32,000 nucleotides of DNA, taken from contig OZ246409.1 in assembly GCA_965231035.1 (NCBI GenBank), positions 301,101 through 333,100 of the forward strand. Reading direction: 5' to 3'. The notes under the pieces are model-generated. The model was not told where the DNA came from and did not search any database. It saw nothing but the letters and a program-made list of their open reading frames with translations. This document shows, piece after piece, positions 1-32,000 of the stretch. Source of the stretch: an uncultured Muribaculaceae bacterium (lineage in GTDB: Bacteria; Pseudomonadota; Alphaproteobacteria; Rs-D84). How positions within the stretch are numbered: position 1 is the first letter of the stretch; every line of letters starts with the position of its first letter. The position numbers and the translations under genes are program-made.

Positions 1-1265
1 CCACCACCAGTTCTGAAAATTGTCATCTGGCCATTTGGCATAAATCCAATATAGTCAGCAGATGAATAACCAGAATCCTTACCACCGACAACCTTGGCTA
101 ATAAATCGTCTATATCTCTTGAAAAAGAATTATTTATAACCGTTCCATATCCAGCCAAGTCGAACGAATTTAGTGCTGCTGAACTTGAATCTTCTTCGGT
201 CGAATCGTCCAATATTGAATCAGACTCTGACCCACGATTTATTTTATTATTATAATATTTGCTGGACATCATATTATTACTTGCAGATATCACGGCATTA
301 TTATTTGTTTTGCTCCATAATAATAATCTATCTTCAAGTGAAGTATCTTGTTTCGCATTTATACCATTCTTTGTTATTATCGCAACATTTGTTGGGCGAC
401 CACCCATAACAGAACCACCAGTCAAAGAACGACCTGAAAAACTTAGCGGTGCTTTTGATTCTGTGTTTCGCAATGTTCGCATACCCATATAACCACGTGC
501 CAGCGCAGAATATCCATGCATCATCAATAAATAATTTTGTTTATACACATGATTTGTCGTATCCGTACTGGTACCGGTCATCAATGCGAAATTATCTTTT
601 AAAATACCTGCGGTTGATGGGCTGTAATAATTCAAATTGTTTGTGTAATTCGCGGTTTCCGATGTCGCATTAGGCATAGCGGGACTGTAAGGTAATTGAA
701 AAGACGCAGTTCCACCACCAGGCGTAACATTTGTACAATCACATGTGCCATCTGCTTTACATATTCCAACACTGGTAATTGAACAACGACATTGTTCACC
801 CGAAACACATTTTGTATTATCTGTGCTGGTGGTATTACTATTTCCAGCAGATACAACATCCGTTAACATAAACAGTCCGCCAACAACAACGGCGGCCCCT
901 GCCGCCGCCAACGCTATGCTTTGGGCAGAAGACAGCCCGCTGAACAATCCACCAGATTCTTCTTTTGGTAATTTGTTTTTATATTTTTTAATCTGATAAT
1001 CACACTTCGAAGCGTCTGCACCGTACATTTGTAAAATCTGTGCGGCACGAATATCATTATTCATCAATGCTGTGCAAACAACCGACAAGCCAGTATTATC
1101 AACATAGTTTATATCCGCACCATTATTAACCAGTGCTTGAACCTGCTGAACATCACCATTCTTTGCTGCGGCCAGCAACTGAGCTGCAACCTTGAAATTA
1201 TCCACTGCAAAAGCGGAAAATGGAACAAAAATCAAAGAAAACAACAATAATCTTATGTACTTCAT
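1..1265 (-). CDS. exported ankyrin-repeat protein with Gly/Ala-rich hydrophobic segment and small Cys-rich patch (partial; C-terminus lies beyond window start)
   Basis: Absent from the ORF track because there is no stop inside the window. Hand translation of the minus strand from ATG 1265-1263 gives 421 sense codons with no stop. It reads MKYIRLLLFSLIFVPFSAFA-VDNFKVAAQLLAAAKNGDVQQVQALVNNGADINYVDNTGLSVVCTALMNNDIRAAQILQMYGADAS (two ANK-like repeats) ... SIALAAAGAAVVVGGLFML ... CVSGEQCRCSITSVGICKADGTCDC ... YIGFMPNGQMTIFRTGG. A purine run (GAGAGAG) lies a few nt upstream of the ATG. Confidence 0.75.
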   Translation of the reverse strand, partial: MKYIRLLLFSLIFVPFSAFAVDNFKVAAQLLAAAKNGDVQQVQALVNNGADINYVDNTGLSVVCTALMNNDIRAAQILQMYGADASKCDYQIKKYKNKLPKEESGGLFSGLSSAQSIALAAAGAAVVVGGLFMLTDVVSAGNSNTTSTDNTKCVSGEQCRCSITSVGICKADGTCDCTNVTPGGGTASFQLPYSPAMPNATSETANYTNNLNYYSPSTAGILKDNFALMTGTSTDTTNHVYKQNYLLMMHGYSALARGYMGMRTLRNTESKAPLSFSGRSLTGGSVMGGRPTNVAIITKNGINAKQDTSLEDRLLLWSKTNNNAVISASNNMMSSKYYNNKINRGSESDSILDDSTEEDSSSAALNSFDLAGYGTVINNSFSRDIDDLLAKVVGGKDSGYSSADYIGFMPNGQMTIFRTGG

Positions 1266-1330
1266 GAAAACTCTCTCTGCTAGAGAAAATTTTAACATAA
1301 AAATGTCAAATCTGTCCAGCGGAAAAAATG

Positions 1331-1603
1331 TTATCTTGTATTAAGTTTTTCAGATTGCAATTTTTTCAATATAATATCATCTGTGGTTTTATCCATATCA
1401 AAACCATCAAGCTTTTTTTCAAACTCTTGTTTTCCAAAATTTTTAATTTTATTTTTATCTTCCAACGACTTGTTAAGCAAATCTATTTTTGTTTTACTTA
1501 AATTTTCATCCAAGGCTTGCTTGACATTTAACAAAACAGATAATGCAAACAGAACCACAAAAGAATATTTACCAAAAGTTTTCAATTTCTTTTTATTATA
1601 CAT
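1331..1603 (-). CDS. small exported or membrane-anchored K/E-rich protein (90 aa), unknown function
   Basis: ORF track. N-terminus MYNKKKLKTFGKYSFVVLFALSVLLNVKQA resembles a signal peptide or anchor. The remainder is charged and coiled-coil-like. AAAGGAAGAG Shine-Dalgarno lies just upstream of the ATG. Co-directional with the 1..1265 gene, 65 nt upstream of it. Confidence 0.55.
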   Translation of the reverse strand: MYNKKKLKTFGKYSFVVLFALSVLLNVKQALDENLSKTKIDLLNKSLEDKNKIKNFGKQEFEKKLDGFDMDKTTDDIILKKLQSEKLNTR

Positions 1604-1727
1604 AAGACTCTTCCTTTGATTACTCTGCTATGTATAATAGACAAACACTATAACCGTCAAGCGTTTTTTCAATTTCAAGTCATTTTAAATATATTTTTGT
1701 TTTTCTCTTTTCTGGTGGGGTGTTTTT

Positions 1728-1736
1728 TGATACAAT
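1728..1736 (+). promoter_or_regulatory. candidate extended -10 promoter element (TGATACAAT) for the four-gene plus-strand operon
   Basis: TGATACAAT matches TGnTAnAAT and ends 15 nt upstream of ATG 1752, within the 148-nt divergent intergenic region. Confidence 0.3.
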
Positions 1737-1751
1737 TAACAAACGAGAGAA

Positions 1752-2618
1752 ATGAATAAAAGTTTTGCCTTTTTCATATTTGCATTCAGCTTTGTATTTG
1801 CTGGTTTTTCTGCCGCAAGTGCTTCTTCGTGCTCGATTATGGATTTGAACAGATGTTTGGATTCAGCTTGCGGAATTAATATCAGCTTAAACCCCGGGGC
1901 ACGTTGTCAGCTTTGTGGAACTGCTCAGGCTGGTGCCGCTGATACAAAAGGATTCAAAAGTTTATCTGTTGGTGCATCAAACCGAAACACATTATCTGCA
2001 TCAGATTTACAATCTGCGCCTTCTGACCCGGGATCCAGATACGCATGGGCCAGTGGCGAATGTTTAAAAAAGATTTCTGGTTGTACCGCAGATGATGTAT
2101 CAAATAACTATGACAAATTAATTGAACAATCTTGTCGTGCTGCGGGTGTTAACGCAGAAATGAATTCTTTGGTATCTGCTGCAAACAAACAAAAAAATGC
2201 AAACGTTTGTAATTCAGAAATTCTTTTGTGTATGAATTCTGAAAAACATTGTGGCGCAGATTTTTCAAATTGCAAAACAGATGAAGATTTTAATAAACAT
2301 TTTTCCGTCTGTGCATCAGATACAATTGGATGTGACAATTTTGTAAGTGATATGCGTACAAATATGATTTCACAGCGTGATTCTGCGACATTGGCTTATG
2401 ATAATTCTGTATCCAGTATTGTTAAATCTTATCAAACAAAACGCGAAAGCGGATTGAAATCTGCAACAGATACTTGCACAAACAACAAGGGACGCGAAAG
2501 TTGCATAAAAACCGTTTGCCAGAATAATATGAAAAACAAGTGTGATAGTGATTCTGAAAAATCAATAGCGACATTGTTATGTAAATTTTACGACACAGCT
2601 TGCGGAAGGTTAAAATAA
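1752..2618 (+). CDS. secreted cysteine-rich protein (288 aa, 20 Cys by hand count), unknown family
   Basis: ORF track. Signal-peptide-like MNKSFAFFIFAFSFVFAGFSAASA. Contains C-x6-C modules including CNSEILLCMNSEKHCGADFSNC (nt 2208-2273). First gene of a tightly spaced four-gene operon. Confidence 0.8.
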   Translation: MNKSFAFFIFAFSFVFAGFSAASASSCSIMDLNRCLDSACGINISLNPGARCQLCGTAQAGAADTKGFKSLSVGASNRNTLSASDLQSAPSDPGSRYAWASGECLKKISGCTADDVSNNYDKLIEQSCRAAGVNAEMNSLVSAANKQKNANVCNSEILLCMNSEKHCGADFSNCKTDEDFNKHFSVCASDTIGCDNFVSDMRTNMISQRDSATLAYDNSVSSIVKSYQTKRESGLKSATDTCTNNKGRESCIKTVCQNNMKNKCDSDSEKSIATLLCKFYDTACGRLK

Positions 2619-2621
2619 CAA

Positions 2622-4184
2622 ATGAAATTATACGGTTCAATTTTTACGACTTGTTTTTTGGCTACTGCCTTGGTGTTATCATATAACCCAGCAAACGCCG
2701 CGGTTGTTCAACGTGGATCTGTAACGGCGCGCGCTGCACCACGTGCAAATAATGCTATGCGTATTGCATCAACAACAACTACCAATGATACTGTTGAAGC
2801 AACAGATACAACAGTTGCGGAACTCGAAACAACAGATACAGCAATTGCAGATGCAAATGTAATTGAAAACAAATCTTCTAAATTTGATTCTGTGTTGGGG
2901 GATGTTGGTTCAAATTCAATGGACGTTTCTGCAAAGTCACGCACACAAATGATAATGGATCAACGTGCTGCTTTGGATGCATCAGATACGCAATCCACCA
3001 GCAAAAAAGTTGTTACGACTGCGGGCAGCACTTGCGATACAAATTTGCGTAATTGTATGAAGCAAAAATGCAATAATGATTTTTCAAAATGTTCTGGGGA
3101 CGGCGATACTGATTGGGGAAACAAAATAAATTCTTGCCGTGCCACTTCAAATTGTTCCAGTGAAGAATTTAATTTATTCGCAGATGAAATCAAGGCAGAC
3201 CGAGACTATAATTCAGAAATGGCAAATTATAATCAAACCATTGATTGCGGGAACAGATATAACAGCTGTATAATTTCGCAATGTGGTACAGATTTTTCAA
3301 AATGCCTTTCTAAATCTGTTGCAGATGCTGCGGTGTTGAATTGCACAAAAATCGCAACCGATTGTCAAAGTGCTGATAACGGTTTAACATCCAGGGCTCA
3401 AGAAGTTTTCGGTACACTTCGTAACAACGCCGTAACCCAGACAAAGAAAGATGAAGATCGCCTATATGAACTGCGCAATTTAATGACAGAACAGTGTAAA
3501 AGTTTCGGTGCTTCGTTTGACGAACGCAGTTTGGATTGCGTATTCACAGTAAATCTGTTCGCAAATAATTCTAAAACACCAATGGCATCAAAAAAATTGT
3601 ACGCCGGTGATACATTTGATTGTAACCAGGATTGGTTTGGTATTGATTTAACAACTTATAAAGAAAATGCTTATCGTTTAACACGTTCCCAGACGGCTGC
3701 ATCATCCGCTATGTTGGGTGCAGGATTGGGTGTTGCCGCCGGTGCGATTTCATCGGGTGCAATCAGCCACGCAATTGATACACACAAGGCAGAAAAAGCA
3801 TTAGACGCCGCAAAAGAAAACTCGAATTCCTCAAGTAACAACGAATCAGGTTTATCATCAGTTGATGGAAGCAGCATGAATAAAACAAACACAGAAACTG
3901 AAACCTCTTCAAAAATTGATGTTGAAACAAACCGGGATCAGGTTTTAAAAGATAATGCTAAGATAACAGGAAATAACGCCGAAGCTATGGAAAATATGGA
4001 TAAATCAAGACAAGATTATGAAACCGCCAAGAAAAACAATGATATGATTGGTATGGCAAATGCTGAAGCTAATATGCACGCAGAAGGAAGTAAAGTAAAA
4101 GAAATGGAACATATAGAGGTATCTTCTACACCATCTGCACCAGAAAAAATAGATGCTTCAAAATTATTAGGTGGATCGAAATAA
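2622..4184 (+). CDS. exported cysteine-rich protein with glycine-zipper-like hydrophobic segment and low-complexity tail (520 aa)
   Basis: ORF track. Starts 3 nt after the previous stop. Signal-peptide-like MKLYGSIFTTCFLATALVLSYNPANA. Two units have the pattern C-x6-C-x4-C-x6-C (nt 3033-3092, 3246-3305). Hydrophobic segment AASSAMLGAGLGVAAGAISSGAI lies at nt 3696-3776. The tail is N/S/E/K-rich. Confidence 0.8.
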   Translation: MKLYGSIFTTCFLATALVLSYNPANAAVVQRGSVTARAAPRANNAMRIASTTTTNDTVEATDTTVAELETTDTAIADANVIENKSSKFDSVLGDVGSNSMDVSAKSRTQMIMDQRAALDASDTQSTSKKVVTTAGSTCDTNLRNCMKQKCNNDFSKCSGDGDTDWGNKINSCRATSNCSSEEFNLFADEIKADRDYNSEMANYNQTIDCGNRYNSCIISQCGTDFSKCLSKSVADAAVLNCTKIATDCQSADNGLTSRAQEVFGTLRNNAVTQTKKDEDRLYELRNLMTEQCKSFGASFDERSLDCVFTVNLFANNSKTPMASKKLYAGDTFDCNQDWFGIDLTTYKENAYRLTRSQTAASSAMLGAGLGVAAGAISSGAISHAIDTHKAEKALDAAKENSNSSSNNESGLSSVDGSSMNKTNTETETSSKIDVETNRDQVLKDNAKITGNNAEAMENMDKSRQDYETAKKNNDMIGMANAEANMHAEGSKVKEMEHIEVSSTPSAPEKIDASKLLGGSK

Positions 4185-4187
4185 AAA

Positions 4188-4784
4188 ATGAAAAAAGTAT
4201 TAACAAGTATCTTTTCTATTCTTATATTAACGCCTGCAATCTCTACTGGTTTGTCAGACTACAAAAATTGTAAACTTAACATAGACTCAGAATATTCCAG
4301 AAAAGAACTTTCTTTAGAATCTCAACAGAAACTTGACACATGGATGAAAACGCCCCTAACAGAAGATAGAAAAGGTACATTTAATAGTATTTCATATTCT
4401 TGCCCAGCTGGGACACTTCCTAGCGACTGCTCCGGACAAGGAAAAGATATTTTAAAATCTCTATATGAAAAATATTTAAAACAAATGGAAATTGATGCTG
4501 CTGTGAAAGAAAAATGTACAAACGACACTTCTATTCAGACAGATGTTAAAAAAACAGAAGTTGTGGAAAATTTAAAGAATACTGTTAAAGAGACCAATAC
4601 TGAAAAAAATAGTAACTCAAAAGAAAGCTTCGGCAGCGGTATTAAGAATATGTTCAAATCCGACAAGAAAAAACTAGCAGAGGCAACTCAACAAGCAACA
4701 GATTCAGAAAAACAAGCATTAGAAGAATTTAACACATCTGTTCAAATTGCAAAATCTGAATTTGAAAGAAAACTTGGAATTTAA
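4188..4784 (+). CDS. secreted protein (198 aa, 4 Cys, K/E-rich C-terminal half), unknown function
   Basis: ORF track. Starts 3 nt after the previous stop. Signal-peptide-like MKKVLTSIFSILILTPAISTG. Confidence 0.7.
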   Translation: MKKVLTSIFSILILTPAISTGLSDYKNCKLNIDSEYSRKELSLESQQKLDTWMKTPLTEDRKGTFNSISYSCPAGTLPSDCSGQGKDILKSLYEKYLKQMEIDAAVKEKCTNDTSIQTDVKKTEVVENLKNTVKETNTEKNSNSKESFGSGIKNMFKSDKKKLAEATQQATDSEKQALEEFNTSVQIAKSEFERKLGI

Positions 4785-4796
4785 AGCGGCAATAAT

Positions 4797-6164
4797 ATGA
4801 AGAAACTACTTTTTGTATTTTTATTTTTACTTCCTGTTACTGCTTTTGCAGATGCTTTTGACGACGCTGTGGCAAAATATGAGTCTGATGTCAAAAATGC
4901 AACAAATATATTGAATAGTAAAATCACACAAAATACAAATCTTGTACAACTGTCCACAGATCAAGTAAACGATGATATGAAATCAACTGTCAGAACAGCT
5001 AAAAAGAAATTTAACAAACAGTTAAGTTCCCAAGAAAAAGAAGATGAACAAAAATATCAAGAAAAACAACAAGAAGTAAGTGAACAAACAGATGTTTCAA
5101 ATTCCGCAAATTCATCAAATGTTACAAATCCTGATAAAATTGCCGAGCTTGAAGCCAATGCCAAGGCAATGAAAGATAAAGAAAACTCAACTGCAAATAA
5201 AATGCTGGGGGCGGCAGCCGTTGGCGCAACCGGAATTGGCGGCAGCCAATTGTTGCAAGGTCTGTCCGAAAAAAAATCAGACGATGCAGCCGAACGTGAT
5301 ATGAAAGCTTATCTGGCAACATTTAAATGTGACTATGGTCAGGGACAAAATGTTAACGGTGGCGATAAATCAATCACCCTGCCCGGCGGAAATGTTTTAA
5401 CATCTTATTACACAGAATATAAAACTCTGGCAGCTAATCTTAAAACTACGAAAACTGCTTTGGGATTAACACCTGGAATTGAATCTGAAACATTATTGGA
5501 TAAATCAACCGCAGGGCTTTATGACAATGAATCAACTGGCAAAAAATCTGGTGCTTTTGCCAGCGTATCTGATGCCTTGTCTGGGAATGCAGATGCTAAA
5601 GACGCTTGGAATGCCCAAAAATCCGAAGCATCTAAAAAGGTCACAACTGGTATTGTTGCCGCCGGCGTTGGTATTGTTGGTGGCGCAGTTGGAAATATGT
5701 TGATAAATAAAGATTCCACCAAGGAAAGTTCAGATGTAAATTCTGATGATAAAAAAACAAATGATACAAGTTCTTCTGTGACTTCTTCTGATAAAAGCAA
5801 TGAACAAAAAATATCTTCTGTTACAAATGATAATGTTTCTTTGGATAACACAGATAAAAAAACTAATACTTTTGAAGATTTAGACAAAAAATATAAAGAC
5901 GCAGCAATCAAATTCAAAGAAGCAGACGAATTATATAATAAATTAGCTAATGAAAGTATGAAAAACGGTGGTGTTGTTACTGAAGAATTAGAAGATGCAA
6001 GAATTGCGCGCGACCAAGCAGAGAAAGACCTTGAAACTGCAAAAAGTGAAACTGTTACAGCCAATTCATCTATGAAAGAAATTCAAACTGGAAATAATAC
6101 CTCTGATGATATCTCGAAACTATCTAATAATTCTTCTACTTTGTCATTGCGAGGAATGAAATGA
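4797..6164 (+). CDS. exported coiled-coil/low-complexity protein with two glycine-zipper-like segments (455 aa)
   Basis: ORF track. Signal-peptide-like MKKLLFVFLFLLPVTAFA. Gly-rich hydrophobic segments are MLGAAAVGATGIGGSQLL (nt 5202-5255) and TTGIVAAGVGIVGGAVGNMLI (nt 5643-5705). The last 7 codons and the stop lie inside repeat copy 6141-6166. Confidence 0.75.
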   Translation: MKKLLFVFLFLLPVTAFADAFDDAVAKYESDVKNATNILNSKITQNTNLVQLSTDQVNDDMKSTVRTAKKKFNKQLSSQEKEDEQKYQEKQQEVSEQTDVSNSANSSNVTNPDKIAELEANAKAMKDKENSTANKMLGAAAVGATGIGGSQLLQGLSEKKSDDAAERDMKAYLATFKCDYGQGQNVNGGDKSITLPGGNVLTSYYTEYKTLAANLKTTKTALGLTPGIESETLLDKSTAGLYDNESTGKKSGAFASVSDALSGNADAKDAWNAQKSEASKKVTTGIVAAGVGIVGGAVGNMLINKDSTKESSDVNSDDKKTNDTSSSVTSSDKSNEQKISSVTNDNVSLDNTDKKTNTFEDLDKKYKDAAIKFKEADELYNKLANESMKNGGVVTEELEDARIARDQAEKDLETAKSETVTANSSMKEIQTGNNTSDDISKLSNNSSTLSLRGMK

Positions 6165-6322
6165 TGTATTAACTGGATTGCCACGCTTCGCTCGCAATGA
6201 CAAATTGTTGGGGTTAGTTATAGTTCCAGTTTGTCATTGCGAGGAATAAAATGACGAAGCAATCCAGGTTGATAAAAGAAAAACATATTGACTGGATTGC
6301 CGTGCTTCGCTCGCAATGACAA
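6141..6322. repeat. cluster of four copies of a palindromic 31-37 nt repeat family, in alternating orientation
   Basis: 6141-6166 ttgtcattgcgaggaatgaaatgatg (truncated). 6173-6203 ctggattgccacgcttcgctcgcaatgacaa. 6231-6267 ttgtcattgcgaggaataaaatgacgaagcaatccag. 6292-6322 ctggattgccgtgcttcgctcgcaatgacaa. The termini ttgtcattgcgag/ctcgcaatgacaa and gcaatccag/ctggattgc are reverse complements. Confidence 0.85.
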
Positions 6323-6331
6323 ATCTAAATT

Positions 6332-6357
6332 AAAAACCGCCCATTTGGGCGGTTTTT
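6332..6357. terminator. bidirectional intrinsic terminator between convergent genes
   Basis: aaaaaccgcccatttgggcggttttt: a GC stem ccgccc/gggcgg flanked by an A-run and a T-run. It sits between the stop at 6164 (+) and the stop at 6373 (-). Confidence 0.8.
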
Positions 6358-6372
6358 AACTTTTATACCTTA

Positions 6373-8421
6373 TTATTGGCATGCGCCATAAGATACTGCA
6401 ACTGGATGATTATCTACGCAAGTGCTGCCAGAAACAACACATGCTGTATTTACCAATTGTGTATTGGTTGAATTAACCGGTTTATAATTCAGCTGTGCTG
6501 CTGCGCACTGGTTCAAATCTTTCAGTGTTGCACAAGCATTCTTCCACGAAGTACAATCTGTCGCAGTTGCTGTTGGCATAATTGTATCTGGCAAACGCAG
6601 GTTCCATTTGACATAGAAGTCTTTTAACGAACCAATGCTATAAGATTTACCAAAGTCAACCTTTTGCAATCCGTCACCAACACGACAGTTAATGTTGTTC
6701 TTTTCAACAAAAGATGTGATTGCTGTTGCCAATCCACCTGCGGCGGCACCAGCACCGGCACCAATTGCAGTTGACGCCAACATGTTTGAATCCTCACCCT
6801 GCAATATTGTCAACTGATTCATAACATTTCCCAGTTCTTTTACTTGTTTTCCAAATTCTTCACTATCAACGCAATTATTGTTATTCCCCGAACAATATGG
6901 TTTTATACCATTCTTTTTTGCAAGATTCAAGTTACTGAATGTCATGGCACATTTATCTGTCGATGTTATAACAGTATTATCATTAGAAAGTTTTTTTACC
7001 GTTATTTTAATACTTCTGGTTCCATCATCAGTCAGGTATTTTACCTTATCTTCTGTCAAACTATTATTCATTACTTCACGATCTTTATTATCCTTTGAAA
7101 CTTTGTCAAGCATTGCTTTACTAGTAGTTCCATCGAAAAGTATATCTTTTGCTGTTACATCTATATCTTCGGTATTAGTAATATTTATTGCTGAATTTGT
7201 TGTACCAGTTGTGCATGATTTCAATGCAACTTTTGCTGCTTGGTAATCACTGTAAAGTGTAACTATGGCTTCGCACTGATCGCCAATATATTCATTTACA
7301 ATAATCTGGCTTTCAGAATCCAAGAATTGATTTAAAACAGCGACCTTGCCAGTTGCACGCAATTCCTTATCCAATTCTTTTACCTGATCTTTGTCTTTGC
7401 AGTTAAAGTTACGTTGACCATGGCCGGCCAATGCACCGATACCTGCACCAACCAATGTACCACCACCAACACCAACGACTGATGTGGTCTTGGTCTTGGT
7501 CATCAAACCAAACCCAAACATATCTTTACCACAGTTAAAGCTGCTGCCTGCTGATTTCCAAACTTCGGCCGGTTGATCATTTCCAGCGGCACCAAATAAC
7601 CAACTGTTTTTGATTTGTGAATCTTTGTTGTACGCTGCAACACGAACCAAACATTCACCCTTGACCGCATCCCATCTGGCATAATGTCCACGTTGTGCAT
7701 CAACAGTACCATTATTATTAACCCTTACACCCTGAGGCATATCTTTGGTCAAAGATCCACCAGACTGACTGTTATAAGCACCAACAGTTTGGTTATATTC
7801 TTCTGTGACTTTTCCACCATTCGAAATCGCTGCAAAAGATGAACCATAAGTATTTTTATCCAACAACCAACATGTATTTTCTGCTTGGTTTGGTGTTAAT
7901 CCTGTTTTGCGCAGAACAAAAGAATAATATTCAGGTTGAATCTTGCGAGAGTTATAGTCCCACCAAAAATCAGAAGAAGTAGCATAAACATTTTTGCAAT
8001 TCTTACGAACGTCGCTGATACATTTATCCACCTGGGCATAACACAGACTCATTCCATTAAAGATAGAATTACGCAAATCTTCGTTGAACAAATCGTTTAA
8101 CCCACCAGGAAGTGCACCGTTGTTAATACAAGAAGTAACATCGTTGATGCAATTTTCAACTGTATATTCAGAATTTGCAACACCACCATCTGGACACTTG
8201 GAAACTGTTGTTCCTGTATTCGTTGTAGTATTACCAGTCGCATTGCCAGGAAGAATTGACATTGTTGGCATACGTTGCTGACCTGCTGTATAGGCTGCCC
8301 CACGAACCGGTGCAACATTATAACCCGCACGCCCTGTATCCGCTGCACCTGCAGAACCTAGAACAAAAACTGTACTTGCAGACACAATGGAAAACCCGAA
8401 TTTCTTTAATAAATTGTGCAT
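6373..8421 (-). CDS. exported cysteine-rich protein with two glycine-zipper-like segments (682 aa, 22 Cys by hand count)
   Basis: ORF track. Signal-peptide-like MHNLLKKFGFSIVSASTVFVLGSAGA. AAGGGAGAA Shine-Dalgarno upstream. C-x6-C pairs include CINDVTSC (nt 8128-8151). Gly-rich segments lie at nt 7417-7479 and 6706-6777. Confidence 0.85.
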   Translation of the reverse strand: MHNLLKKFGFSIVSASTVFVLGSAGAADTGRAGYNVAPVRGAAYTAGQQRMPTMSILPGNATGNTTTNTGTTVSKCPDGGVANSEYTVENCINDVTSCINNGALPGGLNDLFNEDLRNSIFNGMSLCYAQVDKCISDVRKNCKNVYATSSDFWWDYNSRKIQPEYYSFVLRKTGLTPNQAENTCWLLDKNTYGSSFAAISNGGKVTEEYNQTVGAYNSQSGGSLTKDMPQGVRVNNNGTVDAQRGHYARWDAVKGECLVRVAAYNKDSQIKNSWLFGAAGNDQPAEVWKSAGSSFNCGKDMFGFGLMTKTKTTSVVGVGGGTLVGAGIGALAGHGQRNFNCKDKDQVKELDKELRATGKVAVLNQFLDSESQIIVNEYIGDQCEAIVTLYSDYQAAKVALKSCTTGTTNSAINITNTEDIDVTAKDILFDGTTSKAMLDKVSKDNKDREVMNNSLTEDKVKYLTDDGTRSIKITVKKLSNDNTVITSTDKCAMTFSNLNLAKKNGIKPYCSGNNNNCVDSEEFGKQVKELGNVMNQLTILQGEDSNMLASTAIGAGAGAAAGGLATAITSFVEKNNINCRVGDGLQKVDFGKSYSIGSLKDFYVKWNLRLPDTIMPTATATDCTSWKNACATLKDLNQCAAAQLNYKPVNSTNTQLVNTACVVSGSTCVDNHPVAVSYGACQ

Positions 8422-8542
8422 TATTTCTCCCTTTAATTGTTTTAATTATAGCACCAAATACACTATAAAAAAAGTATTTTCTGTATAAAAAACAAATTAA
8501 TATTCTGCGGTTTTAATATTTTTTACGTTTTAGTAGTAATAT

Positions 8543-8571
8543 TTGACAAATAAACAAAATTCGTCTATTAT
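8543..8571 (+). promoter_or_regulatory. candidate sigma70-type promoter TTGACA-17 nt-TATTAT
   Basis: TTGACA at 8543-8548, a 17-nt spacer, then TATTAT at 8566-8571. ATG 8579 lies 7 nt after the -10 element, which would give a leaderless or near-leaderless mRNA. Confidence 0.4.
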
Positions 8572-8578
8572 TAAATTG

Positions 8579-9505
8579 ATGAAAAAGCTGTCTGAGTTTT
8601 TAAAGACAAATGTGCTGGCAGTAAAGTGGACCTTTTGGTATTTTGCTGCGTTTTATGCTGTCCTGTCCTTTTTATTTGGATTTAATATATTTTCTGCAAA
8701 TGATTGGATTATGATTACTCATTCCAGATTGCGCGGACTACCTGGTTTTACTTTTGGAATTATTATGTTTTCAGCAATTCCTTTGTACATTGCGACTACT
8801 GCAACAATTATAAAAACGAAAAAACCTTTATTTAATTTCTTTACTGCAAAAAAAGAAGAACCTAAAAAAATAGCCGAAGAAAAAAAAGAAGTTTTCAAAG
8901 AAATTATTATTCAATTTCCAGAAAGAATGCCGACTGAATTACGTGGTGCGTTTATTCGTGCAAGACAACAAGCTGGTGTCAGACCAGAATCTGCCTTTGA
9001 TATGAAAGACATAAAATCACAACCAAAAGTGGCAATCGAAGAAAAAAAAGAAGAAACACCAGAATTTGGTTTACCATTGCCTGATAATTTTGATTTTACA
9101 TCTGAAAACGAATCGCCTGCCGAATTACAGTTCAGTTCAACACCTGTGTTCAAAGAAATTAATTTTGGAGATTTTAATACAAAGAAAGATAGCAAATCAC
9201 CATTGATTGAACATCTTGAAAGCAAAGGATATGAAATTGCTTTTGATGGTAATGTTGTAATCGCAAATAATTTTGCAATTGCGGTTCACGACGATTCGGA
9301 TTTTTGGATTGCTGATAAAGACAATTGGTTTGCAGCAGGCAAACAAAAAGAATCCCCCATATCCGAAGTTTTAATGGTATCTGAAAAACACGGTGTAAAT
9401 GCGATGATTTATTTGGCGGAAAAAAATATTATGGATTTGGACAAACGAATTGCAGAATGGGAATTCAAAGGAGTCAAGGTTATTAAAAACCTGACTGAAA
9501 TTTAA
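8579..9505 (+). CDS. membrane protein (about 3 N-terminal TM helices plus soluble C-terminal domain), unknown function
   Basis: The ORF track frame runs 8543..9505 from a TTG. I prefer ATG 8579 (MKKLSEFLKTNVLAVKWTFWYFAAFYAVLSFLFGFNIF...) because the TTG coincides with a consensus -35 hexamer and has no SD. This is the only island ORF without a cleavable-looking signal peptide. Confidence 0.65.
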   Translation: MKKLSEFLKTNVLAVKWTFWYFAAFYAVLSFLFGFNIFSANDWIMITHSRLRGLPGFTFGIIMFSAIPLYIATTATIIKTKKPLFNFFTAKKEEPKKIAEEKKEVFKEIIIQFPERMPTELRGAFIRARQQAGVRPESAFDMKDIKSQPKVAIEEKKEETPEFGLPLPDNFDFTSENESPAELQFSSTPVFKEINFGDFNTKKDSKSPLIEHLESKGYEIAFDGNVVIANNFAIAVHDDSDFWIADKDNWFAAGKQKESPISEVLMVSEKHGVNAMIYLAEKNIMDLDKRIAEWEFKGVKVIKNLTEI

Positions 9506-9519
9506 TTAGCTAATAAAAC

Positions 9520-9658
9520 TTGTCATTGCGAGGAGTGCAACGACGAAGCAATCCAGTGGATAAAAATGCAAAAGCATACTTACTGGATTGCCACGCTTCA
9601 CTCGCAATGACAATCTGGTCTTATTTACTGGATTGCCGCGCTTCGCTCGCAATGACAA
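9520..9658. repeat. second cluster (three copies) of the same palindromic repeat family
   Basis: 9520-9556 ttgtcattgcgaggagtgcaacgacgaagcaatccag. 9583-9613 ctggattgccacgcttcactcgcaatgacaa. 9628-9658 ctggattgccgcgcttcgctcgcaatgacaa. Confidence 0.85.
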
Positions 9659-9664
9659 AGAAAT

Positions 9665-9690
9665 AAAAAATCCGCCAAGGCGGATTTTTT
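9665..9690. terminator. bidirectional intrinsic terminator between convergent genes
   Basis: aaaaaatccgccaaggcggatttttt, lying between the stop at 9505 (+) and the stop at 9693 (-). Confidence 0.8.
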
Positions 9691-9692
9691 AT

Positions 9693-12470
9693 TTACATCT
9701 GTACACCATTTGTAACTGTTGTTGGATCTTTGAATTTAGTACAAAAAACACCTTCAAATTTTTTCGTCACTCTTTTTCTTCCACCACCTATATGCAATAT
9801 ACCACCTCCACCTTTGCATCCACCACCACCAAAAAAACTTAACCCACCATAACTACAAGTATTAGATTTTGAATAAACATCTTTAAATGTATCACACATA
9901 GTCGTAACTGTAGTTATATTGCAAGTATTAGATGAAGATGAATATACAGAAGTTAAAGAAACCTTTCCAATCATATTACCCTTAGTATCCGTTTGAGTCC
10001 ATTCAGAATGACCACTGGATGCTACAGAAATTATATCCGACATCTTTGCACCACTTATAATATATTTCATTGAGTAAATATCATTACCAGACACACCTTT
10101 ACTTGATGTATCATCAAACAAATCAGCATAAGATGTAGCTTCATATGCTGTGCAATTCCCGTCAGAATCATAAGTTTTACAAGATTTAGGTTCTGATGCC
10201 ATAGCTGCACACATTGCTGTTTTTAAATCATCATTTTGATTTTCTAATGCTTCTGATACCATTTTATCATACTTTTTATTATAGTTTTTATTTGCTTTTT
10301 CCAAGCCAGAATTCATTATAGCCAATATAGAAGAATCTAATAAATTTGGATATCTTGCCGTAGATGTTGTTGATACTGCATTTGTTCCATCACCACGAAT
10401 TTGTGTCATATCACGACCCTCAATACACATCTTTATTTTTGCATCCTGAGACAAGACAGCTATCTTTTGATTCATCTTATTTGCCGTGGATTGTAAAGAT
10501 GAAACAACGCGTGAGGTCAAAGAATCTGAAGATAATAAATGATTTTTGTAATCATTTATATCAATCTCGTACTTACCAAATTTTACATCTGTATCACTAC
10601 TTTTTGTCCTTTCAATTTTCACATTTCCATAAGAAACTAATCCTTCAATTACATAATCTCCATTATTATCCTTGTAACTGGATAAACTTTCTGTACCAAT
10701 AGAATCATCATCATCGAATGCTGTGCAATTATCAGTATCACCACATATTTCTATCATTTTTTCAGACACAATTTTTTGACATTTATCCAGCAGCGAATTA
10801 TCTATATTAAGGTAAATTCCTTGTACTATATTATCTATATCATTAATATTATTTAAAACGCCATCTTTTTGACATCCTACCAGTTTATCAATTGGACATA
10901 GTTTCTTTATATCACTCAAATCTAAACCTATACAATTATGAAAATCTTCGCCGCAAGTATTTTCATTAGTGAAACATTCTTTAACTTCGGTTGTACAAGA
11001 ATCAACACGCATTGCTGATAATTTTGCATAGACATAATCCAGAATCAAAGGTTCTGCTGAAACACAAGGATCGATTTGCACTTTGCATAAAGAACGAACT
11101 GTTTCTGGACGTGATAAACACATATCATATGAACCATCCGGATCATTTGGATCAATTGTATCTTTACATGCTTTTTGGAAACATGAGGATATATTAGAAA
11201 TACAATTTGTCCGTAAATTAGATTCAGCCAATAGTTCAGCTGTTTTTAAAGTTGGTGCAACATCACGCAAAAATGAATTCCAAACCTGGTCTTTTACTGC
11301 AACACAAGAATTTGTTATATTTTCACACATTGGTTTTTTTGATTCCAGCGCATCCATAGTGGATGCAGCAACTGAAATTTTTGTATTTGATCCGGTTATA
11401 TCAACCATCTTCATAGAAGACTTAGAACTGCTGGACATCTTGGCATTTTCAGCCGCAGCAATTCCAACACAGCCTGTAAAATCACTTTTGCAACCTGCTG
11501 TATCAGTCATGCATTTTTCAAAAGCCAAAGTACACTGACCTAGGTCATATTTATTTGCTGTACGTAATGAATCCAAAGCGGCATCACGCAGAGCCTTTTG
11601 TGCAGTTGCTAATTTCTGTGTGCTGGAATTTTTTTGCTTAGTTAAATCATTTTCATACGCCGCACAATCAGATTTTATATTCTGAGAATAACCAAGTTGT
11701 ATCATTGCCAAATCTTCTGAACATTCTGGAATTTGTGCTGAACACAATTCAGCAACAGAACTATACAAGTCATTACCTGTTTTACCTTCAACAGGGCTTA
11801 CCTCTCTTTGTGCAAATATATCTTGATCCATTGTATCAGAATCCGTCTGATTCCACTGACTTAAATCCAACGTTTTTTTCTGGGTTACATTACTAGTTGT
11901 TAAACTATTTGCTGTATTGTTTGCAGATGCGATTACTTTATCTGCATCAGAACCCATTTCAATTTTTTCAACACCCTCGGTTGCCATTTTATAACTTTGA
12001 GCATCCAAAGCCTGAATCTGAACCTGAACCTTATCCAGCTCAGCCTTGCGATCACTGCATAAACAACGACCGCCACTGGTGTTTTCAATCATACAAAAAG
12101 AATCCATACATCCATAATATTTTTGCTTACAAGCTTCATCCACTATTATATTCTTGTTCACACCAGAAATTGCAGTACCTGAATTTATAACTTTTTGCAT
12201 AGTCCCAGCACGTGCAGAAACAACTGGCGCGGACATTGGAGTTGCCGCAGATCTGGCAGATATTGTTCGAACGTTTGAAGATGTTGCACTGGGCATTACA
12301 GCTGAACGTGCAGAAGTTGGTCTGACAGCAGCACGTGCCGACACGGGTGTTTGTGCAGTGCTTTCAGATGGTTGTGATACAGATTGACCACGCCTTTGCA
12401 CAGGAACTTCAGCATTTGCACACACAACAAAGGTTGCCATAAAAATAGAAAAAATTGCAATTTTTCTCAT
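9693..12470 (-). CDS. large exported cysteine-rich protein (925 aa, 38 Cys in predicted mature part by hand count), unknown family
   Basis: ORF track. Signal-peptide-like MRKIAIFSIFMATFVVCANA. GGAG Shine-Dalgarno about 8 nt upstream. Four SAR[AS][AG] repeats follow the signal peptide. Two units of C-x6-C-x6-C-x6-C lie at nt 11469-11534 and 10932-10997. The C-terminus is Gly-rich. Confidence 0.85.
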   Translation of the reverse strand: MRKIAIFSIFMATFVVCANAEVPVQRRGQSVSQPSESTAQTPVSARAAVRPTSARSAVMPSATSSNVRTISARSAATPMSAPVVSARAGTMQKVINSGTAISGVNKNIIVDEACKQKYYGCMDSFCMIENTSGGRCLCSDRKAELDKVQVQIQALDAQSYKMATEGVEKIEMGSDADKVIASANNTANSLTTSNVTQKKTLDLSQWNQTDSDTMDQDIFAQREVSPVEGKTGNDLYSSVAELCSAQIPECSEDLAMIQLGYSQNIKSDCAAYENDLTKQKNSSTQKLATAQKALRDAALDSLRTANKYDLGQCTLAFEKCMTDTAGCKSDFTGCVGIAAAENAKMSSSSKSSMKMVDITGSNTKISVAASTMDALESKKPMCENITNSCVAVKDQVWNSFLRDVAPTLKTAELLAESNLRTNCISNISSCFQKACKDTIDPNDPDGSYDMCLSRPETVRSLCKVQIDPCVSAEPLILDYVYAKLSAMRVDSCTTEVKECFTNENTCGEDFHNCIGLDLSDIKKLCPIDKLVGCQKDGVLNNINDIDNIVQGIYLNIDNSLLDKCQKIVSEKMIEICGDTDNCTAFDDDDSIGTESLSSYKDNNGDYVIEGLVSYGNVKIERTKSSDTDVKFGKYEIDINDYKNHLLSSDSLTSRVVSSLQSTANKMNQKIAVLSQDAKIKMCIEGRDMTQIRGDGTNAVSTTSTARYPNLLDSSILAIMNSGLEKANKNYNKKYDKMVSEALENQNDDLKTAMCAAMASEPKSCKTYDSDGNCTAYEATSYADLFDDTSSKGVSGNDIYSMKYIISGAKMSDIISVASSGHSEWTQTDTKGNMIGKVSLTSVYSSSSNTCNITTVTTMCDTFKDVYSKSNTCSYGGLSFFGGGGCKGGGGILHIGGGRKRVTKKFEGVFCTKFKDPTTVTNGVQM

Positions 12471-12494
12471 AACAAAATCTCCAATGCTTGATTT

Positions 12495-12503
12495 ATTTTA
12501 TCA
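12495..12503 (-). promoter_or_regulatory. candidate extended -10 element (TGATAAAAT on minus strand) for the 925-aa gene
   Basis: The reverse complement of 12495-12503 reads TGATAAAAT, 24 nt upstream of ATG 12470. The SD lies in between. Confidence 0.3.
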
Positions 12504-12555
12504 GAAAAATCAGATTTATGAAAGACTTTTAATAAAAATCTATTATTTAAACCCT

Positions 12556-12584
12556 AAAAAAATCCGCACGAATGCGGATTTTTT
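12556..12584. terminator. intrinsic terminator ending the ribosomal alpha operon (after rplQ)
   Basis: aaaaaaatccgcacgaatgcggatttttt: stem atccgca/tgcggat flanked by A and T runs, 19 nt downstream of the rplQ stop. Confidence 0.8.
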
Positions 12585-12602
12585 ATTTTTTAGATTTTTT
12601 GA

Positions 12603-13145
12603 TTATTTTCCTGTCGAACGACGTTTAACAGAAACTTCTTTCTTTGCTGATGTTGACTTAGAAACACCTGTATCTTTTGCAACTTTTGTTGCAACTGGTG
12701 CTTTTGGTGCTTTCTTTTCAGCAACTGGTGCAGAAGTTTTCTTTTCTTCTGTTTTCGCAGGTGCTACTTTTTTCGCATTTTCGTCACGATCAACCAATTC
12801 AATTATTGCCATCGGTGCAGCGTCACCATAGCGGAAACCTGCTTTCAATACACGTGTATAACCACCTGGACGTTTTGCATAACGTGGTCCCAAAACAGTG
12901 AACAATTTTTTAACTGTTGATTCACCACTGTTACCAAGTTCAGATGCCAACAAACGACGATTTGCGACAGAATCAACTTTGGCGCGTGTGATTAATTTTT
13001 CCACAACCGAGCGAAGATCTTTTGCTTTTGGCAAAGTTGTTTTAATTTGTTCTTTTTCAATCAAGTTTTTTGCCAAGCCTAAAAACAAAGCTTTGCGTGC
13101 GCTGTTATCGCGGTTAAATTTGCGTTTTGCTATTTGATGTCTCAT
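12603..13145 (-). CDS. rplQ: 50S ribosomal protein L17 with K/A/P-rich C-terminal extension
   Basis: [21 protein letters not shown]... is an L17-type N-terminus. AAGGAG SD upstream. Terminal position after rpoA. At 180 aa it is long for L17 because of the tail [35 protein letters not shown]... Confidence 0.95.
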
Positions 13146-13362
13146 TTATTCGCTCCTTTTGTTGCAGCCTGCTGTTACACAGGATCAAGACATTTTCATA
13201 ACCTGAAAATATTTCAGAATTATGAAGTTTTTCCAAGTTTCAAAAAACAACTTGGTAAGAAATTAAATTAAAATAATGCAGATGCGAAGCATTTGTCAAA
13301 GGGAGTGTATTGGACATACATGACCGAAAACAAATGCCAGCAGATGCGTTATTTTATTTAAT

Positions 13363-14391
13363 TTATTTGTATGGGTCTTCGTATTTCTTGGACAACTCAG
13401 AAATATTTTCTGGTGGCCAACCTGGTACTGTTATACCCAATCCCAAACCCATTGCTTCTAACTGAGCTTTGATTTCGTTCAAAGATTTGCGACCAAAGTT
13501 TGGTGTTTTCAGCATATCTGCTTCGGTCTTTTGAACCAATTCGCCCAACCAGTTAATTTTATCATTCTTCAAGCAATTGTTTGCACGAACAGACAATTCT
13601 AATTCGTCTACATGCTTTAACAATTTTGGATCAAATGGTAATGCGTCTTTTGCTTTTTCTTCTTCTTTGACTGCGCTGATTTGTGCAGGATCTTCAAAGT
13701 TAATAAATACGACCAATTGATCTGTCAAAATACGTGAGGCATATGCAATTGCATCTTCTGGAGAAACACTGCCGTTTGTTTTAACAGTCATTTCCAATTT
13801 ATCAAAGTCTGTTGACTGACCAACGCGTGTTTCAGAAACTTGGAAAGCAACATTCAAAATCGGGGAAAAGATAGAATCAACAGGGATAACACCTAATGGC
13901 AAATCTTCGGCATGTGCGTTTGCAGCAACATACCCACGACCTGTACCTAATGTGATTTCCATATCCAAAGATGCACCTTTGTCCAGGTTGCAAATTTCAA
14001 CATCTTTGTTCATGACTTCAATGCCACCACTTGTTTCAATCATACCTGCTGTAACAACTGCTGGACCTTTTACTTTTAATAAAGCTTTGTGTTGACCTTC
14101 GGTCAGTGCTTTAAAATAAACACCTTTTAAATTTAATATAATGTCTGTTACATCTTCGCGTATGCCAGACAAGCTGGAAAATTCGTGTTGAACACCATCA
14201 ATTTTAATATACAACGGTGCGCATCCCTGTAAAGAAGACAGCAGAACGCGACGCAATGCGGTGCCCAAAGTCAGACCAAATCCCTTTTCCAATGGATCTG
14301 CGATTAATGTTGCAATATTTGGATTATTTTCATCGATTTTGATATTCAGCTTTTTTGGCTTAATCAAAGTCATCCAGTTTTTTTCGATCAT
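13363..14391 (-). CDS. rpoA: DNA-directed RNA polymerase subunit alpha
   Basis: 342 aa. The C-terminal domain motif ELELSVRANNCLKNDKINWLGELV is typical of the alpha-CTD. Position is between rpsK and rplQ. Confidence 0.96.
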   Translation of the reverse strand: MIEKNWMTLIKPKKLNIKIDENNPNIATLIADPLEKGFGLTLGTALRRVLLSSLQGCAPLYIKIDGVQHEFSSLSGIREDVTDIILNLKGVYFKALTEGQHKALLKVKGPAVVTAGMIETSGGIEVMNKDVEICNLDKGASLDMEITLGTGRGYVAANAHAEDLPLGVIPVDSIFSPILNVAFQVSETRVGQSTDFDKLEMTVKTNGSVSPEDAIAYASRILTDQLVVFINFEDPAQISAVKEEEKAKDALPFDPKLLKHVDELELSVRANNCLKNDKINWLGELVQKTEADMLKTPNFGRKSLNEIKAQLEAMGLGLGITVPGWPPENISELSKKYEDPYK

Positions 14392-14440
14392 TTTGATTCC
14401 TTGTGGTTTAGTTTATTATTTTCACCTTAAAGGCCCGGGG

Positions 14441-14469
14441 ATTTTAACCTGTGTTTGCCAAATTGTCAA
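14441..14469 (-). promoter_or_regulatory. candidate sigma70 promoter for rpoA: TTGACA-17 nt-TAAAAT (minus strand)
   Basis: Reverse complement: TTGACA (14469-14464), 17-nt spacer, TAAAAT (14446-14441). About 50 nt upstream of ATG 14391, with an AAGGAA SD in the leader. Confidence 0.5.
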
Positions 14470-14528
14470 GAAAAACCTTGCTTTTTAGTAATTTTATGTA
14501 AAGATTCGTCTGAAACAGGAGGTGTAAT

Positions 14529-15101
14529 ATGAAACAACTATCTGATTCTTACTTTAAAACTGTACAAGATTTTGTACTAAAAAATCTTCAAAACCGTAAT
14601 GTTATCGTTAGTTTTGGAAAATCACACACTGATTTTGGGTATTCTGACAAAAACTTCTTTAAATTGGAAGCATTGAAAACTTTGTTTGATAAGGCCAATT
14701 ATCATATTTCTAATTTGGGCGCAAAAAAACTTGACGGTACCCAAAAAGATGTTTTTTATGATTTACAAGAATTCACATCTTTCCCTTTTGAGGATTCGGA
14801 ATCTAATAAGAAACTTTTTGATGTGCTCAAAGAATCAAATAACGGTTTTGTTCACTCGACTTATATTGAAAAGATTTTTATAAAATTTCCTGTTTTTGAT
14901 TCTGGCAAAGTAAGACAGGTACAAATTTCTGCTTTTCCAGAAGTAAGTGATTTTATAAAAGATCTCAGCTTTGAGCTATTAGCTTCAAAAATTAAAAAAA
15001 TGAAATTATTAGATGCAGTTATTACTTCAAATAATCCAAAAAGAATTCCCCGCAGAAAAACTGCAACGTTAAGTAGTGAAACACCTCAAAATCAAAGATA
15101 A
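14529..15101 (+). CDS. hypothetical protein (190 aa), orphan, inserted in the alpha operon on the opposite strand
   Basis: ORF track. A strong AGGAGGTG Shine-Dalgarno lies 5 nt upstream of the ATG. Followed immediately by a terminator. I recognise no motif. Confidence 0.6.
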   Translation: MKQLSDSYFKTVQDFVLKNLQNRNVIVSFGKSHTDFGYSDKNFFKLEALKTLFDKANYHISNLGAKKLDGTQKDVFYDLQEFTSFPFEDSESNKKLFDVLKESNNGFVHSTYIEKIFIKFPVFDSGKVRQVQISAFPEVSDFIKDLSFELLASKIKKMKLLDAVITSNNPKRIPRRKTATLSSETPQNQR

Positions 15102-15125
15102 AAAACCGCCAACTGGCGGTTTTTT
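15101..15125. terminator. bidirectional intrinsic terminator between convergent genes
   Basis: aaaaaccgccaactggcggttttt, lying between the stop at 15101 (+) and the stop at 15133 (-). Confidence 0.8.
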
Positions 15126-15132
15126 ATAATAT

Positions 15133-16002
15133 TTATAAAAACCATTCTAATTTTTTCACAAGTTTTTTAACTTCTTTTTCTTTGATATCTCCCAAAGATG
15201 TTGAAACAATTGCCCAACAAACACAGTTTACCCTATCTACCAAAGAGGTTTTTATTACGATTTCAATATCAACATGTATCCCAGATTTCAATTCATAAGC
15301 GTGTAAGATTTCTTTCAGAAAATCCTTGTATTTTGGGTTATAAAGACTTTGAAAATCATACGCTCTATTACCAAAATTAGCATCTGCCCAGTCAAAAACA
15401 CCTGTTAGGTGTAAATCTTTATTTATTAAACTATTTCCACCACTGAAATCACGATGTAATAGGACAATATCATCAGAATTAAAAATATCTGCATTTTCAT
15501 ATTTATTGTATATATTACTTATTTCTTTATCTGATAAAAACGGCTGTAAATTTTTATTTACATAATCAAAAGATTCCAATTTAAATTTTCTTATTTTTAA
15601 TAAGCCTGGAAATTCTTTTTCTATTTTATTTTTATCTATTTTGTGAACAGAATTAAAAAAACTTGCACAATCATTTATAAAATTTTTTTGCAAATCATAT
15701 GGTTTATTATTTATACCTTCAACGTCCCAACCATTACCAAGTAACATTTTATGAGTTGTATATGGATATTCAACATTATCTACTATTATAATTTTTGGAA
15801 TTTGAACTTCAATATCATTACGAACAAAATCTGTTATTTTTTGTTCTTTTTTATAATCATCCATATTCTTTTTAGGAAATCTTAATATATTATCATCGAC
15901 AATAAATGCTATTGAATCCCAGCCTTCTCCAACAAAGTTTATTTTTGAACTTGAAAACTTATCTTTTAAAAAATCTTCTAAAATATCTTTATTTATTACC
16001 AT
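15133..16002 (-). CDS. aminoglycoside/antibiotic phosphotransferase (APH)-fold kinase family protein
   Basis: 289 aa. Glycine-loop-like VGEGWDSIAFIV. Conserved Lys context LRFPKK. Catalytic loop LLHRDFSGGNSL (HxDxxxxN, nt 15433-15456). Activation segment GVFDWADANFGNRAYDF (nt 15352-15396). This is the pattern of the APH/choline-kinase superfamily. Confidence 0.8.
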   Translation of the reverse strand: MVINKDILEDFLKDKFSSSKINFVGEGWDSIAFIVDDNILRFPKKNMDDYKKEQKITDFVRNDIEVQIPKIIIVDNVEYPYTTHKMLLGNGWDVEGINNKPYDLQKNFINDCASFFNSVHKIDKNKIEKEFPGLLKIRKFKLESFDYVNKNLQPFLSDKEISNIYNKYENADIFNSDDIVLLHRDFSGGNSLINKDLHLTGVFDWADANFGNRAYDFQSLYNPKYKDFLKEILHAYELKSGIHVDIEIVIKTSLVDRVNCVCWAIVSTSLGDIKEKEVKKLVKKLEWFL

Positions 16003-16025
16003 TAATTGACCTTTTTACAATCAAG

Positions 16026-16034
16026 ATTATATCA
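16026..16034 (-). promoter_or_regulatory. candidate extended -10 promoter (TGATATAAT on minus strand) for the APH-fold kinase gene
   Basis: The reverse complement of 16026-16034 is TGATATAAT. It lies directly downstream of the rpsK terminator and 23 nt upstream of ATG 16002, with AAAGG in between. Confidence 0.4.
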
Positions 16035-16035
16035 T

Positions 16036-16062
16036 AAAAAACCCGCCAATTGGCGGGTTTTT
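16036..16062. terminator. intrinsic terminator after rpsK
   Basis: aaaaaacccgccaattggcgggttttt, 7 nt downstream of the rpsK stop. Confidence 0.8.
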
Positions 16063-16068
16063 ATTTTA

Positions 16069-16452
16069 TTAAACGCGGCGGACTTTCTTTGGTCTGCAAC
16101 CATTATGTGGAATACGTGTTGTATCTGTGATGCTTTGAACAATCAAACCAGCATTTGACAAACCACGAACAGCAGATTCACGACCCTGACCAATACCACG
16201 CATCAGAACATCAACTGTTTTCATTCCCATTTCAGCAACTTTCTTACCAATGCTGTCTGCAACAACAGTAGCTGCATATGGTGTTGATTTCTTGGCGCCC
16301 TTGAAATTATTTGCGCCAGCGGTTGCCCAAGTCAATACACTGCCTGCTTGGTCTGTGATTGTAATTCTGGTGTTGTTATTAGTTGCAACTACATGGGCAA
16401 TACCATGAGATACTTTTTTAATAACTTTCTTTTTTGTTTTTGCAATTGCCAT
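16069..16452 (-). CDS. rpsK: 30S ribosomal protein S11
   Basis: C-terminus ...DTTRIPHNGCRPKKVRRV is typical of S11. Follows rpsM. Confidence 0.97.
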   Translation of the reverse strand: MAIAKTKKKVIKKVSHGIAHVVATNNNTRITITDQAGSVLTWATAGANNFKGAKKSTPYAATVVADSIGKKVAEMGMKTVDVLMRGIGQGRESAVRGLSNAGLIVQSITDTTRIPHNGCRPKKVRRV

Positions 16453-16476
16453 TATTTATACCCTATTTTTTATTTT

Positions 16477-16854
16477 TTATTTACCCTTGCTTGCACTGCC
16501 AGAAACGACAACACGTTTACCTTTTCTGGTACGTGCGTTTGTCTGTGTACGTTGACCACGAACTGGCAAACGGTTACGATGACGAATACCACGATAAGTT
16601 TTAAGATCTTGTAAACGTTTTATGTTCATTTGAACTTCACGGCGAACATCACCTTCTACTTTGAAATTTTCTTCAATGTAATTAGAAATGTTCACAACTT
16701 CTGTGTCGGTCAAATCTTTTGCGCGCAAACTGTCTTTGATTTTCAAAGCCTTGCAAATTTGGGCCGATTTTTTTGGTCCAATGCCATAGATATATCTTAA
16801 CGCAATTTCAACGCGTTTTTCTGATGGAATGTTCACACCTGCTATACGTGCCAT
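16477..16854 (-). CDS. rpsM: 30S ribosomal protein S13
   Basis: [26 protein letters not shown] is a typical S13 N-terminus. Confidence 0.97.
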
Positions 16855-16900
16855 ATTATATTTTCCTTTTTATTTTTTACCACTATCGTTTTGCTGCATT

Positions 16901-16911
16901 ATTTTATATCA
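16901..16911 (-). promoter_or_regulatory. possible -10 region (TGATATAAAAT on minus strand) upstream of rpsM
   Basis: Lies in the 93-nt secY-rpsM spacer, about 45 nt upstream of the rpsM ATG. Weak call. Confidence 0.25.
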
Positions 16912-16947
16912 AATACAACAAAAGTCAAACTTGTTTTTACCTTTTTA

Positions 16948-18264
16948 TTAACCCAAGACGCGGAAACGCCCCTTCTTTTTCTTGATAACATTGCTGTATT
17001 GCTTTGCAACAAGATATGACTGAACCTGGTTCATAGTATCCAATACAACGCCCGCAACGATCAAAACACTTGTTCCACCAATCATCAGTGGCATACCGAG
17101 ACGAGTGTTTAATATTATAGGCAAAACACAAACGACTATCAGATATAAAACACCGATTACCGTCGTTCTGGAAACAACACCATCCAAATGATGAGTTGTT
17201 TGTTCGCCTGGACGAACCCCCGGAATATAACCACCTGCATTTTTAAGATTGTTACTTGTTTCTTCAGAGTTGAAAACAACCGCTGTTTGGAAAAATGCAA
17301 AGAAAGCAATTAACAAAGTAAATACCCCAAGATATGTCCAAGTTCCATAAGTTAAAAATCCAATAATATTCTGAACTATTAAATTTTCACTTTGTGCAAA
17401 ACGTTGAATAAATGCTGGCAACATCATAATACTGGATGCAAAAACAGGTCCCATAACGCCAGACATATTTATCTTTATAGGAAGATAAGAGGCATTAGTA
17501 TTTGCAACACCATTCGCCATAACTTGACGTGGATATAAAATTTGGATACGACGTTGTGCCTGTTCAACGAATGCTATCAATGCGACTATACCGACAATAA
17601 AAACAATTATTAAACCAATCATCGCAGGTGACATCTGACCAACGGAACCAAAAGACAACATCTTTGCAATACCGTTCGGAATTTGTGCAACTATTCCAGC
17701 AAAGATTAATAACGAAGAACCCTGTCCGATTCCGCGTGATGTTATTTGTTCTGCTAACCACATAACGAAAACTGTTCCGCCAACTAACGCAATAACCGCT
17801 GAAAGTTCAAATATGAATCCTGGATTAACAACAGCGTAAACACCATTTACTGGTGCCATTGATTCCAAACCACGAACAATCGCCCAACCTTGGATAACTG
17901 CCAATAAAACTGCCAAATATCTGGTATATTGGTTGATTCTTATACGACCTGCTTCGCCTTCTTTGCGTAATTCACTCATTGATTTACTGGTTGCAGATAA
18001 TAATTGAATAACAATAGAAGCAGATATATATGGAAAAATGTTCAAAGCTAAAATAGACATACGTGACAATGAACCACCGCTGAACATATCAAACATTCCC
18101 ATCATTCCGTTATCACTGTTGAACAAATGTAAAACCGCGGAAGCATTTACACCAGGCAATGGGATAAAAGAACCAATACGATAAACAATTAACGCACCAA
18201 GTGTAAACAAGATGCGCTTTTGCAAATCTGATAAATTCTTAAAAAAGTCTTTTATAAACTTCAT
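16948..18264 (-). CDS. secY: preprotein translocase subunit SecY
   Basis: 438 aa polytopic membrane protein. N-terminus ...RILFTLGALIVYRIGSFIPLPGVN is typical of SecY. Position after rplO. Confidence 0.96.
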   Translation of the reverse strand: MKFIKDFFKNLSDLQKRILFTLGALIVYRIGSFIPLPGVNASAVLHLFNSDNGMMGMFDMFSGGSLSRMSILALNIFPYISASIVIQLLSATSKSMSELRKEGEAGRIRINQYTRYLAVLLAVIQGWAIVRGLESMAPVNGVYAVVNPGFIFELSAVIALVGGTVFVMWLAEQITSRGIGQGSSLLIFAGIVAQIPNGIAKMLSFGSVGQMSPAMIGLIIVFIVGIVALIAFVEQAQRRIQILYPRQVMANGVANTNASYLPIKINMSGVMGPVFASSIMMLPAFIQRFAQSENLIVQNIIGFLTYGTWTYLGVFTLLIAFFAFFQTAVVFNSEETSNNLKNAGGYIPGVRPGEQTTHHLDGVVSRTTVIGVLYLIVVCVLPIILNTRLGMPLMIGGTSVLIVAGVVLDTMNQVQSYLVAKQYSNVIKKKKGRFRVLG

Positions 18265-18295
18265 TACGGTTTAATCTCTCTCGAATACCAGTATG

Positions 18296-18754
18296 TTATT
18301 TATTTTTTATTGAACCACCAGCTTTAGAAATAGCTTCTTCGGCTGATTTGGACCATTTTTCAGCAACAATGTTTACGGCTGTTTTGATTTCACCCTTGCC
18401 TAAAACTTTCAAACCAGAAAGTCTGCGGTTGATAATTTTTGCATCAATCAAAGAATCTAAAGTGATAACTTTTTTCGCATCAATTTTTCCAGCTTTGACA
18501 AATTTTTCAATATCGCCCAAGTTGATTGTTACATAAGTTTTTGCGAATGGATTTTTAAATCCGAATTTTGGAAAACGACGCAAAATTGGCATCTGACCAC
18601 CTTGGAATGTTGCCTGTTTACGTGAACCGGCACGTGCTTTTTGACCTTTGGTTCCACGACCAGCAGTTTTGCCATATCCAGAACCCAAACCACGTCCAAC
18701 GCGTTTGATACTTTTACGTGCGCCAAAATTATCCATCAATGCATTCAGTTTCAT
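18296..18754 (-). CDS. rplO: 50S ribosomal protein L15
   Basis: MKLNALMDNFGARKSIKRVGRGLGSGYGKTAGRGTKGQKAR matches the L15 pattern. Confidence 0.96.
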   Translation of the reverse strand: MKLNALMDNFGARKSIKRVGRGLGSGYGKTAGRGTKGQKARAGSRKQATFQGGQMPILRRFPKFGFKNPFAKTYVTINLGDIEKFVKAGKIDAKKVITLDSLIDAKIINRRLSGLKVLGKGEIKTAVNIVAEKWSKSAEEAISKAGGSIKNK

Positions 18755-18771
18755 TTTATTTATTCCTTAGT

Positions 18772-18948
18772 TTATTTTACAATCGTTACCATATGAGAAA
18801 CTTTGGCAATCATACCACGAACAGATGGTGTATCACCCAATTCTTTGGTTTTACCAATACTTCCCAAACCCAAAGCCTTCAAGATTTTTACCTGAGAATC
18901 TGGTTGTCCGATAATACTTTTAACTTGTTTTACAATTATTTTAGACAT
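18772..18948 (-). CDS. rpmD: 50S ribosomal protein L30
   Basis: Below the ORF-track size cut-off. Hand translation of the minus strand from ATG 18948 gives MSKIIVKQVKSIIGQPDSQVKILKALGLGSIGKTKELGDTPSVRGMIAKVSHMVTIVK (58 aa, TAA at 18772-18774). L30-like, lying between rpsE and rplO, with an AAGG SD upstream. Confidence 0.9.
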   Translation of the reverse strand: MSKIIVKQVKSIIGQPDSQVKILKALGLGSIGKTKELGDTPSVRGMIAKVSHMVTIVK

Positions 18949-18979
18949 GTTCGTTACCTTTTAAATCTTTAAACCAGCA

Positions 18980-19534
18980 TTATTGATCTTGTGTTTCATC
19001 TGTATGCTTTTTACCATCACGGCCAGCAATAATTTCTGCAACTGTTTTTCCACGACGAGCAGCAACAGATTTAGGAGAATTCATTCTAGCAAAAGCATCA
19101 AACGCTGCACGGATCATATTATTTGGATTGTTACTGCCTTGGGATTTAACAACAACATCTTGGACACCCAAGCATTCAAATACTGCACGTAATGCACCAC
19201 CAGCGATAATACCAGTTCCAGGAACTGCACTGCGGATAACAACTTTGCTGGCACCGTATTTAGCAGCCGAGTCATGATGCAAAGTGCGACCTTCTTTCAA
19301 AGGAACACGAATCATTTTAGCCTTGGCAGCCTTGGTTGCTTTTTGAACAGCAGATTGGACTTCCAATGCTTTTCCTTTGCCGAAACCAACGCGACCCGCT
19401 TTGTCACCTACAACAACCAAAGCGCTGAAAGACATATTGCGTCCACCCTTAACGGTTTTGGAAACGCGATTGATAGAAACTAGTTTATCTACCAAGTTGT
19501 CTGTTTGTAATTTTTTATCATCAAAACGTGCCAT
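18980..19534 (-). CDS. rpsE: 30S ribosomal protein S5
   Basis: ...[27 protein letters not shown]... is a typical S5 core. Confidence 0.96.
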
Positions 19535-19579
19535 TACTTATGCTCCTTCATTGCAAAGACTTTGCTTTGCATTAAATTT

Positions 19580-19936
19580 TTAAATATTTACCCCACCTGC
19601 GCGTATAGCTTCGCACAAGGACTTGATACGACCATGATAGCGATAACCACCACGATCAAAATAACAATTCTTTTCAATCTTTGCCTTCTTTGCACGTTCA
19701 GCAAAAGATTTTCCAACTAATTCTGCACCAGCAACATTCCAACCTTTGCCTTTGAAAGCTTTTTCTTTGGAAGATGCAGCACAAACTGTATGACCTTTGA
19801 CATCGTCAATGGCCTGAATTTCAATGTGACGACCAGAACGGAAAACCGACAAGCGGATTTTTCCAGGGTTTTTTCTTTTCAACGCACCACGATTAGATAG
19901 CTTGCGTCTCTCATCAGTAGATAAATGTTTTAACAT
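19580..19936 (-). CDS. rplR: 50S ribosomal protein L18
   Basis: ...[18 protein letters not shown]... and C-terminal [26 protein letters not shown] are typical of L18. Confidence 0.96.
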
Positions 19937-19954
19937 TTTTTTTCCTTTTTTGCA

Positions 19955-19972
19955 TCCCCGTAACAGCGGGAA
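19955..19972 (-). repeat. 18-nt hairpin-capable motif tccccgtaacagcgggaa, copy 1 (upstream of rplR)
   Basis: Identical 18-mer also occurs at 22092-22109. On the mRNA strand it reads UUCCCGCUGUUACGGGGA, about 18 nt upstream of the rplR ATG. Confidence 0.5.
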
Positions 19973-19979
19973 TTATTTT

Positions 19980-20147
19980 TTATCTTTGTTTGTTTCCATT
20001 TATATAGTCAGCATAGTTATTTCTTTTTTTTGTTGCTGCTTCACCTATTTTTTTGGCTGCATAACCCCCTGCAACTATCAAAGCAAAAAGAAACGCTCCA
20101 AATCCAACTATCTCTGCTGTACTTGCATTAGATTCCAAAAGTGTCAT
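19980..20147 (-). CDS. small single-pass membrane protein (55 aa) embedded between rplF and rplR
   Basis: Below the ORF-track cut-off. Hand translation gives MTLLESNASTAEIVGFGAFLFALIVAGGYAAKKIGEAATKKRNNYADYINGNKQR, with TAA at 19980-19982. AAAGG lies 8 nt upstream of ATG 20147. Same strand as the operon. It fills most of an otherwise unexplained 228-nt rplF-rplR gap. Confidence 0.5.
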   Translation of the reverse strand: MTLLESNASTAEIVGFGAFLFALIVAGGYAAKKIGEAATKKRNNYADYINGNKQR

Positions 20148-20164
20148 TTTACAACCTTTAACTA

Positions 20165-20716
20165 TTATTTCTTTTTACCTTCTTTGCGGTGGATCTTTTC
20201 ACCCTTATAGAATATGCCTTTACCTTTGTATGGATCTGCTTTGCGAACTTTGTGAACTTTGTCTGCAAATTGTCCAACCAAAACTTTGTCTGTTCCTTTG
20301 ATAACGAATTCAGTTGGTGTTGCACCCATTTCAACTGTCAGTCCAGCTGGAATTGGCATAACAACATCATGAGAATAACCAGCAATCAAAACCAAGTCTT
20401 TGCCCTTAACTGCTGCTTTGTATCCAACGCCTTTCATATACATTTCTTTTGCAAAGCCTTCGGTTACACCGATAACAGCAGACTTGATATTTCTTGTCAT
20501 TGTTCCCCACATAGCACGAGATTTTTTATCTTCTGCATCTTTTGGAGTAATAACAACTTCGTTATTTTCAATCTTGATTTCTACCAATTTAGCGTTTTTG
20601 GTATCCAAAGGCAACTTTAATTCGCCTTTTGGTCCCTTGACGACCAGATTTTCACCGGCGATCTGAACTGATACACCGCTTTTTACTTCTACTGGATATT
20701 TTCCTGCTCTTGACAT
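20165..20716 (-). CDS. rplF: 50S ribosomal protein L6
   Basis: MSRAGKYPVEVKSGVSVQIAGENLVVKGPKGEL matches the L6 pattern. Confidence 0.96.
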   Translation of the reverse strand: MSRAGKYPVEVKSGVSVQIAGENLVVKGPKGELKLPLDTKNAKLVEIKIENNEVVITPKDAEDKKSRAMWGTMTRNIKSAVIGVTEGFAKEMYMKGVGYKAAVKGKDLVLIAGYSHDVVMPIPAGLTVEMGATPTEFVIKGTDKVLVGQFADKVHKVRKADPYKGKGIFYKGEKIHRKEGKKK

Positions 20717-20763
20717 TTTTTTCTCACTTCGTTCGTTGACACTTTTGTTCAGTGCCTAATAAC

Positions 20764-21162
20764 TTATATAACTCTGCACAATACTTCACCACCAACATTC
20801 ATCAGGCGTGCTTTGTGGTCTGTCATAACACCGTTTGGTGTGGATACAATAGCAATACCCAAACCGTTTAATACTTTTGGCATTTTTACACTGCCAGAAT
20901 AAACACGGCGACCAGGTTTGGAAACAATCGAAATTTCTTGGATTGCACCAGCCCCACCAACGTATTTCAGATTTACAACCAAGTTCGCACGTTTTTCATC
21001 AATTTGATCTTTGCGAAAATCAATTATAAAACCTTCTTCTTTCAATACTGCCAACACAGCAGAACGTAATTTGCTGTTTGGTACTGTAACGAATTCCTTT
21101 CCGGCATTCTGACCGTTGCGAATGCGGGTCAACATATCTCCGATTGGATGCGATAACGACAT
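20764..21162 (-). CDS. rpsH: 30S ribosomal protein S8
   Basis: MSLSHPIGDMLTRIRNGQNA matches the S8 pattern. Confidence 0.96.
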   Translation of the reverse strand: MSLSHPIGDMLTRIRNGQNAGKEFVTVPNSKLRSAVLAVLKEEGFIIDFRKDQIDEKRANLVVNLKYVGGAGAIQEISIVSKPGRRVYSGSVKMPKVLNGLGIAIVSTPNGVMTDHKARLMNVGGEVLCRVI

Positions 21163-21206
21163 AATTTGCTCCTTATTTGTAAAGCCCCTGCTTTACATTT
21201 TAATTT

Positions 21207-21509
21207 TTACCAGCTTGACTTACGAACACCTGGCAACTTACCTTCAGATGCCAATGTGCGAACCTGTTGACGGCATAAACCGAACATTCTTGAATAACTA
21301 CGTGAACGTCCCGTAACCGAGCAACGATTGTGCAAACGAGTTTTGTTTGCATTACGTGGCAGCTTAGCCATCTTTTTCATAGCTTCCATACGTTCATCAG
21401 GCGTTGCATTTACAGACATCTTCGCTTTGATTGCATCATGCTTTTTTGCATATTTTGCAACCAATTTTACGCGCTTTGCCTGTTTATTTATCAGTGCTAA
21501 TTTAGCCAT
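21207..21509 (-). CDS. rpsN: 30S ribosomal protein S14 (long form)
   Basis: MAKLALINKQAKRVKLVAKY... ending ...LASEGKLPGVRKSSW. 100 aa. Confidence 0.96.
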   Translation of the reverse strand: MAKLALINKQAKRVKLVAKYAKKHDAIKAKMSVNATPDERMEAMKKMAKLPRNANKTRLHNRCSVTGRSRSYSRMFGLCRQQVRTLASEGKLPGVRKSSW

Positions 21510-21525
21510 GTTTATTTACCCTTTT

Positions 21526-22071
21526 TTATTTCAAAACCAGCGGCAAGCCCATCTTTGTCAGAAGAGCACGCGCTTCGTCATCTGTTTTTGCAGTTGTTGC
21601 GATTACGATATCCATTCCAATAATGGAATCGATTTTATCAATAGAAATTTCTGGGAATATCAAATGTTCTTTGATTCCAAAAGCATAATTTCCACGACCA
21701 TCGAATTTTGATTTTGACAATCCAGCAAAGTCTTTTACACGTGGCAATGCAACTGTAACCAACTTATCCAAAAAGTCATACATTCTTTTACCACGCAATG
21801 TAACTTTTGTACCAATTGCTTGACCTTCACGCAGACGATATGTTGCAATAGATTTTTTTGCCTTGGTAACAACTGGCTTTTGTGCTGCGATAGCCATCAA
21901 GTCTGCAACTGCTGATTCTAATTTCTTTTTATCGGAAACAGCTGCGCCAACACCCATATTCAAAACAATTTTTGAAAGCTTTGGTACAGCAAATTTATTT
22001 TTGTATCCGAATTCTTTTTCCAATTCAGGCACAACTTTCTTTTCGTAAAATTCACGCAATCTACTTTGCAT
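21526..22071 (-). CDS. rplE: 50S ribosomal protein L5
   Basis: 181 aa with ...[21 protein letters not shown]...; position between rplX and rpsN. Confidence 0.96.
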
Positions 22072-22091
22072 TTCTTTTTCCTTTTTCTACG

Positions 22092-22109
22092 TCCCCGTAA
22101 CAGCGGGAA
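22092..22109 (-). repeat. 18-nt hairpin-capable motif tccccgtaacagcgggaa, copy 2 (upstream of rplE)
   Basis: Identical to 19955-19972. Lies in the 46-nt rplX-rplE spacer, about 20 nt upstream of the rplE ATG. Confidence 0.5.
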
Positions 22110-22117
22110 CTTTTATT

Positions 22118-22420
22118 TTATATCTGGGCCCCAGACTTTTTTGAAACGCGAACTTTTTTGTCGCCTTCCATTTTATAGCCTACGCGTGTTGGTTTTTTTG
22201 TTTTTGCATCAAACAAAGCAACATTAGAAACATGAATTGGTGCTTCGCGATCGATGATTTCACCTGGCTTTTCTTGGGTTGGTTTGATGTGCCATTTATG
22301 ACGGTTGACACCTTCGACAACAACCTTAGAGTCGGCTGGGCGTGCTTCAATAACTTTACCTTTGACGCCTTTATATTTTCCCGAAATAACTACGACTTCG
22401 TCGCCTTTTTTAATTTTCAT
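22118..22420 (-). CDS. rplX: 50S ribosomal protein L24
   Basis: [23 protein letters not shown] is a KOW-type L24 N-terminus. Confidence 0.96.
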
Positions 22421-22451
22421 CTTATTATTCCTTTTACTTACGACTTAAGAC

Positions 22452-22826
22452 TTATATAACTTCTGGTGCCAAAGATACAATCTTTTGAACATCATATTTA
22501 CGACGAACTTCGCGCGCAACTGGTCCAAAGATACGTGTTCCAATTGGTTCAAAGTTGTTTTTGTTAATCAATACTACTGCATTGTCGTCAAAACGGATGA
22601 TAGAACCATCAGAACGTTTAACTGGAAACTTTGTACGAACGATAATTGCGCGTTGTACAGTTCCTTTTTGAACTTTACCACGTGGAATTGCTTCCTTGAT
22701 GGCGACAACAATTTTATCCCCAACTGTTGCATAACGACGATGAGAACCGCCCAAAACCTTGATACACATAGCTTTACGTGCACCACTGTTATCTGCAACT
22801 GTCATAACTGTTTCATTTTGAATCAT
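22452..22826 (-). CDS. rplN: 50S ribosomal protein L14
   Basis: [27 protein letters not shown] matches the L14 pattern. Confidence 0.96.
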
Positions 22827-22926
22827 AACTTTTTTCCTTGTCCCTGCTGATAAGGCAATTCCCCACAGCTTTGTTATCAGGTTTCGACTGTTGGATTTTT
22901 AACCCAACCTCAAAAAACCTTTTTGG

Positions 22927-23193
22927 TTACCCTACTTCTACTTCGTTGTTTTTTGCAACGCCGACACGACCCTTTACAACCCAAGATTTTGTCTTGGATA
23001 TTGGGCGATGTTCTTCAATAGCAACGATTTCGCCAACTTTGTATTCGTTTGCTTCGTCGTGTGCTTTGTACTTTTTGTTCTGCTTTACGAACTTGCCGTA
23101 CAGAGGATGACGAAAGCGACGTTCCACTTCGACAACGACTGTCTTGTCATTTGCTGTACTTGTAACGGTTCCTTGCAGTATTCGTCTTGGCAT
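22927..23193 (-). CDS. rpsQ: 30S ribosomal protein S17
   Basis: ...[32 protein letters not shown] matches the S17 pattern. Confidence 0.96.
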
Positions 23194-23221
23194 AACTTAT
23201 CTCTTTTTTATTTTGTTGTTA

Positions 23222-23428
23222 TTATTTCTTTGCTGCGTTCAATTTTGTTTTTACGCGCGCAATTTCGCGACGAGTTTTGCGAACAACATGAGTCTTTGGC
23301 ATTTGTCCAGCTGCATGTTGGAAACGCTGATTCATCGCTTCTTTTTTCAAGTCCAACAGTTGGCTTTGCAATGCATCCATTGTCAATGCTTCTGTTGAAG
23401 ATGTGTTTTTAACTTTCTTTTCTGCCAT
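23222..23428 (-). CDS. rpmC: 50S ribosomal protein L29
   Basis: 68 aa with ...LLDLKKEAMNQRFQHAAGQM...; position between rplP and rpsQ. Confidence 0.93.
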   Translation of the reverse strand: MAEKKVKNTSSTEALTMDALQSQLLDLKKEAMNQRFQHAAGQMPKTHVVRKTRREIARVKTKLNAAKK

Positions 23429-23443
23429 CTTTGGTACTCTTTT

Positions 23444-23857
23444 TTAGTTCGCTTTACGTTCTACGATTTTTGTTTTCACTGGCAATTTTGCACTTGCTAA
23501 TGCGAATGCTTCCATTGCGATTTCTGGTTTAACACCATCCAGTTCGAACATAATACGACCTGGCTTTACGCGGCAAACCCAATATTCCACAGCGCCTTTA
23601 CCTTTACCCATACGAACTTCGGCTGGTTTTTTGGTAACTGGAACGTCTGGGAATATACGAATCCAAAGTTTTCCCATACGTTTCATGTGACGAGTAATCG
23701 CACGACGTGCAGCTTCGATCTGACGAGCTGTAACGCGTTCTGGTGTCATTGCTTTCAGTCCATAAGATCCGAATGCTAATTCGCTGCCACCTTTGGTCAC
23801 ACCGTGGATACGACCTTTGTGCTGTTTGCGAAACTTTGTTTTATTTGGCATTAACAT
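23444..23857 (-). CDS. rplP: 50S ribosomal protein L16
   Basis: [19 protein letters not shown] matches the L16 pattern. Confidence 0.96.
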
Positions 23858-23887
23858 AACATTTTCCTTTTATCGCAACTTTAATTT

Positions 23888-24589
23888 TTATTTTGCTTTC
23901 TTTTCGCTGCTGGCTGCGTATTCTGCAGGTCTTGCCATTTCAGAAGCCAGTTTTTCTTTGTTTACAACATCACCGGTATAAATCCAAACTTTTACACCAA
24001 TAACACCATAAGTTGTTTTTGCTTGAATCGAAGCATAATCAATATCGGCACGCAAAGTATGTAATGGAATGCGTCCTTCACGGATTTGTTCGCTTCTTGC
24101 AATTTCAGCACCATTCAAACGACCACCACACATTACTTTGATACCCAAGCAGCCTGCTTTTTGAGCGTTCTGAATAGCTTTTTTCATAGCACGTTTAAAA
24201 GATACACGACCTTCAATTTGCTGTGCGATGTTTTGTGCAACCAACATTGCATTCAAATCTGGACGACGAACTTCATAGATGTTTACAACAACTTGATCGT
24301 TCTTTACCAACTTTTTAATATCGTTACGCAAAACTTCGATGTCTGCACCATTTTTACCGATAATCATTCCAGGACGGCTGGTATGAATTGTAACAACAAC
24401 TTTTTTTGCAAAGCGTTCTATTACAGTTTTTGCCAAACCTGCTTTTTTCAATTTCTTTTCAACGAAATTACGAATCTTTAAATCTTCTGCCAAAAGATTT
24501 GCATATTCTTTCTTATTAGAAATCCAGCGAGAATCTGTAATCTTGTTTATAAATTCGCGCAATGAAATCGGTGATACTTTCTGTCCCAT
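23888..24589 (-). CDS. rpsC: 30S ribosomal protein S3
   Basis: MGQKVSPISLR..., 233 aa. Position between rplV and rplP. Confidence 0.96.
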   Translation of the reverse strand: MGQKVSPISLREFINKITDSRWISNKKEYANLLAEDLKIRNFVEKKLKKAGLAKTVIERFAKKVVVTIHTSRPGMIIGKNGADIEVLRNDIKKLVKNDQVVVNIYEVRRPDLNAMLVAQNIAQQIEGRVSFKRAMKKAIQNAQKAGCLGIKVMCGGRLNGAEIARSEQIREGRIPLHTLRADIDYASIQAKTTYGVIGVKVWIYTGDVVNKEKLASEMARPAEYAASSEKKAK

Positions 24590-24628
24590 AACTTTTGCTC
24601 CGTTATATGCAAGGGTTTTCCCCTGGCA

Positions 24629-25045
24629 TTATTTTTTCTTTGTTTCTTTTTTTTCTGTTTTCTTTTCTGCTTTTTTTGCAGGTGCAACCCCAGATTCCAA
24701 AATTATTGTCAAATTAGAAAACGGTTTCAAAATTGGACGTGCACTGCCGCGTGGTCCTGGCATGATACGTTTTATTGTCAAAGCCTTGCCACACCAAATT
24801 TCTTTTACAAACAGACTGTCTGCTGGTAATTTTTTATTGTGTTCAGCATTAGCAATTGCAGACATCAAAGTTTTTAAAACTTCGCCTGCTACGCGTTTTT
24901 TAGAAAACTTCAAAACATCAACTGCACGACCAACTGGCAATCCACGAACTAAATCGCAAACTAAACCCAGTTTCTGATCGCTGACGCGAATCAACTTGTT
25001 GAATGCGCGTGATTGATTATCTTTTATTCCATATCTTGTCGTCAT
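24629..25045 (-). CDS. rplV: 50S ribosomal protein L22 (with K-rich C-terminal tail)
   Basis: ...IRVSDQKLGLVCDLVRGLPVGRAVDVLKFS... matches the L22 pattern. Tail is APAKKAEKKTEKKETKKK. Confidence 0.95.
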   Translation of the reverse strand: MTTRYGIKDNQSRAFNKLIRVSDQKLGLVCDLVRGLPVGRAVDVLKFSKKRVAGEVLKTLMSAIANAEHNKKLPADSLFVKEIWCGKALTIKRIMPGPRGSARPILKPFSNLTIILESGVAPAKKAEKKTEKKETKKK

Positions 25046-25073
25046 AACTTTTACCTTCGTAATTGCAGCCTAA

Positions 25074-25352
25074 TTATTTTGCTGCTGCTTTTTTATTAGC
25101 TGCGTGACCCTTAAAAGTTCTAGTTGGTGCGAATTCGCCCAACTTGTGTCCAATCATATCTTCTACGACTGACACTGGTATAAACTTGTGTCCATTGTGA
25201 ACTTCAAAAGTCAGTCCAACCATTGGTGGCACGATTGTGCTGCCGCGGGACCAAGTTTTAATAGGCTTGCGGTCATTAGTTTCAACTGCTTTACCTGCCT
25301 TTTTCAAGACAGATGGATGAACAAAAGGACCTTTCCAAACTGAACGAGACAT
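25074..25352 (-). CDS. rpsS: 30S ribosomal protein S19
   Basis: [18 protein letters not shown] matches the S19 pattern. Confidence 0.97.
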
Positions 25353-25370
25353 TACTGTTTCCTTACTTTA

Positions 25371-26204
25371 TTATTTTTTCTTGCTCAAATGTCTGCTGCG
25401 GATAATCATGCCAGCAGTACGTTTATTTTTGCGTGTGCGATATCCCTTGGATGGAACACCTGTACGTGATACAGGCATATGTCCTTTGGACTTACCATTA
25501 CCACCACCCATTGGGTGATCACATGGGTTCTGTGCAACACCGCGTGTAGAAGGTCTGATACCCAACCAGCGAGAACGTCCAGCTTTACCCAAGTTAATAT
25601 TACGTTGGTCAGGATTAGAAACACTGCCAACAGTTGCCAAACAATCCGAATGAACTTTGCGCAATTCACCACTGTTCATTTTAATCTGAGCATAAACACC
25701 GTCTTTACCCATCAACTGAGCATAACAACCAGCAGATCTTGCCAACTGACCACCTGCACCTGGTTTCATTTCAACGTTATGCACAATTGTACCAATTGGC
25801 ATATTTTTCAAAGGCATTGTGTTTCCAGGTCTGATATCTTCACGTTCACCAGAAATAACAACGTCACCTATTTTCAAATCACGTGGTGCCAAAATGTAAG
25901 ACTTTTCACCATCTTTGTATTCAATCAAAGCAATAAAACCTGTGCGGTTTGGATCATATTCCAAACGCAAAACTGTTGCAGCAACACCTGTCTTTTTGCG
26001 AGCAAAATCAATCAAACGATATTTACGTTTGTGACCACCACCCTGATGTGGAACAGTTACATGACCAAAATTATTACGACCACCTTTGGATTTTAAACCA
26101 ACAGTCAATGATTTTTCTGGTGTACCACGATGCAACTCGGAATGATCAATCAAAATCAAACCACGAGTCCCAGGTGTATTTGGCTTATAATGCTTTAATG
26201 CCAT
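25371..26204 (-). CDS. rplB: 50S ribosomal protein L2
   Basis: [15 protein letters not shown]... and ...[13 protein letters not shown]... match the L2 pattern. Confidence 0.97.
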
Positions 26205-26276
26205 TTTTTTATACCTTTTTTATTCTGCTTTGACACTAACATCTTTTTCCCAGATTATCTGCCAAAGTCATTTTAC

Positions 26277-26612
26277 TTATTTTACGTTTGCCGCCAGATC
26301 CAATTTTGAATCTTTTGGTAAAGATACATACGCTTTTTTAACATTGCGTTGTGTACCTGTATTTTTGCCACGGAAAGTTTTTTCCTTACCCTTGGCAATT
26401 ACGATATTAACCTTGGTTGGTTTAATACCATAAATAGCTTGAACTGCATTTACAACATCTGCCTTGGTTGCATCCATTGCAACTTCGAACACTATGCTGT
26501 TGCTCTCAGACAGCTTTGCAGCCTTTTCAGATATGATCGGGCGACGCAGTATATCATAAACGCGATCTGTCGCAACGATTTTCTTTTCAGATTTTACTTT
26601 CTTTTCTGCCAT
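26277..26612 (-). CDS. rplW: 50S ribosomal protein L23
   Basis: ...VYDILRRPIISEKAAKL... matches the L23 pattern. Confidence 0.94.
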   Translation of the reverse strand: MAEKKVKSEKKIVATDRVYDILRRPIISEKAAKLSESNSIVFEVAMDATKADVVNAVQAIYGIKPTKVNIVIAKGKEKTFRGKNTGTQRNVKKAYVSLPKDSKLDLAANVK

Positions 26613-26634
26613 TTTATTTACCTTCTAGCTAGGA

Positions 26635-27255
26635 TTAACCCAATCTTGCTTCTATTGCTTTGATGCTGTCTGCAGTCAAAACCAATTTTTCGTGCTTCAG
26701 AATATCCAAAACATTCAAACCAATTGTTGGCAAAACATCAATATTTTTAATATTAGCCGCTGATTTTTTGAAGTTTGCATCCACATTTTCAGAACCTACA
26801 AATAATGCGGATTTGATATCCAACTTTTTCAAATGTTTTGCAAATTCGGCTGTCTTCATAGCAGACATTTTTTCAGAATCAATAACAACCAAGCTGCCAT
26901 CTTTAACTTTGCTACTTAATGCCATTTTCAGACCCAGTGCGCGAATTTTCTTTGGCAAATCAATTGCATGTGAACGTACAACTGGACCATGAACAACACC
27001 ACCGCCACGCATATGAACATTATATCTTTCACCCTGACGTGCATTACCTGTCTTTTTCTGTTTGATAGCTTTTTTACCGCTTCCCTGAACATCTGATACA
27101 GTTTTTACCTTGTGTGTTCCAGCACGAGCATTTGCACGTTGCCATGTAACAACACGATGCAAAATGTCTGCACGTGGTTCAACACCAAATATGGCATCAG
27201 ACAATTCTGCTGTTCCGGCCTTTTTACCTTCAAGACTTATAATTTCAATTTTCAT
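26635..27255 (-). CDS. rplD: 50S ribosomal protein L4
   Basis: 206 aa with ...VVTWQRANARAGTHKVKTVSDVQGSGKK... Confidence 0.96.
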   Translation of the reverse strand: MKIEIISLEGKKAGTAELSDAIFGVEPRADILHRVVTWQRANARAGTHKVKTVSDVQGSGKKAIKQKKTGNARQGERYNVHMRGGGVVHGPVVRSHAIDLPKKIRALGLKMALSSKVKDGSLVVIDSEKMSAMKTAEFAKHLKKLDIKSALFVGSENVDANFKKSAANIKNIDVLPTIGLNVLDILKHEKLVLTADSIKAIEARLG

Positions 27256-27257
27256 AA

Positions 27258-27998
27258 TTATTCACCCTGTCCTTCTGTAATTACTTCAGCTGCGGCTGGT
27301 TCTGTAACTTCAACAGATTCTTGTTTTGCTTTTGAATTTGTTGGCATTGGCAAATCTTTGTGTTCTTTTTTGATTGCGTCTGTAACCAATACAAATGTTC
27401 CATTTGCACCTGGTACTGCACCTTCAACAAAGATCAAGTTTTCAACTTCATCAACACCAAAAACTTTCAAATTTTGAACTGTGACAGTTTCGTTACCCAT
27501 CTGTCCAGCCATCTTTTTACCTTTTAAAACACGACCAGGCCATTCACGCATACCAGTAGAACCCAAACCACGATGAGCTTTCAATACACCGTGTGATGCT
27601 TCTTTACCGCCAAAGTTATAGCGTTTCATAGCACCTTGGAAACCTTTACCTTTGCTGGTGGCTTGAACATCAACAAATTGACCAGAAATAAAATGTCCCG
27701 AAGACATATTTGTTCCAACTGGAACCAAACAGTCGTCCGAGACACGGAATTCAACAACTTTGCGATATGGTTTCATACCTGCTTTTTGTGCTGCGATAAT
27801 TTGTGGTTTTGCTACGTGTTTTGCCTTGGCTTCACGAGTACCCATTATATTTGCAACATAACCATTTTTTTCCGTTGTGCGTTGACCAATCACGGAACAA
27901 TCGCCAACAGACAAAACTGTTATGCTATGCGCAACACCATTGTCGTCAAACAATCGTGTCATTCCTATTTTTGTTGTTATTAAGCCACTACGTTTCAT
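27258..27998 (-). CDS. rplC: 50S ribosomal protein L3
   Basis: MKRSGLITTKIGMTRLFDDNG matches the L3 pattern. 246 aa with an acidic C-terminal tail. Confidence 0.96.
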   Translation of the reverse strand: MKRSGLITTKIGMTRLFDDNGVAHSITVLSVGDCSVIGQRTTEKNGYVANIMGTREAKAKHVAKPQIIAAQKAGMKPYRKVVEFRVSDDCLVPVGTNMSSGHFISGQFVDVQATSKGKGFQGAMKRYNFGGKEASHGVLKAHRGLGSTGMREWPGRVLKGKKMAGQMGNETVTVQNLKVFGVDEVENLIFVEGAVPGANGTFVLVTDAIKKEHKDLPMPTNSKAKQESVEVTEPAAAEVITEGQGE

Positions 27999-28044
27999 TT
28001 TATTATGCCTTATCTATCTAAATATTGGATATTTCCAAATATCC

Positions 28045-28356
28045 TTACAATTTAATCTTCACATCAACCCCAGACGCCAAGTCCAACTTCATCAAGGCAT
28101 CAACTGTCTGAGGGGTTGGATTAACAATATCTACGACCGCTTTATGATTGCGGATTTCGAACTGTTCGCGAGACTTTTTGTCCACGTGAGGCGAACGGTT
28201 GACTGTAAACTTTTGAATCAATGTCGGCAAGCGAACGGGTCCTACGACATCCGCGCCTGTGCGCTTTGCAGTTTTGACAATTTCATCTACTGATTCAACC
28301 AAAATTCTGTGGTCGAATGCTGTCAATTTAATGCGAATTTTAGATGCTGGTACCAT
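28045..28356 (-). CDS. rpsJ: 30S ribosomal protein S10
   Basis: ...[18 protein letters not shown]... matches the S10 pattern. Confidence 0.97.
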
Positions 28357-28385
28357 TTCGTTTCCCTTATCTCTTTAATCTGTTA

Positions 28386-28428
28386 TCAACAGACAGATCT
28401 TAATTTTACTATCAAGTCTGTCTGTTGA
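28386..28428 (-). promoter_or_regulatory. 12-bp perfect inverted repeat (hairpin) in the tuf-rpsJ spacer, function unknown
   Basis: tcaacagacaga (28386-28397) pairs with tctgtctgttga (28417-28428), enclosing a 19-nt loop. An overlapping smaller hairpin tctgtt/aacaga lies at 28379-28393. Confidence 0.35.
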
Positions 28429-28447
28429 CTTTTTTCAAATAAATTAA

Positions 28448-29635
28448 TTATTTGATAATTTTTGACACAACTCCGGCACCAACTGTGCGTCCGCCTTCAC
28501 GGATAGCAAAGCGACGACCTTCGTCCATAGCAATAGGTGCAATCAACTGTACCTTGATACGAACGTTATCACCTGGCAGAACCATTTCTTTGTCTGCTGG
28601 CAAGCTGATTGTGCCTGTTACGTCTGTTGTGCTGAAGTAGAACTGAGGACGATAGTTAGCAAAGAATGCTGTATGACGTCCACCTTCTTCTTTGGTTAAG
28701 ATATAAACTTCAGATTCAAACTCTGTGTGTGGTGTGATAGAGCCTGGTTTGCAGATAATCTGACCACGTTCTACATCTTCTTTCTTTGTACCACGCAACA
28801 GCAATCCAACGTTATCACCGGCTTCACCTTGATCCAGCAATTTGCGGAACATTTCAACACCAGTTACAGTTGTTTTTTGTGTTGGACGCAAACCTACAAT
28901 TTCGCATTCATCACCAACTTTGATGATACCAGCTTCGATACGGCCTGTTACAACAGTACCACGACCTGTGATTGAAAATACGTCTTCAATTGGCATCAAG
29001 AATGGTTTTTCTGTTTCGCGTTTTGGTTGTGGAATAAAGGAATCGCAAGCAGCCAATAAAGCGTCAATTGATTCTTTGCCCAAACCGTCTTTCTTTTCTT
29101 CTACGGCAGAAACTGCAGAACCACGGATAATTGGTGTGTTTACTCCGTCAAAGTTGTTTGCAGACAACAATTCACGAATTTCCATTTCAACCAATTCCAA
29201 CAATTCTGGATCGCTTGCCAAGTCACATTTGTTCAAGTAAACAACAATCTTTGGAATACCAACCTGACGTGCCAACAAGATGTGTTCGCGTGTCTGAGGC
29301 ATTGGACCATCAGTTGCTGCAACTACCAATATAGCACCGTCCATCTGAGCAGCACCGGTAATCATATTTTTAACATAGTCGGCGTGTCCTGGGCAGTCAA
29401 CGTGTGCATAGTGACGTGCTGCTGTTTCATATTCAACGTGTGCAGTGTTAATTGTTATACCACGTGCTTTTTCTTCTGGGGCATTATCAATTTGATCAAC
29501 ACCCTTGTTTTTATCAGCACCAACACCATAGTAATGAACGATAGCAGCTGTCAGTGTGGTTTTACCATGGTCAACGTGACCAATGGTACCAATATTGACG
29601 TGCGGCTTACTTCTTACATACTTTTCTTTTGCCAT
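28448..29635 (-). CDS. tuf: translation elongation factor Tu
   Basis: [32 protein letters not shown]..., 395 aa. Confidence 0.98.
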
Positions 29636-29671
29636 GGTTTTCTCCTTAGGCTTCTTTTTTGTTGTTAAATC

Positions 29672-31753
29672 TTATTTTGTCATTTTCTTTATAACTTCGT
29701 CTGCAACATTCGCTGGAACATCATCGTAGTGTGACAATTCCATATAAGGATTTGCACGACCCTGTGACAATGAACGCAATGTTTTGACGTAACCGAACAA
29801 ATTAGCCAGTGGAACAAAAGCTGATATCAGCTGATTTCCAAACTGTGTTTCAATACCATTAATTTGTCCACGGCGGCTGTTCAAATCGCCGATAATATCA
29901 CCGACATATTCTTCTGGAGTTGTAACTGCCAGTTTCATAATCGGTTCAAGTAATTTTGGCGATGCTTTCTTCATAGCTTCACGGAAACATGCACGCGCCG
30001 CAATTTCAAAGCACAATACGTTAGAGTCAACTTCATGATATTTACCATCAACTAATGTTGCTTTGAAATCTACTGTTGGATAGCCAATCAGAACACCTGT
30101 CTGTTGTGCTATCTTTAATCCCTTTTCAACACCAGGGATAAATTCTCTTGGAATCGATCCACCAACAACCTTGTTTTCAAATTCATACCCAGCACCCGGT
30201 TCGCGTGGTTCGAATTCAATTTTAACCTGGGCATATTGACCAGAACCACCTGACTGTTTCTTGTGTGTATAATCTTCTGTAATTGGTTTACGGAATGTTT
30301 CGCGATAAGCAATACGCGGTTCACCAACATTAACATCTACTTTGAATTCACGCAACAAACGATCAACTAAAATTTCCAAATGCAATTCACCAACACCAGC
30401 CAAAATAGTTTGTCCAGATTCCTGATCAACCGATACGCGGAACGATGGATCTTCTTTGGCCAAAGCCTGCAAGCCTAATGACATTTTTTCAATATCAGCC
30501 TTGGTCTTTGGTTCCACAGCCAAGCTTATAACTGGTTCTGGAATATGAATGCTTTCCAAAACAATTGGCTTGCTTTCATCGCACAATGTATCACCAGTGA
30601 TTGTTTCTTTCATTCCAACCAATGTGATAATGTCACCAGCAGATGCTTCTTTGATTTCTTCACGGTTGTTTGCATGCATCAACAACATACGACCAACACG
30701 TTCACGTTTGTCACGTGTAGAATTGTAAATATAAGAACCAGCTGACAACTTTCCTGAATAAATACGGATAAACATCAAGTTACCAACAAAAGGATCGTTT
30801 GCAACTTTGAATGCCAATGCGCTGAATGGTTCGTCTGCATTTGGGTGACGTTCATCTTCTGTTTTACCATCCATCTTGGTTCCTTTAATAGCAGGAATAT
30901 CCAACGGTGATGGCAAATAATCAACAACTGCGTCCAATAATGGTTGTGCACCTTTGTTCTTTAACATAGAACCGCACAATACCGGATTAAATGCCTGTGT
31001 AATTGTACCTTTACGAATTAATTTTTTGATTGTTGCCAAGTCTGGTTTTGTACCTTCCATATATGCTTCCATAACAGCATCATCCAAAGTTACAATTTCT
31101 TCAATCAATTTGGAATGCAGTTCTTCTGCCTTGGCTTTTAATTCTTCTGGAATTTCAACAGTTATAGGATTGCTGCCATTTTCGTCTTCCCAGATAATTC
31201 CTTTCATTTCAACTACGTCAACAACACCTTTGAAAGATGATTCTTCACCAATTGGGAAATTCAAAACAACAGGATTAGATCCCAAACGTTCACGAATCAT
31301 ATCAACACAGCGGAAGAAGTTTCCACCAATACGATCCATCTTGTTAATAAAGCAAATACGTGGAACATTGTAACGATCAGCCTGACGCCATACTGTTTCA
31401 GTTTGTGGTTGCACACCAGATACAGATTCAAACACTGCAACTGCACCGTCCAATACGCGCAAAGAACGTTCTACTTCCATTGTAAAGTCAACGTGACCCG
31501 GAGTGTCAATCAAGTTAACGCGATGATCACGCCAGAAACATGTTGTTGCAGCAGATGTAATTGTAATACCGCGTTCTTGTTCTTGAACCATCCAGTCCAT
31601 AGTCGCGGCACCATCGTGCACTTCACCAATTTTATAATTTTTACCGGTATAGAAAAGAATACGTTCAGATACAGTAGTTTTACCAGCATCAATGTGAGCC
31701 ATAATGCCGATATTACGATACATATGTAAAGGTGCGGTTTTTCCAACTGACAT
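29672..31753 (-). CDS. fusA: translation elongation factor G
   Basis: ...[26 protein letters not shown]..., 693 aa. Confidence 0.98.
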
Positions 31754-31798
31754 TTTCTTTTCCTTAATCTTTCCTGTTTATCTGATCGTTTATTTATT

Positions 31799-32000
31799 TT
31801 ACCAACGGAAATGAGCAAATGCTTTATTCGCATCAGCCATTTTATGTGTATCAATCTTTTTCTTGAATGCGTTACCTTGACCATTCAAAGAATCACGCAG
31901 TTCACCAAACAATCTTTCTTCCATAGAACGTTCAGAACGTTTTCTGGAAAAATCAACCAACCAGCGCAATGCCATTGTTTGTTGACGGGCTGGGCGAACT
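31799..32000 (-). CDS. rpsG: 30S ribosomal protein S7 (partial; N-terminus beyond window end)
   Basis: Not in the ORF track (truncated). Hand translation of the minus strand gives ...[65 protein letters not shown], with the stop at 31799-31801. This is a classic S7 C-terminus. Confidence 0.93.

Follow-up and report, generated by a model that had tools for sequence, protein, structure and literature searches.

Cysteine-rich sets of Sec-exported envelope proteins are known from bacteria with reduced genomes that depend on other cells, as in the chlamydial outer membrane complex (OmcA/OmcB/MOMP). Cysteine pairs at fixed helical spacing occur in the twin CX9C/CX3C (CHCH) proteins of the mitochondrial intermembrane space, and regularly spaced pairs in exported helical-repeat proteins of Helicobacter (Hcp, with Sel1-like repeats). 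GxxxGxxxG helices are found in exported envelope proteins of the glycine-zipper 2TM type (SlyB/PCP, Rickettsia 17-kDa antigen), and OmpM/SlpA-type tether porins combine a signal peptide and a large N-terminal region with a C-terminal membrane barrel. Each of these has a partial counterpart in a gene cluster of an uncultured gut alphaproteobacterium with a tiny genome, which belongs to the Candidatus Enterousia group of the order Rs-D84, a lineage of gut and digester Alphaproteobacteria with genomes of <1 Mb.

The window (the entire stretch of 32,000 nucleotides that was analyzed) contains nine real open reading frames between its start and the rplQ terminator (Table 1), located in an alphaproteobacterial context and at the positions originally predicted. 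SecY is encoded within the same window, and a gene for a SurA-like chaperone lies 3.5 kb past O0.

Table 1. Features of the cluster (positions within the window)
Feature	Position	Strand	Remarks
O0	3..1265	-	first 421 aa inside window; runs off edge
O1	1331..1603	-	90 aa
O2	1752..2618	+	288 aa
O3	2622..4184	+	520 aa
O4	4188..4784	+	198 aa
O5	4797..6164	+	455 aa
Hairpin terminator, bidirectional	6330..6359		between convergent O5 and O6
O6	6373..8421	-	682 aa
O7	8579..9505	+	308 aa; alternative TTG start at 8543 (320 aa)
Hairpin terminator	9661..9694	-	at O8 end
O8	9693..12470	-	925 aa
Promoter-like site for O8	12522-12495	-
Hairpin terminator	12557..12584		between rplQ stop and O8 start
rplQ (L17)	12603..13145	-	last ribosomal-operon gene; conserved cluster boundary

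The genes had been taken for an island of ORFans, a view that their distribution contradicts. O8 has >1,200 database homologs, which form 894 clusters at 50% identity, and the family is matched in 380 species genomes; the matches listed comprise MAGs of uncultured Alphaproteobacteria, “Rickettsiales”, and Ca. Enterousia and a few other labels, and all that bear a name are “hypothetical”. The gene order O8-O7-O6-(O5)-O3-O2-O0 is kept across about 60 species, and the adjacency to rplQ, which the original prediction had proposed to check, extends to these relatives, where the cluster usually follows directly after rpoA-rplQ. Because homologs are widespread and the gene order is conserved, the cluster is best read as a vertically inherited core module and not as acquired DNA. 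It is hardly credible that the genes are orphans or in decay, arrived as an island by horizontal transfer, and serve no conserved function: low GC content and near-confinement to the source species would fit this explanation in the case of O1 (0.24) and O4 (0.32), but across 380 species genomes the core genes retain their cysteines as well as their length and order, the GC content of the locus (0.363) matches that of the ribosomal genes (0.381), and searches that included PHROGs and PADLOC found no phage, transposon, or defence signatures in the cluster. For O0, O2, O3, O5, O6, O7, and O8, acquisition or decay is refuted by their conservation.

Eight of the nine products bear predicted Sec-type signal peptides, which among neighboring genes is far above any genomic background. 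All eight N-termini quoted in the original prediction are present in the translations; by a rule-based check, seven of them combine a basic n-region and a hydrophobic core with an AXA-like site (AFA, ASA, ANA, STG, AFA, AGA, and ANA). The N-terminus of O1 (..VKQA), where a basic stretch and a hydrophobic segment may form either a signal peptide or a signal anchor, is a weaker candidate, and the ninth product, O7, has none. Orthologs retain the N-terminal hydrophobic core in 36/37, 34/36, 45/46, and 46/46 cases. O1 is confined to the source species, rich in Lys and Glu, and free of cysteine; O4, with a signal peptide, four cysteines, and a polar tail, is poorly conserved and was detected only in the source species and one close relative.

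The reading of the proteins as cysteine-rich and exported-looking holds, and the cysteine counts given for them are exact: 20 in O2, 16 in O3 (15 in the mature protein), 22 in O6, and 39 in O8 (38 mature). Nearly all mature cysteines of these proteins are invariant (~100%), whereas the conservation of other residues is only 0.41–0.53 (~45%); in O2, 19 are fully invariant and one is present in 97% of 37 sequences. CX6C (i, i+7) is the dominant spacing (27 of 93 consecutive cysteine spacings). In O8, the signal peptide and a variable Ala/Arg/Ser-rich linker lead into a long alpha-helical core, in which 30 cysteines are invariant and which contains CX6C heptads and two modules of 22 aa; the C-terminal region is rich in beta structure and has a Gly-rich loop. 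The AF2 model of O8 is mainly helical, with the CX6C pairs within single helices.

It is solely from the invariance and spacing of the cysteines that we infer disulfides in these proteins. That the cysteines are instead metal ligands or redox-active thiols is quite improbable, even though this would suit a reducing, anaerobic habitat. The habitat is anoxic, Rs-D84 are strict fermenters lacking respiratory chains (PMC12306168), and a search of the flanks of the cluster found no Dsb genes; because the lineage lacks respiratory chains, the DsbB-quinone route may be absent. However, CXXC, CXXCH, and His partners are nearly absent, and both the constant i, i+7 spacing along the helices and the even cysteine totals of O2 (20) and mature O8 (38) agree with paired disulfides. 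The number of conserved cysteines is odd in each of O3, O5, and O6, and a single cysteine (C334, C178, and C297, respectively) closely precedes a glycine zipper.

The original prediction also envisaged that a single paralogous family had expanded within the locus, yet only short modules are common to the proteins. A 22-aa cysteine module occurs five times (0.0004 expected), a six-cysteine module of ~50 aa is common to O2 (residues 148–198), O3, and O8, and highly conserved GxxxGxxxG glycine-zipper helices are present in O0, O3, O5, and O6. Full-length paralogy lacks support, since BLASTP between members is insignificant and hhalign probabilities of 64–80% (O3: 80% to O2, 67% to O6) extend over just 24–80 columns.

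The zippers are the most conserved parts (0.72–0.80, compared to 0.11–0.28 in the tails and the O6 middle), and the segments past or between them are hypervariable in sequence and length. In O3 (orthologs of 388–1161 aa), the signal peptide is followed by a variable Thr/Ala-rich linker, a domain with 15 invariant cysteines and two CX6C-CX4C-x2-DF-x2-C modules, an FxCxxDxFG motif, a zipper (residues 358–381), and a hypervariable polar tail. O5 (orthologs of 316–989 aa) has a signal peptide and two zippers (about 138–155 and 282–303), which bracket the sole conserved core with its one invariant cysteine (position 178) and are flanked by variable regions. O6 has 21 conserved cysteines; behind its signal peptide, conserved Cys-rich domains form the N- and C-terminal parts (pairwise identity 0.76 and 0.69, respectively), and between them zipper 1 (0.80) and zipper 2 (0.78) enclose a hypervariable middle (0.28). 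The hypervariable segments are consistent with parts that are exposed toward a partner or the surroundings, but hypervariability can also mark disordered periplasmic spacers.

Channel formers, VacA and MscL among them, are known to contain glycine zippers. The strong conservation of the zippers in the cluster would agree with pore-forming or secreted effectors, whose zippers oligomerize into channels in the membrane of a partner cell or in the outer membrane of the bacterium itself and fetch metabolites, offsetting missing standard transporters. Rs-D84 indeed lack biosynthesis and standard uptake systems and encode many hypothetical membrane proteins (PMC12306168). Nevertheless, we consider effectors improbable, because the proteins resemble no toxin or pore family, the cluster encodes no secretion ATPase or dedicated exporter, and the large invariant Cys-rich domains would be left unexplained.

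Searches of Pfam, NCBIfam, PHROGs, PADLOC, and PDB sequences found nothing beyond the ankyrin region of O0, and fold searches with O8 and O0 (AF2 models of moderate quality, mean pLDDT 65 and 59) matched nothing besides the C-terminal barrel of O0. The Cys-rich members match no curated family or solved structure, but the statement that no protein carries a secretion or membrane signature fails for O0 with its predicted porin-like barrel. Full-length O0 (1245 aa, or 1256 aa from the gene caller's upstream start) consists of a signal peptide, the predicted ankyrin pair (residues 30–85; Pfam Ank_4, 29.6 bits with a cut-off of 22.7; DARPins at E 1e-16), a glycine-zipper helix (residues 117–135), a long middle, and a C-terminal beta-barrel of ~16 strands outside the window. 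The AF2 model of its homolog P0233 has 16 long strands (pLDDT 70–87), and Foldseek matches the barrel to Omp32, OmpU, OmpF, FadL, TodX, OmpG, and a Bdellovibrio porin (probability 1.0, E 3e-5 to 1e-3). This predicted outer-membrane barrel anchors the envelope location of the module. The zipper of O0 is strongly hydrophobic (hydropathy 2.22) and looks like a stop-transfer sequence, which is awkward if the C-terminus must reach the outer membrane. The protein ends in ...RLGI, whereas beta-signals usually finish with an aromatic residue.

O7 has two N-terminal TM helices, no cysteines, an acidic, Pro-rich linker (motifs LPLPxDFD and PVFxDIxFDD), and a conserved C-terminal domain (HxDxDFWIAD...WFAAGKQK), and is always divergently paired with O6. 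This clearly inner-membrane protein belongs to the same conserved trio, the hydropathy of the zippers (1.4–2.2) would also permit inner-membrane TM helices, and O2, O3, O5, O6, and O8 possess neither lipobox nor beta-signal, all of which is consistent with a periplasmic scaffold anchored in the inner membrane. In that case, the Cys-rich domains would be periplasmic, the O3 and O5 tails and the O6 middle would be cytoplasmic or periplasmic spacers, and the module would organize the periplasm or peptidoglycan in place of lost tethers instead of forming a surface coat. We regard such a scaffold as unlikely, because the conserved cysteines in the O6 middle (341, 383, 403, 510, and 517, including a CX6C pair) fit an oxidizing compartment on both sides of the zippers, and a stop-transfer at residues 117–135 of O0 would strand its barrel in the cytoplasm.

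Although no sequence, profile, or fold search ties any member to a function by homology, we tentatively favor, at somewhat below even odds, a cell-envelope module that is inherited vertically and specific to Rs-D84/Enterousia, and propose that it forms a stabilizing or adhesive surface coat. The module would be Sec-exported, probably disulfide-stabilized, and expose its hypervariable segments. After export, the Cys-rich proteins would fold as disulfide-stapled helical hairpins and bundles, and their glycine-zipper helices would mediate anchoring or oligomerization in or at the outer membrane beside the O0 barrel, with the hypervariable segments facing a partner cell, the host, or phage. The odd cysteines near the zippers may form intermolecular cross-links. 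O7, as an inner-membrane hairpin protein whose cysteine-free domain is probably cytoplasmic, would serve as inner-membrane partner or assembly factor. The net result would be a coat that stabilizes a bacterium dependent on other cells and/or mediates its adhesion.

Among the known systems, O0 resembles porin-like barrels with long extensions and the tether porins and, by looser analogy, autotransporters and Rickettsia Sca proteins. The protein falls outside the classical autotransporters, since its barrel has ~16 strands instead of 12 and Pfam detects no Autotransporter, SLH, or OmpA domain; the N-terminal ankyrin pair, the zipper, and the non-aromatic C-terminus further set it apart. O5 and O6 share the two helices of the glycine-zipper 2TM proteins, but these lie 130–210 aa apart within large Cys-rich proteins that lack a lipobox, and the Gly-zipper_YMGG match of O6 is below threshold (14.4 bits; cut-off 28.9). 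The likeness to CHCH proteins, where disulfides would staple helices, is a structural analogy, with pairing in the cluster predicted from spacing; its bacterial proteins are much larger, have a spacing of 6 instead of 9 or 3, and show no detectable homology. The cluster also differs from Hcp in module and spacing pattern and has no Sel1 HMM match. Its proteins lack sequence or HMM similarity to the chlamydial complex and, unlike the latter, are mostly alpha-helical by prediction, contain CX6C heptads, and come from an anoxic habitat. What the two would have in common, as predicted for the cluster, is disulfide cross-linking as a plausible means of stabilizing the envelope.

The nine ORFs (O0–O8) that span positions 1–12470 of the window, including all eight of the N-termini quoted in the original prediction, are not ORFans, as had been claimed. 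For O8, the Cys-rich protein encoded next to rplQ, the candidates scored include more than 1,200 homologs at E ≤ 1e-3; those matches that bear a name are without exception annotated as hypothetical, and none contains a Pfam domain. Searched with a profile, 1.84 billion representative proteins yielded 894 clusters of the O8 family at 50% identity (716 at E ≤ 1e-10), and when one genome was scanned for each species, the family turned up in 380 stretches. O8 (925 aa) is identical to a protein encoded by an anaerobic-digester MAG labeled “Alphaproteobacteria bacterium,” on contigs of up to 848 kb; its relatives are labeled Candidatus Enterousia, Rickettsiales bacterium, or uncultured Alphaproteobacteria and stem from rumen, feces, cecum, termite gut, and digesters. 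The host lineage is the GTDB order Rs-D84. Members of this order have genomes of less than 1 Mb; they ferment, lack a respiratory chain and standard uptake transporters, have little biosynthetic capacity, and are suspected to depend on other cells (PMC12306168). Public records labeled Muribaculaceae, Bacteroides fragilis, and Lachnospiraceae also contain the cluster (loci L042, L082, and L065; proteins P0148 and P0404). Because it adjoins ribosomal genes of the Rs-D84 type, these bins are probably mislabeled or contaminated.

Across 79 loci fetched from relatives, the order rpoA-rplQ followed by O8-O7-O6-(O5)-O3-O2-O0 recurs in most species at 40–70% protein identity, with inversions at a few loci and extra tandem copies of O8 at several. 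On the suggested check of relatives, the cluster thus sits next to rplQ in most species. Linkage to rplQ is nevertheless not universal for the O8 family, since the gene of a distant member (P0381, 1010 aa; locus L086, 1–9161) adjoins a Peptidase_M23 gene, a gene for a hypothetical protein of 730 aa, and one for a small protein of the RHH_4 type. The contigs of the distant members P0376, P0381, and P0372 are short and their context is uninformative. In L007, L043, L047, L059, L065, L070, L071, L078, L079, and L080, the stretch at and next to position 10001 harbors two or three genes of the O8 family, arranged as tandem or back-to-back copies, indicating that the family has expanded locally in some species; the window contains a single copy. 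The far boundary of the cluster is formed by two cytoplasmic-looking ORFs of 119 aa, for which there were no family matches, followed by grpE, tpiA, and a gene for a SurA-like chaperone; in L083, the latter is accompanied by an N6/N4 DNA methyltransferase gene.

The notion of an island of acquired DNA was rejected on the grounds of this synteny and of base composition, since the GC content of the cluster (0.363) matches that of the ribosomal genes (0.381). Searches with PHROGs and PADLOC gave no phage, transposon, or defense matches besides those to an ankyrin region, and scans of the window for Rfam families and tRNAs found nothing. An origin of the cluster as acquired orphan DNA is effectively refuted for the core genes and is left with a negligible probability. 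GC content deviates only in the small proteins O1 (0.242) and O4 (0.317), both essentially species-specific; these may be exported proteins that arose recently, evolve rapidly, or were lately inserted into an otherwise ancient cluster.

An APH-family gene and a 190-aa ORF interrupt the ribosomal alpha operon between rpsK and rpoA in this species only; one other genome, L025, has an APH gene at the same site in opposite orientation. Among relatives, the distance between rpsK and rpoA varies between about 0.15 and 5 kb, which makes the site an apparent hot spot for insertions. The product of rplQ has a Lys/Ala/Val-rich C-terminal extension of about 60 residues, and a 55-aa ORF occupies an unusual position between rplF and rplR inside the spc operon.

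Coordinates of features in the window, in a related locus, and in the cluster proteins
Feature	Position	Strand	Remarks
fusA, tuf, S10/spc/alpha ribosomal operons incl. secY, rpoA, rplQ	window 31753–12603	minus	
55-aa ORF	window 19980–20147	minus	hydrophobic segment (…FGAFLFALIVAGGYAA…); public contig annotation
APH-family phosphotransferase gene	window 15133–16002	minus	GC 25%
190-aa ORF	window 14529–15101	plus	GC 29%; no family match
rplQ	window 12603–13145		180 aa; L17 domain in residues 24–118 only
Hairpin terminator	window 12557–12584		between rplQ and O8
Hairpin terminator	window 9661–9694		after O8
Hairpin terminator	window 6330–6359		between convergent O5 and O6
O4	window 4188–4784		
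O1	window 1331–1603		
Two adjacent 119-aa ORFs	L083 4984–5743		just beyond window start, past O0; no signal peptide
Gly/Ala-rich hydrophobic GxxxGxxxG helix	O0 residues 117–135		
Gly/Ala-rich hydrophobic GxxxGxxxG helix	O3 residues 358–381		
Gly/Ala-rich hydrophobic GxxxGxxxG helices	O5 residues ~138–155 and 282–303		
Gly/Ala-rich hydrophobic GxxxGxxxG helices	O6 residues 313–335 and 546–572		
22-aa Cys module	O2, O3, O8		one copy in O2, two in O3, two in O8

O0 (1245 aa) is conserved end to end. Sequence methods detected only its ankyrin pair, which is real (Ank_4 at residues 30–78, 29.6 bits vs. a cut-off of 22.7; DARPin profiles at E 2.7e-16) and present in all six orthologs scanned. In the AF2 model of the homolog P0233 (1191 aa; pLDDT 59 overall), about 16 long antiparallel strands fill residues 876–1187 (pLDDT 70–87), and Foldseek aligned these strands with outer-membrane barrels at a probability of 1.0 (E 3e-5 to 1e-3), among them a Bdellovibrio porin, Omp32, OmpU, OmpF, FadL, TodX, OmpG, and AlgE; the structures matched include 9gf0, 2fgq, and 6ehb. 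The fold matches listed for P0233 were barrels only. On the evidence of this model, O0 is an outer-membrane β-barrel protein with a porin-like fold, which anchors the cluster in the envelope; the statement that no member carries a membrane or secretion signature is therefore not quite right. A classical (type Va) autotransporter or Rickettsia Sca protein was rejected because the barrel has about 16 instead of 12 strands and the C-terminus is non-aromatic (...RLGI). All six orthologs end in ...FMxKxxHRLGI, without an aromatic-ending β-signal; they gave no Pfam match to Autotransporter (PF03797) at E ≤ 1, and there was no PDB profile match. The middle region of P0233 is modeled as a mixed β and α/β fold (pLDDT ~80). 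The motifs ...AVSSAAGAVGAVKSAF... and FGYGLINLERA had raised the suspicion of a subtilase-type (S8) autotransporter, which was dismissed for lack of an HMM or PDB profile match, a visible conserved His/Asp triad, and a matching strand number (~16); that the middle region contains a degenerate domain of the subtilase type is kept only as a speculative lead.

Export signals, as judged from sequence rules and conservation, are present as predicted in seven of the eight proteins, in which a hydrophobic core separates a basic n-region from an AXA-type cleavage site, and are weaker in O1. Conservation of the hydrophobic cores ranges from 34/36 to 46/46 orthologs. Anchoring as lipoproteins was rejected because none of the proteins has a conserved lipobox Cys; the Cys within the signal peptides of O8 and O3 show a conservation of 0.10 and 0.74, respectively.

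The Cys counts of the four Cys-rich proteins (O2, O3, O6, and O8) are exactly those originally claimed, and nearly all Cys of the mature proteins are 100% conserved among 37–46 sequences per family (20/20 in O2, with one at 97%; 15 in O3; 21 in O6; 33 in O8), compared with a mean conservation of 0.41–0.53 for non-Cys reference residues. A CX6C arrangement accounts for 27 of the 93 consecutive spacings, with 5–11 pairs per protein vs. 0.5–1.5 in shuffled sequences, and a 22-aa module (C-x6-C-x4/6-C-x2-[DE][FY]-x2-C) occurs five times vs. 0.0004 expected. In profile-profile comparison, this module widens to six Cys over roughly 50 aa, with residues 148–198 of O2 matching residues 487–537 of O8 (probability 64%, E 6e-5). 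The hhalign probabilities are 80% for O2-O3 and 73% for O2-O8, matches that are confined to short modules, and the best BLASTP E value between cluster proteins, 0.008, is not significant. Modules are thus shared between the proteins, whereas full-length paralogy was not supported.

The AF2 model of O8 (pLDDT 65, pTM 0.38) consists mostly of long helices with a C-terminal β region and has no match in PDB or BFVD; the sequences of O8, O2, and O6 have no PDB relatives. In the model, the CX6C pairs fall inside single helices, suggesting that these helices are stapled by disulfides. The odd numbers of conserved Cys in O3 (15), O5 (1), and O6 (21) would, speculatively, leave residues for intermolecular bonds. 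That the Cys of the cluster serve instead as metal or redox sites seems very unlikely to us. A main reservation about such disulfides is the anoxic habitat of a lineage without respiration, which offers no obvious oxidant; a search of the fetched flanks for Dsb-like CXXC thioredoxin genes gave nothing useful.

A second recurrent element is the glycine zipper, found in O0, O3, O5, and O6. Zippers are the best-conserved parts of the proteins (pairwise identity 0.72–0.80) and are accompanied by cysteines: O3 and O6 have in common an FxCxxDxFG motif just upstream of a zipper (hhalign 67%), the sole invariant Cys of O5 (Cys178) sits between its two zippers, and an invariant Cys88 precedes that of O0. 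Other regions are hypervariable, with pairwise identities of 0.28 in the inter-zipper segment of O6 and 0.11 in the tail of O3, and ortholog lengths range from 388 to 1161 aa (O3) and from 316 to 989 aa (O5). The hydropathy of the zippers also allows spans of the inner membrane and thereby speaks for a periplasmic scaffold anchored there, a reading that we consider possible and on the whole unlikely. Pore-forming or effector proteins appear more doubtful still.

O7 is the sole member with neither signal peptide nor Cys. It has two conserved transmembrane helices, the second followed by a Lys-rich stretch; beyond these come an acidic, Pro-rich linker containing two conserved short motifs and a C-terminal domain (~110 aa) that is likewise conserved. 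Judged by the positive-inside rule, the Lys-rich stretch places the linker and this domain probably in the cytoplasm. All 138 homologs are hypothetical proteins of the same lineage, tests of 29 orthologs gave no Pfam or PDB relative, and the gene is almost always divergently paired with O6. A TonB/TolA-type envelope-spanning protein was rejected, as there is no TonB_C or TolA match and the linker is probably cytoplasmic.

We tentatively favor a lineage-specific, disulfide-stabilized envelope module that forms a stabilizing and/or adhesive coat on a bacterium depending on other cells. Its components would be exported by Sec, and disulfides would stabilize the Cys-rich helical domains. Glycine-zipper helices would anchor these components at the outer membrane close to the O0 barrel, or oligomerize them there, leaving the hypervariable segments exposed, and O7 would act as an inner-membrane partner. 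The case for this model is comparative: export signals, the barrel fold, the invariance and spacing of Cys, shared modules, regional variability, and synteny are observed, and from them disulfides, anchoring in the outer membrane, exposure, cross-links, and function are inferred. A bolder version, rather unlikely as one joint claim, envisages for these strictly anaerobic, small-genome gut alphaproteobacteria a previously unrecognized envelope architecture: new α-helical six-Cys modules stapled by CX6C disulfides, cross-links between proteins through single zipper-adjacent Cys, and a dedicated 16-stranded barrel protein would make up a covalent coat for attachment to partner cells, an independently arisen functional analog of the chlamydial complex. 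If true, it would imply a route of oxidative folding in a lineage without respiratory chains.

The cluster occupies about 16 kb of a genome of less than 1 Mb. Its order is kept across the lineage and its Cys are invariant, which makes it a strong candidate for lifestyle machinery. Sizeable, conserved, and unexplained, the module belongs to an uncultured, widespread lineage that occurs in the guts of humans, livestock, rodents, birds, and termites and in digesters. Its products define several families without counterpart in Pfam, NCBIfam, or PDB and a new Cys module, pose the question of how dozens of exported Cys are oxidized in a fermentative anaerobe without quinone-linked respiration, and are candidate surface antigens for the enrichment, FISH-sorting, and imaging of Rs-D84.

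Searches of Pfam, NCBIfam, PHROGs, and PADLOC with the nine proteins and the ortholog sets of O0 and O7 returned the ankyrin pair only, and PDB-sequence profile searches with O8, O0 (full length and C-terminal 800 aa), O7, O6, and O2 returned only DARPins, via the same pair. The suggested family searches thus left the Cys-rich proteins without a curated match, and the fold searches with O8 found none either, whereas O0 matches ankyrins and barrels; its closest known kind are porin-like barrels with N-terminal extensions. Zippers are a motif common to the cluster and to SlyB, PCP, and the 17-kDa antigen; the cluster differs in having no lipobox and no above-threshold HMM match (residues 315–337 of O6 reach 14.4 bits vs. 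28.9 for Gly-zipper_YMGG, E 0.032). Twin-CX9C/CHCH proteins are a structural analogy only, since the dominant spacing in the cluster is CX6C and their two-CX9C/CX3C arrangement is lacking; the same is true for Helicobacter Hcp, and the cluster proteins have no match to the Sel1 repeat HMM. The closest functional analogy is the chlamydial outer membrane complex, but no protein of the cluster matches the families of OmcB, OmcA, and MOMP (Chlam_OMP6 and Chlam_OMP) at E ≤ 0.1, in agreement with the original view of an analogy without sequence similarity. With neither Pfam nor NCBIfam models nor solved relatives, the protein families themselves are undescribed, and the cluster is best placed as a variant of the exported Cys-rich envelope protein sets.

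Follow-up and report, generated by a model that had tools for sequence, protein, structure and literature searches.

A putative disulfide-stapled six-cysteine helical module in a conserved cluster of exported alphaproteobacterial proteins

The Sel1-like Hcp proteins of Helicobacter are secreted, cysteine-rich proteins made of alpha/alpha repeats, in which regularly spaced cysteines bridge each repeat through a disulfide. In the mitochondrial intermembrane space, the twin-CX9C (CHCH) and twin-CX3C (small Tim) proteins fold as helical hairpins, and oxidation of twin-CX9C/CHCH proteins depends on Mia40 (PMC5404111). Class I fusion proteins of gamma-type retroviruses and of filoviruses carry a CX6C or CX6CC ring, closed by an intrachain disulfide, at the turn between helices (e.g. 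PMC9967133). Here we describe a cysteine-rich gene cluster located in a window of 32,000 nucleotides (the whole stretch of DNA that was analysed), whose proteins contain a previously undescribed six-Cys helical module.

The cluster adjoins rplQ and the ribosomal alpha operon and has the conserved gene order p925–p320–p682–p455–(p198)–p520–p288, which, p198 apart, recurs in 79 related loci; p520 adjoins p288 in 36 of 37 loci and p320 adjoins p682 in 62 of 63, and a single p198 orthologue was detected among the 79 loci. A p925 relative is encoded in 380 species genomes, and sequence comparison indicates that the gene cluster is kept in hundreds of related species. N-terminal Sec-type signal peptides are visible in the protein sequences, and p288, p520, p682 and p925 are, judging from these sequences and from structural models, lineage-specific families of Sec-exported, largely alpha-helical envelope proteins. 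The window belongs to the MAG of an uncultured gut alphaproteobacterium of the Rs-D84 / Candidatus Enterousia group, bacteria with genomes below 1 Mb and a fermentative metabolism. The features of the locus are the following:

1752..2618, + strand: p288, secreted, 288 aa, all-helical, 20 invariant Cys, 8-Cys module A and two 6-Cys modules (ORF)
1830..2135, + strand: p288 module A, C27-x7-C35-x4-C40-x11-C52-x2-C55 ... C104-x6-C111-x16-C128 (profile-profile)
2208..2333, + strand: p288 module B, C153, 160, 167, 174, 187, 194 (regex and module HMM)
2475..2603, + strand: p288 module C, C242-x8-C251-x4-C256-x7-C264-x12-C277-x6-C284 (regex)
2622..4184, + strand: p520, secreted, two six-Cys modules, F-x-C...FG motif and glycine zipper, low-complexity tail (ORF)
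3033..3155, + strand: p520 module B1, C138, 145, 150, 157, 172, 178 (regex, module HMM, alignment)
3246..3365, + strand: p520 module B2, C209, 216, 221, 228, 241, 248 (regex, module HMM, alignment)
3612..3776, + strand: p520 F-D-C334-x-x-D-W-F-G, then Gly/Ala-rich zipper, residues about 331-385 (consensus)
4188..4784, + strand: p198, small, secreted, 4 Cys, fast-evolving (ORF)
4797..6164, + strand: p455, secreted, helical, low-complexity, two Gly zippers (5202-5264, 5643-5705) and C178 (5328-5330) (ORF)
6373..8421, - strand: p682, secreted, 22 Cys (ORF)
8020-8151, - strand: p682 four-Cys ladder 1, C91/98 and C127/134 (conservation)
6418-6555, - strand: p682 four-Cys ladder 2, C623/630 and C661/668 (conservation)
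6871-6894, - strand: p682 variable C510-C517 loop
7417-7548 and 6706-6783, - strand: two Gly zippers of p682
8543..9505, + strand: p320, Cys-free membrane protein with two TM segments and a conserved C-terminal domain
9693..12470, - strand: p925, secreted, 925 aa
N-terminal region of p925, - strand: disordered, Ala/Arg/Ser-rich
12057-12131 plus 11664-11744, - strand: p925 module A
11304-11534, - strand: p925 module B1, carrying a 48-aa insert
11064-11204, - strand: p925 module B2
10872-10997, - strand: p925 module B3
about 9696-10193, - strand: beta-rich C-terminal domain of p925

The true start of p320 is probably the ATG at 8579, which gives 308 aa, as does the public gene call, and this protein has no Pfam or PDB match. 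None was found for p288 either, and a p288 profile run against 1.84 billion representative proteins returned only 66 matches, nearly all from the same family, full-length or fragmentary. The homologues of p925 number more than 1210, every one annotated as 'hypothetical', and its AlphaFold2 model (pLDDT 71.8) has no fold match in PDB or BFVD.

The original prediction was that cysteines with a fixed i,i+7 spacing recur in the four large proteins, and it named a frequency no higher than composition would give as a possible refutation. The peptides it quoted translate exactly (2208-2273, 3033-3092 and 3246-3305; 11469-11534, 10932-10997 and 8128-8151 on the - strand), and all the C-x6-C pairs it listed are present in the proteins. 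We counted 27 Cys pairs at i,i+7 in the four proteins compared to 4.0 +/- 1.9 in residue shuffles, and 27 was reached in 0 of 5000 shuffles; in the pooled histogram every other spacing up to 20 has 10 pairs or fewer, and i,i+4 has none. The same spacing dominates 334 family ORFs from the 79 related loci (1788 pairs), followed by peaks at 12 (825) and 14 (717), each a sum of module spacings, with the remaining spacings at 452 or fewer, whereas the histogram of 818 unrelated ORFs from these loci is flat (93-184). Spacings of 7 are fixed while adjoining linkers vary: they are retained in 90-100% of orthologues, and in at least 95% for every pair except p682 C510-C517, which ranges from 4 to 14. 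The Cys positions are fully or almost fully conserved in the family alignments, among homologues that share 40-55% identity overall.

The recurrent four-Cys unit that had been proposed, ending in C-x-x-D-F-x-x-C, turned out to be the first two thirds of a longer six-Cys module (in p288, the first 22 residues of module B), to which a downstream C-x5-7-C pair also belongs. This module reads C1-x6-C2-x4/6-C3-x6-C4-x12–15-C5-x5–7-C6 and, as a contiguous pattern searched by regex, has 6 matches where 0.018 are expected (3000 shuffles). Its C-x-x-D-F-x-x-C ending does occur five times, as had been stated (once in p288, twice in p520 and twice in p925), so that it is shared by these three proteins and absent from p682, contrary to the earlier heading that gave it to the large proteins as a whole. 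The underlying DNA word GATTTTTCAAA lies at 2259, 3078 and 3291, as noted earlier; the rest of the window has no further copy, and 0.30 would be expected. When the four module types are aligned, their six Cys are the sole invariant columns. Since identity outside the Cys is about 20-35%, the duplications of the modules must be ancient and the pattern under selection. The module HMM finds one copy in 37 of 37 p288, two in 39 of 40 p520 and two in 92 of 96 p925 orthologues. In p520 module B1, five of six spacings are invariant across 41 orthologues, and the 102 homologues of p288 keep every one of its 20 Cys, the C256-C264 spacing varying from 7 to 30. The alignment suggested between the N-terminal boxes of p288 and of p925 was borne out: in profile-to-profile comparisons the two halves of p288 module A match p925 module A with probabilities of 80% and 68%. 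One p288-family sequence (P0289) lacks all 8 module A Cys together, its N-terminal part being unrelated.

In the AlphaFold2 models, the modules are all-helical, with C1 and C2 sharing one helix; the p288 model (pLDDT 87.7) is helical throughout. Each of p288 C153/C160 (helix 150-161) and p925 C313/C320, C423/C430 and C492/C499 lies within a single helix, and p288 C167-C174 (loop 162-176) and p925 C327 and C506 occupy loop positions. Positions C1+4 and C2+1 are at least 70% hydrophobic in every module, which implies an a/d heptad. The proposal that all these thiols line one helix face thus holds in the models for C1/C2 and not for C3-C4. The i,i+7 spacing would then have two distinct structural causes: two staples on one helix face, corresponding to C1/C2 and probably also to C5/C6, and an eight-residue C3-C4 ring, C-G-x-D-[FYW]-x-x-C, which AlphaFold puts in a loop rather than in a helix and which would be closed by a direct disulfide.

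Rare homologues lose Cys strictly pairwise, with C2+C5 affected in each of two families and C3+C4 in one case. Four p925 sequences have jointly lost C499 and C525 (C2+C5; C499 replaced by L, C525 by V or I), and, independently, one p288-family sequence (P0261) lacks exactly C160 (now Y) and C187 (now A), the C2+C5 of module B, and retains the other 18 Cys. In module C of another p288 orthologue (L045), C256 and C264 (C3+C4) are deleted jointly, and in p682 the pairs C76+C142 and C510+C517 are lost in 2 and 3 sequences, respectively. Moreover, the number of Cys after the signal peptide is even in 35/37 p288, 60/63 p682 and 186/210 p925 sequences, and when exported proteins prefer even Cys counts, this is read as an indication that disulfides form within the molecule (PMC7678975). 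Pairwise co-loss and even counts fit both the disulfide ladder and the loose analogy with twin-CX3C/CX9C hairpins that had been suggested earlier. We infer disulfides rather than metal ligands, and on the basis of sequences and models we give a probability of roughly 0.7 to the reading that intramolecular structural disulfides staple the helical modules.

A nested connectivity, 1-6, 2-5, 3-4, appears rather likely from the co-loss events combined across different module types, although these are few, with probably 1-2 independent events per pair. C1 and C2 would then occupy 'd' positions two turns apart on an amphipathic helix; the turn tip, C3-G-x-D-[FYW]-x-x-C4, would form the eight-residue ring shut by its own bond; and the returning chain would let C5 bond C2 and C6 bond C1, giving three nested disulfides in a hairpin of a 'twin-CX6C' kind whose turn is clasped. 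The 8-Cys variant (module A) and the four-Cys ladders, which have no clasp, would follow the same logic, and strings of modules would staple long helices into rigid rods resistant to protease and denaturant. The AlphaFold model of p288 puts C187 towards the C-terminus of helix 177-190. In an antiparallel hairpin with its two arms simply side by side, this residue would lie nearer C153 than C160, against nested pairing, so that the actual geometry may depart from the regular arrangement that we propose. Rs-D84 / Candidatus Enterousia-type bacteria have been described as having no respiratory chains (PMC12306168), so that a classical DsbB-quinone route for the roughly 45 disulfides of this cluster alone is not obvious; a search up to about 10 kb from the cluster, a small part of the genome, found no Dsb gene. 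The reducing conditions of the gut lumen also speak against disulfides.

Two proteins of the cluster behave differently, in that their Cys counts are mostly odd (p520 31/41, p455 22/28). The 15 conserved mature Cys of p520 (41 orthologues) include C334, a candidate unpaired residue, whose motif region aligns with p682 residues 291-326 in a profile alignment (probability 62%); in p455, C178 is the sole invariant Cys and is present in 28 of 28 orthologues. These two proteins could possibly share one intermolecular disulfide. The central domain of p682 is highly conserved. From architecture and synteny, we tentatively suggest as one possible role of the cluster a stable envelope or surface assembly, for which the beta-rich C-terminus of p925, together with the glycine zippers of p520, p455 and p682, would serve as anchors.

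Other explanations for the cysteines were weighed against intramolecular stapling. They could mainly form intermolecular disulfides that cross-link the cluster proteins into an envelope lattice of the kind seen in the chlamydial outer membrane complex, with the i,i+7 spacing offering thiols on one helix face to partner proteins; oxidation outside the host and reduction inside the gut might even let such a lattice act as a redox switch. The odd counts of p520 and p455, the single invariant Cys of p455, the strong synteny of these co-encoded proteins and a reducing habitat that requires survival between hosts (lifestyle: PMC12306168) all speak for such cross-linking, yet we regard it as unlikely, given that the counts of p288, p682 and p925 are even, that Cys are lost as intramolecular pairs with hydrophobic replacement, that AlphaFold2 models p288 as a monomer, with a pLDDT of about 96 over modules B and C, and that the Pfam models of chlamydial OmcA/OmcB find no match. 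The Cys might also be thiolate ligands of Zn, Fe or Cu, or of clusters, on helix faces of metal-binding or redox domains, which would suit the conserved Asp of C-G-x-D-[FYW]-x-x-C, an anaerobic reducing habitat with no respiratory chain to drive DsbB (PMC12306168) and weak, chance-level matches of isolated modules to zinc-finger Pfam models. These matches are single-member and far under cut-off, however, and the modules have no His partners and no CxxC, CxxCH or Cx2Cx2Cx3C-type patterns; the proteins bear Sec-type signal peptides, and the ring of one i,i+7 pair ranges in size from 4 to 14. The metal site put forward in the original prediction is disfavoured because Cys disappear in twos, with hydrophobic residues in their place and the other four kept, a loss that is tolerated here and that would destroy a Cys4 or Cys6 site, and we consider this explanation distinctly improbable.

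It is hardly credible that the module is an already described Cys-rich repeat missed by sequence models (Sel1-like Hcp, CHCH, thrombospondin-type or EGF-like), as its six-Cys pattern and spacing are unlike each of these candidates. In agreement with the earlier view that no named domain is present, neither the proteins nor 41 isolated modules match Pfam-A or NCBIfam, no Pfam entry is precomputed for more than 240 of the homologues listed, and searches with PDB sequence profiles and with Foldseek against PDB and BFVD gave no match. As to the idea that the spacing has no structural meaning and simply follows from composition or from a recent duplication within the proteins, the three copies of GATTTTTCAAA in p288 and p520 do hint at a shared ancestry of units; this explanation is refuted, its chance being practically nil, by shuffles that never reach the observed counts and by the invariance of Cys and spacing at the identity levels given above.

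Compared to known systems, the Gly/Ala-rich GxxxG-type segments of p520, p455 and p682 resemble Gly-zipper_Omp and Gly-zipper_YMGG, of the Rickettsia 17-kDa antigen type; the Pfam matches are weak (E 0.002-0.1), all fall short of the curated cut-offs, reaching 14.4 bits at best against 25-28.9 (PF13488 / PF13441), and concern the anchoring segments rather than the Cys modules. Hcp has one disulfide per roughly 36-aa repeat and matches Pfam Sel1, whereas the module described here has six Cys at other spacings, and no Sel1 match was found in 7 proteins, 30 p682 orthologues and the 41 modules. Chlamydial OmcA/OmcB, which are likewise rich in Cys, exported to the envelope and found in a host-dependent bacterium with a small genome, may be functional analogues as regards an envelope stabilised by disulfides; they match no protein here at E<=1 (Pfam Chlam_OMP3 / Chlam_OMP6), and unlike in their case our evidence favours intramolecular pairs over a cross-linked lattice, the odd Cys counts of p520 and p455 being the one hint of a detergent-insoluble, cross-linked complex. 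The proposed C3-C4 clasp resembles, as one sub-element only, the retroviral/filoviral CX6C chain-reversal loop: a C-x6-C ring is present at a helix turn, but in an unrelated sequence context, with no heptad-repeat trimer signature, no BFVD/PDB fold match and no fusion-protein architecture, in which such a ring lies between the N- and C-heptad repeats and beside an immunosuppressive-domain sequence.

Finally, no small Tim Pfam match (zf-Tim10_DDP) was found in the four proteins, which also have no Cys pairs of the i,i+4 type. C-x6-C occurs in essentially all orthologues, the 41 isolated modules have no CHCH Pfam match at E<=10, and their location, in Sec-type signal peptide-bearing proteins of an alphaproteobacterial MAG, is not that of CHCH proteins. 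Unlike twin-CX9C and twin-CX3C proteins, the modules have x6 spacing, a third disulfide that would clasp the turn and no Mia40 pathway, and they stand in tandem within large (288-925 aa) bacterial Sec-exported proteins. What they appear to have in common with them is a small helical fold oxidised in an extracytoplasmic compartment, with Cys placed whole helical turns apart on one face. CHCH domains carry one C-x9-C motif on each helix of a helix-turn-helix and two nested disulfides between the helices (C1-C4, C2-C3), and the pairing proposed here from Cys co-loss would likewise tie the first helix to a returning segment. With a spacing of two turns (CX6C), between the one turn of CX3C and the three of CX9C, the likeness to twin-CX3C/CX9C proteins would thus be an analogy of mechanism and not of family membership.

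The original prediction had pointed to a recurrent C-x6-C spacing in the four large Cys-rich proteins of the cluster (p925, p682, p520 and p288, each named by its length in amino acids), and all of the pairs that it named were found, with the quoted peptides matching exactly in translation. Counting all Cys pairs at i,i+7 gave 27 in these four proteins versus 4.0 ± 1.9 after residue shuffling, and none of 5000 shuffles reached 27, which is how the comparison with composition proposed at that time turned out. A spacing due to chance, contradicted by these shuffles and by the conservation described below, has a negligible probability. The C-x-x-D-F-x-x-C motif, said to be shared by the large proteins, does occur five times (once in p288, twice in p520 and twice in p925), but p682 has no copy; its DNA signature GATTTTTCAAA is found at 2259, 3078 and 3291 and nowhere else. 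The four-Cys unit ending in this motif also exists but was incomplete, another Cys pair following 12–15 residues downstream.

The resulting six-Cys module (C1 to C6) was described by the pattern C-x6-8-C-x4-6-C-x6-16-C-x10-15-C-x5-7-C, which occurs six times versus 0.018 times in shuffles; a seventh copy carries an insert.

p288: copies starting at residues 153 and 242
p520: copies starting at residues 138 and 209
p925: copies starting at residues 423 and 492
p925, residues 313–389: seventh copy, with a 48-residue insert

In an alignment of 41 module sequences, covering four module types and many orthologues, the six Cys are the only invariant columns, with the consensus C1-x6-C2-Φ-x3-5-C3-G-x-D-[FYW]-x-x-C4-…-C5-x5-7-C6. 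An HMM built from this alignment, as had been suggested for the shorter unit, recovered a single copy from all 37 p288 orthologues and a pair of copies from 39/40 p520 and 92/96 p925 orthologues. When a collection of 5.8 billion proteins was searched with the same alignment, one candidate came through the word prefilter and none scored, the source families included, so that this search carries no information on homologues. Over 334 ORFs of these families, 1788 Cys pairs are seven apart, with secondary peaks at 5, 12 and 14 that are sums of module spacings, and the Cys spacing histogram is flat in the 818 other ORFs of the same loci used as a control. The Cys are essentially invariant among orthologues with only 40–55% identity, and the spacing of seven is retained in 90–100% of them while inter-module linkers vary; the exception is C510–C517 of p682, which ranges from 4 to 14. 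Besides this isolated pair, p682 contains two four-Cys ladders (C91/98 with C127/134, and C623/630 with C661/668). Profile-profile comparison found the short modules to be the only parts common to the families and bore out the alignment of the N-terminal boxes of p288 and p925, the N-terminal half of p288 being a small version of the 8-Cys module A of p925 (probability 80% and 68%).

That no named domain would be recognised also held. Pfam-A and NCBIfam searches returned only sub-threshold noise for the seven cluster proteins and nothing above noise for 30 p682 orthologues, 30 p320 orthologues and 41 isolated modules, and no precomputed Pfam domain was present in more than 240 listed homologues. 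Sequence-profile searches of the PDB, run for p925, p288, p682 and p320, yielded no match with E<0.28. A p288 profile (102 homologues) run against 1.84 billion representative proteins gave 66 matches, nearly all of the same family, full-length or fragmentary. Foldseek searches of PDB and BFVD with the AlphaFold2 models of p288 (pLDDT 87.7, all-helical) and p925 (pLDDT 71.8, helical with a beta-rich C-terminus) found no match. The module-bearing families are new to the databases searched, and that a known repeat was missed by these searches is very improbable.

In the AlphaFold2 models, C1 and C2 lie within one helix (C153/C160 in H150–161 of p288; C313/C320, C423/C430 and C492/C499 of p925), with C3 in the loop that follows, as is C4 in p288. 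Since residues seven apart on an alpha-helix are separated by ~10.5 Å and cannot bond each other, the partners of C1 and C2 must lie elsewhere. In every module, at least 70% of the residues at C1+4 and C2+1 are hydrophobic, which makes an a/d heptad in which Cys occupies the d position. Joint losses of Cys, few as these events are, indicate which partners are used. C499 (C2) and C525 (C5) of p925 are jointly replaced by Leu and Val/Ile in four sequences and, independently, one p288 homologue (P0261) lacks exactly C160 (C2, now Tyr) and C187 (C5, now Ala) while keeping the other 18 Cys. In the second p288 module, a joint deletion removes C256 and C264 (C3 and C4) and the intervening loop, whose length otherwise varies from 7 to 30 residues, and p682 loses C510 and C517 as a pair, and likewise C76 and C142. 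Combining 2–5 with 3–4 would leave 1–6, which makes a nested connectivity probable. Furthermore, once the signal peptide is removed, the number of Cys is even in 35/37 p288, 60/63 p682 and 186/210 p925 sequences, a preference that is associated with intramolecular disulfides in exported proteins (PMC7678975).

Considering these paired losses, the helix placement and the even counts, the module is most likely a hairpin with its turn clasped by a disulfide, which we propose to call twin-CX6C. The Cys-rich proteins would then be rod-like, with regularly spaced staples along their long helices, and the i,i+7 spacing would have two causes: heptad periodicity for C1/C2, and probably C5/C6, and a directly closed eight-residue ring for C3–C4. 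The position of C187 within a helix of the p288 model hints at a geometry less regular than that of a textbook hairpin. Mean-field DCA on 180-189 p288 homologues was tried for helix-helix contacts and discarded, its top couplings being gap/indel artefacts (Meff ~146-160). C27 of p288, which follows a hydrophobic region in an A-S-S-C context, was also considered as a lipoprotein Cys, a less likely reading since the 20 Cys are an even number, all 20 are invariant, and lipidation would leave an odd one.

Two other roles for the Cys were weighed against the hairpin. They could form an intermolecular lattice or act as a redox switch, which we find unlikely, or constitute a metal site, which we find more unlikely still; against both lattice and metal site, Cys are lost pairwise with hydrophobic compensation and their counts are even. 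Within the cluster, odd counts are found only in p520 (15 Cys here; odd in 31/41 orthologues) and in its neighbour p455 (one Cys; odd in 22/28), which suggests one unpaired Cys in each and a possible intermolecular disulfide. One Cys codon of each protein is listed here.

3621-3623 (+): codon of C334 in p520 (ORF 2622-4184)
5328-5330 (+): codon of C178 in p455 (ORF 4797-6164)

The counterparts of both proteins in other species are lengthened by long additional Cys-rich stretches, with up to 77 Cys. Gly/Ala-rich zipper segments are present in p520, p455 and p682, and an F-x-C…F-G motif is common to p520 and p682.

The p925 protein has further features outside its Cys pattern. Residues 437-449 (11124-11162, -) form a near-invariant acidic loop, D-T-I-D-P-N-D-P-D-G-S-Y-D, inside the C435-C451 ring of its module B2, and acidic D-x-D stretches follow C4 in other modules too (for example DGDTDWG in p520). 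This loop may be a Ca2+-binding site; an EF-hand or thrombospondin-type site was weighed for D-P-N-D-P-D-G-S-Y-D, whose residues depart from the canonical DxDxDG register. Residues 21-105 (12156-12410, -) are Ala/Arg/Ser/Thr-rich and predicted to be disordered (AlphaFold2 pLDDT <50), with A-R-S-A-type repeats and a near-invariant end, A-R-A-x-x-x-Q-K-V-x-x-x-G-T-K; similar R-G...A-R-A-A stretches stand at the mature N-termini of p520 and p682 (weak profile matches). This region could be a sorting or wall-binding signal. The beta-rich C-terminal domain (~760-925; 9696-10193, -) has long hairpins, two predicted strands of great length (849-874 and 897-913) on either side of a Gly-rich loop (GGGGCKGGGGILHIGGG), and a conserved ...I-K-M ending. 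The domain could serve as an anchor that inserts into the membrane or oligomerises; its only Foldseek matches, at chance level, are to stem hairpins of alpha-haemolysin-type pore formers.

The neighbour p320 (8543-9505, +) has no Cys and two predicted transmembrane helices, and no family match was found for it. Its C-terminal domain is strongly conserved (invariant H249, W255, D258, W262, G266, S271 and P272). Its listed start codon, TTG, overlaps a promoter-like site close to consensus (8543-8571); translation probably begins at the ATG at 8579 instead, which yields the 308 aa of the public gene call.

A typical signal peptide can be read at the start of each of the six Cys-containing proteins. 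An Alphaproteobacteria MAG contains a 'hypothetical protein' with 100% identity to p925; the genes there carry locus tags PKJ33_00055 to 00085, on a contig of 848,746 bp. A scan in which each GTDB species was represented by one genome found a p925 relative in 380 genomes, titled Candidatus Enterousia, 'Rickettsiales bacterium' or 'Alphaproteobacteria bacterium' and sourced from rumen, faeces, termite and mouse gut. The order p925–p320–p682–p455–(p198)–p520–p288 recurs in most of the 79 related loci that were fetched, with p320 adjoining p682 in 62/63 and p288 adjoining p520 in 36/37; several loci have one to three additional p925 paralogues. In 35 loci no more than 600 nt separate the ribosomal gene rplQ from p925, and in 29 of these the two genes run in the same direction; in the window, a hairpin terminator (12557–12584) stands between the two. 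An Rfam search of 1-13300 gave only sub-threshold matches, on terminator hairpins. The L17 protein itself (12603-13145, -; 180 aa) has a Lys/Ala/Pro-rich C-terminal tail of ~60 residues.

Other very Cys-rich secreted proteins outside the four families are encoded near the cluster in related loci (L069:8577-11408, +; L043:10361-13219, +; L032:1061-2893; L035:15652-17622; L053:7290-9266); examples of 943-952 aa with 68 Cys start ...AAGDDVSCADFCDGCDGC. Positions 1-1265 (-) of the window encode the N-terminal part of a large secreted protein, whose public gene call has 1256 aa, with an ankyrin repeat, a hydrophobic segment rich in Gly/Ala and a Cys cluster of another type (CVSGEQCRCSITSVGICKADGTCDC). 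Since a relative of it adjoins p288 in 22/79 loci, this protein may be a component of the same system.

Four copies of a 29-bp repeat, CTGGATTGCCNCGCTTCNCTCGCAATGAC, are present (0 expected) at 6173-6201, 6292-6320, 9583-9611 and 9628-9656 (+), and imperfect counterparts in inverted orientation are found near 6232-6268 and 9522-9556. The copies are confined to the two convergent intergenic regions, between p455 and p682 and between p320 and p925, where they adjoin bidirectional hairpin terminators (6330-6359 and 9661-9694). The repeat looks like a REP/MITE-like element, and ORF 9588-9842 is a spurious translation of it.

The exported products of a conserved core cluster, the zippers, the F-x-C…F-G motif, the beta-rich p925 C-terminus and the odd p520/p455 counts together suggest an envelope or surface assembly that is anchored in the membrane and stabilised by disulfides, perhaps with one p520–p455 intermolecular link. 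The genomes with a p925 relative belong to the order Rs-D84, whose members mostly have genomes <1 Mb, are fermentative, have no respiratory chains and are proposed obligate symbionts or parasites; Rs-D84 / Candidatus Enterousia bacteria are widespread in human, livestock, rodent, bird and termite guts and are thought to depend on partner cells, and, their genomes lacking standard transporters, they may use uncharacterised membrane proteins for cell contact (PMC12306168). The cluster is a candidate for that role. Because it takes up ~10 kb of a <1 Mb genome, includes p925, whose relatives are encoded in 380 species genomes, recurs in order and sits beside ribosomal protein operons, we regard the cluster as a leading candidate for the structure behind envelope integrity or contact with other cells.

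This raises the question of how a strict fermenter without quinone-linked respiration oxidises dozens of Cys per protein. No DsbA or thioredoxin-motif gene was found in the ~1.5 Mb of fetched loci, that is, in the cluster neighbourhood. In a wider reading, which we regard as doubtful, the cluster would be an unrecognised, lineage-defining envelope/cell-contact apparatus built from a new disulfide-rich fold class, tandem twin-CX6C hairpins. As these organisms have no respiratory chains, its ~45 disulfides would need an oxidative-folding route of a non-canonical kind, or else would arise solely when the cells meet oxygen outside the host, giving a redox-switched transmission-stage envelope.

Such an envelope would be comparable in logic to that of chlamydial elementary bodies. 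For the module itself, the twin-CX3C and twin-CX9C hairpins are mechanistically closest (PMC5404111), while the CX6C chain-reversal loop of gamma-type retroviral Env is closest to the C3–C4 clasp alone. On the defining features tested, there is no membership in these twin-CX3C/CX9C and retroviral families or in the Sel1/Hcp, chlamydial Omc and Gly-zipper families. The module would be a variant of the disulfide-stapled helical hairpin that had not been described before. As a helical scaffold it is compact, tightly constrained and, it appears, new, and it takes the place left empty between the helical staples of the CX3C and CX9C types.

Follow-up and report, generated by a model that had tools for sequence, protein, structure and literature searches.

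An APH-fold kinase and an orphan gene as probable horizontally acquired cargo of the variable rpsK-rpoA junction in a reduced-genome gut alphaproteobacterium

The 32,000-nucleotide stretch of DNA analysed here (the window) belongs to an uncultured gut alphaproteobacterium of reduced genome near Candidatus Enterousia, in the order Rs-D84. Within it, the ribosomal protein gene rpsK is separated from rpoA by 1.68 kb, which hold the gene of an APH-fold kinase on the minus strand and, convergent with it, an orphan gene on the plus strand. This insert is probably an accessory cassette gained by horizontal transfer, which sits in a permissive hotspot found across the clade, rather than a working component of the ribosomal operon. 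The two genes are regarded as an insertion because rpsK and rpoA lie 28 nt apart, with no promoter, in the outgroup locus L085. Both open reading frames are taken as real genes since their dN/dS values are low (kinase 0.19-0.37, orphan 0.18-0.26). An earlier note on this DNA, made from its letters, had described a two-gene insert equipped with its own terminators and promoters; such an insert is present, and all the features of that description were recovered in place or within a few bases.

The alpha operon is arranged as rpsM-rpsK-rpsD-rpoA-rplQ in E. coli and as rpsM-rpsK-rpoA-rplQ in most Alphaproteobacteria. The order rpsM, rpsK ... rpoA, rplQ is retained in the window, but rpsK is parted from rpoA by a terminator, the apparently foreign genes, and a dedicated promoter and leader; rpsD is missing from the operon, as is adk between secY and rpsM. 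The rpsM-rpsK unit ends with rpsK (16069-16452, minus strand; Pfam Ribosomal_S11, E=2e-37), which encodes ribosomal protein S11 and is 92-100% identical among related loci. It is followed by the kinase gene (15133-16002, minus strand; 289 aa, Pfam APH PF01636) and the orphan (14529-15101, plus strand; 190 aa, no Pfam match). A separate rpoA-rplQ unit is opened by rpoA (13363-14391, minus strand; Pfam RNA_pol_A_bac, RNA_pol_L, and RNA_pol_A_CTD), the gene of the RNA polymerase alpha subunit, and includes rplQ for ribosomal protein L17 (12603-13145, minus strand; its orthologues in L001 and L002 are assigned PF01196), after which the terminator scan places a terminator-like hairpin at 12557-12584. 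With two predicted terminator hairpins and a TTGACA-17-TAAAAT element in the spacer, the region would not qualify as a single co-transcribed alpha operon. The GC content of the kinase gene (25.1%, GC3 14.5%) is the lowest in the window, compared with 29.3% for the orphan and 31.7-42.9% (GC3 20.6-33.1%) for the other genes.

Terminator-like sites are enriched in the region, with nine called by the terminator scan against 2.3 +/- 1.6 in shuffled sequences. For promoter-like sites taken together there is no such enrichment (20 against 17.4 in the shuffled sequences), and hence the promoter calls for the kinase and rpoA rest on conservation. The gene rpsK is closed by a predicted, palindromic intrinsic-terminator hairpin, AAAAACCCGCCAATTGGCGGGTTTTT, at 16037-16062 on the minus strand, which is kept in five relatives, in agreement with the earlier description of rpsK as having a terminator of its own. 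This hairpin is the first of two CCGCCAnnTGGCGG copies that flank the kinase, and these are the only two within the 32 kb window, where 0.01 would be expected. Directly after the T-run of this terminator, at 16034..16026 on the minus strand and about 24 nt upstream of the kinase ATG, lies the predicted extended -10 element TGATATAAT. The hairpin, the T-run, and TGnTATAAT are identical in five related sequences, in which only the 'n' varies (A/T/C), and TGATATAAT is thus a plausible candidate for the kinase promoter. The second CCGCCAnnTGGCGG copy is the hairpin ATAAAAAACCGCCAACTGGCGGTTTTTTAT (15098-15127), called as a terminator on both strands and shared between the kinase gene and the orphan convergent with it. 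L002, L003, L004, and L005 have this hairpin, whereas L001, in which the kinase and orphan genes overlap, has lost it by deletion. The strong Shine-Dalgarno sequence noticed earlier for the orphan, AGGAGG at 14517-14522, stands 6 nt before its ATG.

Upstream of rpoA, the near-consensus promoter reported in the same note was located at 14469..14441 on the minus strand (TTGACA-17-TAAAAT, 11 of 12 consensus positions). A counterpart of the form TTGAC[AT]-16/18-TAnAAT occurs 75-110 nt upstream of rpoA in 78 of 84 related loci, some of which carry no insert. Between this promoter and the gene there is a leader motif, GAAAATAATAAACTAA (14408-14423, minus strand), enclosed by a short 3-bp stem GGY...RCC with weak covariation. 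The exact 16-mer GAAAATRATAAACTAA precedes rpoA as a single copy in 82 of 90 loci, and among the loci that contain rpoA it is missing only from the outgroup L085. In the window it has one exact match, and three matches with two mismatches or fewer compared with 0.21 expected. An Rfam search of the region assigned the leader to no family. The other Rfam matches were all sub-threshold and keyed on terminator hairpins, and an Alpha_RBS-like element at the start of rpsM (16822-16927) scored 30.6 bits against a gathering score of 38.

Comparison of the junction in about 80 related species (GTDB) and the outgroup L085 places these signals in a wider setting. A terminator-like hairpin occurs within 90 nt after rpsK in 48 of 57 related loci, and the near-consensus rpoA promoter is also seen in L062 and L042, whose gaps are just 113 and 138 nt. 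The kinase therefore did not split the operon, as had been proposed from the letters, nor did it cause rpoA to restart; rather, the terminator, the promoter, and the leader are the rule of the clade even where the gap is short, and the clade-wide presence of the promoter and the terminator implies that both pre-date the insert. The distance between rpsK and rpoA ranges from 28 to 4283 nt across loci, and in many of them rpsK is inverted or missing within 6 kb of rpoA. The cargo of the junction, taken from the rpsK-rpoA gaps or, where rpsK is missing, from the 4.5 kb upstream of rpoA, comprises 73 unrelated clusters of open reading frames, most of them without a Pfam match. Examples include a small secreted Cys protein (33 loci), Cys-rich giant proteins, alpha/beta hydrolases, an NAD epimerase, a beta-barrel outer-membrane protein, NT5C, and rpsB-tsf. 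Turnover is visible among close relatives as well: L001, whose rpoA is 100% identical to that of the window, has one extra gene inserted at the rpoA promoter, and the sister lineage L006 carries an epimerase at the junction instead.

Chromosomal integration hotspots have reportedly been described as variable 'islets' between conserved core genes. The rpsK-rpoA junction behaves as such a hotspot, in that content differs between close relatives at the same pair of conserved core genes and the site is empty in the outgroup L085. Like other hotspots, it holds compositionally atypical cargo that is mostly without annotated function, and it shows turnover at the level of strains, as in L001. Unlike the usual hotspots, it lies inside what is a ribosomal protein and RNA polymerase operon in most bacteria, occurs in genomes smaller than 1 Mb, serves in some loci as an inversion breakpoint as well, and involves neither an integrase nor a tRNA or IS element. 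A search of 30 cargo representatives found no integrase or transposase domain; likewise there was no tRNA in the window, no target-site duplication at the junction, and no direct or inverted repeat flanking the insert besides the similar pair of hairpins around the kinase. The residence of the kinase in the ribosomal operon had been offered as a hint to its function; this inference did not survive the comparison, as relatives carry dozens of unrelated cargoes at this site and the location accordingly says little about what the kinase does.

These observations may be brought together as follows. In Candidatus Enterousia and Rs-D84, an ancestrally contiguous rpsK-rpoA arrangement would have become two transcription units, of which rpsM-rpsK would end at the intrinsic terminator and rpoA-rplQ would start from its own near-consensus promoter, followed by the conserved leader. 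The spacer between the two units, being non-essential, could then take up DNA without polar effects, and the highly conserved genes that bracket it may have acted as recombination anchors. Different species would have filled it with different cargo, the subclade of the window with the kinase and a lineage-specific orphan of 190 aa. The kinase is probably transcribed from TGATATAAT together with any read-through of the rpsK terminator, and its transcription would stop at the hairpin shared with the orphan.

The kinase matches Pfam PF01636 over residues 21-236 with 57.6 bits (cut-off 23.2; E=2e-15), and the motifs pointed out earlier (VGEGWDSIAF, LRFPK, HRDFSGGN, and DWADANFGNRAYD) are all found in its translation. 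The predicted key residues are K44, E53, H183, D185, N190, and D204, of which HRDFSGGN covers residues 183-190 and D204 lies in GVFDW. Four of them, H183, D185, N190, and D204, are invariant in 36 members of the subfamily, and E53, H183, D185, and D204 are common to the kinase and the Mph and APH(2'') references. The AlphaFold2 model has a pLDDT of 96 and a pTM of 0.91, and the best 50 Foldseek matches in the PDB are all APH(2'') structures at probability 1.00, led by APH(2'')-IVa, -Ia, -IIa, and -IIIa (TM 0.65-0.76, 19-22% identity). Judged by these residues and the dN/dS values, the kinase is catalytically intact and under purifying selection, and it has all the catalytic residues of an active ATP/GTP-dependent O-phosphotransferase.

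The nearest characterised relatives are the macrolide kinases Mph(C/E/M) and the aminoglycoside kinases APH(2''), and the earlier assignment of the protein to the APH fold, akin to kinases of ribosome-targeting drugs, is borne out. A profile search of the PDB returned APH(2'')-Ia (4ork) at 48 bits and Mph at 45 bits, and a tblastn search of plasmids with the kinase found only Mph(C) (E=8e-8), MphM, and APH(2'')-Ia, at 21-24% identity. This kinship is distant. The kinase is 16-24% identical to Mph and APH(2''), compared with 33-51% among the Mph enzymes themselves, and its NCBIfam scores against resistance families amount to 16-49 bits where the cut-offs are 475-650, about tenfold short. The best of these matches are Mph(E)/(G) (49.1 bits against 500), MphC (47.3 against 550), and APH_2pp_I_a_f_h (42.4 against 475); other APH(2'') models score 25-32 bits against 600-625. 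In a neighbour-joining tree, computed without bootstrap values and with long deep branches, the kinase falls in a clade apart from Mph and APH(2''): MphA, MphC, MphE, and MphM form a clade of their own, and APH(2'')-Ia joins P0105 and P0112, well away from the clade of the window. The sub-cut-off scores, the separate clade, the Asn that ends the catalytic loop, and the missing strong acidity of APH(2'')-Ia rule out membership in a named resistance family, and by its sequence the kinase is best placed in a separate, uncharacterised clade of the APH fold.

The likenesses and differences extend to individual motifs. APH(2'') enzymes phosphorylate the 2''-OH of 4,6-disubstituted aminoglycosides and so confer resistance, and their acidic loop suits the binding of these polycationic substrates. 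They share with the kinase the bilobal eukaryotic-like kinase fold, a length of about 290-300 aa, the G-loop GxGxxS, the H-x-D catalytic base, and the Mg-binding Asp. However, their identity to the kinase is just 19-24%; the catalytic loop of APH(2'')-Ia ends in His and that of the window kinase, HRDFSGGN, in Asn; the net charge of the kinase is -5 (pI 5.8) compared with -26 (pI 4.55) for the APH(2'')-Ia kinase domain, and the acidic loop LLEDSEEE of the latter aligns with LYNPKYKD. Mph enzymes carry out a GTP-dependent phosphorylation of the desosamine 2'-OH of macrolides. Their catalytic loop HGDLxxGH, with a terminal His in the four references, likewise differs from HRDFSGGN, whose N190 is invariant in the subfamily of the window. 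The Mph C-lobe pattern DWxEA..xDxxxDF...xYxxxGG is resembled by DWADANFGNRAYDF...AYE..SG of the kinase, both proteins having 'DW..A', then 'D/R-A-x-D-F', then '..AYE..(S)G', although the kinase is short of about 14 residues in the C-terminal helical region and its C-terminal helix differs. Mph and the kinase subfamily both occur in mobile genetic contexts. Most likely the kinase phosphorylates a hydroxyl of a small molecule met in the gut, and its net charge and the one aligned loop suggest that a neutral or hydrophobic substrate, macrolide-like or another xenobiotic, would be likelier than a polycationic aminoglycoside.

The distribution of the kinase is patchy. Word-indexed protein searches gave very few matches, and it was an exhaustive search of representatives that revealed the subfamily; at a profile E<1e-30 the class comprises roughly 50 clusters at 50% identity. 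A profile search against GTDB genomes found no relative, so that no GTDB species representative carries the kinase. Nor is the kinase a housekeeping gene of conserved synteny: none of the 80 GTDB species sampled in the clade has it, which places it outside core metabolism, and kinase and orphan together occupy the junction in only one small subclade. A metagenome scan with a 10-sequence alignment yielded eight loci, of which the only one at the rpsK-rpoA junction, L096, is the same contig as L004. The more distant homologues examined are located elsewhere, some of them beside recombinase, phage, or transfer genes and usually lower in GC than the DNA around them. For example, P0007 adjoins a serine recombinase and a phage terminase, P0028 has FtsK/SpoIIIE on one side and resolvase/TnpV genes on the other, and P0005 is near a Lambda_Bor gene. 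P0010 has an ordinary chromosomal setting, where it follows exbB and exbD and precedes an EamA transporter gene, and P0006 adjoins rplU-rpmA. In L087-L090 and L097-L100 the GC content of the kinase gene is 4-13 points under that of its flanks. These phage and transfer-gene contexts and the GC content below that of the host suggest that members of the kinase clade pass between gut bacteria. Comparison of the window with L001 shows the gene to be mosaic in its 5' third (dS 0.38 compared with 0.13 over the remainder). The GC content, the mobile-element neighbours of homologues, and this mosaic segment speak for a foreign origin of the kinase, although its low GC content could be due in part to weak selection, if the gene is little expressed, in a genome that is itself AT-rich.

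The orphan is far more restricted. It falls into only two protein clusters among 5.8 billion proteins, and its copies with a readable locus are all at the rpsK-rpoA junction. It has no match in Pfam, NCBIfam, or PADLOC, and its best match in PHROGs (E=0.023) is insignificant. The protein is predicted to be mostly alpha-helical, and inspection by eye gave no signal peptide or membrane segment. AlphaFold2 models it poorly (pLDDT 60), and a Foldseek search with this model gave no fold match with E<1. The copy in L002 is 47% identical, with a dN/dS of 0.26. The small secreted protein of 33 loci at the junction ('cluster 0') was considered as a homologue and rejected, given an hhalign probability of 0.1%, and an HMM search found no homologue among all the cargo open reading frames of the junction.

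Three other accounts of the insert may be weighed against an acquired accessory cassette. The kinase might inactivate a ribosome-targeting antibiotic (a macrolide, an aminoglycoside, or similar), its position in the operon coupling its expression to ribosome synthesis. Such an enzyme would fit the intact catalytic residues, the closest characterised relatives by both sequence and fold being Mph and APH(2''), and the Mph-like pattern in the C-lobe. Resistance genes often adjoin recombinase, phage, and transfer genes, as homologues of the kinase do. A link to the ribosome may exist also because these nearest relatives act on ribosome-targeting drugs and P0006 lies beside rplU-rpmA. Against this, identity is low and every resistance-family cut-off is missed by a wide factor, the tree clade is separate, the catalytic loop ends in Asn and not in the His of the compared Mph enzymes and APH(2'')-Ia, and the acidity of aminoglycoside kinases is missing. 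Tight coupling to the expression of ribosomal proteins is at odds with a predicted promoter of its own and the upstream terminator, and the location is uninformative on function because about 80 related species hold unrelated cargo there. The specific account is therefore unlikely. Of the role in resistance or self-protection that the earlier note had considered, the fold-level kinship to Mph and APH(2'') stands and makes it possible; the argument from location does not, and the kinase lies outside every named resistance family.

A nutritional role is likewise improbable. The APH family includes many metabolite kinases, such as AmgK, NahK, and MtnK, and the enzyme could phosphorylate a scavenged metabolite, e.g., an amino sugar, in a pathway-poor genome of about 0.85 Mb and be kept for that reason. 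The purifying selection, a weak match to AmgK (E=0.002), and the ordinary chromosomal neighbourhood of P0010 are consistent with this, as are the reduced, partner-dependent genomes of Enterousia, which are without glucokinase and standard transporters (PMC12306168). However, the protein resembles metabolite kinases much less than it does Mph and APH(2''), no pathway genes are nearby, the composition looks foreign, some relatives stand beside mobile-element genes, and the absence from the sampled species of the clade argues against salvage. It is very improbable that kinase and orphan were acquired together as a functional module, whether a kinase with its protein substrate or regulator, a toxin/immunity pair, or a defence-like pair. 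Both genes have a low GC content and are under purifying selection, and wherever both are visible (the window, L001, L002, L004, and a 1.5 kb ENA contig) the orphan occurs only beside the kinase. Yet this co-occurrence is confounded by shared ancestry in one small subclade, and the orphan never accompanies the more distant kinase homologues. In addition, the genes are convergent and would not be co-transcribed, the orphan evolves much faster (47% identity compared with 66% for the kinase), and PADLOC returned no match that would make the pair a defence system.

The reading of the insert as acquired accessory cargo remains the preferred one, and its wider meaning depends in part on the substrate. 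If the kinase modifies an antibiotic, it would represent a new class of resistance enzyme that is missed by current AMR databases, because every NCBIfam/AMR model scores it about tenfold under threshold. In gut communities of animals and termites, some of its relatives stand beside phage and transfer genes. It is speculative, and held to be improbable, that the kinase is the first example to be noticed of a novel class of O-phosphotransferases acting on xenobiotics or antibiotics, sister to Mph and APH(2'') and marked by a canonical Asn in the catalytic loop, which would constitute an unrecognised, gut-mobile reservoir of resistance, the kinase sitting in a lineage-wide gene-capture site that the split of the alpha operon created in reduced genomes. 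Whatever the substrate, genomes of less than 1 Mb keep a highly active site of gene turnover amid an operon that is strongly conserved elsewhere, which would have become possible when the terminator, the dedicated promoter, and the leader made rpoA-rplQ autonomous. Residence in the ribosomal operon is hence a poor guide to function, and the junction provides a handle on how reduced-genome gut symbionts gain lineage-specific proteins, most of them secreted and Cys-rich.

The S10/spc/alpha ribosomal super-operon lies on the minus strand of the window, and between rpsK (16069-16452, minus) and rpoA (13363-14391, minus), with rplQ beyond it (12603-13145, minus), it is interrupted by 1.68 kb holding two genes. 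One of these is a 289-aa kinase on the operon strand (15133-16002, minus) that matches the Pfam family APH (PF01636), scoring 57.6 bits where the cut-off is 23.2; the other is an orphan of 190 aa, convergent to the kinase (14529-15101, plus), with no family match. The two-gene insert described in an earlier note is thus seen in the window, together with every kinase motif quoted there and the terminator and promoter sites that it placed around the insert. Further upstream, secY (16948-18264, minus) is directly followed by rpsM (16477-16854, minus), and the interval of 16855-16947 lacks adk, map, infA and rpmJ, as it does in L001, L002 and L004, related loci that carry the same two genes. The usual alphaproteobacterial order is secY-adk-rpsM, from which the window differs by the missing adk; rpsD is also missing from its operon. 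In E. coli, the S4-binding leader sits at the rpsM start, and at the rpsM start of the window (16822-16927, minus) Rfam Alpha_RBS (RF00140) matches below its threshold, with 30.6 bits where the gathering score is 38 (E=2.6e-4).

The rpoA protein of the window matches 80 species-level genomes with 74-93% identity; nearly all bear the label Candidatus Enterousia or uncultured Alphaproteobacteria, and animal guts are the source of most. A published study (PMC12306168) describes Enterousia (order Rs-D84) as gut bacteria whose genomes span 0.75-1.0 Mb and whose metabolism is very limited. The window kinase is recorded on a contig 848,746 bp long. Neither the kinase nor the orphan was found in any of 80 GTDB species loci, and among 5.8 billion proteins there are only three other close homologues of the kinase (84, 66, and 65% identity), all of them in the order rpsK - kinase - orphan (convergent) - rpoA, as in the window. 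Purifying selection acts on both genes, with dN/dS of 0.19-0.37 in the kinase and 0.18-0.26 in the orphan. The orphan is known from the rpsK-rpoA locus only; its predicted model is mostly helical with low confidence (pLDDT 60) and gave no structural match. Its strict co-occurrence with the kinase is confounded by the ancestry that all cases share within one small subclade.

The kinase itself is a genuine enzyme, intact and under selection. When 1.84 billion representative proteins were searched exhaustively with a profile, 50 clusters came out at E<1e-30, the best with 36-45% identity. The few named members of this subfamily are called ‘aminoglycoside phosphotransferase family protein [Alphaproteobacteria bacterium]’, and several lie on JGI contigs of the Ga0123353-57 series, shared with one alphaproteobacterial MAG that we take, from its isolate name, to be of termite-gut origin. 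The residues H183, D185, N190 and D204 are invariant in 36 members. The AlphaFold2 model is confident (pLDDT 96), and in structure it comes closest to APH(2'')-IVa, -Ia, -IIa and -IIIa (TM 0.65-0.76, 19-22% identity). By sequence, the nearest named families are the macrolide kinases Mph(E)/(G) and Mph(C) with 47-49 bits and the aminoglycoside kinases APH(2'')-I with 42 bits, on which a PDB profile search agrees; the NCBIfam cut-offs of the Mph and APH(2'') families are missed, with scores roughly tenfold too low. Among 72,556 plasmids, the only matches are Mph(C), MphM and APH(2'')-Ia genes at 21-24% identity. An NJ tree with long deep branches and no support values places the Mph references (MphA, MphC, MphE, MphM) in one clade, APH(2'')-Ia in a second, and the window group inside a third, large, unnamed clade. 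The catalytic loop of the window kinase ends in Asn (HRDFSGGN), whereas those of Mph and APH(2'') end in His. Its net charge is -5, against -26 in APH(2'')-Ia and -12 to -14 in Mph enzymes, and the acidic loop LLEDSEEE of APH(2'')-Ia is aligned with LYNPKYKD. The C-lobe pattern looks closer to Mph than to APH(2''). The clade of the kinase is uncharacterised and akin to both Mph and APH(2''), and the kinase is assignable to neither family; a small molecule other than an aminoglycoside is tentatively favoured as its substrate.

The kinase was probably acquired horizontally, to judge from its composition and the company its relatives keep. It has the lowest GC content in the window (25.1%, GC3 14.5%; other genes 31.7-42.9%), and where more distant homologues are encoded, their genes usually fall 4-13 GC points short of the DNA around them. 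For example, the homologue P0007 has a terminase and a large serine recombinase for neighbours, P0028 is flanked by FtsK/SpoIIIE on one side and resolvase/TnpV genes on the other, and a Lambda_Bor gene is found close to P0005. The surroundings of P0010 and P0006 are ordinary chromosomal ones, P0006 being divergent from rplU-rpmA-obg. Neither placement at the rpsK-rpoA junction nor the orphan was seen in any distant homologue locus examined.

Gene gain, hairpin loss and kinase mosaicism show that the locus is still changing within the subclade. L001, whose rpoA is 100% identical to that of the window, has lost the second of the two hairpins that flank the kinase and gained an extra 208-aa gene precisely at the rpoA promoter (L001 7470-8260), with a weak PHROG match (phrog_16532). 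Two TTGACAAT boxes bracket this gene, so that both it and rpoA keep a -35 element. In the 5' third of the kinase gene (N-lobe), the window and L001 diverge as much from each other as either does from L002, with a dS of 0.38 there and 0.13 over the remaining gene. The mosaic 5' third (window 15133-15520, L001 6001-6400) has 70-88% identity, while the remainder of the gene, like the orphan, has 92-100%. This excess of divergence points to allelic recombination of the kinase between otherwise near-identical strains. An rpoA NJ tree groups the window, L001, L002 and L006 in one clade, and L006 carries an NAD-dependent epimerase in place of the kinase and the orphan.

The signals around the insert are largely shared by its close relatives. 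A terminator-like hairpin follows rpsK (16037-16062; nine such sites in the region against 2.3 expected in shuffles), with TGATATAAT directly after it (16034..16026, minus); the same scan found a second hairpin on the kinase/orphan side (15098-15127), and TTGACA-17-TAAAAT stands ahead of rpoA (14469..14441, minus). Promoter-like sites as a class show no excess over shuffles (20 against 17.4), and hence credence for those of the window comes from their conservation in relatives. The rpsK hairpin CCGCCAnTTGGCGG, a T-run with TGnTATAAT (TG and TATAAT constant, ‘n’ differing) and TTGACA-17-TA[AG]AAT ahead of rpoA are all kept among close relatives, as is the second hairpin except in L001. The two hairpins, which flank the kinase in all other subclade members, are very alike (two copies against 0.01 expected) and form the sole repeat found at the junction. 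As the stem CCGCC...GGCGG is the usual rpsK terminator in several other species too, the second copy may be a duplicate that arose at kinase insertion.

Across the clade, the rpsK-rpoA junction is highly variable. The spacing starts at 28 nt (outgroup L085), amounts to 113-208 nt for a few species, and reaches 4283 nt at maximum; in many loci no rpsK lies within 6 kb of rpoA, and in four it is inverted downstream. Cargo was counted as ORFs of 100 aa or more upstream of rpoA, taken from the gaps or, if rpsK is absent, from the 4.5 kb ahead of rpoA; it falls into 73 unrelated clusters, most of it without a Pfam match. Besides the epimerase of L006, there is a small Cys-containing secreted protein in 33 loci, and there are Cys-rich proteins that span 600-1000 aa, some of which bear ephrin-receptor-like repeats. 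Alpha/beta hydrolases, glycosyltransferases, an NT5C nucleotidase and a beta-barrel protein of the outer membrane also occur, as does rpsB-tsf in one species. The small secreted protein (100-140 aa; 33 species, L006-L084) occurs between rpsK and rpoA in both orientations. It carries several Cys residues and a signal peptide, and PVRVKTHTEVIDHYQVYQPVxxYxPAGTY is its conserved motif; Pfam gave no match to it, and the window was found to hold no copy. A different, distant APH-family ORF is present in L058 (~800-1700, plus; E=2e-13 against the subfamily profile), ~5 kb upstream of rpoA. Downstream of rplQ, the window encodes a 925-aa protein (9693-12470, minus) with 39 Cys, an N-terminal signal-peptide-like segment and no Pfam match, which is 37-47% identical to proteins directly upstream of rpoA in L014, L073, L076, L078 and L079. 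rpsM-rpsK is inverted in L073, L076 and L078, and the loci L014 and L079 showed no rpsM-rpsK. Together, the placement of these homologues and the inversions or absences suggest rearrangements that broke at the rpsK/rpoA junction.

The earlier note had the insert splitting the alpha operon, but the split appears to be older than the kinase. A terminator-like hairpin lies within 90 nt past rpsK in 48 of 57 loci, and a near-consensus TTGAC[AT]-17-TAnAAT lies 75-110 nt ahead of rpoA in 78 of 84, including the cargo-free L062 and L042; the outgroup L085 has neither. The rpoA leader also carries the 16-nt motif GAAAATRATAAACTAA (14408-14423, minus), at an equivalent position in L001-L084. The exact 16-mer is found in 82 loci, once in each, ~20-30 nt ahead of the rpoA start codon, and L085 is the sole rpoA-containing locus without it. 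It lies inside a 3-bp stem showing some covariation (GC, GU, AU), matches no Rfam family, and may serve rpoA-rplQ as a cis-regulatory leader in the Enterousia / Rs-D84 clade. Since terminator, promoter and leader recur across loci, cargo-free ones included, rpoA-rplQ would be an autonomous unit throughout the clade, in an arrangement that predates the kinase. In the most economical reading, the spacer between the rpsK terminator and the rpoA promoter would tolerate insertions, and homologous recombination in the highly conserved flanking genes could let cargo be exchanged; the checks of junction and cargo showed no integrase, transposase, tRNA or target duplication. The observation of the earlier note stands, as does its recognition of an APH-fold kinase, but not its reading of the operon split or of the location. 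The insert does sit among ribosomal genes, which the note held to be notable, but a clade-wide capture hotspot would account for the place. The location of the kinase is best explained by gene capture at an already split alpha operon, and a ribosome-linked function is not needed to account for it.
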